A DNA stretch of 64,000 nucleotides, taken from a virus. The stretch lies in the IMG/VR virus record IMGVR_UViG_3300009161_000033, positions 1-64,000 of that record, one strand, 5' to 3'. Below, in pieces: positions 1 through 64,000 of the stretch (position 1 is the stretch's first letter; each line of letters opens with the position of its first letter). A program made the translations under genes and the position numbers. A model generated the notes under the pieces. It saw only the letters and a program-made list of their open reading frames with translations. It did not search any database and was not told the DNA's origin.

Positions 1-936
1 ACACCTACTATTTCATTAACACCTACAAGAACGGTTACACCTACAATTACACCTACTGTAACACCTAGTACACCATATTCATTCTTCCTCACTAAAAACT
101 GTTGTACTAATCTTGTTGACACTATCTATTTACCGACATCATCCGTAATAGGTTCAGTTTTTATTGATACTTCAGGAGTTTGTCAACAAATAACATCAAT
201 CGGAGGAACAGTTGCAACTGTTATTTGGAACGGAGGGGTTTCTTATGCAACATGTGTCTCGTGTACAGGGGTGAACGTGTGTCCTACCCCAACACCTACC
301 CCAACAAAAACTACAACTCCTACACCAACCCCAACAAAAACTACAACTCCTACACCAACACCAACGGCAACCGCAACTTGTATAACATATACTATAACTT
401 CAGGTACTTTAGGAGCAAGAGTTTCATTTAATGGTTGTTGTCGTAACTCAGGAGAAACAAGTTTAATATTGCCAGCATCAACAGGATTTCAAAAATGTTC
501 AACAACTCTACCTGTTGTAACTAATGGTACCGCAACAATTACATCGGGAGGAGCTTGTCCTTCTTGCGATGATGCTATTGTTACAATTAATTACAGAACA
601 TCAAATGGTGGTTTTACAACTAATCAAACAGGAACTTTAAGTTACACATTGAACGGTGGTTCCCCCGTAACATTATCCACAACAATTGCATCAAACCATG
701 GTACTCTTTATGTTGGAGTACCTCCAAATATTTCTTGTAATTATGGTGACATTTTAGTCTTTAACTTTGTGGCAAATACGGGAGGAAATAACTCTTGGGG
801 TCAAGGTAATTCAGGTCCTTATAATAACATTGGTTGTTTTGGAAACACATACACATATAATGTACTATCAACAGGAGCAATCTCTTTATATTTCAATATC
901 ACATCCCTAAATACGATATGGGGGTCAACTTGTTAA
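1..936 (+). CDS. Pro/Thr-repeat (mucin-like), Cys-rich putative virion surface protein, 5'-truncated by the window edge
   Basis: Frame 1 is open from base 1 (TPTISLTPTRTVTPTITPTVTPS...) to TAA at 934-936, so the track ORF at 271 is only its C-terminal part. TPTPTPTKTT linkers separate small Cys-rich domains. Confidence 0.75.
   Translation, partial: TPTISLTPTRTVTPTITPTVTPSTPYSFFLTKNCCTNLVDTIYLPTSSVIGSVFIDTSGVCQQITSIGGTVATVIWNGGVSYATCVSCTGVNVCPTPTPTPTKTTTPTPTPTKTTTPTPTPTATATCITYTITSGTLGARVSFNGCCRNSGETSLILPASTGFQKCSTTLPVVTNGTATITSGGACPSCDDAIVTINYRTSNGGFTTNQTGTLSYTLNGGSPVTLSTTIASNHGTLYVGVPPNISCNYGDILVFNFVANTGGNNSWGQGNSGPYNNIGCFGNTYTYNVLSTGAISLYFNITSLNTIWGSTC
301..360 (+). repeat. 30-bp tandem duplication encoding PTKTTTPTPT x2
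   Basis: ccaacaaaaactacaactcctacaccaac(c/a) occurs at 301-330 and 331-360, 29/30 identical. Confidence 0.95.
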
Positions 937-993
937 TTTAACAAATCTATTTATTTTAGGTAAATTCTCATTATTTTTTCCATAAAAAGAAAT

Positions 994-2241
994 ATGAAAA
1001 TTTTTGTTCAGATTGCATCTTATAGAGACCCGCAATTAATTCCAACAATCAAAAATATGTTTGAGAACGCCAAAAAACCTAAAAATTTGGTGTTAAGTAT
1101 TTGTAGACAATATCATCCTGAGGATGGTTTTGATAACCTTGATGAATATAAAAATAATAATCAGTTTAGAATTATTGATGTTTTATATTCAGAATCAAAA
1201 GGTGTATGTTGGGCAAGAAATTTAACTCAACAACAATATAGTGGTGAGACTTACACTTTACAGATAGATTCACACATGAGATTTGAAAAGAATTGGGATG
1301 ATACTCTAATCAAAATGGTTAAACAACTACAGAAGAAAGGATTCCCTAAACCATTATTAACAGGGTATGTATCATCATTTGACCCTGACAATGACCCTCA
1401 AGGAAGAGTACAAGAACCATGGAGAATGGGGTTTGATAGATTTATCCCTGAAGGTGCAGTTTTCTTCTTACCTGAAACAATTCCTGGATGGAAAGAAATG
1501 AAAGAACCTGTGACCGCAAGATTCTACTCCGCTCACTTTGGATTCACAATAGGTAAGTTTAGTGAGGAGGTCCAACACGACCCTGAGTTCTATTTCCATG
1601 GAGAAGAGATTTCAATCGCTGCAAGAGCTTATACACATGGGTATGATTTATTCCACCCTCATAGAGTTGTGATTTGGCATGAATATACTCGTAAAGGAAG
1701 AACCAAACAATGGGATGATGATAAAGAATGGGTTAAGAAAAATGATGTTTCCCACTCTAAAAACAGACAACTATTCGGAATGGATGGTGAAGAGGTTACA
1801 TTAGACTTTGGTAAATATGGTTTTGGAACTGAAAGAACTTTAAAAGAATATGAAATATATTCAGGTTTAAGATTTTCAAGAAGAGCGGTTCAACAATACA
1901 CATTAGATAAGCAATATCCACCTAACCCTCAAATATTTGAAACCGAGGAAGAATGGGAAAGTAGTTTTGCAAGTATATTCAAACATTGTATTGATATTGG
2001 GTTCCATCAGGTTCCTGAAAAAGATTATGAGTTTTGGGTTGTCGCTTTCCATGACGAAAAAGACGAAACTCTTTTTAGAAAAGATGCTGATATAAGTGAA
2101 ATTAATAGAATGATGACCGACCCTGACGGATACTGTAAAGTATGGAGGGATTTCCAAACGGCACATAAACCAAAATATTGGGTCGTATGGCCTTATAGTA
2201 CATCAAAAGGTTGGTGTGAAAGATTAATAGGAAATTTATAA
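994..2241 (+). CDS. Glycosyltransferase, GT60-like (Skp1/polypeptide alpha-GlcNAc transferase family)
   Basis: N-terminal IFVQIASYRD, SKGVCWARN, DxH motif QIDSHMRF, FHGEE and WHEYTR match the Gnt1/GlcNAc-transferase family pattern. Confidence 0.8.
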   Translation: MKIFVQIASYRDPQLIPTIKNMFENAKKPKNLVLSICRQYHPEDGFDNLDEYKNNNQFRIIDVLYSESKGVCWARNLTQQQYSGETYTLQIDSHMRFEKNWDDTLIKMVKQLQKKGFPKPLLTGYVSSFDPDNDPQGRVQEPWRMGFDRFIPEGAVFFLPETIPGWKEMKEPVTARFYSAHFGFTIGKFSEEVQHDPEFYFHGEEISIAARAYTHGYDLFHPHRVVIWHEYTRKGRTKQWDDDKEWVKKNDVSHSKNRQLFGMDGEEVTLDFGKYGFGTERTLKEYEIYSGLRFSRRAVQQYTLDKQYPPNPQIFETEEEWESSFASIFKHCIDIGFHQVPEKDYEFWVVAFHDEKDETLFRKDADISEINRMMTDPDGYCKVWRDFQTAHKPKYWVVWPYSTSKGWCERLIGNL

Positions 2242-2243
2242 AT

Positions 2244-2618
2244 ATGAAAATGCCAATTAGTGAAATATTAGATAGATATTCTATTGCGATATTAAAAAGA
2301 GAAAGAGCCGACGCTGAAAACTCTAAAGAAATTAATGATTTACAATCAGAGATTGATAAGTATTCCGAAGAACATTATGAGTTCATTAACCAAAAAATTA
2401 AAGATTTAATTGAGGTTAATGGTAATATTTGGGATTTAGAATCCGATATCCGTAAAGGTAAGGAAGGTGAATTAGGTTTAGAGGAAGTTGGTCGTAGAGC
2501 CATAAAAATACGAGAATTTAATAAAGTTAGAATCACTTACAAAAATAATGTTGTTGATTATTTTGGGGAGGGGTATAAAGATATTAAAATGAATCATGTA
2601 AGTAGTGATGATAAATAA
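2244..2618 (+). CDS. Small helical conserved protein (DUF6165-like)
   Basis: PISEILDRYSI...L.EVN..IWDLE.DIR...A..I...N..R pattern, typical of a small protein found in glycosyltransferase clusters. Confidence 0.55.
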   Translation: MKMPISEILDRYSIAILKRERADAENSKEINDLQSEIDKYSEEHYEFINQKIKDLIEVNGNIWDLESDIRKGKEGELGLEEVGRRAIKIREFNKVRITYKNNVVDYFGEGYKDIKMNHVSSDDK

Positions 2619-3426
2619 AATTGTAGTAACATTAACAACCGTCCCTGAAAGACTATCTTATCTTGTTGAGGATGGGTTTAAATTAGTGGTCCAATCAATC
2701 TGTGAACAAAATCATAACAACTATGAAGTTCATTTAAATCTACCTAACGTTTATTCTGTAACAGGGGAGTTTTATTTAATACCCGAGTGGTTAGATGAAT
2801 TCCAAGGTAAATACGGACACTTAAAAATATTTAGGACTGAAGATATGGGTCCACCAACCAAAGTTATACCAACCATACTTAGAGAAATACCAGATACTTT
2901 ATTAATTGTTGTTGATGATGATTTAGTTTATCATCCCGATATGATTAACGAACATATAAAATATCATGAAGAACTACCAAATTCAGTTATGTTGTATGAT
3001 GGTAGAGGTTTAATTGGTGATAGATTTAATGATTTAAGAGATTCATGGATTATTTGTGTAACCAAACCTACAAGAATTAGTGGATTGTTACAACATTATA
3101 AATCGGCGTCGTATTTTGTGAGGTATTTTGAACAGGACTTCTATAATGATTTTGTTGGTAAAACAAAATCTGATGATATTCTTATGACTTATTATTTCTT
3201 ATTTAAAAAAATAAAAATGTATGTTATACCATATGAAAAAGATAACGATAAATTGTTAACCTACGACAATTGGTACAACTTCCAAGGAGTTACTACATTC
3301 CCTGTTACAAGACATTCTAATAGTCTCGGAAACACAGGTTGTAACCATCCAAAAATATTAGAATTAGAAACTAAATTTTTCATACCTGAAGAATTTAAGT
3401 TTATAGATAAATTACCTTTAGATTAA
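2605..3426 (+). CDS. GT-A fold glycosyltransferase
   Basis: IVVTLTTVPERL N-terminus, DMGPPTKVIP, DxD motif VVDDDLVY, and SDDI. Confidence 0.75.
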   Translation: MMINKIVVTLTTVPERLSYLVEDGFKLVVQSICEQNHNNYEVHLNLPNVYSVTGEFYLIPEWLDEFQGKYGHLKIFRTEDMGPPTKVIPTILREIPDTLLIVVDDDLVYHPDMINEHIKYHEELPNSVMLYDGRGLIGDRFNDLRDSWIICVTKPTRISGLLQHYKSASYFVRYFEQDFYNDFVGKTKSDDILMTYYFLFKKIKMYVIPYEKDNDKLLTYDNWYNFQGVTTFPVTRHSNSLGNTGCNHPKILELETKFFIPEEFKFIDKLPLD

Positions 3427-3429
3427 AAA

Positions 3430-4119
3430 ATGGAATATTTTGAAAAAGTAAAATTATGGGACGATGAACATTGTGAAAAACATGTTTGGAACCTTGCTAA
3501 TAATATGAAAGAATTATTACAATCAAAAAACATAAATGAATTACATTATCTTGACATTGGGGCTAATGTGGGTAAGGTATATGATTTAATGAGTAACGGT
3601 TATACTGTTAAAAAAGTATGGATGTATGAAGCGAGTCCGATACTTTTTGATTACTTAAAAATTAAGTATACTAATGATGAACGAGTCGTAATAAATAATA
3701 TTGCAATCTCTGATTCTGAAGGCGAAGTTAATTTTGACGAATCCTCAATTATACATCAAATTGAAACTAACTCTCCTGATTTAAATTTTGGGTTGTCTAA
3801 GATAGGTAATTCACCCGCACAAACTAAAGTAAAATCTAATAAGTTAAGTAATCTTATAAGTGGCAATAATGAAATTTTAGATAATGTAACTTTTATTAAA
3901 ATTGACACTGAAAACGTTGACTTTAATATTTTAAATGATTTAGTAACAATAATTGATAAATTTAAAACAAAACCAATTATTGAGTTTGAGGTTAATTACC
4001 ACATGGGACCAATAACTAAAGAAATTGCACAATCTATATTAAATAAGTTCTCAAACATAGGATACAAAGAATTGAAATTAGAGGATTGTTGGGGTGACGG
4101 AATTTTAATACCTGAATAA
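3430..4119 (+). CDS. FkbM-family SAM-dependent methyltransferase
   Basis: LDIGANVG, YEASP, NIAISD, FIKIDTE, PIIEFE. Confidence 0.85.
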   Translation: MEYFEKVKLWDDEHCEKHVWNLANNMKELLQSKNINELHYLDIGANVGKVYDLMSNGYTVKKVWMYEASPILFDYLKIKYTNDERVVINNIAISDSEGEVNFDESSIIHQIETNSPDLNFGLSKIGNSPAQTKVKSNKLSNLISGNNEILDNVTFIKIDTENVDFNILNDLVTIIDKFKTKPIIEFEVNYHMGPITKEIAQSILNKFSNIGYKELKLEDCWGDGILIPE

Positions 4120-4120
4120 T

Positions 4121-4807
4121 ATGATAGAAGAAATTTTAAAAATTGCTAAAGAGTTTAATCAAATCCCTAAGAAATATTGGGAAACGATTAGTTTAACAGG
4201 ACCTCAACATGACTTTGAGAGAAGTAAGCCAGGACCTTACCTAAAAAAGTCGGCAGAAATTGCTAGATTATTAGGAATGAAAACTGTGGTTGAGATTGGT
4301 GCGACAAGATTCGCATTATCTCAAAAATGTTTGGATTATTATAATTCAGATATGAATCCATTTGTCTCCCCACCATGTTGTGCCGATGGTCACGGAGGGA
4401 TTATTTGGACTATTGAAGGTTTTGATGTTTACTCCTGTGACATAGACCCTAATTGTAGAACACAGGCAGAATGGTCATTTGGTAATATTAACCAACCATT
4501 TCCTGATAATTTACATTTACATATTCCTGAAGATGGGATTGAGTTTCTAAGAAACTTTGATAAAAAAATTGACGTGTTATTTTTAGATGGTTGGGACACA
4601 GGGACTCACGAATATCGTGAAAAACACCTTGAGTCATTTGAGGTCGCTAAAGATAAATTATCTGAGACCCATTTAATATTGATTGATGATACGGATTTCA
4701 ATATTGACGGGGAAGGTAAAGATGCTTTCTTATCCCCACATTTATTATCGTTAGGTTATATTTTATTATTTGACGGAAGACAAAAATTATACATTAATAA
4801 AATTTAA
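4121..4807 (+). CDS. Class I SAM-dependent methyltransferase (Methyltransf_24-like)
   Basis: VVEIG, YSCDID, IDVLFLDG, LILIDD. Confidence 0.7.
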   Translation: MIEEILKIAKEFNQIPKKYWETISLTGPQHDFERSKPGPYLKKSAEIARLLGMKTVVEIGATRFALSQKCLDYYNSDMNPFVSPPCCADGHGGIIWTIEGFDVYSCDIDPNCRTQAEWSFGNINQPFPDNLHLHIPEDGIEFLRNFDKKIDVLFLDGWDTGTHEYREKHLESFEVAKDKLSETHLILIDDTDFNIDGEGKDAFLSPHLLSLGYILLFDGRQKLYINKI

Positions 4808-4810
4808 GAT

Positions 4811-6484
4811 ATGTTAACATTAGTAACAGGTTTATGGGACTTAGGAAGAGGTGAACTAACTGAAGGTTGGTCAAGGTCGTATGAAAATCATTATTTGACT
4901 AAATTTAGTGAATTACTAAAGACGGAGAATAACCTCATCATTTTTGGAGATTCCGAATTAGAAAAATTTGTGTGGGAGAGAAGAGATGATTCAAATACTC
5001 AGTTCATTAATAGAAGTTTAGATTGGTTTAAAAATAATGAATTTTATAACAACATTCAAAAAATTAGAACTAACCCTAATTGGTTTAATCAAGTTGGGTG
5101 GTTAAAAGAATCCACGCAAGCAAGGTTAGAAATGTACAATCCACTTGTTATGTGTAAAATGTTTTTATTACATGATGCAAAAATCTTAGATAAATTCAAT
5201 TCTGAGTATATGTTTTGGATTGACGCAGGATTAACTAATACTGTTAGTTCGGGATATTTTACTCATGATAAAGTAATTGATAAATTACCTAACTTAATTA
5301 ATAAATTTACATTTATTACATTTCCTTATGAAACAACTTCCGAAATACATGGGTTTGAATTTAATAAAATATGTGAGTTTGCGGGTGACGTAGTTAATAA
5401 AGTTGCCAGAGGAGGATTTTTTGGAGGACCTAAAGAAACCATAACCGAAACTAATAATTTGTATTATCAATTACTTTCAACAACATTATCAAGTGGATAT
5501 ATGGGAACTGAAGAAAGTATCTTCAGTATTATGTTATACAAATACCCAATGTTATTTGATTATTCAGAGATTGAAGGTAATGGTTTGATATGGTTATTTT
5601 TTGAAAACATTAAGAACGGTGATATAAAACTTAAAAATGAGAAGTCAGGTAATGAGATTGTTAAGGTTACCAACATGAGTAAAGTCGGGTTGTATGTCAT
5701 CGGATTCAATAGTCCTAAACAATTTGAGACCTTATTATTCTCAATGAAAAAGTACGATTCAAATTTCTTAGACAAACCTAAAAAATATTTGTTAGATAAC
5801 TCAACAGACCTTTCAACTACTGATAGATATCTTGAACTTTGTAAGGAATATAATTTTGAACATATTAAAAAAGATAACTTGGGTATTTGTGGGGGAAGAC
5901 AATTTATTGCGGAACACTTTGATAAAACAGATTTAGAATATATGTTCTTTTTTGAGGATGATATGTTCTTCTACCCAAAACAAGGAGATGTTTGTAGAAA
6001 CGGATTTAACCGATATGTTGACAACCTATATACCAAATCCCTCTCAATTATTAATAAAGAAGAGTTGGATTTTATTAAACTCAACTTCACAGAATTTTAT
6101 GGGGATAACTCAACTCAGTGGAGTTGGTATAATGTACCCCAAGTTGTTAGGGAGGTGATATGGCCAAATAATAAAAAATTACCTGTACAAGGATTAGACC
6201 CGAATGCTCCGAGAACAAAATTTGAATCCATTAAAACTCATAATGGGATACCATACTCAACAGGTGAGATTTATTATTGTAACTGGCCTCAGATAGTTTC
6301 AAAAGAAGGTAATCGTAAAATGTTTTTAGAAACAACATGGGGACACCCTTTTGAACAGACGTGGATGAGTCACATCTTCCAAGAAACTGTGAAAGGTAAA
6401 ATTAAATCAGGAATACTTTTATTAACACCAACAGAACACGATAGGTTTGATTTTTATGATGGTTCTTTAAGAAAAGAAAGTTAA
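4811..6484 (+). CDS. Two-domain glycosyltransferase: HtrL/YibB (WlaTC)-like N-terminal domain plus GT-A C-terminal domain
   Basis: TLVTGLWDLGR, FWIDAG, GGFFGG and GTEE in the N-terminal half; LLDNS, NLGICGGR and FFEDD in the C-terminal half. Confidence 0.7.
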   Translation: MLTLVTGLWDLGRGELTEGWSRSYENHYLTKFSELLKTENNLIIFGDSELEKFVWERRDDSNTQFINRSLDWFKNNEFYNNIQKIRTNPNWFNQVGWLKESTQARLEMYNPLVMCKMFLLHDAKILDKFNSEYMFWIDAGLTNTVSSGYFTHDKVIDKLPNLINKFTFITFPYETTSEIHGFEFNKICEFAGDVVNKVARGGFFGGPKETITETNNLYYQLLSTTLSSGYMGTEESIFSIMLYKYPMLFDYSEIEGNGLIWLFFENIKNGDIKLKNEKSGNEIVKVTNMSKVGLYVIGFNSPKQFETLLFSMKKYDSNFLDKPKKYLLDNSTDLSTTDRYLELCKEYNFEHIKKDNLGICGGRQFIAEHFDKTDLEYMFFFEDDMFFYPKQGDVCRNGFNRYVDNLYTKSLSIINKEELDFIKLNFTEFYGDNSTQWSWYNVPQVVREVIWPNNKKLPVQGLDPNAPRTKFESIKTHNGIPYSTGEIYYCNWPQIVSKEGNRKMFLETTWGHPFEQTWMSHIFQETVKGKIKSGILLLTPTEHDRFDFYDGSLRKES

Positions 6485-6531
6485 TTCGTTTATTTTATGT
6501 AATTCAAACTATTTATTATTAAAAATAATAG

Positions 6532-6963
6532 ATGGAGTTTTATATCAAAAAAAACGCAACCCTACCCATAATTAAATTACAGGTTGTTAAAGACGGAAGA
6601 AGTGACTACAACAATTTCATGGACTTGATTGAGGTGTCAGCACTATTCTTTTCTATGGTTGACGTTGAGACGGGCGTACCAAAGATAACTTCTCGTCCTG
6701 CAGGTTTTGTGGAGAAAACTTTCATAGAGCCAAATGCAACACCTGAATACTACATTTATTATCAATTTACAAATAGAGACACAAGTAAAGTCGGTAGATT
6801 TGAAGGTCAGTTTATGTTAAGAAGTGATGATGGTACTTTAATTTTACCAATCAGAGAAAAACTTTATATTAACGTACAAGATTCATTTATTGCTGACGAT
6901 TTAGATTATGAAACTTGTTATTCTTCTGAATTCCCTTGTTGTGTTAACGGACCAATCCTTTAA
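6532..6963 (+). CDS. Putative structural protein (BppU-N/Ig-like)
   Basis: FYIKKNATLP...YQF...DT...G.F.GQF pattern; preceded by the TATTTAT motif. Confidence 0.45.
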   Translation: MEFYIKKNATLPIIKLQVVKDGRSDYNNFMDLIEVSALFFSMVDVETGVPKITSRPAGFVEKTFIEPNATPEYYIYYQFTNRDTSKVGRFEGQFMLRSDDGTLILPIREKLYINVQDSFIADDLDYETCYSSEFPCCVNGPIL

Positions 6964-6975
6964 TTTTCAAAATCG

Positions 6976-7007
6976 TTTGATTTAATCACACCAACTCATT
7001 ATACTTA
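6976..7007 (+). promoter_or_regulatory. Putative early/middle promoter of DNA polymerase
   Basis: TTGATT(6977-6982)-N17-TATACT(7000-7005), also readable as TTTG-N20-TATACTTA. Same geometry upstream of the SSB gene. Confidence 0.6.
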
Positions 7008-7067
7008 TAAAGGTAAGGTAAACCCCATTCTGTATGGGAGCTAATAAACCAACTAAAATAATTTATA

Positions 7068-9857
7068 ATGATAAGTCAAGAAGAAATTAAATCCTTCCTT
7101 GAAGGTGGTGACCCAGAGGAGTTCATCGTAGCAATTGAGTTTGATTACGCATCCAATTGTATTTTTAAAATCAAAGAAATTCCTGGTAAAGGTAAAGAAA
7201 TTAGAAAAGACACATTCACCCCATTCGCTTGGGTTGGTGATTTACGTGGATTAAATTTCTATCAATCATCGAAAGGTGCTCAAAAAGAAGCCATGAGCAA
7301 ACATGGTATTATGATTGAGAAATTAGAAACTGATGGTAATGAAAGATTAGACCAAGGTCTTAATTACATGGTTAAATCCTTAAAGGGTTACCGAGAATTA
7401 ATCCAATTTTTCAGAGATGGTGGAGTAGACCCATGGGGTGAAAGAACCAAAGACAAAATATTAATTCTACCTCCTGTAGAACAATACTTAATCCAAAAAG
7501 AAAAACGACTATTCAAAGGATATGAAGAATATAATGATATCACGAGATTAGGATTCGACTTAGAGACGACCGCGTTAGAACCAAAAGACGGTCGTATATT
7601 CATGATTGGAATCAAAACAAATAAAGGTTACAAAAAAGTAATTGAGTGTTCAACACCTGAAGAAGAACGAAGAGGTTTAGTTGAATTCTTTGAAATTATT
7701 AATGAAATTAAACCAAGTATTATTGGTGGGTATAACTCATTTAACTTTGACTGGTATTGGATTTTTGAAAGATGTAGAGCATTGAATCTTGATATTAAGA
7801 AGATATGTAAAACATTGAATCCTAAGATTAATATCAAGCAAAGTGAGAACATGTTAAAACTAGCCAACGAGGTTGAGAGATACAATCAGGTCGGTATGTG
7901 GGGATATAATATCATAGATATCATTCACTCAGTTAGACGAGCCCAAGCAATCAATTCAAGTATTAAGTCAGCGGGTTTGAAATATATAACTCAATACATC
8001 AATGCTGAAGCGAATGACCGTGTATATATTGACCATGATAAGATTGGTTCAATGTATGCCGAGAAAGATGAGTATTGGTTAAACATTCAAAATGGTAAAT
8101 ACAAAAAGGCAAACAACCCTGAGTTTGACAATTTAGACACCCGTTTTCCTGGTACTTATATTAAGACCACAGGTGATGACATTGTGGAGCGTTATCTTGA
8201 TGATGACTTGGAGGAAACGTTATTGGTGGATGATGAATTCAACCAAGGAACGTTTCTATTAGCATCCATGATTCCAACTACTTATGAGAGAGTTTCTACA
8301 ATGGGGACCGCAACACTATGGAAGATGTTGATGTTAGCGTGGTCATACAAATACAAATTAGCAATCCCTAAGAAAAACGAAAAGACAGAATTTGTTGGTG
8401 GATTATCAAGATTACTTAAAGTAGGATACTCAAGAAATGTATTAAAACTTGACTACTCTTCACTATACCCATCAATTCAATTGGTACATGATGTATTCCC
8501 TGAATGTGATATCCGAGGTGCGATGAAAGGAATGTTATCTTATTTCCGTAACGCTCGTATCATGTATAAAAACTTAGCATCAGAATGGTATGATAAAGAT
8601 AAAAAGAAATCATTATCGTATGACCGTAAACAGTTACCAATTAAGATTTTCATCAACTCCATGTTTGGAGCGTTATCAGCACCGCAAGTATTTGCGTGGG
8701 GTGACATGTATATGGGAGAACAAATTACTTGTACAGGTAGACAATATCTTCGTCAGATGATTAGATTCTTTATGAAGAAGGGTTATACACCTCTTGTAAT
8801 GGATACCGATGGTGTCAACTTCTCAAAACCTGAGGGTTGGGAAAATAGACGATATATTGGTAAAGGTTTGAATTGGAAAGTTAAAGAGGGTAAGGAATAT
8901 ACAGGTGATGACGCTGACGTTGCGGAGTTCAATGACATGTTCATGAGAGGTGAAATGGCGTTAGATACCGATGGAACATGGCCATCATGTATTAACTTGG
9001 CTCGTAAGAACTATGCGGTTATGGAAGCCAGCGGGAAGATTAAGTTAACGGGTAATACAATTAAATCTAAAAAACTTCCGTTGTATATTGAGGATTTCTT
9101 AGATAAGGGAGTTAAACAATTACTTGAGGGTAAAGGACAGGAATTTGTTGAATGGTATTATGAGTATGTCAATAAGATTTACGACCAACAAATCCCACTT
9201 ATGAAGATTGCTCAAAGAGCTAAAGTAAAACTCTCAATGGAGGATTATATTAAACGTTCTACTCAAAAGACAAAGTCAGGTGGTGCGATGAGTATGATGG
9301 CTCATATGGAATTGGCTGCAAAGAATAAATTAAATGTTAGTTTAGGTGATGTTATTTATTATGTTAATAACGGAACCAAAGCATCACAAGGTGATGTACA
9401 AAAAGTGAATAAACTTAAGAGGGGTTGGAGTTCAGAACAATTACAATACTATTTTTCAGACCATGGAAAATACCCTGAAGATTCTATGACATCAATGGTT
9501 CAGATTAATTGTTATATATTGGACCCATCAGAGATTGAGAATAATCCTGATATGAAAGGTGAATACAATGTCGCAAGAGCCATTACAACTTTCAACAAAC
9601 GTATTGAACCTTTATTGGTTGTTTTTAATAAAGAAATTAGAGATGAACTGTTGGTTACTAATCCTGAAGATAGAAGTTTCTTTACTAAAGTACAATGTGA
9701 GTTGATTAATGGAGTTCCATTTGATGAAAGTGGTCAAGATAATTTAGAAGAAGTATTGGCACTTTCTGAGGGAGAAGTTAAATATTGGGATAAACGAGGA
9801 ATTGACCCTAACTACATATATGAATTAGCGTCTGATGGATGGGAAGAGTTTGTTTAA
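7068..9857 (+). CDS. polB: Family B DNA polymerase with 3'-5' exonuclease
   Basis: ExoI FDLET, ExoII YNSFNFD, ExoIII YLDDD; polymerase motifs DYSSLYPS, KIFINSMFG, MDTDG, KNYA. Confidence 0.95.
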   Translation: MISQEEIKSFLEGGDPEEFIVAIEFDYASNCIFKIKEIPGKGKEIRKDTFTPFAWVGDLRGLNFYQSSKGAQKEAMSKHGIMIEKLETDGNERLDQGLNYMVKSLKGYRELIQFFRDGGVDPWGERTKDKILILPPVEQYLIQKEKRLFKGYEEYNDITRLGFDLETTALEPKDGRIFMIGIKTNKGYKKVIECSTPEEERRGLVEFFEIINEIKPSIIGGYNSFNFDWYWIFERCRALNLDIKKICKTLNPKINIKQSENMLKLANEVERYNQVGMWGYNIIDIIHSVRRAQAINSSIKSAGLKYITQYINAEANDRVYIDHDKIGSMYAEKDEYWLNIQNGKYKKANNPEFDNLDTRFPGTYIKTTGDDIVERYLDDDLEETLLVDDEFNQGTFLLASMIPTTYERVSTMGTATLWKMLMLAWSYKYKLAIPKKNEKTEFVGGLSRLLKVGYSRNVLKLDYSSLYPSIQLVHDVFPECDIRGAMKGMLSYFRNARIMYKNLASEWYDKDKKKSLSYDRKQLPIKIFINSMFGALSAPQVFAWGDMYMGEQITCTGRQYLRQMIRFFMKKGYTPLVMDTDGVNFSKPEGWENRRYIGKGLNWKVKEGKEYTGDDADVAEFNDMFMRGEMALDTDGTWPSCINLARKNYAVMEASGKIKLTGNTIKSKKLPLYIEDFLDKGVKQLLEGKGQEFVEWYYEYVNKIYDQQIPLMKIAQRAKVKLSMEDYIKRSTQKTKSGGAMSMMAHMELAAKNKLNVSLGDVIYYVNNGTKASQGDVQKVNKLKRGWSSEQLQYYFSDHGKYPEDSMTSMVQINCYILDPSEIENNPDMKGEYNVARAITTFNKRIEPLLVVFNKEIRDELLVTNPEDRSFFTKVQCELINGVPFDESGQDNLEEVLALSEGEVKYWDKRGIDPNYIYELASDGWEEFV

Positions 9858-10207
9858 TCAAACTTTATCCCATCTGATGAGGTGATTAACCAAGTGTCCT
9901 CAACAAATTGTAAATGGATACAAGCTCCCTTTTCTAAGTGGAGCTCGTCCCATTCATCATCAATTTTATTAACGTCAGGTTTGATTATTGTTTTAGTTAA
10001 AGATTTTACAAGAACAAAAATATTTTTAGTAGAATCTAAAATAATATCAGAATTCTCAGGGTCTCTAACAACAATGAATATTTCTTCATTAAGTTTTTCT
10101 TCTTTAGGTTGGGGTATAACTTGATTATCAACCACAACAACAGTTGGGTTCATTCTTGTTTGATACCTTACGATATTTTTTCTTGGTGTAAAATCAACTG
10201 TTCTCAT
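9854..10207 (-). CDS. Hypothetical protein (possible small structural protein)
   Basis: 117-aa ORF translationally coupled (TAATG) to the neck gene; beta-rich C-terminus. Confidence 0.65.
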   Translation of the reverse strand: MRTVDFTPRKNIVRYQTRMNPTVVVVDNQVIPQPKEEKLNEEIFIVVRDPENSDIILDSTKNIFVLVKSLTKTIIKPDVNKIDDEWDELHLEKGACIHLQFVEDTWLITSSDGIKFD

Positions 10208-11334
10208 TAGATTACATATATTTGTCTCGGCATTGCCGTGAATTTCTTTTGTTTGTTTAGGTTTTCAGCAAGTAACGCCTCCCTTTCCATAACCTTTTCA
10301 GGTTTTAATCTTGTTAGACGACCTTCAGCTCCGATTAGTTCCTCAATTAATTTAGTTTTTTCATCTTTCGCTTCAGTTGCTAATGATTGATAGTCCATGG
10401 TTAATTCACTGTCAGGTGTTTTGATATTACCACTAAATTTACCTCTAACTCTTGATAAGGATTCTTTAGCATATGCAAAGAACCATCTACGAATCCAAAT
10501 TTGTGATGGGTTATTTAAATCAACCCATGAGATTTTCTCAAATGGCACATCGGAAGGTAATTTAATAATGTCAGGATTGTCCTTTAAACATTTATCTCTG
10601 TCGGCACCATCAACTTCATAATAGTGATACCAAACTCTACCTTTTGTCATTGTCCCATTACCAAAATCAAATTTACCGCCAGGTGTATTCATTAAATGTA
10701 TCGCTTTCTTACCTTCAGGTAACGCGGTAATTTTATAAGTTAAATCACCTGCGATGATACGTCTTTGAATATTAATTTCTTGCATTCTTAATAACATGTC
10801 AAAAGCGGGCATCATAAAATATCCACCTGCCATACCACCACCTTGAGCGAGTCCTCCTCCACCACCAAGTCCTCCTCCGACACCTAACGCCCCGAAAGAC
10901 CATGGGTCAAACATGATGTTATTTAATTCTGCGGGTGTGAACCATAATAGTTCATTAATTTCTCTACCTGCAGGGATTTCATATGATTGTTGATTTCTAA
11001 CTAATTGGATATAGTCTTTCTTTAGAACCGAATCACCACCCGCTTGTAAACCAACAATTTTGGAGTACGCGTAAGTGTATCGTTCTTCATAAGTCAAACT
11101 TTTGGTTATGAAGGCTTTAGATAAAGATTGTGTATCTAAATTAAGATTATAAAGAGAGGTCCATTGTGATTCAATTAACCAATCTTGTACGTATTGGGAG
11201 TAGTCTTCAATAGATAACTCAAGTAGTGAATCCAACATCTCATCTTCAAGTTCGACACTTCTAAGAGGAGCTCCTAATAGGTGTCGTAATCTTGTGTAAA
11301 GTTGACTTCTTTCTGGTTCTGCGATAATTGACAT
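10207..11334 (-). CDS. Neck protein (T4 gp13-like head-tail adaptor)
   Basis: N-terminal LRHLLGAPLRSVELEDEML and C-terminal AKESLSRVRGKF resemble T4 gp13-family signatures. Confidence 0.75.
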   Translation of the reverse strand: MSIIAEPERSQLYTRLRHLLGAPLRSVELEDEMLDSLLELSIEDYSQYVQDWLIESQWTSLYNLNLDTQSLSKAFITKSLTYEERYTYAYSKIVGLQAGGDSVLKKDYIQLVRNQQSYEIPAGREINELLWFTPAELNNIMFDPWSFGALGVGGGLGGGGGLAQGGGMAGGYFMMPAFDMLLRMQEINIQRRIIAGDLTYKITALPEGKKAIHLMNTPGGKFDFGNGTMTKGRVWYHYYEVDGADRDKCLKDNPDIIKLPSDVPFEKISWVDLNNPSQIWIRRWFFAYAKESLSRVRGKFSGNIKTPDSELTMDYQSLATEAKDEKTKLIEELIGAEGRLTRLKPEKVMEREALLAENLNKQKKFTAMPRQIYVI

Positions 11335-11356
11335 GTTTTGTTTTTCTATATAAATA

Positions 11357-12895
11357 TCAATTCAATGTATAAATTAAATCTTCTTCAGGGAAAACATATG
11401 ACCCACCAACAATCTTAACGTTTTTATTATCAAAAATTAAGACCTCTTTATTTTTTCTTGAGAATACCATCCAAGATGTGTGATATTTTTTAACCTGTCC
11501 CGTATCCAATACAATTATGGTTCCTTTTTCTTTTTTAACACGACTAAATGGTTTTATTTGAGCAGTATATTCAACATTATCAACAGTTACCTTACAGTCA
11601 ATACCCCCTAGCATATCTTCTTTGTTACCTAATTCACCAATTTGTTCAACATTATCATCACCAAATTTTTTTTTCATAACTTTGACAGTATAGTCTTCAG
11701 TTTCACTACCCATATCATGGGTAATACCTAAAGTCGCCATTAAATTTTGGAAAGTGCCTGACTCAGGTGTAAAAATTCTATCTTTATATTCGTTTAACTT
11801 CTTAACAAATTTTTTAGTTTCACTAATTTGTTCAAAAGGTTTTAAACCAATTATTTTTATTTCAGGCTGACCATAATGTTTTAACACTTTATTAATGTCA
11901 GTCAATAGAATGCAGAAACAAGTGTAGTTAGTATTAAGTTTGTTGATAACCGACCTACCAGTCCCCTCAAAATCGTATATACCCGACATTTGACCTTCAC
12001 CATATTCATTAGCTTTATAAAAGTTATCAGGAAAGACACTTTTTAAAATATCCTCAATCCCGTATCTAAATGTATTTTTAACTTTTGGATTAATATTGAA
12101 AACAAAACGAATTGCTTCGTTCATATCTCTACCACATTTTTCAGACTTACCTTCAGACAAAACGTTTCTTAATGAAACTGTCTCATTTAATTTTTTCTTA
12201 ACACGTAAATCAAGTAACTCATTAACAAATTTCCAATTAACACATTTCCAAAAGTTTTTAATGTATTCATCTTTTTTGTTACGGTACTTTAGATAATATG
12301 CGTGTTCCCATAAATCTAACCCTAACACAGGATACCCACCATTTTCAACAACGTTCATTAATGGATTATCTTGATTGGGGGTTGAAATAATTTTTAAAGT
12401 GTTTCGTTTAGTTAGAACCAACCAAACCCATCCTGAACCAAAACGTTCTTTAGCTATCTCCTCAAATTTAACTTTGAACTTTTGAAATGTTCCAAAATTT
12501 TTCTTAATTAATTCTAAAATTTCTCCTGAAGGTGACTGTGTTTTAGGAGATAACATTTTCCAAAATAACGCGTGATTAAAAGCACCACCAGCGTTATTTC
12601 TAATTGTTTTATCAAATTTACTAATTGATTTGATAATTTCTTCTAACTCTAAATCTCCATAATCTTTCTTGGATAAAGCGGAATTTAATTTTTCCACATA
12701 ACCTTTATAATGTTTATTATAATGGTACTCCATTGTTTCGGCATCAATAAATTGTTTTAGTGATGAATAGGCGTAAGGTAATTTTTCAATCCCTATTTTT
12801 TTCATTTCAGTTAGAAAGAGAGTTTGGTTTTCTTTTTTCTCTTCAATGATTAACTGTTCTGTAATTAAGTTAATCTTCTCTTCTATTTTTTTCAT
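11357..12895 (-). CDS. sodA: Mn/Fe superoxide dismutase fused to a C-terminal putative PD-(D/E)xK-like domain
   Basis: LPYAYSSL, HYNKHY, NNAGGAFNHALFW, FGSGWVWL, TPNQD and DLWEHAYY (all four metal ligands present), followed by about 270 extra aa containing GIDC...TAQIKP. Confidence 0.9.
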   Translation of the reverse strand: MKKIEEKINLITEQLIIEEKKENQTLFLTEMKKIGIEKLPYAYSSLKQFIDAETMEYHYNKHYKGYVEKLNSALSKKDYGDLELEEIIKSISKFDKTIRNNAGGAFNHALFWKMLSPKTQSPSGEILELIKKNFGTFQKFKVKFEEIAKERFGSGWVWLVLTKRNTLKIISTPNQDNPLMNVVENGGYPVLGLDLWEHAYYLKYRNKKDEYIKNFWKCVNWKFVNELLDLRVKKKLNETVSLRNVLSEGKSEKCGRDMNEAIRFVFNINPKVKNTFRYGIEDILKSVFPDNFYKANEYGEGQMSGIYDFEGTGRSVINKLNTNYTCFCILLTDINKVLKHYGQPEIKIIGLKPFEQISETKKFVKKLNEYKDRIFTPESGTFQNLMATLGITHDMGSETEDYTVKVMKKKFGDDNVEQIGELGNKEDMLGGIDCKVTVDNVEYTAQIKPFSRVKKEKGTIIVLDTGQVKKYHTSWMVFSRKNKEVLIFDNKNVKIVGGSYVFPEEDLIYTLN

Positions 12896-12911
12896 ATCTA
12901 TAAATATGAAA

Positions 12912-14678
12912 CTAACTCCGATTATTAATCTTGTTCATTAAGACCTCAATAAAATCACCTTTTTCTTCTACGTTATCACCCATTACAGTATCAATAATAT
13001 TTTTCTTATTTGACAACATATCATATATAACACCCTCAATAGTGTTTTCAAAAATTGGGTAGTATACTGAAACATTTGATTTTTGTCCGTAACGGTACGC
13101 TCTATCCTCAGCTTGTGAATGGTCTGAAGGTACAAATGATAAGTCATTCATAATAACGGCCTCAGCAGAAGTTAGAGTAATACCAACACCTGCTGCTTTT
13201 AAGTTCCCAACAAAGACTTTAATTTTATCGTTCTCTTGAAATTGGTCAACCGCATATTGTCTTTGTGGTTTAGTACAAGACCCGTCTAAATAAACGGACT
13301 GTTTACCAAAGTGAGAATGTATTTTTTGTAATGTATCTGTAAAGTTTGTGAAGATAATAACTTTTTTATCTTGGTCAATGATATTCTGAGCTAGTTCAAT
13401 TGTATCATTTATTTTTTCTTCCGCAATCACCTGTCTAACTTTCATTAGTTTAGAGAATTGTACGGTTAATGATGAGGATTCTTCGGCTCTATTTTTATAC
13501 CAATCATAATATTCCCCCATCAGGCCTTCATATAATTTTGATTTTAAACGTAAATAAATTGGTGTGATAATTTTATCAGGTAAATCCAATACCTCAGTCT
13601 TTAAACGTCTTAGTACTTGACGAGAAGTTCTATCTCTTAATTCTTCTAAATTAGACGCTCCTGAAGTATTCCAAATTTTTCTATTACCCGCTTTAAATTG
13701 ATAACCTTGACAATAACGAATTGCATAAGCCATCCAATTCTGAGCCACAGGACTCTCAATTAGGTTCAACAAATTATAATAATTCATTGGTCGTGATGTC
13801 ATTGGTGTTCCTGTTAATAACCATAACTTATCAGTTCGTTTACTGAAATGGTTAACTAATTTGGTTCTTTGAGCCTGTCCATTTTGGATATAATGTGCTT
13901 CATCAATAATAATTAAATCAGGATTGAATTGATAAATTAAAGTTTCTTCATTTTTTTTGATATCGTAGAAATTCTTTAAAATATCATAATTAACAATTAC
14001 AAAATCGTGTTCTGTTGAAAAGTTTTTACCTTCTGCAATATAAACACTTCTATCCGTATAATTTTCAATCTCTCGTTGCCAATTAATTTTTAGAGATGCA
14101 GGACAAATTATAAGAATTCTTTTTGCTCCCGTTTCTATTGCTGCTATAATTGTTGAGGTTGTTTTACCTAACCCCATATCGTCAGCCAAAATAAATCTTT
14201 TGGAACCTGCTAATTTCTCAATCGCCTCCTTTTGGTGAGTAAGTGGAGGCCTATGACCATACTTTAAATAATCAATCTCAACCTTCTCAACCTTATGAGT
14301 TTTTAATAACGCTCCTTTAGGTAACCAAAAATCATGTATTTGTTCGTTATCAAGGACCTTACCCCAAATATGATATGATTTTTCTTTTTCAGCCAATAAC
14401 TTTTCAACCCAAACTTCTTTAGGTATATCGGTATATAATTTTTCATCTGCAATCTTTTTTGCAAAGTATGGGTCTAACTCAACCCATTTTTTAGCGACCT
14501 TTGGAGACTTGTCATGGAAGTTAAGAATATATTCAGATTGGGCTCTTGTAGGGTAAAACTTCTTATTAGTTTCTTTTTGATATCTTAATTTTAAGATGTA
14601 GTTATTTCCACCTGAATATGTATCAAGTATTAACAAAGCATTTTGTTCAATAACATTAATTGTATTTCCTGTAATCAA
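12912..14678 (-). CDS. SNF2-family (SMARCAL1/HARP-like) helicase/ATPase
   Basis: ADDMGLGKT, CPASLK.NW, IIDEAH, LTGTP, AGVGITL, QAEDRAYRYGQ. Confidence 0.92.
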   Translation of the reverse strand: MITGNTINVIEQNALLILDTYSGGNNYILKLRYQKETNKKFYPTRAQSEYILNFHDKSPKVAKKWVELDPYFAKKIADEKLYTDIPKEVWVEKLLAEKEKSYHIWGKVLDNEQIHDFWLPKGALLKTHKVEKVEIDYLKYGHRPPLTHQKEAIEKLAGSKRFILADDMGLGKTTSTIIAAIETGAKRILIICPASLKINWQREIENYTDRSVYIAEGKNFSTEHDFVIVNYDILKNFYDIKKNEETLIYQFNPDLIIIDEAHYIQNGQAQRTKLVNHFSKRTDKLWLLTGTPMTSRPMNYYNLLNLIESPVAQNWMAYAIRYCQGYQFKAGNRKIWNTSGASNLEELRDRTSRQVLRRLKTEVLDLPDKIITPIYLRLKSKLYEGLMGEYYDWYKNRAEESSSLTVQFSKLMKVRQVIAEEKINDTIELAQNIIDQDKKVIIFTNFTDTLQKIHSHFGKQSVYLDGSCTKPQRQYAVDQFQENDKIKVFVGNLKAAGVGITLTSAEAVIMNDLSFVPSDHSQAEDRAYRYGQKSNVSVYYPIFENTIEGVIYDMLSNKKNIIDTVMGDNVEEKGDFIEVLMNKINNRS

Positions 14679-14726
14679 AGATTTACGTTTTAGTTAAAAA
14701 TAAGTATTAATAGGATATTTATCAAT

Positions 14727-15242
14727 ATGTCAGAGAATAAAGTTCCAATTACAAGAATAGGTAAATTTTTCGGTGCCGAAGATTACGACCTTGATATCTC
14801 CATGGGAGAAGAATGGTTGTATGGTGATATGAATTTCACATTAGTGTTATACCGAGTTGATAGACAAAAAACAAAAACGGATGATGTTTATGGTGAGACC
14901 ATAACTGACGGGATTAAATTCTTACCTCCGATTGAATTTAAAGGACACGTACAAATCATGGCACCTGAAAATAAAAACTTGGGTAATTCTAAGATTGAAC
15001 AGTTTGAACCTGGTAACTTGAAAGTTTCGGTTTATCAAAAACAATTGGATGAATTAGGAGTTGATATTAACTTTGGTGATTACATTGGGTACTATGAAAC
15101 TGAGGATAGAGTTAGGTATTATACGGTGAATAATGATGGAAGGGTAATCTCTGATAACAAACATACTTACGCAGGGTATAGACCGTTCTACAGAACAATT
15201 ATAGCGTCTGCGGTTGTGAATAATGAATTTAGAGGACTATAA
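14727..15242 (+). CDS. Putative head closure/neck protein (gp14-like)
   Basis: LYRVD...DDVYGE...GDYI pattern; lies upstream of the tail terminator and sheath genes. Confidence 0.55.
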   Translation: MSENKVPITRIGKFFGAEDYDLDISMGEEWLYGDMNFTLVLYRVDRQKTKTDDVYGETITDGIKFLPPIEFKGHVQIMAPENKNLGNSKIEQFEPGNLKVSVYQKQLDELGVDINFGDYIGYYETEDRVRYYTVNNDGRVISDNKHTYAGYRPFYRTIIASAVVNNEFRGL

Positions 15243-15538
15243 TGGATATACTAATCACAGAAAATCAGGTTGACGTATTAAGAAGGTTACACGAGATAGG
15301 TAAGATTGTTGACTATGTTATTGATTCGTTGAATGATGACATTAAACTAGGAGGGCCAGGTAATAAACCTGACAACTTCGGTGTGTATGAAAATTGGGTT
15401 AGTCAAAGAGTTAGTTCAATGTTTAAACGTAGATATCCCGATATTGATTTTGATAAATATGATTTTCGGTTGATTGTGTCAGGACAACATAATGATGAAC
15501 TTAGAAAAGGTTTTAATAAAGTTAGAAAGAGAAAATGA
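15242..15538 (+). CDS. Hypothetical protein with MDILITENQ leader
   Basis: 98-aa ORF coupled to both neighbours (TAATG, ATGA). Confidence 0.7.
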   Translation: MDILITENQVDVLRRLHEIGKIVDYVIDSLNDDIKLGGPGNKPDNFGVYENWVSQRVSSMFKRRYPDIDFDKYDFRLIVSGQHNDELRKGFNKVRKRK

Positions 15539-16083
15539 AAATTATAATTACAGAAGAACAAAGAAAAATGATTCTTGAATCTGTTACAAATAATGAAGTA
15601 ATTTGTGACAAATGTGGATGGGAATGGGATTTATCTGATGGAGGTGAAGACCCCTATATCTGTCATGAATGTGGACATAACAATTTCAAAGAAGATTACC
15701 GAGGAAAACGTGTTATGGTTTATTATAATTTACACAAACATACTTTTTCGGTTACTTATGACTCAATTGTTATAATGCACGCCGACTATGTTAAGTTAAA
15801 AGATGTTGAGTTTAGAGTTAGACAGGGGGGTAAAGAAAAAGTTAGAGGAGAAAAAAGAAAGAACGTTCACGCGTTTGTTATTGGAACATTAGTTGATTAT
15901 TGTAAATATCCTTGTGAAAATATGCCTGAAGAAAGTAACGATAATATTGTTACTTACGACCCATACAAGTATGATAGTTTTGTTTATAAGTCAACTAAAG
16001 AACCTGTTTATAGAGCCAAAGAGGTTGATATGGTTAACCAAAAAAATAAATTATTCGTCATTAACGAAATAAGACAATATTAA
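15535..16083 (+). CDS. Hypothetical protein: MKIIITEEQ leader, Zn-ribbon, and conserved phage domain
   Basis: CDKC-x13-CHEC, then VYYNLHK...KNVHAFV...YDPYK. Confidence 0.7.
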   Translation: MKIIITEEQRKMILESVTNNEVICDKCGWEWDLSDGGEDPYICHECGHNNFKEDYRGKRVMVYYNLHKHTFSVTYDSIVIMHADYVKLKDVEFRVRQGGKEKVRGEKRKNVHAFVIGTLVDYCKYPCENMPEESNDNIVTYDPYKYDSFVYKSTKEPVYRAKEVDMVNQKNKLFVINEIRQY

Positions 16084-16084
16084 G

Positions 16085-17122
16085 ATGCCATTACCTAAGA
16101 AAATAAAAAAACATATTCCGTTAACAGAATCAAAAACTCTTTTACCAAGAAGACAAGAGTTAGTTGATAAGATAAATAAAGATGGTACTTATTTACCAAA
16201 ATCTTTATTACATGCCGATTTAGATAGAGGGTTTTTAGATTTTGTTAAAGACGAATTAAAAACTATTGTTGACGGTAAAAAAATACCAACAATTGATATA
16301 TTAGTTACAACTCAAAATTGGGCTCAATTTACTGAGACTTGGAATTTACAAAATATTGATAAGAATGTTGAACCACCATTTATAACAACGGTTAGAGTTC
16401 CTGAAGTTAAATTCGGAACCAATCCCGCAGTGTTATATAATATCCCAAACAGAAGACAGTATTTTTACGCTCAAGTTCCAACATGGGATGGGCAAAGAAG
16501 TGGTACAGATATTTATAAAATTCCTCAACCTGTTCCTGTTGATATTAGTTTTACGGTTAAAATTGTTTGTAATAGAATGAGAGAACTTAACGAGTTCAAC
16601 AAAAACGTAATTGAAAAGTTTGCGTCTAAACAAGCGTATCAAGTTATCAAGGGTCATTACATTCCAATTGTAATGGGTAATATTTCTGACGAATCAGTAA
16701 TGGAATTAGAAAAAAGAAAGTTCTACATCCAAAGTTATGAATTCACAATGTTGGGATTTTTAATCGATGAAAATGAGTTTGAAATTTCACCAGCAATTTC
16801 ACGAGTTTTACAAGTTGTTGAGTTTGAGACGGGGGTTACTAAACGACAACCTAAGAAAGATATTTTTAAAGGTGGTAATGAATTATCAGTTTTATTTGTT
16901 GTTGGTAACGATACCAATTCACAAATATTTGATTATACCACAAATATTTTAATTGGGTCAACAATTAATGTTGAATCCTTTGATGTGTTCATTAATAATG
17001 ATTATTATGGTTCAGATTTGACCGAAATTCAAATTAATACTAACGACAAATTAAAAATTGTTGTTATTAAACAAGACAGTGGTCAAGAATCAACAATTAA
17101 CTTAATAAGTAACTTACTTTAA
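16085..17122 (+). CDS. Putative tail terminator/completion protein (gp15-like)
   Basis: Position before the sheath gene; PVPVDISFTV...MRELN and FYIQSYEFTMLG resemble the tail-terminator fold. Confidence 0.55.
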   Translation: MPLPKKIKKHIPLTESKTLLPRRQELVDKINKDGTYLPKSLLHADLDRGFLDFVKDELKTIVDGKKIPTIDILVTTQNWAQFTETWNLQNIDKNVEPPFITTVRVPEVKFGTNPAVLYNIPNRRQYFYAQVPTWDGQRSGTDIYKIPQPVPVDISFTVKIVCNRMRELNEFNKNVIEKFASKQAYQVIKGHYIPIVMGNISDESVMELEKRKFYIQSYEFTMLGFLIDENEFEISPAISRVLQVVEFETGVTKRQPKKDIFKGGNELSVLFVVGNDTNSQIFDYTTNILIGSTINVESFDVFINNDYYGSDLTEIQINTNDKLKIVVIKQDSGQESTINLISNLL

Positions 17123-17283
17123 TTCTCACCGTAGATATCGGGCTTTTCCTTACACTTCTCTATAATCATTCTTTCTAAGAACCGATACATCTTGATACCA
17201 TTCTTTTCACAATATGTCTTTAGGATATCGTGAACCTCAATTGATATCTTTAAGTTCTTTATTTTTTTCTCTTTGTTCTCCAT
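17119..17283 (-). CDS. Small ribbon-helix-helix DNA-binding protein (54 aa, absent from the ORF track)
   Basis: Manual translation MENKEKKIKNLKISIEVHDILKTYCEKNGIKMYRFLERMIIEKCKEKPDIYGEN shows an alternating beta-strand (KNLKIS), a helix, a G turn and a second helix. Confidence 0.75.
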   Translation of the reverse strand: MENKEKKIKNLKISIEVHDILKTYCEKNGIKMYRFLERMIIEKCKEKPDIYGEN

Positions 17284-17312
17284 GGTAGAAAAAAGGTAGA
17301 ATTTATTCTACC
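17284..17312. promoter_or_regulatory. Putative operator: palindrome GGTAGAAT-TT-ATTCTACC plus an extra GGTAGAA half-site
   Basis: Perfect 8-bp inverted repeat at 17295-17302/17305-17312 and a direct copy at 17284-17290, between the RHH start codon and its TATTTATA motif (17318-17325, minus strand). Confidence 0.6.
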
Positions 17313-17362
17313 CAATTTATAAATACTTGCAATAAAGTAAAGTATTTTGGTTTTTTCACTAA

Positions 17363-17369
17363 TATTTAT
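17363..17369 (+). promoter_or_regulatory. TATTTAT putative late-promoter motif upstream of the sheath gene (one of about 17 copies)
   Basis: The same heptamer is on the sense strand shortly upstream of most structural transcription units; see findings. Confidence 0.65.
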
Positions 17370-17406
17370 CTATAAAATAAATTAACAAGCTAAAAGAAAA
17401 AAAATA

Positions 17407-20400
17407 ATGGCAACAAACAACAAAGTATTCGTATCTCCTGGAGTGTATACCTCTGAAGTTGATTTGAGTTTTGTAGCACAAAGTGTAGGTGTTACAACTT
17501 TAGGTATTGTTGGTGAGACTTTAAAAGGTCCCGCTTTCGAACCTATCTTTATCAGAAACTTCGATGAGTTTTCATCATATTTTGGAGGAACATCTCCTGA
17601 AAAATTCATAAACACTCAAATACCTAAATACGAAGCGGCTTACATCGCTAAATCTTATTTACAACAATCTAATCAATTGTTCGTAACAAGAGTATTAGGT
17701 TTGTCAGGTTATGATGCTGGACCATCTTGGTCAATTACTACTAAAGCAAACGTTGACCCATCAACAGTAAATTTTTATTGTGAAAGTGCAACAACTATTG
17801 ATTGTGTTACAGAATGTATAGATATATTAACGGTTGATTTCGAGATTGATTTCACAGGTTGTACTGATAGTACATCAAGTATTACATTTACAAACCCATC
17901 TCAAATCCCAACAATGATTGCGGATAGACTTAATTTACCATACGAAAATTTTGACGGTAGTGTTACAACTTTAAATAGTGGAATGCTTAACCAAATATTT
18001 GGTGTTATGAATGACGTTGACCCGTTCACTGCTGAAACAGTAAATATTAATTATTATGGTACTATTGATTCTAATGATTATAACTCATTGTCTACTCAAT
18101 TTACCGATGAAACAAATGTTTTAGGTGTTCCAAGTGTAAGTTCAGAATTAGAAGATTATTCAGCACCACAAAATGACCCTTGGTATTACGCATTATTTGA
18201 TAATTTAGGTAGTGGTAATTATAGTGGTTATTCATATTGGTCAATCGTTTCAGGTTTAACTGATATCACGACTACTACGACAACAACTAGTACGTCAACT
18301 ACAACTACAACAACTAACCCTTGTGTGACACCAACACCAACGTCAACTACAACAACTACAACTGCAAAACCTGTTAAATGTTTCTCAGGTATTTTGAAAG
18401 GTAGAGTTTATGTTTACTCAGGTATGTCATTTACTGATTATGATGATTTGGTAGTTGCAACTTTACGTTCAAGAGGTTTAGCGACTTACGGTAGTGATGA
18501 CGGAGCGGTTTATGAAGTAACAGGATTGACAGATGTACAAATGGTTTGTACTAACCAATATTCAGGTGTTACTAAAAACCCATACTCAACATTTGCATTA
18601 AATGTTACAAATAATGACGGACAACAATTCTTCTTTGAAACTTCATTGTCTAACTCAGATAGTAAATACATTGCTAAAGTATTTGGACAATCTAATTTTG
18701 CAAAACCAAAAGATGTTGTTCCTGTATTTGTTGAAGAAAGATTCCAAACGTTATTAACTTACGGTTATAGAAAAGGATATATTAGAGGTTTAAGTTGTGA
18801 CTTAACTGCTTTACCTGATGCTAGACAAGGTGTTGACCCAACGTCAATCGCTTGGTACTTAGAAAAATATCAATCTCCAACATCACCTTGGGTTGTTTCT
18901 GAATTAAGAGGTACTAAAGTGTACAACTTATTTAGATTTACAACTATTGCTGATGGAGACGTTGCGAATACTGAAGTTAAACTTTCAATTGCAAACATTT
19001 CATTTAACAATGGAACATTTGACGTTCTTGTAAGAGACTTCTTTGATTCAGATAACAATCCTGTAGTTATTGAGAAATTTACTAACTGTACAATGAACCC
19101 TAATGATAATAGTTTTATCGCTAAGAAAATTGGTACTTTAGACGGTGAATACGCATTGAACTCAAAATACATTATGTTGGAAATTAATGAGGATGCTCCG
19201 ATTGACGCATTACCTTGTGGATTCCAAGGATATAACTTTAGAGAATATGCAGGTGTAAGACCTCCATTCCCAATTTATAAAACTAAATACGATTACCCAG
19301 GTGAAGTGGTTTATGACCCACCATTCGGTTTGTCTTCAGGAGCTAATGACTCAAGAACAAGTCCTGGTGACAATGTTCGTAGAACTTATTTAGGTATCTC
19401 TGACACTATTGGTATTGATGTTGACTTCTATTTATATAAAGGTAAACAATTACCATTAGATGTTTGTACAGATATTACAGGTGACGATTGGGCTTACAGA
19501 ACAAGAGGTTTCCACATGGATATTAACGCAAGTGGTATCACAATTCCAAACGGATTTGCAACAAGTGGGACACCAGCATACTATGTAGGTTCTGCACCGT
19601 TTACTTCAGACCCTGAAAATGAGTCTAACCCTTATTACAGATTATACGCTCGTAAATTCTCATTACTATGTCAAGGAGGATTTGACGGATGGGATATCTA
19701 TACAGAACATAGAACAAATGCTGATAAATTCATGTTGGGTAAACAAGGTTATAAAAATGGGGCTTGTCCTTCATTCAAATATCCAACTGCAACAGGATGG
19801 GGAGCGTTCAAACAGATTACTGTTGGGAACAACTCAACTGATTTTGCAAATACTGACTACTACGCTTACTTATTAGGACAACAAACATTCTCTAATCCTG
19901 AAGCGGTAAACATTAACGTATTCGTTACTCCTGGTATTGATTATGTTAACAACCCTAACTTAGTGGGTGACGCGATTGAGATGATTGAGTTTAACAGAGC
20001 TGACTCAGTTTATATCTGTACAACTCCTGACTATAACATGTTTGTTCCTACAACAGGTAACCAATTAGATTTGATTTACCCACAAGAGGCGGTAGACAAT
20101 TTAGAGACTGCAGGAATTGACTCTAACTACTCGGCAACTTATTACCCATGGGTATTAACAAGAGATACTGTTAACAACACACAAATCTATCTTCCACCAA
20201 CTGCGGAGGTAACAAGAAACTTGGCGTTAACAGATAACATCGCTTTCCCTTGGTTCGCTGCGGCGGGTTACACTCGTGGTATTGTAAACGCAATCAAAGC
20301 GAGAAAGAAACTTACTCAAGAAGATAGAGATACTCTATACAAAGGTAGAATCAACCCAATTGCAACCTTCTCTGATGTAGGTACTGTAATTTGGGGTAAC

Positions 20401-20742
20401 AAAACTCTACAAATTAGAGAGTCTGCACTTGACAGAATTAACGTAAGAAGATTGTTATTACAAGCTCGTAAGTTGATTTCAGCGGTTTCAGTAAGATTGT
20501 TGTTTGAACAAAATGACCAAAAAGTAAGACAAGATTTCTTAGATGCGGTTAACCCTATCTTAGATGCAATCAGAAGAGACAGAGGTTTATACGATTTCCG
20601 TGTAACAGTTTCTTCAGACGTGGCTGACTTAGACAGAAACCAAATGACAGGTAAAATCTATATCAAACCAACTAAATCTCTTGAGTTCATAGACATTACG
20701 TTCTACATTACTCCAACAGGTGCATCGTTTGATAATATCTAA
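17407..20742 (+). CDS. Contractile tail sheath protein (gp18-like) with large insertions
   Basis: FVSPGVYTSEVD N-terminus; YYPWV, PWFAAAGYTRG, INPI, WGNKTL, DRINVRRL, LFEQND, IYIKPTKSLEFIDITF. Confidence 0.95.
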   Translation: MATNNKVFVSPGVYTSEVDLSFVAQSVGVTTLGIVGETLKGPAFEPIFIRNFDEFSSYFGGTSPEKFINTQIPKYEAAYIAKSYLQQSNQLFVTRVLGLSGYDAGPSWSITTKANVDPSTVNFYCESATTIDCVTECIDILTVDFEIDFTGCTDSTSSITFTNPSQIPTMIADRLNLPYENFDGSVTTLNSGMLNQIFGVMNDVDPFTAETVNINYYGTIDSNDYNSLSTQFTDETNVLGVPSVSSELEDYSAPQNDPWYYALFDNLGSGNYSGYSYWSIVSGLTDITTTTTTTSTSTTTTTTNPCVTPTPTSTTTTTTAKPVKCFSGILKGRVYVYSGMSFTDYDDLVVATLRSRGLATYGSDDGAVYEVTGLTDVQMVCTNQYSGVTKNPYSTFALNVTNNDGQQFFFETSLSNSDSKYIAKVFGQSNFAKPKDVVPVFVEERFQTLLTYGYRKGYIRGLSCDLTALPDARQGVDPTSIAWYLEKYQSPTSPWVVSELRGTKVYNLFRFTTIADGDVANTEVKLSIANISFNNGTFDVLVRDFFDSDNNPVVIEKFTNCTMNPNDNSFIAKKIGTLDGEYALNSKYIMLEINEDAPIDALPCGFQGYNFREYAGVRPPFPIYKTKYDYPGEVVYDPPFGLSSGANDSRTSPGDNVRRTYLGISDTIGIDVDFYLYKGKQLPLDVCTDITGDDWAYRTRGFHMDINASGITIPNGFATSGTPAYYVGSAPFTSDPENESNPYYRLYARKFSLLCQGGFDGWDIYTEHRTNADKFMLGKQGYKNGACPSFKYPTATGWGAFKQITVGNNSTDFANTDYYAYLLGQQTFSNPEAVNINVFVTPGIDYVNNPNLVGDAIEMIEFNRADSVYICTTPDYNMFVPTTGNQLDLIYPQEAVDNLETAGIDSNYSATYYPWVLTRDTVNNTQIYLPPTAEVTRNLALTDNIAFPWFAAAGYTRGIVNAIKARKKLTQEDRDTLYKGRINPIATFSDVGTVIWGNKTLQIRESALDRINVRRLLLQARKLISAVSVRLLFEQNDQKVRQDFLDAVNPILDAIRRDRGLYDFRVTVSSDVADLDRNQMTGKIYIKPTKSLEFIDITFYITPTGASFDNI

Positions 20743-20752
20743 AAATAATTTT

Positions 20753-20792
20753 AGGACAAGTCGGTTAAAAAATCGGCTTGTCCTTATTTATT
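20753..20792 (+). terminator. Probable intrinsic terminator after the sheath gene
   Basis: AGGACAAGTCGGTT-AAAA-AATCGGCTTGTCCT, a 14-bp stem with G-U pairs, followed by TATTTATT. Confidence 0.65.
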
Positions 20793-20795
20793 AAT

Positions 20796-21620
20796 ATGAC
20801 AATGATAAGAAAAGGAAGATATATTAATGAAGGGTTGACTGAGGAGGGAACTCCTGACATGAAGTATTATGCTTTTGATTGGGATGATAATATCATGATT
20901 ATGCCAACAAAAATTATTTTAAAAGATGAAAGTGGTGATGAGGTTGGAATGACAACTGAAGACTTTGCGGAATATAGAACTGAAATTGGTAAAGAACCTT
21001 TTGAATACGAGGGACATACTATTGTTGGTTTTGCTGAGGAACCTTTCAGATACTTTGGTGTTAAAGGTGACAAACAATTTATTATTGATTCTTTAACCGC
21101 AAAACCAGGACCTGCATGGGACGACTTTGTGGAAGCAATTAATAATGGGTCTATCTTCTCAATAATAACTGCAAGAGGACATACCCCAAGTGTATTAAAG
21201 GAAGCAATCTATAACCTTATCATTTCAAACCGAAATGGAATATCTTCAAAAGAGTTAGTTAAGAATTTAGAAAAATATCGTGAATTAGCCGACCAAGAAA
21301 ATACGTCTCCAAAAGAAATGATTCGTGAATATTTGGACTTATGTAAATATCATCCTGTAAGTTATGGTGAAGGTTCCGCAACTAATCCTGAAGAAGGTAA
21401 AGTTAAAGCGATGAAAGAATTTATTAACTATATTAAAGAAACTTCTTCAAATATTAATAAACAGGCATATTTAAAGAATAAAGTATCCAACAGATTTGTA
21501 TTACCTAAGATAGGTTTTTCAGATGACGATATAAGGAATGTAGAAACAATGAGAAAGAATTTTGATAAAGACGACTTAAATATTTATCATACAAGTAAAG
21601 AAGGTAAAAAGAATTACTAG
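20796..21620 (+). CDS. HAD-superfamily phosphatase-like protein
   Basis: Motif I FDWDDNI, motif II ITARG, a Lys, and motif IV FSDDD. ATG at 20796 (or 20802) is preferred over the TTG inside the terminator. Confidence 0.65.
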   Translation: MTMIRKGRYINEGLTEEGTPDMKYYAFDWDDNIMIMPTKIILKDESGDEVGMTTEDFAEYRTEIGKEPFEYEGHTIVGFAEEPFRYFGVKGDKQFIIDSLTAKPGPAWDDFVEAINNGSIFSIITARGHTPSVLKEAIYNLIISNRNGISSKELVKNLEKYRELADQENTSPKEMIREYLDLCKYHPVSYGEGSATNPEEGKVKAMKEFINYIKETSSNINKQAYLKNKVSNRFVLPKIGFSDDDIRNVETMRKNFDKDDLNIYHTSKEGKKNY

Positions 21621-21728
21621 AACTGGACTAGTAGAAGATTAAAATTAAAAAAATAAAAGTAAAGAGAAAAAATTTCATCTCTGTATATTTATAGAAATAA
21701 ACTAAACAAAAAAACAAAAAACAATACA

Positions 21729-22217
21729 ATGGCTGATTTACTAATGAAAATGCCGATTCCTTACGAACCGAAAAGACAAAACAGGTTCATTCTTCGTTTC
21801 CCTTCTACTTTGGGAATTAACGAATGGTTTGTGGAATCAACATCAAGACCTCATATAACAATTAACCCTGTTGAGATTCCGTTCTTAAATACTTCAACGT
21901 ATGTTGCAGGACGTTTCACATGGGGAACTATTAACGCTAAATTCCGTGACCCTATCGGACCTTCTGCATCACAAGCCTTAATGGAATGGGTACGTTTATG
22001 TGCTGAGTCTGTAACAGGTCGTATGGGTTATGCTGCAGGTTATAAGAAAAACATTGACCTTGAAATGTTAGACCCAACAGGAGTTGTTGTGGAAAAATGG
22101 ATTATGGAAGGTACTTTTTTATCTGACGTTAACTTTGACACCTTAGCTTACAATACTGATGCTATCGCAAGTATTACTGCGACATTACGTATGGACCGTT
22201 GTATTTTAGTTTACTAA
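21729..22217 (+). CDS. Tail tube protein (gp19-like)
   Basis: YEPKRQNRF, YVAGRFTW, YKKNIDLEMLDPTGVVVEKW; 162 aa, downstream of the sheath gene. Confidence 0.9.
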   Translation: MADLLMKMPIPYEPKRQNRFILRFPSTLGINEWFVESTSRPHITINPVEIPFLNTSTYVAGRFTWGTINAKFRDPIGPSASQALMEWVRLCAESVTGRMGYAAGYKKNIDLEMLDPTGVVVEKWIMEGTFLSDVNFDTLAYNTDAIASITATLRMDRCILVY

Positions 22218-22240
22218 TTTTTGTTTTATTATTATAAATG

Positions 22241-22273
22241 AATCCTGTGCAGAAATGTACGGGATTTTTTTTT
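22241..22273 (+). terminator. Intrinsic terminator after the tail tube gene
   Basis: AATCCTGTGCA-GAAA-TGTACGGGATT followed by a T-tract. Confidence 0.85.
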
Positions 22274-22339
22274 GTAAAAAAAGTATTCTCTTTATAAAAA
22301 ACAAAGGTAACCTATATTTTATAATAAAACAAACATATT

Positions 22340-23098
22340 ATGGACCAAGATTTAATTAAAGCTGGAACTGAAGGGTTTAGTCTACCACATGACGTTGTAG
22401 GATTACCCACAGGAGGTGTATTTTACAAATCAAAAAAGAAAACTGTTAAAGTAGGTTATTTAACCGCGAACGATGAAAATATATTATTGGGGGCTGCTCA
22501 AAACGCAAACACTGATGTAATTCTTTCATTACTTAGAAATAAACTATACGAAACTGATATTAGACCTGATGAACTTTTGAATGGTGATATTGAAGCGTTG
22601 ATGATTTTTTTAAGAAACACATCATTTGGACCTGAGTATAACGTCACTTTAAATGACCCCAAGACAGGAAAACCATTCACTTCAACAATCATTTTAGATG
22701 AATTGAATATTAAACAGTGTGAATATAAACCTGATGATAACGGTTTATTTACAACTAAATTACCTAAAACAGGTGTAACTGTTAAACTTAAACCATTAAC
22801 TTATGGTGAGGTTATGGAATTGGGTAAAATGGCTGACCAATACCCTGCAGGTAGAGTCGCACCAACTGTGACATGGAGATTAAATAAACAAATCCAAGAA
22901 GTTGACGGTACTACCGATAAAGGACAGATTGCAATGTTTATTGAAGCGTTACCAATTATGGACTCAAAGTATATCCGTAAATTTATGAAAGATAATGAAC
23001 CGTCTTTAGACCTAACAAAAACACTACAAGCCCCGTCTGGAGAATTGGTAACCTTTGAAGTTGCCTTTGGGGTGGAGTTTTTTCGGCCTTTCTTCTAA
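22340..23098 (+). CDS. Baseplate hub/tail assembly chaperone (T4 gp26-like)
   Basis: LPTGG.FY, YLTA.DE.IL, LL.GD...L.IFLR..SFG..Y, C-terminal EFFRP; lies between tube and tape measure genes. Confidence 0.7.
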   Translation: MDQDLIKAGTEGFSLPHDVVGLPTGGVFYKSKKKTVKVGYLTANDENILLGAAQNANTDVILSLLRNKLYETDIRPDELLNGDIEALMIFLRNTSFGPEYNVTLNDPKTGKPFTSTIILDELNIKQCEYKPDDNGLFTTKLPKTGVTVKLKPLTYGEVMELGKMADQYPAGRVAPTVTWRLNKQIQEVDGTTDKGQIAMFIEALPIMDSKYIRKFMKDNEPSLDLTKTLQAPSGELVTFEVAFGVEFFRPFF

Positions 23099-23240
23099 TT
23101 ACCGACAATATCTTATTGAGGAGTACTACCTAATGGCTAAGTTTCTCAGAACATCGTATTCTGATTTCCATATTATGCCGACCTACATGAGAAAATTTCT
23201 TATTGATAAAATCATAGAACATAACACACCCAAAAATTAA
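23078..23240 (+). CDS. Chaperone C-terminal extension, probably reached by a programmed frameshift
   Basis: ORF in the +1 frame overlapping the end of the chaperone (YRQYLIEEYYLMAKFLRTSYSDFHIMPTYMRKFLI). It has no convincing start of its own, and TTT_TTT_CGG lies at the junction. Confidence 0.55.
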
Positions 23241-23284
23241 TTTAAAAAAGGGGTGTGTTATGTATTTATAATAAAACAACTTAA

Positions 23285-25138
23285 ATGGCTGATTCAGGTG
23301 GTACTATAAATGATATAAAATCTTACACAAGTAATCTACTTAGTGAGTTTAAGACTGCATTCATGTCTAACTTTAATGTTGACGAAATTAAAAAACAAAT
23401 TAAGGAGGTTGATGAGGCAGCTTCTATAGTTACTAAACAATTTGGACAAGGTAGAGAACAGATTGTTGCGATTAAAGCGGCAATGGCCGATGCGGTAACA
23501 AGTGTCACCGCTTTAGGAGGAGGTTTTTCAGATATTGCTGAGATTCAAAGAAATATAAGTGATAGTTTAGGTAGGAATGTAATAGCTAGTACCGAATCTT
23601 ATGAAAAAATTTACGCGTTAAAACAAGTTCTTGGAGAAGCCTCAGCAGGTATGATTAAATCATTTAAAGACGCAGGTTACTCAGCGTATCAGGCGGGAAG
23701 TCAAATGGAGAAGGTGGTTAATACCGCAAGAGAAATAGGGGTAAACGCAACCGCAGTATCCTCACAAGTTCTAAGTAATATGGACATGTTAAACAAATAC
23801 ACATTCCAAGGAGGTGTTGAAGGTTTGGCAAAAATGGCCGCTCAAGCGATTAATTTACGAATCTCGGTTACAGATATCAAAGGTGCTATGGAGAAAGCGT
23901 TTAATCCTGAGTCCGCAATTGATATGGCAGCGTCATTACAAAGGTTAGGTGTTGCTCAAGGTGATTTATTAGACCCATTAAGATTAATGGATATGGCACA
24001 AAATGACCCCGCTGAGTTAATGAATCAAATTGGGGAGATGTCCCAACAATTTGTTCAACTTAACAAAGATGGACATTTTGAAATTATGCCAGGGGCTAAA
24101 AGACAATTGATGGAGATTGAATCCTCTATGGGGTTAACACAAGGTAGTTTATCAAAAATGGCGTTAAGTTCTGCAGAATTAGATGATAAAATGTCTAAGA
24201 TTAGATTCCCTGAGTTTGCAACAAAAGAACAACAACAGTTAATTGCCAATATGGCTGAGATGGACACCAATGGTGAATATAAAATTACCATGACTGATGA
24301 AAAAGGTGAGAAAGTTACAAAATCAATTACCGAGATTAATCCTTCAGACATTGAAAAATTAAAAGAAGCCTCAGCCCCAAAAAGTATGGAGGACTTGGCC
24401 AAGGACCAATTAAATACTCAACAGTCTATGGATGCAAGTCTTAAAACTTTGGCAGGTAGAACGGGATACGCATTGGCGGGTACTAAAAGTATTACTGACG
24501 CACAAAACGCGGGTAGAGAAGTATACTCAAAAGTTCCAAAAATACCAGGGGAATCGTTTTCAATTAAAGGACTACGAGAGAATATGGGTGAAGGTTTAGA
24601 TAACTTTATAAAAGCTATTGGTGATGGTAAACCTATGGAAGCTCTTATGGGTGCTGCCGCAGGAACCGCAAAATTTTTAGATACTGCTTTTAAAGAATCG
24701 TTTGAAAATACTAAAACTGTTATTGACGAATTGGGGAAATCAACAAATCCTGTAATAACGGCGTTTGAAAAAATTGGTAAAAGTACAGTTAATGCGGTTG
24801 CTGAACATGAAAATATTAAAGTGAAAGATTTTACTATTGAAACACACCCTGAAGATAAATTAGTAATGGCAGGAGGAACTAATCTTGATGGAAATAAAAA
24901 TTCAGGGAATTCAACTCAAACTGATACAAAAACAACTGCCGATATTAATTTGAATATTAAGATTGAAGCACCTTCAAATATTGACACCGCTCAACTAATG
25001 TTAGCCTTCAATGACCAATCAGTTAGACAACAAATGATTAGTGCATTTCAAAAAGGTTTGAGTGATAGTAATGGTTCAGGTCCTTTAAACCCTATTGAAG
25101 CAAGAAAACAAATGATGAATCTTGGTAATATGGTGTAA
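23285..25138 (+). CDS. Tape measure protein-like
   Basis: Ala/Met/Gln-rich helical 617-aa protein immediately after the tube and chaperone genes. Confidence 0.7.
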   Translation: MADSGGTINDIKSYTSNLLSEFKTAFMSNFNVDEIKKQIKEVDEAASIVTKQFGQGREQIVAIKAAMADAVTSVTALGGGFSDIAEIQRNISDSLGRNVIASTESYEKIYALKQVLGEASAGMIKSFKDAGYSAYQAGSQMEKVVNTAREIGVNATAVSSQVLSNMDMLNKYTFQGGVEGLAKMAAQAINLRISVTDIKGAMEKAFNPESAIDMAASLQRLGVAQGDLLDPLRLMDMAQNDPAELMNQIGEMSQQFVQLNKDGHFEIMPGAKRQLMEIESSMGLTQGSLSKMALSSAELDDKMSKIRFPEFATKEQQQLIANMAEMDTNGEYKITMTDEKGEKVTKSITEINPSDIEKLKEASAPKSMEDLAKDQLNTQQSMDASLKTLAGRTGYALAGTKSITDAQNAGREVYSKVPKIPGESFSIKGLRENMGEGLDNFIKAIGDGKPMEALMGAAAGTAKFLDTAFKESFENTKTVIDELGKSTNPVITAFEKIGKSTVNAVAEHENIKVKDFTIETHPEDKLVMAGGTNLDGNKNSGNSTQTDTKTTADINLNIKIEAPSNIDTAQLMLAFNDQSVRQQMISAFQKGLSDSNGSGPLNPIEARKQMMNLGNMV

Positions 25139-25176
25139 AAATAAAGATGAAACCTATTTATAAATAAAAATAATAC

Positions 25177-28100
25177 ATGACAGGGAGTACATTATCTTTC
25201 ACATCGTCCGCAAGTTTTAGAGATAGTTTACTATCTAAAAATTTGGCACCATATACTGTTTCAGGTGTATACACTCCACCTTCGGGTCCTATTAGTTATG
25301 AGGTAGTCCAAAACGTCTCAGAAGTGATAGATTCTCCTGATAGTTTAATAAGTGATGACCCTTTTGCACAACAACTATATCCATTAAATGAATATGGTCC
25401 TGAGGGGGGTTATAATTTAAATATTACTTACAATAACCCACCGTTACCTGTTAACTCAAATCAAGGTGAGTATAGTCCTAACGATACTGTTTTAGATTTA
25501 GTTAATGAATTTTATATTGATGCGGGATATATTGAAAATAGATATGGACCTGATGGAGGATTTAAAGACATGGTTATTATTGATACCCTTCAAAACAATA
25601 ATAAAATTTATCAACCATATTGGAATCCACCAACGTTTGTACCTTCATTATACACACCGTTTGAAATTCTAACTTCAACGTCACCTGTTGGTTCTGACGG
25701 ACCATTATCTCAAGATTCTTATCTTGCTAAGATAGGTGCAATAACATTAAAAAGTTTATTTGAAGATAGAATAGCCCTTGAGATTTATCAAAATACTGTT
25801 GGTGCGGTTAACTTACAATCACTACAAGACCCTTTTGAGGCAAGTTTATTAGCCACAGGACAACAACCTTTAATTTATAAAAATTGGAAAATCACGGTTC
25901 CTGAAAACCCTGTTTTTGCGGCAATTGACTTTGCAACAAGATTGGCGGGAGCGTATTGGCCTGTTTCACCAATCCCTGGAGATTATTTTGATGAGAATGA
26001 TTTAAATAGTCAAACACCACAAACATCAAACGCGTTAAATGTAACGAATCAATTAACAGGAGGATTCTTAGGACCGATTTTAAATAAATCAAGAAACCCA
26101 TCGGAAATATTTATTGCCAATACAGGTAATGGACAGAGGTCCGCATTATTTGCAAACATTGATTATAATAGATACAAACCAGGTTATCCAAAAAGTTTTG
26201 GTGGTTTATTAGGAGTTGGACAAGCTTTAGTTAATTTGGCCGTTAATTTAATTAACCCTGATAATGGAACACTTGTAGGTGGTTATTATGTTGGTAGTAA
26301 AAATGCTGAACCGTCAACAATTACCTCACCTTCTAATCAAATCCCTGTTGACCCATTTGGAAAACAAGTTCAGACACCTGTATATGGTCCGTCTGAATTG
26401 GGTATTTTATTTGAGGGTAATGAAAAACAAATTAACTTTGGTCTTGCGGGTAAATCATCAAGTGATGGTGGAGGTATTGATGGTCAATTTGTTTGGGTTT
26501 CACCTAAGTATAAAGACAATGCTGGATTCCACGCAACTCCTGGAGGTGGTTCAGGAAGTATGGACCAACAGTTTAATCAGATTAGTTCAAATTACCTGAA
26601 AGATGAATCAACAAATATTACTTTCAAACAATCGTCAATCCTTGACCAAACTCAAAGATTAGTTGATTCTGCGGATAATGTTACGGGAATCAATAGATTA
26701 AAACACGTTGGTAATGCAATCAACCAAGTCAGTAAAGTATTCAATGATGGGTATAAAGAAATGACCAAAGGTTCTCAAGTATTGTCTTATACTGATAATA
26801 CAACAGGGGGAGAAGTTGGTATTGAATATTGTAGAGTGTTCACTAAGGATACACCATATTATACTTATGCTGACTTACAAAAAACTGATGGTATTACTAC
26901 TTCAGGAAGAAGATTTACTAATTCAGTATTTGATAATACATACAATTTAAATATCGCCCCATTAAAAAATCCTGGCTCAACAAACATTGTTGCTGACGGA
27001 CCTAATGGTATTGGTGGTTACGCTAAAAAATATATGTTCTCAATTGAGAACTTAGCTTGGAGAACATCAAGTAGACCTGGATTTACTTACGATGAATTAC
27101 CCGTATGTGAAAAAGGACCGAATGGAGGTAGAGTTATGTGGTTTCCACCATATGATATTAAATTTACCGAAACAAGTTCACCGTCTTTCCAAGGAACAGA
27201 TTTCTTAGGAAGACCTGAACCTATTTACACATATAAAAGTACTTCAAGAACAGGAACACTGTCTTGGAAAATGATTGTTGACCACCCTTCAGTTATGAAT
27301 ATTGTGGTTGAAAAACAATTAAAAGGTCAAAATAAAGAAAGAATTAATTCAATCATCGATTCATTTTTTGCTGGTTGTGTTAAGTTTGACATTTATGAAT
27401 TAGCCAAGAAATTTAATACGATTCCTGTTAAGGATTTATACACTTATCAAGAAATATTAAATAACCCAAGATTAACTGATGAAGAATTATCAGGTATTAA
27501 TAAGTCAATTCCTAAAGAGAATACGGACACGAGTGGGGATAATCAAAATACTAATACAGGTAGTAAAACTACTGAAGATACCACAGGTTCAGGTTTTATT
27601 GATACATTTAAAGAATTGGCGTTTTATTTTCATAATGATAGACCTGACCCTAATACTAATAGTACGGTGTCAAGTTTATCTTATGACCAAACATTTGGAC
27701 CTTATGAGGCGTTATTACCAACTTATGTGACTAAAGCAAACACATTATTTAGTGACACCGCGAATTTTTGTAAAAAAACAGGTAATGTAGTTGGAACAAG
27801 TGGTGATGCTAAAACAAACATTGATTTAGGTGAAACTTATGACGTTTATTGTAAAAACGCTAAACCCGTTGAAGACTTTTTTAATAAAGTAGTTAAATCA
27901 AATTACAATAAAATTGCTAATGATGATGAGAACTTTATTAAAAAGGCTTATGAAATAATTAATGATAAAAAAGGTGAAATAACAGTAACTTTAATTGGTT
28001 CTGCATCGGCACCCGCACAAGAAAACTACAATAAAAACCTATCACAAAGAAGGATTGATTCAGTTAAGAAATTTTTTAAAACGTTCAAAACTAAAGACGG

Positions 28101-30288
28101 TATTAGTATTGGTGACTTCATTGATAAAAAATTCTTTATTAAGTCGGAACCTGGTAATGGTGAAAATATTGTAATACCAAAAGGTGAATTGGGTATTGGT
28201 TTTGAAGTTGATTGTACAATAGATATTTCAGGGGGAACTGCAAATATTACGGATAATAAATCTGCGGACGTTTACTCAGTAAATGCTATGGCTTGTAGAC
28301 GTGTTAAATTTTCAGAAATTAAAGTTACAATTCCACCTATAGTTGAACCTGTTACTCCTGAAGTACCAAAAGAAATACAAACAATAAATGTTGATGTACC
28401 AAAACCAGCACCAACTGTTGAATATGTCCAAAAGTTAAAAGAAGGTATTAGTAAAAAAATATTAAGAAATTTATTATCTGAGTGTGATTATTTTGAAGTT
28501 GTTAAGGAAGAAAATCCAATGGTTTATGACTCGTTTAAAGAGAAAATCAGATACTTTAATCCTGCGTTCCACTCAACAACACCTGAAGGTTTAAATGCTC
28601 GTTTAACTTTCTTAAATCAATGTGTTAGACCTGGTGAAACAATACCAGTAATTGGTACTGATGGTAAACCAAAATACAACGATGCGGTTAATACCTCATT
28701 CGGGGCACCACCTGTATTAATATTAAGATTAGGGGATTTTATTAATACTAAAATTATTCCTACGGCATTGTCATTCACTTACGACCCGTTAATGTTAGAC
28801 CTAAACCCTGAAGGTATTGGTATTCAGCCAATGATTGCGAGTGTTAGTATGTCCTTTAACATTATTGGTGGTATGGGATTAAAAGAACCTGTAGAACAAT
28901 TACAAAACGCATTATCGTTTAACTATTACGCGAATACTGAGATATACGATGAAAGAGCGGTTTGGACTGAAGATACGTCAGCGTTAGATAAACAAGTTGT
29001 TGATGCGATTTTAGCGTCTCAAACACCTGCAACCACTAAAGATGTTACTAATCCACCAACAAATAATGGAGGGACTACCATTGGTGAAATTATTACTAAT
29101 ATACCAATTGTTAGTGGACAAACGGGTGAAATCGGATATCAAAAAATAATGGATAGCTTATTAACAGAGACTAAAAATTATTTTGAATTAGTCACAAATA
29201 AATTAGAGAGTATTAACTCAAGTTATAATTATGGTGTAGTTCAGATGTTAAATATCCAACGACAATTTACAGGCGGTACTATTAGCGGTCAAACATCACC
29301 ACTTAATCTTGAATCTCCTGTGGATATATATGGTAAACCTGTTTATACCGAGAATGGTACGGATTTAATCAAACTTCAATTTACAAATGCAATCAGTGAC
29401 ATTAACTCAAATACAAATCCTATTTTAGTTAAATTATTACCACATCAATTTCCTGATAGTGTTCTTAGAGATGTTAGAACTAACATGATTCAATACCTTA
29501 ACAGTATGGAGAGTACGTTCTCAAATGGTATTACAACAACAATGCAAGAAGTTGTTACTTTTGAACAAACTTATGTACAAATTATTAGAAAATTAGATTT
29601 AATTGCGGATTTAACAGACGGTAAAATTTTGGATACTAATTTACCAAGAGTTTATAATTTAAGTGCGACAACACAAGTTAGTTCATCAAGTAAAACCTCA
29701 ACACCAGTACCCTCAACAACATATGAGGAATTTGGATATGATTACTTAACTTTAAATAAAGCAACAACTAAATTCAATGACTTATTGGGAAGTGCTGATT
29801 ACCAAGTGGCCTTTGGGACTAGCCCGTGGAATGGTGGTAATTTTAGAGTTTTAAATACTAACGTATTAAAAGACGAATACGATAAAACATTCTTTTTTAT
29901 TATGGCTAGAATCCTTTCGGATAAAAATAAAAAAGATGAATTTATTAATTACGTTATTAAAGGTACTTTAGTTAACGTGACAACACCTGTTAAATTAAAA
30001 AATAAATTTGAAAAAATTGTGGATGATTTATCTGATGATTATAAAAAAGAATTAAAAGATGAAGAAAAAATGTTTGACAAATTAAAGAAAGAGAAAGTTT
30101 ATAAAGATTTAACTAATGGTATTGAGGATACTATGTACCCTAAAGGTAAGACAAGAAAATTTGAATATGATACAGTACCAAATCCTGCTACGGAGGCGGC
30201 TCAAAAAGAAAAAATCTTGAATTTATATAAATCAATAAATGTTAATGATGTTGTAACAACCTATAAAGGTAAAATTAAATTTACATAA
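25177..30288 (+). CDS. Large baseplate/tube-initiator-like structural protein with an inserted OmpA-like domain
   Basis: WFPPY...FLGRPEPIYTY...RTG and GAPPVLILRLGD...QPMIASV segments resemble tube-initiator folds; central FYFHND...GSAS...YNKNLSQRR...CRRV. Confidence 0.6.
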   Translation: MTGSTLSFTSSASFRDSLLSKNLAPYTVSGVYTPPSGPISYEVVQNVSEVIDSPDSLISDDPFAQQLYPLNEYGPEGGYNLNITYNNPPLPVNSNQGEYSPNDTVLDLVNEFYIDAGYIENRYGPDGGFKDMVIIDTLQNNNKIYQPYWNPPTFVPSLYTPFEILTSTSPVGSDGPLSQDSYLAKIGAITLKSLFEDRIALEIYQNTVGAVNLQSLQDPFEASLLATGQQPLIYKNWKITVPENPVFAAIDFATRLAGAYWPVSPIPGDYFDENDLNSQTPQTSNALNVTNQLTGGFLGPILNKSRNPSEIFIANTGNGQRSALFANIDYNRYKPGYPKSFGGLLGVGQALVNLAVNLINPDNGTLVGGYYVGSKNAEPSTITSPSNQIPVDPFGKQVQTPVYGPSELGILFEGNEKQINFGLAGKSSSDGGGIDGQFVWVSPKYKDNAGFHATPGGGSGSMDQQFNQISSNYLKDESTNITFKQSSILDQTQRLVDSADNVTGINRLKHVGNAINQVSKVFNDGYKEMTKGSQVLSYTDNTTGGEVGIEYCRVFTKDTPYYTYADLQKTDGITTSGRRFTNSVFDNTYNLNIAPLKNPGSTNIVADGPNGIGGYAKKYMFSIENLAWRTSSRPGFTYDELPVCEKGPNGGRVMWFPPYDIKFTETSSPSFQGTDFLGRPEPIYTYKSTSRTGTLSWKMIVDHPSVMNIVVEKQLKGQNKERINSIIDSFFAGCVKFDIYELAKKFNTIPVKDLYTYQEILNNPRLTDEELSGINKSIPKENTDTSGDNQNTNTGSKTTEDTTGSGFIDTFKELAFYFHNDRPDPNTNSTVSSLSYDQTFGPYEALLPTYVTKANTLFSDTANFCKKTGNVVGTSGDAKTNIDLGETYDVYCKNAKPVEDFFNKVVKSNYNKIANDDENFIKKAYEIINDKKGEITVTLIGSASAPAQENYNKNLSQRRIDSVKKFFKTFKTKDGISIGDFIDKKFFIKSEPGNGENIVIPKGELGIGFEVDCTIDISGGTANITDNKSADVYSVNAMACRRVKFSEIKVTIPPIVEPVTPEVPKEIQTINVDVPKPAPTVEYVQKLKEGISKKILRNLLSECDYFEVVKEENPMVYDSFKEKIRYFNPAFHSTTPEGLNARLTFLNQCVRPGETIPVIGTDGKPKYNDAVNTSFGAPPVLILRLGDFINTKIIPTALSFTYDPLMLDLNPEGIGIQPMIASVSMSFNIIGGMGLKEPVEQLQNALSFNYYANTEIYDERAVWTEDTSALDKQVVDAILASQTPATTKDVTNPPTNNGGTTIGEIITNIPIVSGQTGEIGYQKIMDSLLTETKNYFELVTNKLESINSSYNYGVVQMLNIQRQFTGGTISGQTSPLNLESPVDIYGKPVYTENGTDLIKLQFTNAISDINSNTNPILVKLLPHQFPDSVLRDVRTNMIQYLNSMESTFSNGITTTMQEVVTFEQTYVQIIRKLDLIADLTDGKILDTNLPRVYNLSATTQVSSSSKTSTPVPSTTYEEFGYDYLTLNKATTKFNDLLGSADYQVAFGTSPWNGGNFRVLNTNVLKDEYDKTFFFIMARILSDKNKKDEFINYVIKGTLVNVTTPVKLKNKFEKIVDDLSDDYKKELKDEEKMFDKLKKEKVYKDLTNGIEDTMYPKGKTRKFEYDTVPNPATEAAQKEKILNLYKSINVNDVVTTYKGKIKFT

Positions 30289-30290
30289 CA

Positions 30291-30614
30291 ATGGCAAAAC
30301 AAAATTATAATAGATATAGTGACTTTATTCTTGATGGACAACAAACCATTGTTCCATATATTACTTTACCTACTAAATCTACAGATAAACGATATATTTA
30401 TAAAGTTGGTCAATCTAGGATGGATAAGGTTTCTCAACAATATTTCAGTTCCCCAACATTTGGGTGGTTGATTATGATGGCAAACCCAATATATGGTGGA
30501 CAAGAATGGAATATTCCTGACGGTGCTATCTTGACAATTCCATTTCCTTTAGTAGCTTCTTTACAGGACTATAAAAATCAATTAGATAACCATTTCTTCT
30601 ATTATGGTAGGTAA
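30291..30614 (+). CDS. LysM-like baseplate protein (gp53/tail X-like)
   Basis: RMDKVSQQYF...GWLIMMANP...IPDGAILTIP. Confidence 0.7.
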   Translation: MAKQNYNRYSDFILDGQQTIVPYITLPTKSTDKRYIYKVGQSRMDKVSQQYFSSPTFGWLIMMANPIYGGQEWNIPDGAILTIPFPLVASLQDYKNQLDNHFFYYGR

Positions 30615-33600
30615 TCAACCAGAAAATATATTAGTAGAGTTTGACTATAACAACATTACAGTAATTGACCCCAACAAAGTTGTGGACGAATTTGGTGTTG
30701 CTAAAGAAAGACACGTTAACCAAGAGGACTTGGTTATGTACGCCAATTTGGAATGTAAAGTTATTCCAAGAACTAAACTCTCAGTTGGTACTGCGAACAA
30801 TGATGCGATTCAGACAATCTCTGTTGCGTCTATGAACTTCCTAAAACCTGGAGGTAAAACTTTTTTAGATAACAGTTATACAGATGAGATAACGGGTAAA
30901 GATTCTATTAAAGGTGAAGGAGTTAATCAACCAAAACAAACATCAGTATCTAACCCTAAGAAAGATAATGATTTCTTTATTAGACAAACAATAAATTCAG
31001 GTGGTAAGCCAGGAGCAACCGATAACGGGTTATTGGGTATTACAAGTATCACTATTAAACAAAACACATCGTTCATGTCAACAATTACTGTTGAAATGGA
31101 AGACGTTAAAGGTCGTGCATTGTTTGAATCGGGTGATAATTCACCATACGCAGCATTTTTTAATTTACCCTATCCTTTATTTTATTTAACGGTTAAGGGT
31201 TATTATGGTAAAGCGGTTAGGTTACCAATAATGTTACAGACGTTCACTTCACGATATAACACAGGGTCAGGTAACTTCCATATTACTTTAACATTTTTAA
31301 CTTACAAATATACAATCCTAAGTGAAGTTCCTATGGGATATTTGGTTGCTGCCCCGCACATGTATAAATCAAGAGTGAAGATTCAAACAACAAGTGGTAA
31401 CGCAAGTCAATTCTCTAATGTTGATGATACAATCTATGAAAGAGGATATCAGAAGATTAAAGAGATGTATAGTGAGTATAAAACTAAAGGATTAATCCCT
31501 GATGACTTCCCTGAGATTACCCTTGTCCAAATGCAGAACAGAATTGAAAATTTCGTAAAGAATATTTTAGATTCATTTACTAAACAAAACTTAGACCCCT
31601 TAAGTCATGTTGACGAATACCAAAAAGTTTTAATTGATTATGGTAAGGATGTTTATTACGCCGCGGGTACATCATGGTTTGACAAATACATGGATAAAAC
31701 TAATTATTTTGTTTTAAAAAATTCCACAGGTAATAATAATGACCAACTTAAAATATATAGTTTTAAACCTGAGATTAAAACTTCAAAACAAAGAGAAGAT
31801 GCTAAATCGGAATTAAAAAGTATTATTGAAAAAAACAACAAACTTTTAAATGAGAATGAGACTGTTGGTAAAAATGGTAAATATAAAATCGATGGAAAAG
31901 AAACACCTTGTCAAATTGTGTGTGACATTAACTATGAAATTTTCCCTATTGAAATACAATCTACTGACGTTGATTTAAAAGAAACATTTAAACAAAAAAA
32001 TAAAGATAAGGAACCTACTGATGTTGAGTTATTGGAATTACAAGCTAATTTAGAAAAAAACAATATTTTTAACAGTGGCGAGATAGTAGAAAAAGATGGT
32101 TCAAAACAACCAATATATACATATTATATTTTTGAAGGTACTAAAAAGTTTACGGACAAATTAGACAAACTTTCAAAAGATTTAAAAACAAAACGAGAAG
32201 AGATTGAAGTTAAATTAACTGACGCACTATCAAAACTACTACAAAGTAAAGATAGTGGTATAGGGTTTGTCCCAAACATTAGAAACGTATTGGCGGTTGT
32301 CTTTGCAAATGGAGAGGCGTTCTTACGAATGATGGATGACGTTCACACATCGGCGTGGGAACAAAGAGATAACAAATATAGAAAAGAAGTTATATTTGAT
32401 AAACAAATTGCGGGAGCGTCTGCCGACAATATAACTTCAGGGGATAATAGTAAACAACCTGTATATCCATGGCCACAATTAATTGTTGAGACTGCGGGTG
32501 AGGATGGACATGAGAAATATGAAATAACTTATCCTGGTGACCCAAAGATTATTAATAGAAGTAAGGGTTATTTATTTAATGTGTGGCCTGAAATTGAGTT
32601 TGTTGAAGAATTTATTAAAGGACTTACGGAAAGAACATTACCTCCTGCGGACCCTACCGCAACATCAAATGAATTAGTTCAAAGTGAAAGAATCTCTATT
32701 GATGCAATTGAATTCCCAATAGGAAATTGGGTATACGGTAATAAAGAAGAAGTTAAATATTTCTTTGAAATATACGAAAGAGTTATTTTAAATTCTTATT
32801 ATTCAAGATTCTCAAGAAGTAATGGGTTTGTTAGTGATTCAGATAAAATCAGTAATTTAATTGCCGAAGCGGAAAAAAGTAATATTGTTAAAAGTCTATC
32901 TAACGATAATCCATTCATCATCCAAAAGTTAAAACAATATGGGTTTAATGCAAGTAATTTTGCAACTATTCTAAGACAGTTTTCAAACGGAGGGTTAGGT
33001 GAAAGTTGGCAGAATTATATTAGAGGTATTTTTAATACTCCATATATTAAAAATTTAGTTAATAATAGTAGTTTTGAATTTATAAATTACAATGTTATTA
33101 ATAGTGCTTCAGCACAACCATTGGTTTCATTACCAAATGAATCTGGTATGACGGAATATATTTCAGGGTCAACAACATCTAATAAATTTGATTTAGCGGA
33201 TACCTTCCCGTTTACTAATAAAAATTGGGATAGTAAGTATTTGGCTAACGGGACAACAATCTTAGATGCTAATGGTTCTCTTGACACTAGAAAAACTTTA
33301 AAGTATGACCAAAACATTAAATCTATAACGAGTAATGTTGGAAGTAATACTAATGAAGTTAGACCGATAACTAACTTTGTTTATTTGTCAAGTCAAGTTC
33401 CAAATGTAAGTAGTTCAACAAGTCTAAAAGAATTCTATAGTAGTAGGACTTTTGAATCTCAGTTAATTACTGAAGGTAACGTTAGATATTATGATTATAG
33501 TGGTTTGGTAAGTAACGACCAAACAACATCTATATTGAACACCCCTTATTTTGTGAATTCAATCCAAGAAGGAGTTAAGAATTTTAGAAATAATGATGAG

Positions 33601-36600
33601 TATCCATTTGCATCATCTGCCTACTTGTTCATTAACAGTTTACCATTAGGGACTTTAAGAGAAAAGTATAAAACTTATAGTAATGGTGCAACAACCGATT
33701 TGGATTATATTTTTGCAACCCTTAAAAAATTTGGTGCTATTCATAAAATACCATACGCTTGGATTTTAAAAATTGGTTCTGTTTGGTATCGTTATAAAAA
33801 ATATATTGAAGAGGGTGTTGATATCTTGGATAAATCATGGTCGGGATTTAGTTATACTACTAACTTTGACCCTGTTACAAGTGCGAACACTCGTAACTAT
33901 GGTTTAATCATAAATGGAGCCCCGATTGATATTGTATTACAAAAAGATACTGCAATAGGGTCTGAATTATCTACTCTAATCAATGTTGGTTTTTACCCAA
34001 AGTTAATAAACGACTTTAATGTATTCTACCAAGGGTATGAAGTATTTTCAGGATATACTGATACATTAATACAATCAGGGATAACCTCAGGAGTATCTAT
34101 CAATTATGTTGATGAAGCGATTATTAATTTATCCGAAGGATTTGACCCTGCGGTTCCTCTTAGAGATTTGAGAGTTATTCCTTGGTCAGTAACCGTTGAT
34201 ACTGTTGATGGTAATTATACGTATATTATGCCATCAGAGGGTTCTGTTTTAAATCAAACGTTAAATGAATGTTTTGAAAACGGGAAACTTAAATTTGAAG
34301 TTAATTCTAATCAAGCAATGTACGATGGTTCTGTCAGATTATTTTGGGGATTACCTAACTATGGTTATTTTGATAACTCAAAACTTAGTAAACCGTCACC
34401 ATTTGTGTACATGAAACAAATTTTCTCAGGTCAAAGCAAACAGGAAAACTTCTCAATTAACGGGACCAATAGTGAATATTCACAAATTAGTGAAATGTTG
34501 TCTGTTTTTGAAAAATCTGTATTAGATGAATTTGAAACCGTCTTTTTAAATTTCTCAAAATCGGTTTACGATTATTCACCTGATACTATAACAAATAGTT
34601 CATCACAAAATGAGGCGATTGCAAGTGCGTTAGGGGTTAGCCCAACTGATATTAATACTAGTGGAGATACTAATGGTGTTGTTACAGATACTGAAAAGAC
34701 TTTTAAAAACTTCCAAATGTTATTTAGAAGTTTAATGAAGACTCCAAAAGTAACAGGTGAAACAGGGACCGATATTGTAAATAAAATACAAAACGCTCAA
34801 GTAACAAATGTTACAAATGTTCTAAAACAATTCTTAAATTACGATGTTGTATTTAAATACGGTAACCCTTCATTTTACGATAAGAAATTGTTTTATACTT
34901 TCTCATCATTACCATTAACAGAACCATATACGTGGGGAAGTTATAATTCATTCACACCTGGTTCAGTCCCTACAAATGGTGGAGGTGTTACATTAACAAC
35001 ATCTAAAAGTAATTATCCTAATGAATGGATTGCTTTACAAACATATGTTGGTTTTTCAGAAATACCTGAATTAGTTTACGATAATAATGGGTCTTATATT
35101 ACTGACTTCTTCGTTGATTTAGATGTTGCATTTACAGTTGATAATATTAAATTATTTGCACCAATCGTTAAGATTTATGCAACTCAAAAATTAAATCAGT
35201 TCCAAGCAAACCCAATACCTGCTCCTGAACCACCAATTTCATCACCAAGTCAAGTTGTCTCAGTTACTAAATTATTAAGTGGGGATACGGTTACGGTTAG
35301 AAAAGAAGCATTAAAAAATGTTGCGTATGTTTCGGATAGTTCAGGTCTTATTTTATTTGAAAGTTTACCTGCAAGTTTTCCACCAACTACAGGTTATACT
35401 CAATCATTAATTGATGAAGCGATTATCATTGTATATGGCTCATTAGCAGTAAACCCAACGGACAAACAATTTATTGTAAGTACAGTTTTCACACCACAAC
35501 CACAATACCCACAAATACCTGCACCAAATACAAAACAAGGACAAAGTGCTTTTTATCAAGCGATGACTAACTACCTATTAGATATTAATAATTTCCAAGC
35601 TAAAATAATTAATAATTTAATACCTAAATTACAATTGGCGTTACCTGACACAAATACAGTTGCGGACTCTCAAGTTCAGTCTGAATTACAAGGTGAACAA
35701 TCTAAAGTTGAGTTGTGGGAAACATTCAAAGCGTTAAATGATAAATGGATATCAGGTAATGACTTTAAAACAAAAACATTATTTGAAGACATTTTATTAT
35801 TGGATAGGGCAAGTAGAAATGTTGGGGATAAAATTTTAGTTGATATCTACAAATTAAAAGATAGATTACTTAATATACCTGTTAAGGCATCAATGTTATC
35901 TTTTGTTCAAAGTATTTTAATTGAGAACCATTTTGTGGTAATGAATATCCCATCGTATGTTAATTTCTATAATGTACAAGAGGCGGTTAAAAACCCAAAA
36001 CCAAGAATTGAAGGAACTACCGAATTTGCAAACACTATGTTTGGAACACACTTAAATGTGGATTATAGAGATTCTTCTTCTAAAATGGTTTGTTTCTACG
36101 GTGGTAAACCAAGTGAACAATTAGATTTGAAAAACAATGTTGATTATAGATATAGAAATGATGCTTTTGATTTACGTAGAGCAAGTGACAACCCATTAAT
36201 TGAAAACCAAGTTGGTAAAACAGATTGGGACAAATCAAATAAAGTTGTTGGGTTTAATGTTGATATTGGAGTTCAAAACCAACAAATATTTAAAAGTTTT
36301 TCTGTTGACCAAAATGCGGGTAAAGCGACTGCGGAATCTTTAGAAGTGATAAATCAAATGGCCAACCAAGCGGGAGGTAGAGGAGGTACAACTCAAAATA
36401 CTTCATTATATAACCTTTATAAAAATAGAAGTTATGGTTGTCAGATAACCATGTTAGGTAACGCAATGATACAACCAACCATGTACTTTAACCTAAGACA
36501 CGTTCCGATGTTTAGTGGACCATACATGATTCTTTCTGTTGACCATAGTATAACACCTGGTAATTTTGAAACATATATTTCAGGTATTAGACAACCTATT

Positions 36601-37338
36601 GCTTCATTACCTAAGATTGATAACTATATCCAATCACTTAGAACTAATTTACTAAAATCAATTGTTGAAAAAAATAAAGAAGTTAAAGCACAAACAACTA
36701 AAGACTCAAAAGGAAATGTTGTTTCACAACAAAATAAAGTAACATCAAATGCTAACGGAGGAAAAGAAGTAACTCAAGTCCAATCATGTGTTCCGTCAAA
36801 TTCATACAATAGATTTGTTAATATTACACCAACAAGTACTAAAGCAACGTTTAAAGAGGCTTTAAGTACGATAAAAAATCAAATAATTGCATCAGGAGTT
36901 TCTGATGACGGTAAATTGAAATATTGTGTATTTGCCGCGTTGTACTTAGAGTCTAGTACTACAACAGGTTTAGAATCTTACGAAAATAATTTCGCGGGTA
37001 TTGATTTATCACAATCATGGGGAACCTCATCAAGATACTTTAGTGGTAATGAACAATTCTTCTGTTTAAAATCAGATACAACTACACTACCTTATGCAGT
37101 ATTTGACGATTTATCAAATAATGTTAGATTGTTAATTGAAAGATGGAAAGACAGGATGGGTAATGTTCCTAATAATAGTGCAAAAGAAATTACTAAGTTT
37201 TGGATACTTAATTTTGGAGCGAATCAAAATCAATCAAACGTCTATACATCAATGGACCCAACAAAACTTTCTAACATTGAGGCTAAAGTACAAAAATCAA
37301 TTGACAACGTAAATTCGTTAGAATTAATAACCCCTTAA
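30604..37338 (+). CDS. Giant baseplate hub protein (gp27/gp44-like) with a C-terminal lysozyme/GH73-like domain
   Basis: Hub-like ends (LGITSITI...F.LPYP.F.L.VKGYYG; C.ITMLGNAMIQP.MYF.L..VPMFSG.Y.I..V.H.I) and C-terminal LYLES...NNFAGI. Confidence 0.6.
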   Translation: MVGNQPENILVEFDYNNITVIDPNKVVDEFGVAKERHVNQEDLVMYANLECKVIPRTKLSVGTANNDAIQTISVASMNFLKPGGKTFLDNSYTDEITGKDSIKGEGVNQPKQTSVSNPKKDNDFFIRQTINSGGKPGATDNGLLGITSITIKQNTSFMSTITVEMEDVKGRALFESGDNSPYAAFFNLPYPLFYLTVKGYYGKAVRLPIMLQTFTSRYNTGSGNFHITLTFLTYKYTILSEVPMGYLVAAPHMYKSRVKIQTTSGNASQFSNVDDTIYERGYQKIKEMYSEYKTKGLIPDDFPEITLVQMQNRIENFVKNILDSFTKQNLDPLSHVDEYQKVLIDYGKDVYYAAGTSWFDKYMDKTNYFVLKNSTGNNNDQLKIYSFKPEIKTSKQREDAKSELKSIIEKNNKLLNENETVGKNGKYKIDGKETPCQIVCDINYEIFPIEIQSTDVDLKETFKQKNKDKEPTDVELLELQANLEKNNIFNSGEIVEKDGSKQPIYTYYIFEGTKKFTDKLDKLSKDLKTKREEIEVKLTDALSKLLQSKDSGIGFVPNIRNVLAVVFANGEAFLRMMDDVHTSAWEQRDNKYRKEVIFDKQIAGASADNITSGDNSKQPVYPWPQLIVETAGEDGHEKYEITYPGDPKIINRSKGYLFNVWPEIEFVEEFIKGLTERTLPPADPTATSNELVQSERISIDAIEFPIGNWVYGNKEEVKYFFEIYERVILNSYYSRFSRSNGFVSDSDKISNLIAEAEKSNIVKSLSNDNPFIIQKLKQYGFNASNFATILRQFSNGGLGESWQNYIRGIFNTPYIKNLVNNSSFEFINYNVINSASAQPLVSLPNESGMTEYISGSTTSNKFDLADTFPFTNKNWDSKYLANGTTILDANGSLDTRKTLKYDQNIKSITSNVGSNTNEVRPITNFVYLSSQVPNVSSSTSLKEFYSSRTFESQLITEGNVRYYDYSGLVSNDQTTSILNTPYFVNSIQEGVKNFRNNDEYPFASSAYLFINSLPLGTLREKYKTYSNGATTDLDYIFATLKKFGAIHKIPYAWILKIGSVWYRYKKYIEEGVDILDKSWSGFSYTTNFDPVTSANTRNYGLIINGAPIDIVLQKDTAIGSELSTLINVGFYPKLINDFNVFYQGYEVFSGYTDTLIQSGITSGVSINYVDEAIINLSEGFDPAVPLRDLRVIPWSVTVDTVDGNYTYIMPSEGSVLNQTLNECFENGKLKFEVNSNQAMYDGSVRLFWGLPNYGYFDNSKLSKPSPFVYMKQIFSGQSKQENFSINGTNSEYSQISEMLSVFEKSVLDEFETVFLNFSKSVYDYSPDTITNSSSQNEAIASALGVSPTDINTSGDTNGVVTDTEKTFKNFQMLFRSLMKTPKVTGETGTDIVNKIQNAQVTNVTNVLKQFLNYDVVFKYGNPSFYDKKLFYTFSSLPLTEPYTWGSYNSFTPGSVPTNGGGVTLTTSKSNYPNEWIALQTYVGFSEIPELVYDNNGSYITDFFVDLDVAFTVDNIKLFAPIVKIYATQKLNQFQANPIPAPEPPISSPSQVVSVTKLLSGDTVTVRKEALKNVAYVSDSSGLILFESLPASFPPTTGYTQSLIDEAIIIVYGSLAVNPTDKQFIVSTVFTPQPQYPQIPAPNTKQGQSAFYQAMTNYLLDINNFQAKIINNLIPKLQLALPDTNTVADSQVQSELQGEQSKVELWETFKALNDKWISGNDFKTKTLFEDILLLDRASRNVGDKILVDIYKLKDRLLNIPVKASMLSFVQSILIENHFVVMNIPSYVNFYNVQEAVKNPKPRIEGTTEFANTMFGTHLNVDYRDSSSKMVCFYGGKPSEQLDLKNNVDYRYRNDAFDLRRASDNPLIENQVGKTDWDKSNKVVGFNVDIGVQNQQIFKSFSVDQNAGKATAESLEVINQMANQAGGRGGTTQNTSLYNLYKNRSYGCQITMLGNAMIQPTMYFNLRHVPMFSGPYMILSVDHSITPGNFETYISGIRQPIASLPKIDNYIQSLRTNLLKSIVEKNKEVKAQTTKDSKGNVVSQQNKVTSNANGGKEVTQVQSCVPSNSYNRFVNITPTSTKATFKEALSTIKNQIIASGVSDDGKLKYCVFAALYLESSTTTGLESYENNFAGIDLSQSWGTSSRYFSGNEQFFCLKSDTTTLPYAVFDDLSNNVRLLIERWKDRMGNVPNNSAKEITKFWILNFGANQNQSNVYTSMDPTKLSNIEAKVQKSIDNVNSLELITP

Positions 37339-37398
37339 TAGTTATTTGGGTTAAGAAATTTTTAATAGAACAATGATATTTATATAAAAAGAGAAATT

Positions 37399-37623
37399 AT
37401 GAACACAAAATTAATTTTAGATAATTACTTAGGTAAGAGTACTAGAACCACTGAGAAAGACATGGGTAATGGTAATAAACAAGTATGTGACTTAGATACA
37501 GGTGATTGTTATACAATCAGAATGAAAGACGGTCTTATTGAAAGAGTGGATAATACGATGTCCCAAAATAAAAAAATCCAAGTTGAAACAACTACTGGAG
37601 TAAAACAATTATTAAATGGATAA
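37399..37623 (+). CDS. Hypothetical protein
   Basis: 74-aa ORF after a TATTTATA motif; contains VCDLDTGDC; overlaps the next gene. Confidence 0.7.
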   Translation: MNTKLILDNYLGKSTRTTEKDMGNGNKQVCDLDTGDCYTIRMKDGLIERVDNTMSQNKKIQVETTTGVKQLLNG

Positions 37624-38311
37624 GAAAATGAAAGTAGATGTAAGAATCTTAAACGAAGTTATGAGATACAAAAGTATTAATAATTATATCTCAGAACAAG
37701 ATGCCACTTTACCTCCACCACCTGATGCGGGAGCGTTACCACCACCTGATGCGGGAGCTTTACCACCACCACCTGATGCGGGAGCGGTTCCACCTCCAGC
37801 ACCTGATGCTACGGGAGCTGAAACACCACCTGAAACAATTGATGTTGCGAATGACCCTGATGTAGAAAAAGTTGGTGAAGAAGACAAAGGAAAAGGAGGA
37901 ACTCAAGAAATTGAAATCACTGATTTGGTTAAATCTCAAAAAAATGTTGAGAAGAAACAAGAAGAATATTTTGATAACTTGTTCAAACATTTGGACGACT
38001 TAGAAAATAAATTATCTACTATGGATACTATAGTTAACCAACTTAACAGTTTGGAAGCTAAAGTTGAAAAAATGAGACCAAAAACACCTGAAGAAAAATT
38101 AGAATTAAGAAGTTTAGATTCAGGACCTTATAATCAAAAATTGAGTGATTTTTTTGAAGATAAGCAAGAAGACATGGAAAAGTCAGGAAAAAATGAATAT
38201 ATTTTAACTCAAGACGATGTTGAAAGTTATTCTCCTGGAGATATCAAAAAAAGTTTCAGAAATTTTGGGACTGATGACTCAGAACTTGACTCATTCCAAA
38301 CAATTAGGTAA
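37616..38311 (+). CDS. Acidic Pro-rich/coiled-coil protein (possible head core/scaffold-associated)
   Basis: ILNE and YISE leader motifs, PPPDAGA repeats, then a heptad coiled coil. Confidence 0.65.
   Translation: MDKKMKVDVRILNEVMRYKSINNYISEQDATLPPPPDAGALPPPDAGALPPPPDAGAVPPPAPDATGAETPPETIDVANDPDVEKVGEEDKGKGGTQEIEITDLVKSQKNVEKKQEEYFDNLFKHLDDLENKLSTMDTIVNQLNSLEAKVEKMRPKTPEEKLELRSLDSGPYNQKLSDFFEDKQEDMEKSGKNEYILTQDDVESYSPGDIKKSFRNFGTDDSELDSFQTIR
37709..37819 (+). repeat. Coding tandem repeat (L/V)PPP(P)DAGA, about 4 copies
   Basis: ccaccacctgatgcgggagc occurs three times, plus one degenerate copy. Confidence 0.9.
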
Positions 38312-38314
38312 AAG

Positions 38315-38338
38315 AACGGTCCTAATGGACCGTTTTTT
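38315..38338 (+). terminator. Intrinsic terminator ending the tail module transcript
   Basis: AACGGTCC-TAAT-GGACCGTT followed by TTTT. Confidence 0.8.
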
Positions 38339-38350
38339 AACTTAAAAATA

Positions 38351-38382
38351 TTTGACAAAACAAAGGCTGACACTTATACTTA
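38351..38382 (+). promoter_or_regulatory. Putative early/middle promoter of the replication operon
   Basis: TTGACA(38352-38357)-N17-TATACT(38375-38380). Confidence 0.7.
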
Positions 38383-38405
38383 GTAAACAATTAAAACATA
38401 AATAA

Positions 38406-39266
38406 ATGGCGACAAACAATTCCTTAGATTCGGTACTAGCACAGTACGAACAATCAAAACAAGGTGGTTATACTTCCACCTCAAAAATATCTCAAGAAGA
38501 TAGAATGAAAAAGTATTTCGCGGCAATCCTTAAGGATAACGAAAAACAAGGACAAAAAAGATTACGTATCTTACCAACACCTGATGGTTCTTCACCTTTC
38601 AAAGAAGTATGGTTCCACGAAGTTCAAGTAGATGGAAAATGGGTAAAGTTATTTGACCCAGGAAAAAATGACAATGAGCGTTCACCTTTGAGTGAAGTTC
38701 ATGAAGAGTTAATGTCAACAGGTAAAGATTCCGATAAGGAACTTGCTAAGTCCTACAAACCACGTAAATTCTACATTGTTAAGGTTATTGACCGTGACAA
38801 CGAGCAAGATGGTGTTAAATTCTGGCGTTTTAAACACAATTACAAAAACGAAGGAATTCTTGACAAAATTATTCCTATTTGGAGAGCTAAAGGTGACATC
38901 ACAGACGAAACAACAGGTCGTGACATTATCCTTGAATTAACCAAAGCAAAAACCCCAAAAGGTGCGGTTTATACAGTTATCCAAACTGTTATGTACGAAG
39001 ACGCGGGACCTGTTCACGAAGATGATGAGACTGCAAAATCTTGGATTACTGATGAACTTACTTGGTCTGACGTTTATTCTAAGAAACCTGTAGAATATCT
39101 TGAAGCGATTGCACGAGGAGAAACTCCACGTTGGGATAGTGACAAAGGCGGATACTCATATGGAAACTCTGATGAATCAGAAATTTCTATGGGTGGTACA
39201 TCTGAAAAACAACCAACTATTGACCCACAAGCGGGTGACCAACCTGACGAAGATTTACCATTCTAA
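38406..39266 (+). CDS. ssb: Single-stranded DNA-binding protein (T4 gp32-like)
   Basis: LRILP...PF..V.FH, Y.VKVIDRD.E.DGVKFW.F, D...GRD..L; acidic tail ending DEDLPF. Confidence 0.8.
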   Translation: MATNNSLDSVLAQYEQSKQGGYTSTSKISQEDRMKKYFAAILKDNEKQGQKRLRILPTPDGSSPFKEVWFHEVQVDGKWVKLFDPGKNDNERSPLSEVHEELMSTGKDSDKELAKSYKPRKFYIVKVIDRDNEQDGVKFWRFKHNYKNEGILDKIIPIWRAKGDITDETTGRDIILELTKAKTPKGAVYTVIQTVMYEDAGPVHEDDETAKSWITDELTWSDVYSKKPVEYLEAIARGETPRWDSDKGGYSYGNSDESEISMGGTSEKQPTIDPQAGDQPDEDLPF

Positions 39267-39272
39267 GTTATT

Positions 39273-39330
39273 GAACTTGGACATATACTTAGACGCGATG
39301 TCTTAGTAAGTGTCCAAGTTCTTATTTTTT
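39273..39330 (+). other. Long imperfect hairpin/palindrome between ssb and recA (terminator or operator)
   Basis: GAACTTGGACA/TGTCCAAGTTC 11-bp outer stem, inner TACT/AGTA and AGAC/GTCT stems, then TTATTTTTT. Confidence 0.7.
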
Positions 39331-39360
39331 TACAAAACATTTAACAAACACATAGACAAT

Positions 39361-40365
39361 ATGGCAATTAAGAAAAACGACTTTAAATCAATTAAAGATA
39401 AATTTTCTACGTCTGCGAAATACAAACCCCAAAGGTTTTTTGATTTGGGTAATGATTTCTTGGATGCGGTAGGTTTACCAGGACCAGCGATAGGACATTT
39501 GAACATGTTCTTAGGTCACTCAGATACAGGAAAGACAACGGCATTGGTAAAGACTGCGGTTGATGCACAAAAGAAAGGTATACTTCCTGTGTTTATTATT
39601 ACAGAACAAAAATGGTCATTTGAACATGCAAAATTAATGGGATTTGACTGTGAAGAAGTTGTTGACGAAGAAACAGGAGAATTAGATTGGGATGGGTTTT
39701 ACATCTTCAATAATAATTTTGATTATATTGAACAAATTACTGATTACATTAATTCATTATTAGACGCACAAGAAAAAGGTGAATTAGATTATAGTTTATG
39801 TTTCATGTGGGATTCAGTTGGCTCCGTTCCTTGTAAGATGACTTACGAAGGTAAAGGTGGTAAACAACATAACGCATCAACATTGGCGGATAAGATTGGA
39901 ATGGGTATTAACCAACGTATTTCAGGAAGTCGTAAGGCTGACTCAAAATTTGAGAATACATTAATCATTGTTAATCAACCTTGGGTTGAGTTACCTGACA
40001 ATCCATTTGGACAACCAAAAATTAAAGCGAAAGGTGGTGAGGCAATTTGGTTAAACTCATCTTTAGTATTCTTGTTTGGTAATCAAAAAGGTGCGGGAAC
40101 AACTAAAATTACAGCAACTAAAGATAAAAGAACTATTAAGTTTGCATCAAGAACTAAAGTATCTGTAATGAAAAACCATATTAATGGTTTAGGTTATGAA
40201 GATGGAAAAATCATTGTAACACCTCATGGATTTATTGCAGGAAAAGAAGCGTCGGAAGAAAAGGCCTCTATTGAAAAATACAAGAAAGAGTACGCCGACT
40301 ATTGGAAAGAAATCATTGGAACAGATGGTGATTTTGATTTAAAAGAAGAGAGAGAACAGTCATAA
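39361..40365 (+). CDS. recA: RecA/UvsX-like recombinase
   Basis: Walker A GHSDTGKT, Walker B FMWDS, IIVNQ, KGGEA, KNHI. The ATG at 39361 is preferred over the track's GTG inside the hairpin. Confidence 0.85.
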   Translation: MAIKKNDFKSIKDKFSTSAKYKPQRFFDLGNDFLDAVGLPGPAIGHLNMFLGHSDTGKTTALVKTAVDAQKKGILPVFIITEQKWSFEHAKLMGFDCEEVVDEETGELDWDGFYIFNNNFDYIEQITDYINSLLDAQEKGELDYSLCFMWDSVGSVPCKMTYEGKGGKQHNASTLADKIGMGINQRISGSRKADSKFENTLIIVNQPWVELPDNPFGQPKIKAKGGEAIWLNSSLVFLFGNQKGAGTTKITATKDKRTIKFASRTKVSVMKNHINGLGYEDGKIIVTPHGFIAGKEASEEKASIEKYKKEYADYWKEIIGTDGDFDLKEEREQS

Positions 40366-40381
40366 CTATAAACCAATACAA

Positions 40382-41386
40382 GTGATAAAAACATTATTAG
40401 TCGATGGGAATAACCTCCTTAAGATTGGATTTCATGGGGTAAAAGATTTTTATCATGATGGTAAACATATTGGTGGAATATGGCATTTTTTAAATACTAT
40501 CAGAAGATTTATTGAAGAACAAAATTTTGATAAAGTAGTCGTATTTTGGGATGGAGAAGAAAATTCTTTAAGTAGAAAACTTCTCTATCCGAGATACAAA
40601 GAAAATCGTACAAAAGAAATTAATGAGTACAAGGAGAGTTCTTTCCAATCCCAAAAAGAACGAGTAAAACAATATTTAGAGGAGATGTTTATTAGACAGA
40701 TAAACATTACTAATAATGAGGCGGATGATTTAATCGCCTACTATTGTCAGATTTCTCATAACGAACTTAAAACCATTTTTTCGTCAGATAAAGACCTTAC
40801 ACAACTTATTTCCGATAAAGTGAGTGTCTATTCACCTTCTGCTAAACTAACGTATAAGAACGGAGATAAAATCAAACTACAAGATTATTCTATCCCACAT
40901 GAGAATGTAAAAACTTATAAAATATTGGCAGGTGATAAATCTGATAATATTGATGGAATTTATTATTTAGGTGAGAAAACTTTAATCAAATTATTCCCTG
41001 AGCTACTTGACGAAACGGTTAAACTCACCGATATTTTAACAAAGGCAGAAAGATTATTGTCTGAAGATAAAGACAATACCGTCTTAAAAAATCTTCTGTC
41101 AGGAAAAACAAAAACAGGTATTTACGGAAACGAATTTTTTGAGATAAATGAAAAAATTGTAGACTTATCAAACCCATTAATTACCGATGAAGGTAAACAA
41201 TTAGTTGAACTGTATTATACAGAATCATTAGACCCCGATGGGAGGGGACACCGAAACATTATTAAAATGATGATGGAAGATGGATTTTTCAAATTCCTAC
41301 CTAAAGGGGACGACAATTGGGTGAAATTCCTAACCCCATTTTTAAAATTAACAAGAAAAGAAAAGAAAAAATTTAAACAAAAATAA
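40382..41386 (+). CDS. 5'-3' exonuclease / flap endonuclease (T4 RNase H-like)
   Basis: LLVDGNN, VFWDG, YKENR, EADDLIA, SSDKDL.QL, GDKSDNIDGI..LGEKT. Confidence 0.92.
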   Translation: MIKTLLVDGNNLLKIGFHGVKDFYHDGKHIGGIWHFLNTIRRFIEEQNFDKVVVFWDGEENSLSRKLLYPRYKENRTKEINEYKESSFQSQKERVKQYLEEMFIRQINITNNEADDLIAYYCQISHNELKTIFSSDKDLTQLISDKVSVYSPSAKLTYKNGDKIKLQDYSIPHENVKTYKILAGDKSDNIDGIYYLGEKTLIKLFPELLDETVKLTDILTKAERLLSEDKDNTVLKNLLSGKTKTGIYGNEFFEINEKIVDLSNPLITDEGKQLVELYYTESLDPDGRGHRNIIKMMMEDGFFKFLPKGDDNWVKFLTPFLKLTRKEKKKFKQK

Positions 41387-41387
41387 C

Positions 41388-41840
41388 ATGAGAGACCAAG
41401 ACACAACCAAATTAGAATTCTTAATGATGGTTAACGACAACATCATCGTTCAACGATTTTTCAACGTTAAAGAGTACAATCCTAACGCTAAAAGTTCTAC
41501 TGAATTGTATGAATACCTTTATGACTTTAAAGGTCAATTGGAGAGAGAATTGAAAATGAAATCTGTTACATATATGTTGGACAATACATATGAGATTTCA
41601 CAGAATCCTGCTATGTTAGAGACATCAAATACCGATGGTCCAGAACATTTTAACATTTTTATTAAGGTAGGAGACATGACAATTTGTCATAGAAGAATGG
41701 ATGCAAAAGTCTTCCCACCTAAAATAAGATACACCGTAGACATACGTCCGCACATAAAAAGTATACTTTCGGATTTGACTGACATTTTTTCGTCTAAAAA
41801 TTTAACATACGAGTACGCTGGAGTTCCGACAAAGGGGTAA
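41388..41840 (+). CDS. Hypothetical protein in the replication operon
   Basis: 150-aa ORF tightly packed between the exonuclease and helicase genes. Confidence 0.7.
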   Translation: MRDQDTTKLEFLMMVNDNIIVQRFFNVKEYNPNAKSSTELYEYLYDFKGQLERELKMKSVTYMLDNTYEISQNPAMLETSNTDGPEHFNIFIKVGDMTICHRRMDAKVFPPKIRYTVDIRPHIKSILSDLTDIFSSKNLTYEYAGVPTKG

Positions 41841-41868
41841 TATTTATTTTATACAAAACTTAAAAAAT

Positions 41869-43248
41869 ATGGCGTCAAACAAAAACTTTGATTATCTCGG
41901 AAGTAATTTTCAAATACAATTATTAAATCAAGTCGTGGTGGATAAAGACTTTTCAAGGTCTATCATTGATGTGATTGAAACTAATTATTTTGAAAACAAA
42001 TACTTCAAGATAATCATACAAATGATTAAAGAGTACTACTCTAAATACGAACACACACCAACGTTTGACACTTTAGAACAAATCACAAAATCAGAATTAC
42101 AACAAGAATTAGCGTCTAAAATTGTTTTAGATACTTTAACAAAAATCAAAGACGCACCGACTGAGGGACAAGAATTTGTTCAAGAGAAAGCGTTGAAATT
42201 TTGTAAACAACAAGAGTTACAAAAGGCGATTACTAAAGCTCAAAAAGTTATTGATGGTGGAGAGTTTGAAAACTACGACACGTTAGAGACTTTGGTAAGA
42301 GAAGCATTACAGATTGGTGAAAGAGAAGACGGAATGACTGACATTTTTGCCAATTTGGATGAGGTGTTAAATGAGGATTACCGACACCCAATACCTATGG
42401 GAATTCCTGGTATTGATAGACTACTTAAGGGTGGTCTCGCTAAAGGGGAGATAGGTGTGATATTAGCACCAACAGGAGTCGGTAAGTCAACCTTACTAAC
42501 TAAGATTGCTAACCATTCATTTAACTTGGGGTACAATGTCCTACAAATCTTCTTTGAAGATAACCCTAAAATTATTCAAAGAAAACACATTACTTTATGG
42601 ACCAAAGTTCATCCTGATGAGTTAACCTTAAAGAAAGATGAGGTAATGGCTAAAGTTAATCAAATTAAAAATTCTATGGAGAATAAGTTGATTATGAAAA
42701 AACTTCCATCTGATACTGTAACCATGTTACAAATCAAAAACCAAATCAGAAAACTAATTGCTGACGGTACTAAGATTGATATGGTATTACTTGATTATAT
42801 TGATTGTGTAGTACCTGATAAAAACTTAGGAGATGAATGGAAGTCTGAAGGGTCTGTAATGAGAGGGTTTGAATCAATGTGCCACGAATTAAATCTGGCA
42901 GGTTGGACTGCAACTCAAGGTAATAGGAGTTCAATCTCTTCTGAGGTTGTAACAACAGACCAAATGGGTGGGTCAATTAAGAAAGCTCAAGTTGGTCACG
43001 TAATCATTTCCGTGGCAAAAACATTACAACAAAAAGAAATGAAATTAGCAACTATTGCGATTACCAAATCACGAATCGGTGATGATGGTGTTGTCTTTGA
43101 AAACTGTAAATTTGATAACGGTATGTTAGAAATTGATACGGAATCATCTGTAACATTCTTAGGTCTTGAAGAACAAAACGAAGAGAAAAACAGACAAAGG
43201 ATTAAAGATTTATTAGACAAACGAAAACAAAGAGAAGAAAAAAATTAA
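41869..43248 (+). CDS. dnaB: Replicative DnaB-like helicase (gp41-like)
   Basis: Walker A APTGVGKS, Walker [19 protein letters not shown]. Confidence 0.9.
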
Positions 43249-43252
43249 AAAA

Positions 43253-44203
43253 ATGAACGAAAAAATATTAAAAGAAAATCCCGATAGATTTGTGATTTTT
43301 CCAATCCAACATAATGATATATGGGAATATTATAAAATGCACCAAGCCGCATTTTGGACCGCAGAGGAAATTGATTTAACAGGGGATATTAGAGATTGGG
43401 AAAACCTTTCGGATAATGAGAAGTATTTCGTTAAGAACGTATTGTCGTTCTTTGCGGCATCTGATGGAATTGTAAATGAAAACTTAGCTGAGAATTTTTA
43501 CCGAGAGGTTCAGTACCCTGAGGCTAAATTCTTTTACGGTATACAGTTGGCAATGGAGAATATCCACTCACTAATGTATTCTTTATTGATAGACACCTAT
43601 GTCTCAAATGAACAAGAAAAAGATGAATGTTTTCATGCAATTGATAGATTACCTGCAGTTCAAAAGAAAGCAAAATGGGCACTTGAGTGGATTGAAAACG
43701 GTTCATTCCAAGAAAGATTAGTAGCCTTTGCTGCCGTTGAAGGTATATTCTTCTCAGGTTCGTTTTGTTCTATTTTTTGGTTAAAATCAAGAGGTATTAT
43801 GCAAGGACTATGTAATGCAAACTCACTGATATTTAAAGATGAAAATCTACATTGTGATTTTGCAATTCACTTATTAAATAATCACTGTGAAAACAAACCA
43901 TCCGAGAAAAGAATTAAAGAAATTTTATTTTCTGCATTGGAGATTGAAAAGGAGTTTATCACAGAGTCACTACCAGTATCTTTGATTGGTATGAACTCAA
44001 ATTTAATGAAACAATATCTTGAATTTGTGGTGGACGGGTTACTTATTAAATTTGGTTATAAGAAACACTTTAACGTGGAACAACCATTCAAATTTATGGA
44101 ACAAATTGCCGTGGAAACTAAAGGTAATTTCTTTGAGTCTAGAACGGTTGAGTATCAAAAAGCAAAGCTTAATGAGACAATTTCCTTTACAGACGATTTT
44201 TAA
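43253..44203 (+). CDS. nrdB: Ribonucleotide reductase class Ia beta subunit
   Basis: [48 protein letters not shown]. Confidence 0.97.
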
Positions 44204-44222
44204 TCAACTATTTTATTAAACT

Positions 44223-46655
44223 ATGATGTCACTAAGAATTAAAAAAAGAGGTGGGGACGACGCGTCCTTTAACCCACAAAAAATTTATAATAGAATTAAA
44301 CGAGCTTCAAAAGGGTTGAGTGTTAATTCAGATGAAATCTTTATCAAGGTAATTACTTCAGTACCAACTGAGGGTTTAATTACCACTAAAGAATTAGATA
44401 AACTTATCTATGAAATTGCCGCGGCTTTTACAGGTAGTCATCACGATTACTCAAGATTGGCTTCGTCAGTTGCTATTTCATCTTACCATAAAGAAACTGA
44501 ACCAAGTTTCTCAAATACTATGCACATGTTACATGATGATGGTATTGTTAATGATGAATTCATGAGTATGATTGAATCATATGGACCTGATAAAATTGAT
44601 GAAGTTATTAATCATGATAATGATTATAATTTTGACTACTTTGCTTGGAGGTCCCTTCAAGAAATGTACCTATTAAAACTATCAGGTGGTAAAGTGGTTG
44701 AACGACCACAACATATGTATATGAGAGTTGCTATTTGGGTAACAAAATCATTTGAACAGGCGGTTGAGTATTACAAGTCATTGTCTAATCAATTAATTTC
44801 ACCTGCAACACCAATCATGATTAACGCGGGAACTAAAGTTCCTCAATTAGCGTCATGTGTGTTACATTACAATAATTCAGATTCTCGTAACGGGTTATTA
44901 AACACTTTAAATGACATCTCAACATACTCATCTGATGCTGCAGGTATTGGGTTATCTATGTCTAACATCCGAAGTAAAGAAAGTAGAATTTCTTCTTCAG
45001 GAGGATTTGCAGGAGGATTGTTAAAGTACTTGAAAATTGTTAATGAATCACTTAGATTCTTCAATCAGCAAGGACGTAGACCTGGTTCTGCAGCAATCTA
45101 TCTTGAACCTTGGCATAAAGATATTTTTGATTTATTAGATATTAAAAAGAATACGGGAGCTGAGGAATTAAGAGCGAGAGATTTATTTACGGCACTTTGG
45201 ATTCCTGACAACTTCATGAGAGCGGTTAAGAATAACGGTGATTGGTATCTGTTCTGTCCTAATGATATTTTAAAAAGTGGTATTAAACCATTACAAGAGT
45301 GTTACGGTGATGAGTACGAAGAGAATTACAAAAAGGCGGTTTCTATGGGTCTTGGTAAGAAAGTTAAAGCTCAAGAAGTTTGGAATAAAATTATTGAATC
45401 CCAAGTTGAAACAGGGGTTCCTTATCTTTGTTCTAAAGACAGTGCTAACAGAAAGACTAATCATCAGAATATTGGTGTTATTAAACAATCAAACTTGTGT
45501 AATGAAATTTATCAATTTACTGATGAGAACACAACCGCAATTTGTACATTATCATCCATGGTGTTGAAGAACTTCATTATTGATGGAAAATTTGACTTCC
45601 AACTATTATATAGTGAGGTTAGAAAAGTTGTTAAAGCATTAAATAAAGTAGTTGATATCAATAGTTACTCAACTGAGAAAGGACGTAAAGGAGGTCTTGA
45701 CCAAAGAGCTATCGCAATTGGAACTCAAGGATTGGCTGACGTTTTTTATTTAATGGATTATATTTTCACTTCTGAGGAGGCTCGTAAACTAAACAAAAAT
45801 ATTTTTGAAACGATTTACTTTGCAGCAATTACAGAAAGTATGGAGTTGTGTAAATCAGGTCAATATAAACCTTACTCTCACTTTGAAGGGTCGCCGATGT
45901 CAAAAGGAAATTTCCAATTTGATATGTGGGGATTAGACTATGAAGGATTAGGAGGAATGTGGGATTGGGATTCACTTAAATTAGAAGTGTCTAACCATGG
46001 TGTTTGTAACTCATTATTTACGGCTCAAATGCCTGTAGCATCTTCAGCAAAGATTACAGGTTCTTTTGAAATGACTGAACCCGCTCACTCGGCATTGTTT
46101 AACAGACGAGTTGTTGGTGGAGAAATTATGATTGTTAACAAATACTTAATTAGTGATTTTGAAAAGATTGGACTTTGGAGTGAAGATTTAAAAAATGAAA
46201 TCATTATTAATGAAGGGTCAATTCAGAATGTTAACTTTAACAATCATATTGATTTGGAAGATAAGAGATATAACTTCAAAGTTAAAAGAGTGGAACATTT
46301 AATTCAAAAATACAAAACCATTTGGGAAATTTCTCAAAGAGAGTTAATTGATATGGCGGCAGAACGAGCACCATTCATTGACCAATCACAATCAATGAAT
46401 ATCTACATGGCTAACCCAACATTGTCTAAAATTACCTCATCACATTTCCACTCATGGGAAAAAGGTTTAAAAACTTTGTGTTACTATGTAAGAACTAAAG
46501 CGATATCCACAGGGGCAAAACACTTGGCGGTTGATATCTCTAAAATGGAGAAATCAAAACCAATAGTTGAAAAACCTAATGTTGATTTTAGTAATATGAA
46601 TTTACCTGAAAAACCAATAGATAGTCAATTTGATTGTTTTGGTTGTTCATCTTAA
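44223..46655 (+). CDS. nrdA: Ribonucleotide reductase class Ia alpha subunit with ATP cone
   Basis: IKKRGG ATP cone, SPATP, QLASC, QQGRRPG, SNLCNE, IDQSQS, CYY, C-terminal CFGCSS. Confidence 0.97.
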   Translation: MMSLRIKKRGGDDASFNPQKIYNRIKRASKGLSVNSDEIFIKVITSVPTEGLITTKELDKLIYEIAAAFTGSHHDYSRLASSVAISSYHKETEPSFSNTMHMLHDDGIVNDEFMSMIESYGPDKIDEVINHDNDYNFDYFAWRSLQEMYLLKLSGGKVVERPQHMYMRVAIWVTKSFEQAVEYYKSLSNQLISPATPIMINAGTKVPQLASCVLHYNNSDSRNGLLNTLNDISTYSSDAAGIGLSMSNIRSKESRISSSGGFAGGLLKYLKIVNESLRFFNQQGRRPGSAAIYLEPWHKDIFDLLDIKKNTGAEELRARDLFTALWIPDNFMRAVKNNGDWYLFCPNDILKSGIKPLQECYGDEYEENYKKAVSMGLGKKVKAQEVWNKIIESQVETGVPYLCSKDSANRKTNHQNIGVIKQSNLCNEIYQFTDENTTAICTLSSMVLKNFIIDGKFDFQLLYSEVRKVVKALNKVVDINSYSTEKGRKGGLDQRAIAIGTQGLADVFYLMDYIFTSEEARKLNKNIFETIYFAAITESMELCKSGQYKPYSHFEGSPMSKGNFQFDMWGLDYEGLGGMWDWDSLKLEVSNHGVCNSLFTAQMPVASSAKITGSFEMTEPAHSALFNRRVVGGEIMIVNKYLISDFEKIGLWSEDLKNEIIINEGSIQNVNFNNHIDLEDKRYNFKVKRVEHLIQKYKTIWEISQRELIDMAAERAPFIDQSQSMNIYMANPTLSKITSSHFHSWEKGLKTLCYYVRTKAISTGAKHLAVDISKMEKSKPIVEKPNVDFSNMNLPEKPIDSQFDCFGCSS

Positions 46656-46665
46656 TTACGACATT

Positions 46666-46696
46666 AATCCCGACACTTAGTCGGGATTTTGTTTTT
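46666..46696 (+). terminator. Intrinsic terminator after nrdA
   Basis: AATCCCGAC-ACTTA-GTCGGGATT followed by TTGTTTTT. Confidence 0.85.
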
Positions 46697-46722
46697 AAGT
46701 TATATTTATTAATTAAAACACG

Positions 46723-47778
46723 ATGAACATTAAAAACATTTTAATTACCGAAATAGAAAAGAAAATTATTAGAGAAATGTATGGGATGATTACTGAGGAA
46801 GATTCAAAACCAATCAGAATTAGACATAAAGATACATCAAGATACGATGTTAATTCAACAGACCCTAAAAATTTTATAGATAAATTTGTAAATGATTTGG
46901 TTACCAAAATAGATGCGACTCCTGGAGGTAAACAAATGAGAGATAGTGGTAAGATGACTATAGTAAGTTTACTAACTCAAACAGGTGCTAGTAATCATTG
47001 GGGAGGTAAACCGACAGGTTATGATTTTGAAAATAATTTAACAACACCCGCATCGTCTAAAATTGAAACGGAACTTTACGATAAAAATAAAGATTTGTCT
47101 AAAAGAAGAGGTGATGATTTTAATAAATTGTTACAAACTAAATTAGATAAATTTGGTATTAAATTTTCACCTCAAACAAAAATGGCAACTTCTGCAGATG
47201 TTATTAATACAGGAGGTAAAAATGACGAACAAAAAGACTCATCCAAATACCCGAATAACGGTCAATATGTTGGACTTACTTTATCATTACAATACGCGGA
47301 TAAAATAACTACACAAACAACCTCACCAACTAAAGTGAACATTGCCTCATTTCAAAGTTGGAAAGATATTAAATCAGACCACATATTAACAGGGTCTTAT
47401 TTTTGTGATGGTACTAATAGTGAAAAACGTGGAGCTTCTAGTGATACTTATGAAAGTGTTTGTTCTAAATTACCTGAAAATTTAAGAAATCATGACCACA
47501 TATCCGCATTTGAAATAAAATGGGGACCTAATGTTATTGGAGCGACTTATACTGTACCCGTCGCAAGATGGATGTTTATATGGGGACCTGACAATAAAAT
47601 AACCTCAATCTACAGAAAACAATACAATAAGAAATATCCTGTGGACCAAAGTTTACCTGAACAACAAGTAACTCTTGATGACCCGACTTTAAAATTCTTT
47701 ATGGGAATATCAGAAGGTCAAACCGCAACTGGCGGGGAAAGATACAAAAAATATGTGTTACCTTTCATTAAAAAATAA
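46723..47778 (+). CDS. Hypothetical protein with ILITE/IIRE/MITE leader
   Basis: 351-aa ORF with its own TATTTAT motif; weak OmpA-like segment (GAS...NKDLSKRRG). Confidence 0.7.
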   Translation: MNIKNILITEIEKKIIREMYGMITEEDSKPIRIRHKDTSRYDVNSTDPKNFIDKFVNDLVTKIDATPGGKQMRDSGKMTIVSLLTQTGASNHWGGKPTGYDFENNLTTPASSKIETELYDKNKDLSKRRGDDFNKLLQTKLDKFGIKFSPQTKMATSADVINTGGKNDEQKDSSKYPNNGQYVGLTLSLQYADKITTQTTSPTKVNIASFQSWKDIKSDHILTGSYFCDGTNSEKRGASSDTYESVCSKLPENLRNHDHISAFEIKWGPNVIGATYTVPVARWMFIWGPDNKITSIYRKQYNKKYPVDQSLPEQQVTLDDPTLKFFMGISEGQTATGGERYKKYVLPFIKK

Positions 47779-47885
47779 TAAAACTATTTAATTTACCTTT
47801 AATAATAGGGAATTGACACACAGTAGTTGGTATTTTGTTTTTATAACTATTTATTGAAAATACCACGACACTATATTTATATTAT

Positions 47886-48341
47886 ATGGCAGAAGGAAAA
47901 ACATATGGAGTTAATTTCCCTTTTAGAGATTCTTTAAAAGGTAACTATCTTTCTTTATCACAAACCGCTGATGAGGAGGTAAGAAGTAGTTTAATTCATT
48001 TATTATTAACAAGAAAAGGTACAAGATATTATTTACCTGATTTTGGAACAAGATTATATGAATATATTTTTGAACCTATGGACGCTCCTACATTTTCTGA
48101 TATTGAGTCTGAAGTTAGAGATTCGGTGGCGGAATACATTCCTGGTATTACTATTACTAAAATTAGTGTCACCGCGGCATCGGATGGTGAAGAGGACAAA
48201 GGAACTTACGTTCAAGGGGACACAAGAGTTTACCGAGTACCTGGTATTAGTGAAAAGGAACACACTGCCAAAATTAAAATAGATTATATCATTACGGATT
48301 CCGCTTTTAATCAGAGTGATTTCGTAATCATTAATATTTAA
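47886..48341 (+). CDS. Baseplate wedge protein, gp25/GPW family
   Basis: YGVNFPF, LLLTRKGTRYYLPDFGT.LYEYIFEP. Confidence 0.92.
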   Translation: MAEGKTYGVNFPFRDSLKGNYLSLSQTADEEVRSSLIHLLLTRKGTRYYLPDFGTRLYEYIFEPMDAPTFSDIESEVRDSVAEYIPGITITKISVTAASDGEEDKGTYVQGDTRVYRVPGISEKEHTAKIKIDYIITDSAFNQSDFVIINI

Positions 48342-48347
48342 TGATAT

Positions 48348-50186
48348 ATGGCAAATAAAAAAATATCGTATACTACGAGGGACTTTCAGTCAATAAGAAC
48401 TGAATTAATTAATTTTACCCGAACATATTATCCTGAACTAATTGATAATTTTAACGACGCGTCAGTATTTTCTGCGTTATTAGATTTAAATGCCGCGGTA
48501 AGTGATAACCTACAATTTAACATTGATAGAAGTATACAGGAAACTGTATTACAGTATGCCCAACAAAGGTCTTCTATTTTCAACATTGCAAGAACCTATG
48601 GATTAAAAGTACCAGGTCAAAGACCTTCAGTTGCGTTAGTTGATTTTGCGATAACTGTTCCTGCGTTTGGAGATAAAGAAGATTTAAGATATTGTGGTAT
48701 CCTTAGAAGAGGTTCACAAGTTAACGGTGCAGGACAAGTATTTGAAACGGTTTATGATATTGATTTTGCATCTGCCATTAATGCTGAAGGATACCCAAAC
48801 AGATTAAAAATACCAAACTTTGATTCCAATAATAAATTACTCAATTATACTATTGTTAAAAGAGAAACGGTTGTTAACGGGATTACCAAAGTTTTCAAGA
48901 GAGTAGTAACTGCAAATGATGTTAAACCATTCTTTGAAATGTTTTTACCTGAAAAAAATGTTTTAGGTGTGACAAGTGTATTATTAAAAGACGGTACTCA
49001 ATACGCTAATATGCCCTCATCACAAGAATTCTTAGGTCTTGACAATAGATGGTACGAAGTTAAAGCTTTAGCTGAGGATAGAGTTTTCATTGAGGACCCT
49101 ACTAAAGTATCTGACCAACCTGGAATTAAGGTAGGTAAGTATGTTGTTACAAGTGACAAATTTATTACCGAATACACACCTGAAGGTTTTATGAAATTAA
49201 CTTTTGGTGGTGGTAGTCAGTCCGCTGATGAACAATTACGAGAATTTGCTAGAAATGGTTATAAATTAGATTTGTATAAATACTCAAACAACTTGGCATT
49301 GGGTAGTACATTAAAAGCGAACACGACCATGTTTATTCAATATAGAATTGGTGGAGGTACAGGAAGTAATTTAGGTGTTAGTGTTATTACACAAATTGGT
49401 ACAGTTTCTTTCTTTGTTAACGGTCCTTCAGATTCAGTCAATACAAGTGTGGTTAATTCATTAAGTTGTAACAATGTAACCGCGGCAATTGGGGGAGCGG
49501 CATCACCAACAACTGAAGAGGTTAGAAACTTGGTGGCGTTTAACTTCTCAGCACAGAACAGAGCGGTTACTGTAAATGACTATGATTCGTTAATTAGAAC
49601 AATGCCATCACAATTTGGGGCACCTGCAAAGGTTGCAATAACTGAGGAGAATAACAAGATTAAAATTAAAATGTTATCTTTTGACGACTCAGGTAAATTA
49701 ACCGAAATAGTATCAGACACATTAAAGAATAATGTTGCAAACTACCTATCCAACTATAGAATGATTAATGATTACATCTCAGTTGAAACCGCAAGTGTTA
49801 TTGATTTGGCGATGAATATTGATGTTGTTTTAGATAATAGCCAAACTCAAGGAGCGATAATTTCTCAGATTGTAAACATTGTTACAAATTACTTTGACCC
49901 AGCAAATAGACAAATGGGTGAGAATGTTTATGTTTCAGAAATTAGAAGGTTAATTCAAGCAGAAAATGGAGTTATCTCGGTATCAGGAATCCAAGTATTC
50001 AACAAGGTTGGAGGACAGTACTCATCATCTCAAACGTCACAAGCTTATTTAGACAGTACAACAAGAGAAATCCAATTAATTGATGAGACAATCTATGCTG
50101 AACCTAGTCAAACTTATCAAGTTAGGTTCCCAAACAAGGATATTAACGTAAGAGTTAAGAATCTATCTACAGTTAATTTCTCCTGA
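48348..50186 (+). CDS. Baseplate wedge protein (T4 gp6/P2 gpJ-like)
   Basis: YTTRDF.SIR..L, AQQRSS...IA...G, L.FG.G, YRIGGG..SN, GG....T.EE.R, AQNRAVT..DY. Confidence 0.88.
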   Translation: MANKKISYTTRDFQSIRTELINFTRTYYPELIDNFNDASVFSALLDLNAAVSDNLQFNIDRSIQETVLQYAQQRSSIFNIARTYGLKVPGQRPSVALVDFAITVPAFGDKEDLRYCGILRRGSQVNGAGQVFETVYDIDFASAINAEGYPNRLKIPNFDSNNKLLNYTIVKRETVVNGITKVFKRVVTANDVKPFFEMFLPEKNVLGVTSVLLKDGTQYANMPSSQEFLGLDNRWYEVKALAEDRVFIEDPTKVSDQPGIKVGKYVVTSDKFITEYTPEGFMKLTFGGGSQSADEQLREFARNGYKLDLYKYSNNLALGSTLKANTTMFIQYRIGGGTGSNLGVSVITQIGTVSFFVNGPSDSVNTSVVNSLSCNNVTAAIGGAASPTTEEVRNLVAFNFSAQNRAVTVNDYDSLIRTMPSQFGAPAKVAITEENNKIKIKMLSFDDSGKLTEIVSDTLKNNVANYLSNYRMINDYISVETASVIDLAMNIDVVLDNSQTQGAIISQIVNIVTNYFDPANRQMGENVYVSEIRRLIQAENGVISVSGIQVFNKVGGQYSSSQTSQAYLDSTTREIQLIDETIYAEPSQTYQVRFPNKDINVRVKNLSTVNFS

Positions 50187-50258
50187 TAATTTATTTTAAT
50201 AATTTATGGTTTATCTTTTTGAAAATGGTATATAAACTATTTATCAAAAAAGATTTAA

Positions 50259-53200
50259 ATGTCAAATTCATATAGAATAAGAACTCAAGTAGGTGTAGAT
50301 AAATCAATTAAAGTATTAATTGACCAAGAATTTGAATATCTTGAAATTTTATCACTTAAAGTACTACAGAGTCAAATTTACACAAGACAATGTTCAGACT
50401 ATGGTGTTGTTATAGGTAGAGTCACCGCAAACGATGGTTTCGGTATTCCTAATGCCAAAGTTTCAGTTTTCATCCCATTAACTGATGAAGACTCAAACAA
50501 CCCAATAATTTCTGACTTATATCCATACAAAACTTTATCAGAATTAAATGAAGATGGGTATAGATATAATTTATTACCTTATATTCAATCATATAGTGAA
50601 CATACCCCAACAGGAACTTTCTTCACTAAGAATGATGTTTTAGTTGACCCTACATTAATTGAGGTTTACGACAAATATTTTAAGTATACTGCAAAAACTA
50701 ATGATAGTGGTGACTACATGATATTTGGTGTTCCTGCAGGACCCCAAACAATTCATATTGATGTTGATTTATCAGACATTGGTGAATTTTCATTATCACC
50801 TCAAGATTTGGTTAGAATGGGGGTTGCCTCACCTAATCAAGTTGCTGGAACCAAGTTTAAATCGTCAACTAATTTAAATGAACTACCTCAGATTATATCA
50901 ATAAATAGAGTTATTGAAGTTGAGCCATTATGGGGACAACCCGAAGTTTGTAATTTAGGTATTACAAGAACAGACTTTGATTTAACGGGTGAAGTGAACA
51001 TTACAATTACTCCGACATCTATTTTTATGGGGTCTATCTTTTCATCTAATGACGACCAATTCCAAAAAAGAAACTGTAAACCAAAATTAAAACAAGGTAA
51101 GTTATGTAATTTAGTTACAGGTCCTGGTGAAATATTGGCAATTAGACAAACAATACAACAAGATTCTGCGGGACAACCTATATTAGAAACTGTAGATTTA
51201 GAAAGTGGTGGACAAGTTATAGATGAAAATGGAACATGGTTAATTGACGTCCCAATGAATTTAGATTACGTCATTACTAATGAATTTGGTGAAAGAGTTC
51301 TTTCTAATGACCCTAATAAAGGAATTCCAACAAAGGGAAAATATCGTTTTAAGGTTAAGTGGAATCAATCACCTTCACTAAGTGAATCAGTTAAACGAGG
51401 GTATTTCTTAGTACCTAATGTTAGAGAATACGGGTGGTCATCAAGTAATGTTGACCCACTTAGACAATCCCCATCAAGTATAGTTTACCAAGAAGCAATC
51501 AAATCGTATTCATTCAGTTTAGATTGGAATGATTATGCCGATGTGCAATCAGCAATTAATTGTGAGGATACTTTTTATGAAATGAAGTATAATAAAGTTT
51601 ATACGGTGTCTCAAATGATTGACCAGTATAGACGAGGATATTTACCAAACCGTATGATTACGGTAAAAGACATTTTGGATGAATCGTGTGAGAGTGAAAA
51701 TGTAAAATTCCCAACAAATGATTCAATCCTTAGATTTGATATTATTTATCTGTTGTTTGTTATGATGATGTTCATTTTCAAACCTACACTATACCTTTTA
51801 TTAATTACCGTCCACATATTGGCGTTTTTCTTAATGTTAATTGGACCAATATTAGCGGTGATTGTTGGAGTTGTAATGGAGATTGTTTTTGTAATATGTA
51901 ATTTTATTAACGGAATTATTTGGGCTATAAATTTAATCCCTGGAGTAGATATTGATGGGTTAGATTGTCCATCACAACAAGACATTAAAGACGCGGTTAA
52001 TAGTTGTTTAACATTATATAAAAAATTTACTCATTTAAATTTACCTAATTTATCTTACCCTGATTGTGAATTATGTTCATGTAAAGAAGGTGAATTGGTT
52101 GAAGATACAACATCAAGTGACCCGAGTACTTCAGGTCTTTATACAGGATTAACGGATTCAGGAATTAATAGTGTATTATCCCGATATCAAGTATTAAACA
52201 ATTATAATATTATTGGGGCGAGTTATCCAGGAAACTTCCAAGGGATTATTGCAGGAGGTAATATTAATACCTCATCACCAACCGCAACAAGTAGAGCACC
52301 TCAAATGACTACATATGGAGATGATGGTGGAGGTAATAGACATTTATTTACATCAAGTTTAACATTAGCAGAAAGAATAAACCTATTCAATAATAAAGCA
52401 AAGTACTTTGATGATTTAGGAGGGACTAATCCTGGTGGGGGACAAAATAGAATTAAAGTTACATTTGACACCGATTTAAATGTACCTGCAACAACCTACC
52501 ATTACGATAATATTGTAATGATTTCATGTCAACCGAGTCAATTAGGTAATTTTCAATTAGGTCAAATAGTTTCATTTCAAGATGTAACATTAAGCGGTGA
52601 TAAAAATTTAACAGGATATACTTTAACTAATCAGTTTGGGACCAATGGTATAACAGGAACCTCAATCAATGATTCAGGTAATATTACCGTTAGTTACGCT
52701 AATCCTGCAACACCAACAGGATTACCTGTTCAAACAACGGTATATAATATTACCCAAAACCCTGACGATGCAAGTTATGCAAAATTTGCAATGGACGTTG
52801 AATACTTCCAAGTAATTACCGCGATGACTTATAATACTTTTTCAGGATTAACAAATGCTACGGGGAGTGATTTGAGTTTAAATAAACGTTATTTGAATAA
52901 TAACATGACATTCGCGTATGTTAGTTCAGATAACTGTGTTGCTCAGTTATCACCTATGGTTATCCCTATGAACCCATTACAGTTATATACCGATGGGGCA
53001 TCACAAGTTTTAGTGTTCTTAGTTAGAGGTGTTGACCCATACTCAACAAGAAAAAATAATTCATATGATTTTAGTAGAATTTTTGGTTATTCATCATGGA
53101 ATCAACCAGGGTTAACTGTTACAGGTAGTTTTAAATTAAATCACCCTATAAAAGGAGGTTTAGGTTCGGTAAAACATAATATGACGAGTAATGTCACGTC

Positions 53201-55313
53201 AATTGACTTGACAACTTCAGAATATCTTTATTATGAATCTTTTCACTTTCAACCTGAAACAAACCCATCAAACGCGGGATTCTCAGCATTTACATCTAAC
53301 TTACCGTCTTATTATTCATCATTAGATTCTACAACATTTGGATTTACACCTACGGGTGGAGTTGGGATGTCAATCGCTTGTGACAATGGAATTTATAACG
53401 TTGCATCAGTTAAAACACAATCATCAAATCCTTTATCAAGTGTTTCTCAAAACGGATTCACTATTGAATGGGATGGTTCATCTTCTTTACTTGGATGTGG
53501 TCCTAATGATTTATACTTTACATGGTCAACTAATTCATATCCTACTGATAATAGAGGATATTTTGAAAGAGAGATTGTTGAAGGTGGTTCGGTAATGTTA
53601 CAAAGAGTACAATTAACACCTGAAGGAACAATATATAATAAATCATTTTATTATGCACCAAGATACTCAAATTCTACGGTATATAATTATAATGGTTTAG
53701 GAACTAATAACCGTCAGATTATTATGAGGTCAGATAGGTTACCGTTATCAACAAGTGTACAAGAGACGGCAAATAACAGTTTCGCATTACAAAATAACTC
53801 AACGTTTGCAGCATATTTAATTAGTGATGACGGAACATCTTTAAATGTTGGTGGTACGGCTTCTAACTCACCATCAGTTGCTGAAGGAGGTGAAACGCAG
53901 GAAGAAGGATTACCATCATTTACTCCAAATGTATTAGCGAGTTTTAGTTGTGGACAAATGGTTCCATTAAATTGTTATTATGATAATTCAGGAGAAATTG
54001 CAATTGAGAATGTTGGAAATAACTGTTATGAGAATGGAGTTACGGGTAGTAAAATTATGGAAAATGGTTGTTATGTTACGGTAACTGCAATATTTCTTTC
54101 ATTACCAAAAGATATTCAGTTGTTAACTGAATGGACATCAAGACTACAAATTACCTTTGGTGCTTGTAGAGACGTATGGTCACATATTTTCACAAATAAT
54201 TGGATTAACGGAACGTTATACGCATTTTCATTTAAAAATGATAGATTCTTTAATAGTCAAAATGTTCCGTCAAGTTATTACTGTAAAGACACTATTATAT
54301 TACATCCAACAACTAATAATTTTTACTACAGAAGTAGTCCTTGGAACGGTTCAGGGTTTATTGGTGCAAACGCTCCAAACGGGATTTTTGGACCTGATGG
54401 GGGTAACGACAAAAACCTTAAATTCCCAACGACTATAATGGACTTAGGACCAAGAAGTCAGTACCTACAAGAGATTGTCATGTCAGATGATTATGATGGG
54501 TATGTTGTTAATAAATTAAATTCAACAACTTTTACAGATGTGTCAGAAATTTTAAATTTATTAATTATTAGTAGATTAACAAATACAAGTTTCTTGGGTC
54601 AATTAATTGGTGTTGGTGGTGGTAATATATTATCATATTTTAATCAAAGAGGTAAACGATTTGTTGACGCGGATTACGCTCAAATGTTATCCATTAGTTC
54701 TGAATTAGGTGTTGCGGACTTTGAGCCTGATAATTACCCACCAATAGTTGGAGCTCAAGACCCAGTCTATTTTAACGGTGCTGGTAGTTCAGATGGTATT
54801 ATTGGTATATTCTTTTCTTCGGATACTCAAGTTAGAGATTACATAACACCTAAAAGGACCATAATTGACAATACTGCAACGGTCACTAACCCATGCGGAT
54901 TTAATTACTTTAGTGTATTCACACAAGAAGTTCCTTTTTACCAATGGGAGGTTAAAACAGGAAACCCTGACAGTATTTTTGGTTCCCAAAGTAATGATTG
55001 GTATACAACACCAATAAGTGGAGGTAATTTCTTTACTCACAAATATCAAACAATGGACAGGATAGATATTAATTCAAGATATTTTAGAACTAATGGAAGT
55101 ACTGAGACTAAAGACTTTAAAGGTTATATTTATTCAGTTGATGGTTCAGGTAATTATGACCCTAATACGGCGTCTCAAAATCCTAATAATCCATTACCAA
55201 GAACAATAACCGTGGGAGCACCATTCCATTTTTATTTTGGTTTAAAGAAAGGTAAAACTGCGTTTGATAGATTTGCTGCTAAATGGATATCATTTGAAAC
55301 AATAACAGATTAA
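50259..55313 (+). CDS. Very large baseplate-associated structural protein with an N-terminal carboxypeptidase-regulatory-like beta-sandwich and an internal hydrophobic segment
   Basis: GVVIGRV...GIPNAKVSVFIP...TNDSGDYMIFGVP.G; hydrophobic tract of about 70 aa near residues 495-565. Confidence 0.6.
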   Translation: MSNSYRIRTQVGVDKSIKVLIDQEFEYLEILSLKVLQSQIYTRQCSDYGVVIGRVTANDGFGIPNAKVSVFIPLTDEDSNNPIISDLYPYKTLSELNEDGYRYNLLPYIQSYSEHTPTGTFFTKNDVLVDPTLIEVYDKYFKYTAKTNDSGDYMIFGVPAGPQTIHIDVDLSDIGEFSLSPQDLVRMGVASPNQVAGTKFKSSTNLNELPQIISINRVIEVEPLWGQPEVCNLGITRTDFDLTGEVNITITPTSIFMGSIFSSNDDQFQKRNCKPKLKQGKLCNLVTGPGEILAIRQTIQQDSAGQPILETVDLESGGQVIDENGTWLIDVPMNLDYVITNEFGERVLSNDPNKGIPTKGKYRFKVKWNQSPSLSESVKRGYFLVPNVREYGWSSSNVDPLRQSPSSIVYQEAIKSYSFSLDWNDYADVQSAINCEDTFYEMKYNKVYTVSQMIDQYRRGYLPNRMITVKDILDESCESENVKFPTNDSILRFDIIYLLFVMMMFIFKPTLYLLLITVHILAFFLMLIGPILAVIVGVVMEIVFVICNFINGIIWAINLIPGVDIDGLDCPSQQDIKDAVNSCLTLYKKFTHLNLPNLSYPDCELCSCKEGELVEDTTSSDPSTSGLYTGLTDSGINSVLSRYQVLNNYNIIGASYPGNFQGIIAGGNINTSSPTATSRAPQMTTYGDDGGGNRHLFTSSLTLAERINLFNNKAKYFDDLGGTNPGGGQNRIKVTFDTDLNVPATTYHYDNIVMISCQPSQLGNFQLGQIVSFQDVTLSGDKNLTGYTLTNQFGTNGITGTSINDSGNITVSYANPATPTGLPVQTTVYNITQNPDDASYAKFAMDVEYFQVITAMTYNTFSGLTNATGSDLSLNKRYLNNNMTFAYVSSDNCVAQLSPMVIPMNPLQLYTDGASQVLVFLVRGVDPYSTRKNNSYDFSRIFGYSSWNQPGLTVTGSFKLNHPIKGGLGSVKHNMTSNVTSIDLTTSEYLYYESFHFQPETNPSNAGFSAFTSNLPSYYSSLDSTTFGFTPTGGVGMSIACDNGIYNVASVKTQSSNPLSSVSQNGFTIEWDGSSSLLGCGPNDLYFTWSTNSYPTDNRGYFEREIVEGGSVMLQRVQLTPEGTIYNKSFYYAPRYSNSTVYNYNGLGTNNRQIIMRSDRLPLSTSVQETANNSFALQNNSTFAAYLISDDGTSLNVGGTASNSPSVAEGGETQEEGLPSFTPNVLASFSCGQMVPLNCYYDNSGEIAIENVGNNCYENGVTGSKIMENGCYVTVTAIFLSLPKDIQLLTEWTSRLQITFGACRDVWSHIFTNNWINGTLYAFSFKNDRFFNSQNVPSSYYCKDTIILHPTTNNFYYRSSPWNGSGFIGANAPNGIFGPDGGNDKNLKFPTTIMDLGPRSQYLQEIVMSDDYDGYVVNKLNSTTFTDVSEILNLLIISRLTNTSFLGQLIGVGGGNILSYFNQRGKRFVDADYAQMLSISSELGVADFEPDNYPPIVGAQDPVYFNGAGSSDGIIGIFFSSDTQVRDYITPKRTIIDNTATVTNPCGFNYFSVFTQEVPFYQWEVKTGNPDSIFGSQSNDWYTTPISGGNFFTHKYQTMDRIDINSRYFRTNGSTETKDFKGYIYSVDGSGNYDPNTASQNPNNPLPRTITVGAPFHFYFGLKKGKTAFDRFAAKWISFETITD

Positions 55314-55314
55314 T

Positions 55315-57105
55315 ATGGGGAATAGACAAGATACAAGAGTTATATTAGGTTCGTTAAGGTATAAATCGGCCCCTGACACAACATTGTTGTTTGAGGTTCC
55401 ATTAATACAAACAACAAAAGAAAATGTTGAGTTTGATAGAAGTATTGATGTTGACTTAGAACAAGTTTTTAACGATGAAAGACAAAACTCAGACATTATT
55501 AGACCAACTTGTAAGTTCTCCTTACTTTTTGAAAATGCTTATTCAGGGTTCACTAATTATCCACCATTTGAAAATAATTTATATTATTTAAATGCTGAGA
55601 CCGCAGCAATTGCATCATGTGGGTTACCTAATCCGTTGTCAGTTTCTTGGACAGGATTACCACAATATAATGAATTTGATTTTATTAGAACAGATTATAA
55701 TGTACCTGGTTATACCCAACCACCGAATCAACATTTAAATTTTATACCTAAAAGTGCATCAAGTTATAATTGGAATTTTTATATGAGTTATGCGTATGAA
55801 AACGATTATACAAAACCTATGACCGCAACGGATAAAAAAACAAACACTGTTTTAAATTGGATAGTTGGTGACGGGATACCGTTTATTATTGAAAACACGG
55901 TATATAAAGGAATAAATACCGTTTCATTTAGATGTCCTGTTAAACATGGGATGTCAGTCGGGGATTCGGTTAAACTAAGTATTAATTATAATGGGGAAGA
56001 CATTTTTCAAATAGATTCATTAGGTAATAGTACTTTTGATAGTGACCTTTATGTTTTTAATCTTATCAATGTTGGGTATTTAGGAACCACATTTAATAAC
56101 GGAACTACGGGAACTGCTAAACGAATAATTATTAGGGATAGTGTTGATGACACTATTTCTACATACTATGTTAGACGAAACAAGATATTAACTAATTCTG
56201 ATAATGCGGTTTTAGTCAAAGCGGGGTTTGAACAAAACATCTTTGGAGAAAAGAAAAAATACGAAAGTAGTGGATATACCCCAACTCAAACCGCAAGAGT
56301 TTCAATTAAAGAAGGTTCACAATCATATACTTTATCTTTTAATAAAGACATTTTAGTTAATCCTATTAGAGATAATCAAAAAAGACCAATCACTGAATTA
56401 TATTTTACGGTTGTTTATAAAGGTTATTTTGGGTGGATGTTTGGAATTCCTAATAGTACAGGTGGATATTATGGTTTAAAACAAGGTTACGATTTTAATT
56501 TACCATTAAATTCATTAGGTCAACCTAGTAGTTGGTGGAGTAATTCAAATTCAAACTCGGATGCTAATTTATCTGTCGGTACTTATAGTACTTCGGAAAG
56601 TGTTGGATATGGACCAGGTGGAGGACCAATTACCTTTACTTATATTAAATCACTAAATGAAGGTGAAATAATTGATGGGGATTATTGTGAATGGAACGAC
56701 TACGAACAAAGTGAAAGAGTTATCTCAAATCTATTTCATAAATTAAGGTACAATCCCTTTTCATTTAGAATTGGTACAACACCATCAAATCAACTTGGAT
56801 ATTATTATCAACCTCACCACGTCTTAACTACAAAAGTATTTTCGGATTATATTGAAAATGGAAACCCTGTTAATGTGGTCGGAATACCCGATTACGCTCA
56901 TTTCTCAACAACACAGAATTTATTTATATGGAGAGATTTATATCCATATGGTTTTATTGATAGTACAGGAATAGGTGTTAATTATCCATTTTTAAATGGT
57001 ACTCATTACCCGTTTAAAAACATTATTTTCAGAATAATCCCTGAAGGAACTAATTATAAAGAACAAACCATAATCGCAGAACCAATATCAGATAATTGTG
57101 AGTAA
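55315..57105 (+). CDS. Putative structural protein (baseplate/fibre region)
   Basis: 596-aa Tyr/Asn/Gly-rich ORF in a tightly coupled structural operon. Confidence 0.6.
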   Translation: MGNRQDTRVILGSLRYKSAPDTTLLFEVPLIQTTKENVEFDRSIDVDLEQVFNDERQNSDIIRPTCKFSLLFENAYSGFTNYPPFENNLYYLNAETAAIASCGLPNPLSVSWTGLPQYNEFDFIRTDYNVPGYTQPPNQHLNFIPKSASSYNWNFYMSYAYENDYTKPMTATDKKTNTVLNWIVGDGIPFIIENTVYKGINTVSFRCPVKHGMSVGDSVKLSINYNGEDIFQIDSLGNSTFDSDLYVFNLINVGYLGTTFNNGTTGTAKRIIIRDSVDDTISTYYVRRNKILTNSDNAVLVKAGFEQNIFGEKKKYESSGYTPTQTARVSIKEGSQSYTLSFNKDILVNPIRDNQKRPITELYFTVVYKGYFGWMFGIPNSTGGYYGLKQGYDFNLPLNSLGQPSSWWSNSNSNSDANLSVGTYSTSESVGYGPGGGPITFTYIKSLNEGEIIDGDYCEWNDYEQSERVISNLFHKLRYNPFSFRIGTTPSNQLGYYYQPHHVLTTKVFSDYIENGNPVNVVGIPDYAHFSTTQNLFIWRDLYPYGFIDSTGIGVNYPFLNGTHYPFKNIIFRIIPEGTNYKEQTIIAEPISDNCE

Positions 57106-57895
57106 TAAATTTTTATTTACCATTCCAAAAGGAAACAAAACAATTGATTTACCAATAGAAATTAAATGGGATTTTTATGGTAGAGATGATAGTATTGAAC
57201 TGTATGAGGAAGAAGTTTTAGTTGATATTATTGGAGTCCCTAAAGATTTTGAAATTTTAAGATTTAGTCATAATTCTTATATTCCTTATGAAGAAACCGC
57301 AATAAAATATGATTTTTATTTTTATAGTGGGGTGTCAAGTAATGTTAGTGCGTCAACATCAACTGATTGGGTTAATAGTTATTTAGCTGAAGGATTTCAA
57401 GCTGATGAAGTGTATTACTACACCAAACCATTTACTAAGTCATTTTTTAAACTTGATTTTTACGATACTAAAGAAGCCCAAAGTCAAACAAATTATTTTA
57501 CAATTATAATACCTGTACAACAAGGTGCGACTGAAAATGTAAGTATTTCACCACTAACCCCTAATGTTAATATTAGAATACCATCATATAAATTAGATTT
57601 TGTTGGAGATAAGGAAGGGTTTTTTATTTATTGGTTAAAAAATGAATTATTCCTTAACATTGATACTTTTTATATGACCGCAAAATTCTTTGACGGTAGA
57701 TTAGGTGTCTTTGTTAAGATGATGAACGAACCACAATCATCGTTACCTGATAAATTCAACTTTGACGCTAGCCGTTATTTTTATAACAAAGTGGTTTTAG
57801 ATTACACAACAAAAACTTATGAAGTGTTTAATTATTTAGATAACCGAATAGGTACGGGAACACCGATAAAATGGTATGAATATGTTAACCCATAA
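57098..57895 (+). CDS. Putative structural protein
   Basis: 265-aa ORF with GTG start overlapping the previous gene; coupled to the next gene (TAATG). Confidence 0.6.
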   Translation: MSNKFLFTIPKGNKTIDLPIEIKWDFYGRDDSIELYEEEVLVDIIGVPKDFEILRFSHNSYIPYEETAIKYDFYFYSGVSSNVSASTSTDWVNSYLAEGFQADEVYYYTKPFTKSFFKLDFYDTKEAQSQTNYFTIIIPVQQGATENVSISPLTPNVNIRIPSYKLDFVGDKEGFFIYWLKNELFLNIDTFYMTAKFFDGRLGVFVKMMNEPQSSLPDKFNFDASRYFYNKVVLDYTTKTYEVFNYLDNRIGTGTPIKWYEYVNP

Positions 57896-59082
57896 TGGAC
57901 GATAGATATTACAGTATACGAATTTCACCTGAAGTTATTCGTGGGGATTTATTCACGACACCGTATAATGCGGGGTATTCTCAATTTAATTTAAGTGGAG
58001 ACCCATGTTGTGATACAACCACAACAACAACGACAAGTCAATACACTGGATTTACCTATGTTTATTCATCAATGACTCAAGTCTTGACAGGTGGTACAGA
58101 TGGGACATCTTTATTAACAGGTTTAACTCTACCAATTTTTCTTACTGAGAATACGGTTGATATTGGATATTATTCGGTATTTGACGGAATGGTTACTCAA
58201 AAAGATACCATGACAAACTTTTTGTTTTCTGCAACAACATACGACCCGTTTACATATTATTTTTATAATACATCAGATACAGAATTTAAAAAATATCTTG
58301 CCTTTGCCACCTATCAGATTGATTGGGGGGATAGTTCACCAAGTGAAATAGTTAGTACTACTTCTCCGAGTTATTACAGTCATACTTACGCGTCTGCGGG
58401 TGTTTATACGATAACAATGTCGGGGATGAGTCCTTGGGGTTATAATGTAATTAAAAAAGATGTCACAGTTCCGTTCACAAATGTTGTTGCAACCAACCCT
58501 AATGGGACTGCCTATTTTTACCCATCAGGAGGTAATTGGACAGGAACACCATTAATGTATGATTACATATTCACAGGAGATTCTAATTGTGATATATATG
58601 ACCAATCAAGTTACAATTATACAACAGTACCATTCTTAGTTACAGGGTATACAAATTCAACCATGAGTGATTTAGTTCAATATGGAAGTAAGTACGACCC
58701 AACAAGATTTTCAGGTAAGTACAAACTTGGAGTACAGGTAACAGGAACGTCAGGGAGTATTGGAACATTTTGGGGTCCATCTGTGGATAACTTATATACT
58801 GCCTATACAATTAATGACATTAACTACTATGATTATAATGACGGAACAACAATTTTTACGGTTTATTCATCAGGGATGACACCTGACATGATGGTTTGTT
58901 CGGCAATAACAAAAAATGAGGTATTATTAAACGTAATTGATGAAGCAGAAATACAATCCAATGTATTTATAGAACGAGGGAAGAACTCTGTTTTAGAAAG
59001 GTTGGAGAGATTAGGTGAAGTTGATAATGTTGGAGACCTTGAAAAATACGGATACAAATTCTTTAATGTAATTAATATATAA
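57895..59082 (+). CDS. PKD-domain structural protein with a poly-Thr tract
   Basis: YQIDWGD...SHTYASAGVYTIT PKD signature; PCCDTTTTTTTS. Confidence 0.7.
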   Translation: MDDRYYSIRISPEVIRGDLFTTPYNAGYSQFNLSGDPCCDTTTTTTTSQYTGFTYVYSSMTQVLTGGTDGTSLLTGLTLPIFLTENTVDIGYYSVFDGMVTQKDTMTNFLFSATTYDPFTYYFYNTSDTEFKKYLAFATYQIDWGDSSPSEIVSTTSPSYYSHTYASAGVYTITMSGMSPWGYNVIKKDVTVPFTNVVATNPNGTAYFYPSGGNWTGTPLMYDYIFTGDSNCDIYDQSSYNYTTVPFLVTGYTNSTMSDLVQYGSKYDPTRFSGKYKLGVQVTGTSGSIGTFWGPSVDNLYTAYTINDINYYDYNDGTTIFTVYSSGMTPDMMVCSAITKNEVLLNVIDEAEIQSNVFIERGKNSVLERLERLGEVDNVGDLEKYGYKFFNVINI

Positions 59083-59083
59083 T

Positions 59084-59992
59084 ATGGCAACAGGAACATA
59101 CGGAACAATAAGACCAGCTGATGTATCACCCGAAGATGTGGACATCATCTTAAACTACACCCCATCAAGAGATGAGACTGATAATTTTGTGTTAACTAAA
59201 TTAGACGCTCCGTCTATTTTAAAACCATATTTTAATAATGCTGATACGGGAGGTAATGCAGGTATTGAAATTTTAGGTGGGTTATACAACTTAAAATTAC
59301 CTGCGGACCAATTTAATAAGATTGGTATCTACACATTATTGATTAGACCTGCTCAAATTAGAACTACGATTTTAGATTGTGGGGTTTTATCGGCATTACC
59401 TAATGTTAGAGGGGTTGTAATTGACTTAAACTCAGTCCCAACACAATATAGAAATAAATTTATTAACCAAGGTTTAGTTGGATTTAGAATTGAATACTTA
59501 AATTCTGACGGGACTAAAATCCCTAACTTTTTTAGATTGATTACCTCATCTTTCTTTTGTGAACCTGTTGTTCAAAATTTAACTAACACATCACAGAAAG
59601 CTATTAGATATAGATATACTGATAATAATACTAATTTAATATTTTGTACCTTATCACCATCTTCGGCACCAACAAATAAACCGAATTCTATTCCGTATAT
59701 TGGTCAACCCGACCAAAGTATTATTATTACAAATACATTCTTCAATCCAATAACATTAGATGTTGAGATTGCAGAACATGACTTCTCAACGTTAGCAATT
59801 GCATTATTTGGTAATCAAACTAAATCAATTGATGATGGTATCTACACATTATACGATAGTCAAAATAACATCTACAAACAATACAACTTGTATGAAATTA
59901 GAGACCAATTTAATGAGTTGTTGTATGAGGTTAGACAAGATAGAGGGGATAATATTGATTTTAGTAAAAACTTTACAAACATTACACAATAA
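59084..59992 (+). CDS. Putative structural protein
   Basis: 302-aa ORF in the coupled structural operon. Confidence 0.6.
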   Translation: MATGTYGTIRPADVSPEDVDIILNYTPSRDETDNFVLTKLDAPSILKPYFNNADTGGNAGIEILGGLYNLKLPADQFNKIGIYTLLIRPAQIRTTILDCGVLSALPNVRGVVIDLNSVPTQYRNKFINQGLVGFRIEYLNSDGTKIPNFFRLITSSFFCEPVVQNLTNTSQKAIRYRYTDNNTNLIFCTLSPSSAPTNKPNSIPYIGQPDQSIIITNTFFNPITLDVEIAEHDFSTLAIALFGNQTKSIDDGIYTLYDSQNNIYKQYNLYEIRDQFNELLYEVRQDRGDNIDFSKNFTNITQ

Positions 59993-62900
59993 TGGCGGTT
60001 AAAAAATATACTTGTCCACCACAATCAGCAACAGGTGCTGGTACATTCTCTGACAACTTAGTTGGACTACAACTTGTTGCGGGAGGAGGTCTTACGCAAG
60101 GAAATTTTAATTTTATAACGTCAACTAATGAAAAAACTAATAGAACTTTTAGTACAGGTACTTTTTCGGACCCTATTAATTTAGATTCATTAGGGATTAA
60201 TAGTATTAATCAATCAAAATCAATTGTTGAGAATAATTTTAAAGTTTACCCTAACTTTGACTTAAGTCAGGTTACTAACTTCACAATGTATGGGTCAATG
60301 AGTAAAAGGATGTCAGCATCTATTACAACAATCATTAGTTATTTCCCTGCAGGTATTGAATCTACATACATGGGGTCTAATTATGTTTCAGGTCCTACTG
60401 CGGTTAATATTGTTTATAATATCACTGATGATGAAACTAGTTTTGATTTAGACGTAACAAGATTACGTAATCCATTTGATGTTGATTTTACAACTAACTC
60501 AACAAGAAATTTACAATTAAAGGAAGTACAAGTTTCACCATTAAGAGACATGACACTTCAATATACAAAATACTCATTATATTTTAAAGGTGACGGGTAT
60601 AACGTCACAGGTATTGTCCCAACTACGGGATTAACTAACGGAACATTAAAAGTATATGTTACTGGAAACCCATTCTCAGGTGAACCCATCACTAATGAAA
60701 ACTTGGTCATTAGACCAAATGACATGGAGGTTAATAAAGTATTTAACGAAGAACTTGATGAGGTTGAAAATTTCTTATTAAACCGAAACGTTACTCCTAA
60801 ATACACATCGGTATTTAAAGTTCCGAGAGAAAATGAGGACGGTACTTATTATATACAAAATTTGAATACCACATGGCCATTATATGGTAGTTGGAATATT
60901 GACATTGTTACTAAAGCGTTCTCAAGTTATTTGACAATTATTAACGATGTAAGTGATTCTTTTGATTTATATAAAACAAATTTAGTTTCTAGATTTTTAA
61001 CAACGGGGGCTTTTAAAGAGTTTGATACTTCGGAACATAAAGTTGAAAAGGTATTACAAGTTTACGGTAAAAGTTTTGATGATATTAAAAAATATATCAC
61101 CGCATTATCATTCATGACCTCGGTTAATTATAATGTTGGTAATGACATACCATCACAATTACTTAAAAATTTGGCACAAACTCTTGGATGGGCCACAAAC
61201 ATTTCACCAATATCTGAAACTGAATTATTAAATTCTGTGTTTGGGGAGAAAAATAGTAACACATCGGTTTACCCTGGAGTATCTCAAGAACAAACACCCG
61301 ACTCATTAAATTACCAATACTATAGAAATTTAATATTAAACTCTGCTTATCTATTTAAATCTAAAGGAACAAGAAAATCTATTGAAATTTTATTAAGATT
61401 GATTGGTGCTCCCGAAGCATTAATTGAATTTAATGAACATGTTTATTTGGCAGACCAAAAAATTAATTTAAATCAATTTAATACTCAATTTGCTCAAATC
61501 TCAGGTGGTACATATGTCCAACAGATACCTATTTTGGATTCTACAGACATATACTCTATCTTTGGTTTACCATATACTGGATTCACAACAACTAGTGATA
61601 TACAAGATGTTAACATCACCATAGATGAATACCCAATGGATAGTTATGGGTTTCCCATGACACCGACTAATTCAGAAAGTTACTTTTTCCAAATGGGTAG
61701 TGGATGGTTTGAACAAACACCACAACACAGAGCTCCTGAACAAGTTGATTTAACAAATAGTATTTTTGTAGGTAATAACCCTAATTATCAAACAGTTTTA
61801 ATGCCATATTCTTATGGTCAAGAATATCTAAATAGATACCGAAAATTCCCATTTATGAATTTAGGTTACCAATTAACAAAAGCGATTGATAATAATAAAA
61901 GTTGGGTTGATAATGAAGTAGGTATTAGAAGTAATCTTGATGGTAATTTTAATGCCAGATATTATACCTCAGATGAACGTTTAGTCTTGAACGTTAAAAA
62001 TGTGGATTTGTTTATGAATCCTGCTCAAGGTATCGCTTATGACATATGGTATATGTCACAACAATATAATTACCCAATACCTAATGAAGGATTAAATTAC
62101 GTTACCCCAACATATTGTGACCCAAAACCGTATTCACCATATCCAAGTATAGGAGGTGTGGATTGGACTGAAATTAACCCACAACCAAAAAGAAAAACTT
62201 TCTTTGAGTTTGCTCAAACGTTTTGGTTGAATACTATCAATGTTAGAAACAGACAATTCTCATCTAACGGAAAGACAGGGGGATACCCAACATTGGAGTC
62301 TATTTTTTGGAGATACTTACAATCAGACGAAACAATCGGGATACCAAATGACAATTTCACATATAAAACTATGATGGAATATGTTAACGGTTTAGGTGAT
62401 TATTGGATTAGATTAATTGAACAAATGGTTCCAGCAACCACTATTTGGAATACAGGTGTTAAACTTGAAAACTCAATTTTTCATAGACAAAAATTTGTTT
62501 GGAGAAGACAAGAGGGTTGTCAATTAATTAAAGTTCCATGTAAACCATGTTCAATAATATCAAATCTATTTGATTATGATTGTCCGTTAGAGTCGGTTGA
62601 ATGTCCTATTTATCCATGGACCAATAACCCAACGATTCAGGATTTTGGAGGTGTGTTAGGTCAATTATTAACTAATTATTTAACCGCTAATAGTTATAGT
62701 TTAAATGATTGTGATTTTAACGGAATGACAACCGAATGGTTTGTTGACTTACAGTTAAATGATTATAGTGTGGTGAGGTATTCATTCTTTAATGGGATTG
62801 GATATAGTAGTCCTATTTATAGTACACCAACAACTTCACAATGGAATTCGGGTCTTTTAATTGCTTTGAACAGTTTAGAAGATAATGGTTATGGTTATTA

Positions 62901-63012
62901 TTTAACAAATACCAACACAGTTATTGTATACAACCAATCATGTTCACAATTAACTAATGGTATTAATTTTAAACTGAATGTTGGAATAAACTTTAAAATC
63001 TTATGTAGTTAA
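59992..63012 (+). CDS. Baseplate wedge-like protein (P2 gpI/T4 gp7-like domain)
   Basis: IP..LLKNLAQTLGW...YRNLILN...LFKSKGTRKSIE.LL..IG signature. Confidence 0.65.
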   Translation: MAVKKYTCPPQSATGAGTFSDNLVGLQLVAGGGLTQGNFNFITSTNEKTNRTFSTGTFSDPINLDSLGINSINQSKSIVENNFKVYPNFDLSQVTNFTMYGSMSKRMSASITTIISYFPAGIESTYMGSNYVSGPTAVNIVYNITDDETSFDLDVTRLRNPFDVDFTTNSTRNLQLKEVQVSPLRDMTLQYTKYSLYFKGDGYNVTGIVPTTGLTNGTLKVYVTGNPFSGEPITNENLVIRPNDMEVNKVFNEELDEVENFLLNRNVTPKYTSVFKVPRENEDGTYYIQNLNTTWPLYGSWNIDIVTKAFSSYLTIINDVSDSFDLYKTNLVSRFLTTGAFKEFDTSEHKVEKVLQVYGKSFDDIKKYITALSFMTSVNYNVGNDIPSQLLKNLAQTLGWATNISPISETELLNSVFGEKNSNTSVYPGVSQEQTPDSLNYQYYRNLILNSAYLFKSKGTRKSIEILLRLIGAPEALIEFNEHVYLADQKINLNQFNTQFAQISGGTYVQQIPILDSTDIYSIFGLPYTGFTTTSDIQDVNITIDEYPMDSYGFPMTPTNSESYFFQMGSGWFEQTPQHRAPEQVDLTNSIFVGNNPNYQTVLMPYSYGQEYLNRYRKFPFMNLGYQLTKAIDNNKSWVDNEVGIRSNLDGNFNARYYTSDERLVLNVKNVDLFMNPAQGIAYDIWYMSQQYNYPIPNEGLNYVTPTYCDPKPYSPYPSIGGVDWTEINPQPKRKTFFEFAQTFWLNTINVRNRQFSSNGKTGGYPTLESIFWRYLQSDETIGIPNDNFTYKTMMEYVNGLGDYWIRLIEQMVPATTIWNTGVKLENSIFHRQKFVWRRQEGCQLIKVPCKPCSIISNLFDYDCPLESVECPIYPWTNNPTIQDFGGVLGQLLTNYLTANSYSLNDCDFNGMTTEWFVDLQLNDYSVVRYSFFNGIGYSSPIYSTPTTSQWNSGLLIALNSLEDNGYGYYLTNTNTVIVYNQSCSQLTNGINFKLNVGINFKILCS

Positions 63013-64000
63013 TGTCTTGTTTATTGACTTATACAAATAGTATAACAGGTGACTGTTTAAATGATTTATCGGGTGCGTTTAGCATTGATATTGCAGGTAG
63101 TGCTCCTGATTACAGTATTGAATGGATTAGTCCTTTTATAGGAACCATCTTTTTGGGACCTGGAGTTAGTAATTATACTCAAACAGGGTTATCAGGTGGG
63201 ACATACTCGTTCAACATCATTGATAGTTGTTCCCCGACAAATACGACATTAGCGGTGAACGTAAATATTTCCACAGGGACTTGTGTGAGTATTACAAGTG
63301 AGACAAATACTGTATGTGGTTTAAATAACGGAGCCTTAACTGCTACTACAACCAACATGTATTCCGAAGCTAAATTTTATTTATATGAATATAGTTCAGG
63401 TTATATAACTTCAGGAACAAGTTTTACAGAATCTTATAGTTTTGGTTCTTTATCAGGAGGAACATATTATGTGATTGCGGATGACGGAGGAGGATGTACG
63501 GGTAAATCTGAGACATGTATTATTAAAGAATCAAGTCCTCTTGAAATTGGTTTATATGTTATTAATGATGCGGGATGTGCCGTTAATTCAGGTGCTATTT
63601 ATATCACAGGATTAACAGGTGTACCACCTTACACTTATTTATGGAGTAACGGTGGAACATTACAATCAATAACGGGTTTAACTGCTGGACCTTATAGTGT
63701 TACTGTTACAGATAGTTCGGGGTGTGCTCAAAGTAGTGGTGTTACAGTTAATACAGTACCCCCCATTGGATTAGGTGCGTTTACTGTTGTAACTCCAAGT
63801 TGTTTCGCTTCTGACGGTGAAGTAACCGTGACAATAACAGGTGGGACTGCTCCGTTTTATTATTCAGGTTCAAATGGAACAGTTGCGGTTAGTTTTGCAA
63901 CTTCTTATACTTTTGTTGGTGTTCCTGCAGGAATGTTTTCAGTACATGTAACTGACTCGGGATTATGTAGTTTTACTTCGTCAACAACTTTATTAACACC
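63012..64000 (+). CDS. SprB-repeat adhesin-like tail fibre protein, 3'-truncated (absent from the ORF track)
   Basis: ATG overlaps the previous stop (TAATG). The frame is open to the window end and encodes MSCLLTYTNSITGDC... with repeats such as G.PPYTYLWSNG.....ITGLTAGPYSVTVTDSSGC and C..SDGEVTVTITGGTAPF.Y. Confidence 0.8.
   Translation, partial: MSCLLTYTNSITGDCLNDLSGAFSIDIAGSAPDYSIEWISPFIGTIFLGPGVSNYTQTGLSGGTYSFNIIDSCSPTNTTLAVNVNISTGTCVSITSETNTVCGLNNGALTATTTNMYSEAKFYLYEYSSGYITSGTSFTESYSFGSLSGGTYYVIADDGGGCTGKSETCIIKESSPLEIGLYVINDAGCAVNSGAIYITGLTGVPPYTYLWSNGGTLQSITGLTAGPYSVTVTDSSGCAQSSGVTVNTVPPIGLGAFTVVTPSCFASDGEVTVTITGGTAPFYYSGSNGTVAVSFATSYTFVGVPAGMFSVHVTDSGLCSFTSSTTLLT

Follow-up and report, generated by a model that had tools for sequence, protein, structure and literature searches.

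Two conserved glycosyltransferases bracket a hypervariable gene island in a clade of environmental jumbo phages and may glycosylate Thr/Pro-repeat proteins

In 80 relatives of the phage described here, which belongs to a large clade of environmental jumbo phages (360 loci in IMG/VR), a hypervariable island lies between a GT60-type glycosyltransferase and an HtrL double transferase, an arrangement that is new, and the four genes that separate these two enzymes in our phage are one of many variants of that island. The DNA analysed (hereafter the window) comprises 64,000 nucleotides at the start of a 92-kb contig, itself a fragment of a ~300-kb freshwater jumbo phage; the genome behind the window is about 31% complete. 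Glycosylated particles were previously documented in few phage groups, and what role they play is still poorly understood. We think it reasonably probable that the enzymes of the cassette work in the cytoplasm and O-glycosylate fibre-type proteins with Thr/Pro repeats that the phage itself encodes.

The cassette consists of six plus-strand ORFs (994–2241, 2244–2618, 2605–3426, 3430–4119, 4121–4807 and 4811–6484) with spacings of, in order, +2, −14, +3, +1 and +3 nt, and it lies directly behind an ORF (1–936, plus strand) whose translation contains TPTPTPTKTT linkers. A preliminary description of this DNA had pointed out both the tight coupling and the linker-bearing neighbor, and both are confirmed. 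Its account of the enzyme content also holds, on the strength of profile matches and, for the HtrL protein, an AlphaFold model and Foldseek comparison; the four glycosyltransferase domains that it counted were recovered, one of them marginally. No membrane-like segment was seen in any of the six proteins (highest 19-residue hydropathy 1.2), and Pfam profiles revealed no flippase, polymerase or initiating phosphoglycosyl transferase among the six genes.

The first gene (994–2241), the conserved left border of the island, matches the 'GlcNAc' (GT60) family PF11397 over profile positions 2–350 of 352 with 244 bits (cut-off 21, E = 3e-72) and phrog_24687 with E = 7e-172. To our knowledge, no bacterial member of PF11397 has been characterised. 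The metal-binding DxH motif typical of GT27 and GT60 enzymes is intact, D92-S93-H94 together with H229 being invariant across 39 diverse homologues of 35–49% identity, and the protein carries an extra C-terminal region of ~120 aa; no solved structure was found among its sequence relatives. The GT60 enzymes characterised so far come from protists, where they transfer alpha-GlcNAc to polypeptides and so initiate mucin-type O-glycans, their targets being Thr within mucin-like domains or, in Skp1, Hyp (PMC8724618). Like Dictyostelium Gnt1 and T. cruzi pp-alpha-GlcNAcT, the phage protein belongs to this Pfam family and conserves DxH...H; it differs from them in being a viral and bacterial type of protein with the C-terminal addition, and alpha-GlcNAc transfer is established for the protist members only. 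We regard it as the candidate initiating enzyme.

Three of the four inner genes resemble transferases. The ORF at 2605–3426 probably encodes a GT-A glycosyltransferase, scoring 22.5 bits against the GT2-type GT-A family PF00535, just below the cut-off of 23.3; in the PDB it weakly matches KfiA (E = 0.024). The next gene (3430–4119) encodes an FkbM-family methyltransferase (PF05050, 32.5 bits, cut-off 22.7, E = 1e-7; phrog_8156, E = 8e-15), and 4121–4807 encodes a probable SAM-dependent methyltransferase (PF13578, 22.3 bits, under the cut-off of 26.3; phrog_24975, E = 8e-11). All three are variable genes of the island. The DUF6165-like label that had been given to the remaining inner ORF (2244–2618, 124 aa) amounts to a weak DUF6165/DUF4254 lead, since the ORF has no Pfam match and DUF6165 (PF19662) is absent up to E = 5, the lead being a language-model (Atlas) association with viral clusters of which 16–33% carry DUF6165. 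Homologues of this ORF accompany the 2605–3426 type of GT-A gene in about nine relatives, and in one of these loci (L047) the two form one joint ORF.

The last gene (4811–6484), the conserved right border, matches HtrL_YibB (PF09612) over residues 2–255 with 63.1 bits (cut-off 24.1, E = 4e-17), and residues ~290–557 have no Pfam match. Its AlphaFold model (pLDDT 80.8) contains two GT-A domains, and the best Foldseek matches in the PDB are dual GT-A enzymes (LH3, R699, LARGE1, K4CP and PmHS2, E = 7e-11 to 1e-6). The protein thus models as a tandem double glycosyltransferase, with its C-terminal half as the second GT-A domain. In having two such domains per chain the model resembles LARGE1, K4CP, PmHS2, LH3/COLGALT1 and mimivirus R699, but TM-scores are ~0.25 and sequence identity is 8–12%, the scores being low because the domain arrangement differs. 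The motifs WIDAG (D138), LLDNSTD (N330/S331/D333) and FFEDDM (E382-D383-D384) are invariant, and they give each GT-A domain an acidic metal-binding motif. Some of its ~7000 metagenomic homologues are fused to FkbM or TylF-type methyltransferases, and these fusions link tailoring enzymes to the HtrL transferase.

We compared the island across the loci of 80 relatives. The layout is GT60, a variable stretch of 0.6–7.5 kb, the HtrL double glycosyltransferase, orf143 and PolB, with GT60 found in 80 of 80 loci. Clustering sorted the 253 inner ORFs into 73 groups, which include GT25, GT2, GT10, GT34-like, GT7C, rhamnosyl-O-methyltransferase, FkbM, epimerase and DegT; carbamoyl- or methyltransferases and amino-sugar or sugar-modifying enzymes also occur in the relatives' islands. 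The preliminary description had treated the six genes as the unit, and this did not survive the comparison, since only GT60 and the HtrL double glycosyltransferase are conserved across the 80 relatives. A stable layout with varying inner enzymes fits what might be expected of a phage-made, fast-evolving sugar coat on the phage's own proteins.

The gene directly upstream of GT60 was assessed in 79 loci, and it carries Thr/Pro tracts in 62 of them, compared with ~8% of other flanking genes; the remaining 17 upstream genes have no such tract. Counted as distinct proteins, 47 of 62 carry tracts (101–3214 aa, with a tract share of up to 68%). The link between the cassette and Thr/Pro-rich genes is stronger than the preliminary description could show. 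Within the window the gene is represented by its 3' part, ORF 1–936, which is truncated at its 5' end by the contig end and encodes a modular, Cys-containing Thr/Pro-repeat protein, a candidate acceptor; homologues lie upstream of the island in three relatives (L015–L017). The upstream protein family has no signal peptide, and neither PHROG nor Pfam gives the upstream protein a structural annotation. In the relatives it begins with an N-terminal domain (~70 aa) that has paralogues at the N-termini of the fibre-module genes of our phage, which adjoin baseplate genes, and in one locus (L087) the upstream gene is itself a SprB-repeat fibre homologue. The N-terminal paralogy with the fibre module is the sole ground on which we consider the upstream Thr/Pro protein likely to sit on the virion.

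Further Thr tracts lie elsewhere on the plus strand. The tail sheath gene (17407–20742) does contain, as had been claimed, a Thr-rich insertion (residues 285–322, nucleotides 18259–18372), but the tract is not conserved, being retained in one of four complete relatives; fibre-type Thr/Pro-repeat proteins are for this reason likelier acceptors than the tail and baseplate proteins originally proposed. A 395-aa protein (57895–59082) has a run of seven Thr (CCDTTTTTTTSQY), and 63012–64000 is the start of a gene, continuing to contig position 65636, for a fibre-type protein of 874 aa that has SprB repeats and a Thr/Pro linker of 97 aa. Past the window, the fibre module comprises another four Thr/Pro-tract genes together with a GT-A gene (contig 65851–66861) whose model (pLDDT 90) has a UGGT/glycogenin-like fold with an invariant DxD; 31% of the genes flanking this GT-A gene in the 80 relatives carry Thr/Pro tracts.

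At the level of whole genomes, TPTPTPT-coding tracts occur in all seven GT60-positive complete or near-complete genomes and in none of five GT60-negative control myophages (Flavobacterium and Stenotrophomonas phages among them), a co-occurrence drawn from two phage lineages, the genomes of which are non-independent samples. The tracts lie within long ORFs; five near-complete relatives have 22–39 of them per genome, XacN1 has 16 and RAS14 has 6. Complete phage genomes that lack GT60 (G011, G025, G037 and G041) have Thr/Pro tracts too, and the tracts therefore do not require GT60. Adjacent GT60 and HtrL genes are also common in bacteria of many phyla, in mixed contexts; two of these pairs adjoin polysaccharide genes (Bac_transf, GT4). 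No Thr/Pro gene neighbors the bacterial pairs, and so the ancestral job of the pair need not be mucin-type glycosylation.

The TATTTAT promoter-like motif at 948–954 (plus strand), 39 nt before the GT60 start, does precede the cassette. In total the motif is at chance level in the window (44 copies versus 47 expected), but it is found 21 times in sense and 5 times in antisense orientation within 60 nt upstream of gene starts, and 24 times in intergenic DNA versus 6.7 ± 2.6 after shuffling. The sense copies lie upstream of 20 genes, structural and non-structural, the latter including a DnaB-like helicase (41869), an SOD fusion (11357–12895) and the gene at 6532. The specific tie to structural genes that had been suggested thus falls away, and the argument from the motif is weak.

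Xanthomonas phage XacN1 is a cultured phage. Its virions contain at least two Schiff-positive glycoprotein bands, which its authors proposed to be made by phage glycosyltransferases (Yoshikawa 2018, PMC5852040). Two cassette genes have orthologues in XacN1: GT60, at 49% identity, and the HtrL double glycosyltransferase, at 41%. Next to this pair lie the baseplate module and a Thr/Pro-tract gene of 3313 aa. More generally, XacN1 (ORF334–ORF330), Xoo-sp13, RAS14 and CM1 share with our phage a GT60 orthologue (46–50% identity), an HtrL double glycosyltransferase orthologue (39–41%), tailoring genes between the two, a position beside a baseplate or large-protein module and many Thr/Pro-tract genes. 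They differ in that the XacN1 lineage is very distant, with PolB barely alignable and a host of a different phylum; the inner genes of XacN1 are a carbamoyltransferase and two ORFs rather than a GT-A and two methyltransferases, and its Thr/Pro gene does not lie directly upstream of the cassette. The authors of XacN1 did not recognise ORF330 as a transferase and did not identify the Schiff-stained proteins (PMC5852040).

In the mechanism that we propose, the cassette would represent one version, that of this phage, of a hypervariable island for glycan synthesis framed by two soluble enzymes that are conserved. Within the cytoplasm of the infected cell, GT60 would put the first sugar on Thr residues of Thr/Pro-repeat linkers, with the protein encoded immediately upstream as chief acceptor. 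The variable enzymes, here the GT-A and two methyltransferases, would then extend and decorate the chain, and the HtrL double GT-A would contribute either two more linkages or a repeating unit. The outcome would be mucin-like glycoproteins with a glycan that differs between closely related phages. More tentatively, and with doubt, we suggest that the fibre-type proteins, of up to ~3200 aa and up to two-thirds Thr/Pro repeat, are phage-made 'mucins' on which the LARGE-like double glycosyltransferase may build a repeating chain to give a strain-specific coat. If so, such a coat would be the viral counterpart of O-antigen diversity, selected by host receptors, defences or grazers.

The main rival reading, which we consider unlikely, holds that the island remodels polysaccharides on the surface of the host (LPS, capsule or EPS), perhaps to block superinfection or to keep progeny from sticking to lysed cells, and that its variability tracks host glycan diversity. 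Iyer et al. 2021 (PMC7824862) read the polymorphic glycosyltransferase clusters of jumbo cyanophages in this way, conserved flanks around a variable interior resemble O-antigen and capsule loci, the HtrL_YibB and GT25 families are named from LPS loci, and the bacterial GT60 and HtrL pair is twice found beside Bac_transf/GT4 genes. This reading leaves the conserved position behind a Thr/Pro-repeat gene unexplained, and it sits poorly with a cassette that has no flippase, polymerase, initiating phosphoglycosyl transferase or membrane-like segment, with the polypeptide substrates of characterised GT60 members (PMC8724618) and with the glycoprotein staining of XacN1 virion proteins (PMC5852040).

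Those virion glycoproteins (PMC5852040) also weigh against the rather improbable reading that the cytoplasmic target is something else: a phage protein that is not part of the particle (such as the upstream mucin-like protein, which would act within the cell or outside it), host proteins or a soluble methylated oligosaccharide. So do the N-terminal domain that the upstream protein has in common with fibre-module genes adjoining baseplate genes and the locus in which the upstream gene is a SprB-repeat fibre homologue. The self-contained bacterial pairs in unrelated contexts speak for such a target, suggesting a product that needs no export genes, as does the want of structural annotation in PHROG and Pfam for the upstream protein. 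Very unlikely, in our judgement, is hypermodification of phage DNA bases with a methylated glycan against restriction. Some phages are known to use glycosyltransferases to assemble diverse glycans on DNA (cited in PMC12619734), the island adjoins the DNA polymerase gene and relatives encode a ThyA-family enzyme. In that ThyA homologue, however, the thymidylate-synthase motifs (PFNIASY, GDVHLYENH) are canonical and give no sign of hydroxymethyl-pyrimidine synthesis, and more than 100 kb separates its gene from the island. XacN1 DNA is cut by BssHII, NaeI and SpeI with interpretable digests, GT60 is a polypeptide-acting family (PMC8724618), and Pfam and PHROG profiles gave no match to a known DNA glycosyltransferase family.

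Glycosylation of the phage's own repeat proteins, the reading that we favor, has several partial parallels.

The closest analogue for the proposed working of the island is the serine-rich-repeat adhesin loci of Gram-positive bacteria, in which a Ser/Thr-repeat gene is accompanied by the cytoplasmic initiating GlcNAc transferase GtfA/GtfB and by strain-variable extending transferases, some of them two-domain. Those loci differ in their unrelated GT-B GtfA/B, their accessory Sec export and their products, which are bacterial adhesins and not phage proteins. Chloroviruses and giant viruses such as PBCV-1 glycosylate structural proteins in the cytoplasm, with methylated sugars and glycosyltransferase-methyltransferase fusions; these are eukaryotic viruses that place atypical N-linked glycans on the capsid protein with other enzymes. 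The authors of XacN1 drew this same parallel (PMC5852040). For mycobacteriophages, phage-encoded glycosyltransferases that lie beside structural genes have been proposed, or shown, to act in the cytoplasm and O-glycosylate proteins of the virion (cited in PMC12619734). Our phage differs from that system in its GT60, double GT-A, Thr/Pro-repeat fibre proteins and bracketed hypervariable island. Freeman et al. in 2023 are said to have found the mycobacteriophage acceptors to be the C-terminal tails of capsid and tail-tube subunits, with enzymes of other families.

This abundant environmental jumbo-phage clade offers a testable architecture made up of an acceptor-like gene, an initiator, a variable island and a double transferase, with a bearing on phage adhesion, stability and immune recognition. 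If the proposed mechanism is true, bacterial viruses would share a mucin-type O-glycosylation chemistry familiar from protists and animals, the uncharacterised bacterial GT60 and HtrL pair would gain a function, and phage surface glycans would diversify in the manner of bacterial O-antigens.

The six-gene cassette that the preliminary description took to make mucin-type O-glycans on virion proteins is confirmed as an arrangement of genes, and its interpretation is partly supported. All six ORFs lie on the plus strand with spacings of −14 to +3 nt, and none of the six proteins contains a membrane-like segment. The identity of the first (994-2241) as a GT60 transferase is firm (PF11397, 244 bits; phrog_24687, E 7e-172); residues D92-S-H94 and H229 of its product are invariant among 39 homologues of 35-49% identity, and a search of PDB sequences with either the single sequence or a profile of the 39 returned no relative. 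The matches of the FkbM gene (3430-4119) and the HtrL gene (4811-6484) exceed Pfam cut-offs, while those of the 273-aa GT-A protein (2605-3426) and the second methyltransferase (4121-4807) fall just under them, with partial backing from a KfiA match and a PHROG family. The 124-aa ORF (2244-2618) has no Pfam match at E values up to 5 and so is not DUF6165 by that measure; the only pointer to this family is a language-model lead. Nothing usable was found in Pfam at the same limit for orf143, which follows the HtrL gene, or for the ORF upstream of the cassette (1-936, cut by the contig end).

The HtrL protein likewise has no relative among PDB sequences, and its C-terminal half has no Pfam match (E up to 5). 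Its AlphaFold model (26 homologues; pLDDT 80.8) comprises two GT-A domains, and the PDB structures that it most resembles are transferases with two domains: LH3, mimivirus R699, LARGE1, the chondroitin polymerase K4CP, COLGALT1 and heparosan synthase 2. The invariant LLDNSTD and FFEDDM motifs of the protein are compatible with a GT2-like site. The protein has about 7000 metagenomic homologues, some of them fused to FkbM or TylF-type O-methyltransferases.

The window corresponds to the first 64 kb of a 92,036-bp IMG/VR contig, for which CheckV estimates a completeness of about 31%, so that the whole genome would be that of a jumbo phage and measure about 300 kb. The window has a GC content of about 33% and encodes a family-B DNA polymerase (PolB), an SNF2 helicase, a superoxide dismutase (SOD) fusion, a tail sheath, baseplate wedge genes, a ribonucleotide reductase and a DnaB-like helicase. 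No isolate phage matches the contig at the DNA level; the nearest isolates by sheath are Microcystis phage Mel-JY01, an uncultured 484-kb phage and the Flavobacterium 'immuto' phages. Two fibre-type genes carry SprB repeats, a Bacteroidota-type module, and among binned genomes the closest GT60 copies are in Saprospiraceae, Lewinellaceae and Cytophagaceae MAGs. Given the freshwater origin, the SprB repeats and a glutamine synthetase in a relative, the clade plausibly corresponds to the published 'moraphage' lineage, freshwater phages for which glutamine synthetases are a listed trait. In that relative, genome G003, the glutamine-synthetase-like gene adjoins a canonical ThyA gene (locus L302:31-1206 and 1486-2604). 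In the SOD fusion (11357-12895, minus strand), about 270 residues without a family match accompany the Fe/Mn superoxide dismutase domain, and in this phage with Bacteroidota-type features 15535-16083 encodes a Phage_L5_gp82 domain protein (PF25735, E 2e-29).

A search of IMG/VR yielded 360 GT60-related loci. The best 80 of these 360, 74-93% identical, share a common frame: GT60, a variable stretch of 0.6-7.5 kb, the HtrL double GT, orf143 and PolB. Only a few loci combine all four inner genes of the window, and the 253 inner ORFs from 76 loci fall into 73 clusters. Representatives of these include transferases (GT25, GT2, fucosyltransferase-like GT10, GT34-like and GT7C) as well as rhamnosyl-O-methyltransferase/CmcI, FkbM and FtsJ-like methyltransferases, an NAD epimerase and a DegT aminotransferase. 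Thus the conserved unit is not the six-gene set but a pair of bracketing transferases around fast-changing glycan enzymes.

The TPTPTPTKTT linkers reported for the upstream ORF are indeed present, and they have counterparts throughout the clade. In 62 of 79 loci the ORF directly 5' of GT60, on the same strand and separated by about 50-90 nt, encodes Thr/Pro tracts; counted as distinct proteins, this is 47 of 62. Among the remaining genes of these flanks the share is only about 8%. The upstream proteins are 101-3214 aa long, and one of 1776 aa has 68% of its residues in Thr/Pro tracts. At the N-terminus of many lies a conserved domain, about 70 aa in length, that is paralogous to the N-termini of two fibre-module genes (71698-72729 and 74666-74884 of the contig), and in one relative the upstream gene is a homologue of the SprB-repeat fibre. 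These upstream proteins have no signal peptide, and a PHROG search with them and the fibre-module proteins returned only families of unknown function and one weak Hoc-like match. Seven proteins of this genome carry Thr/Pro tracts, the sheath included; of four complete relatives, just one retains the sheath tract. An insertion in the sheath near residues 290-320 (18259-18372; same site in loci L305-L308) is variable: this phage and one relative have a Thr-rich version, whereas three others have longer inserts unrelated to it, within sheath ORFs of 1194-1271 aa.

Beyond the window, at 65851-66861 of the contig (L013:3851-4861), a gene for a 336-aa protein lies between two SprB-repeat fibre genes with Thr/Pro tracts. 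The protein has no Pfam match; its model (pLDDT 90.2) is a GT8/GT24-like GT-A fold whose nearest structures are UGGT, glycogenin and XXYLT1. A kinship with HPAT/SGT1, suggested by an Atlas row in which 10% of members carry HPAT, was rejected, as none of 30 homologues matches Pfam HPAT; given this and the fold, we call the protein a GT-A transferase only. The family is conserved in 208 IMG/VR loci with an invariant HDADII motif, and 31% of the genes flanking its members contain Thr/Pro tracts. One relative's copy (L247:6001-7011) has an in-frame stop codon.

Five near-complete relatives have 22-39 copies each of a TPTPTPT-coding pattern, Xanthomonas jumbo phage XacN1 has 16 and RAS14 has 6; these GT60-positive genomes represent two lineages only. 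The matches fall in long ORFs, reversed-pattern controls give 0-1, and five PF11397-negative myophages (1.2 Mb; Flavobacterium and Stenotrophomonas phages included) have none. However, complete smaller phages without GT60 also contain Thr/Pro tracts. Conversely, 11 of 44 IMG/VR contigs selected by a long Thr/Pro-coding pattern carry PF11397, but these are mostly fragments of the same clade and the DNA pattern also selects (GV)n repeats of the opposite strand, as in G022, so this comparison serves only to show that tracts exist without GT60. Two candidate independent lineages were set aside as no more than suggestive. In G022, a complete 108-kb phage, a short GT60-like gene without a Thr/Pro tract lies near the portal gene; it adjoins a 735-aa PASTA-domain protein (L219:10332-12539, minus strand) that has long (GV)n repeats and ends in a stretch resembling a Hint/intein domain by eye. 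On contig G020 (L220:13614-16000, minus strand) a short GT60-like gene stands beside a carbamoyltransferase, a pairing also seen in XacN1, and a GFO/IDH/MocA oxidoreductase, with a Thr/Pro gene elsewhere on the contig.

The TATTTAT motif (948-954) before the GT60 gene had been read as a link to structural genes. Its total in the window is not above chance, but copies are concentrated in intergenic DNA (24 observed against 6.7 ± 2.6 after shuffling) and oriented upstream of starts (21 sense, 5 antisense), indicating a real upstream element, probably a promoter. The same element stands before the DnaB-like helicase gene, the SOD fusion and the gene that precedes PolB, so its presence is no specific link between the cassette and structural genes.

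Among isolate phages only XacN1, Xoo-sp13, CM1 and RAS14 have a GT60 homologue. As in the window, XacN1 (ORF334 and ORF330) and RAS14 combine GT60 and the HtrL double GT in one cassette; the interior holds a carbamoyltransferase and other ORFs, one of them homologous to the commonest inner gene of our clade. The XacN1 cassette abuts baseplate wedge genes and a gene for a 3313-aa protein with Thr/Pro tracts. Schiff staining of XacN1 virion proteins showed at least two bands, and the authors proposed that phage transferases account for them (Yoshikawa et al. 2018, PMC5852040).

The GT60 domain has 4557 cluster representatives at E ≤ 1e-3, and four proteins of 1600-2460 aa (P0124, P0125, P0126, P0132) contain up to four GT60-like stretches each. 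Adjacent GT60 and HtrL genes occur in Gemmatimonadota, Acidobacteriota, Lewinellaceae, Tepidamorphus, a Neisseriaceae isolate and others (L310-L389, e.g. L324:7989-10972 and L345:7989-12620); in the Neisseriaceae isolate two inner genes separate them, as in the phages. The phage module is therefore derived from, or common with, an uncharacterised bacterial two-gene module whose function appears to be undescribed. The bacterial pairs stand in mixed contexts with no recurrent partner and no Thr/Pro gene as neighbour, which tempers the case for a protein acceptor.

Polymorphic GT clusters of jumbo cyanophages have been interpreted as remodelling the surface glycan of the infected host (Iyer et al. 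2021, PMC7824862), a reading that is compatible with the island's variability. We nevertheless regard it as doubtful here, for it leaves unexplained a cassette without export or membrane components, the known acceptors of the GT60 family, the conserved place behind a Thr/Pro gene and the XacN1 glycoproteins. A non-virion protein or a soluble product as the target of glycosylation is likewise improbable in our estimation. Glycosylation of DNA is very unlikely, because ThyA is canonical in the relatives and XacN1 DNA is digestible, being cut by BssHII, NaeI and SpeI.

That such an enzyme context yields phage-made virion glycoproteins had already been raised for XacN1; this analysis adds the conserved architecture and its hypervariability, the mucin-like gene beside it, the recognition that the HtrL protein is a double GT-A, and the scale of the clade. 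On balance we lean towards a reading in which enzymes of the bracketed hypervariable island O-glycosylate, in the cytoplasm, Thr/Pro-repeat fibre-type proteins that the phage itself encodes.
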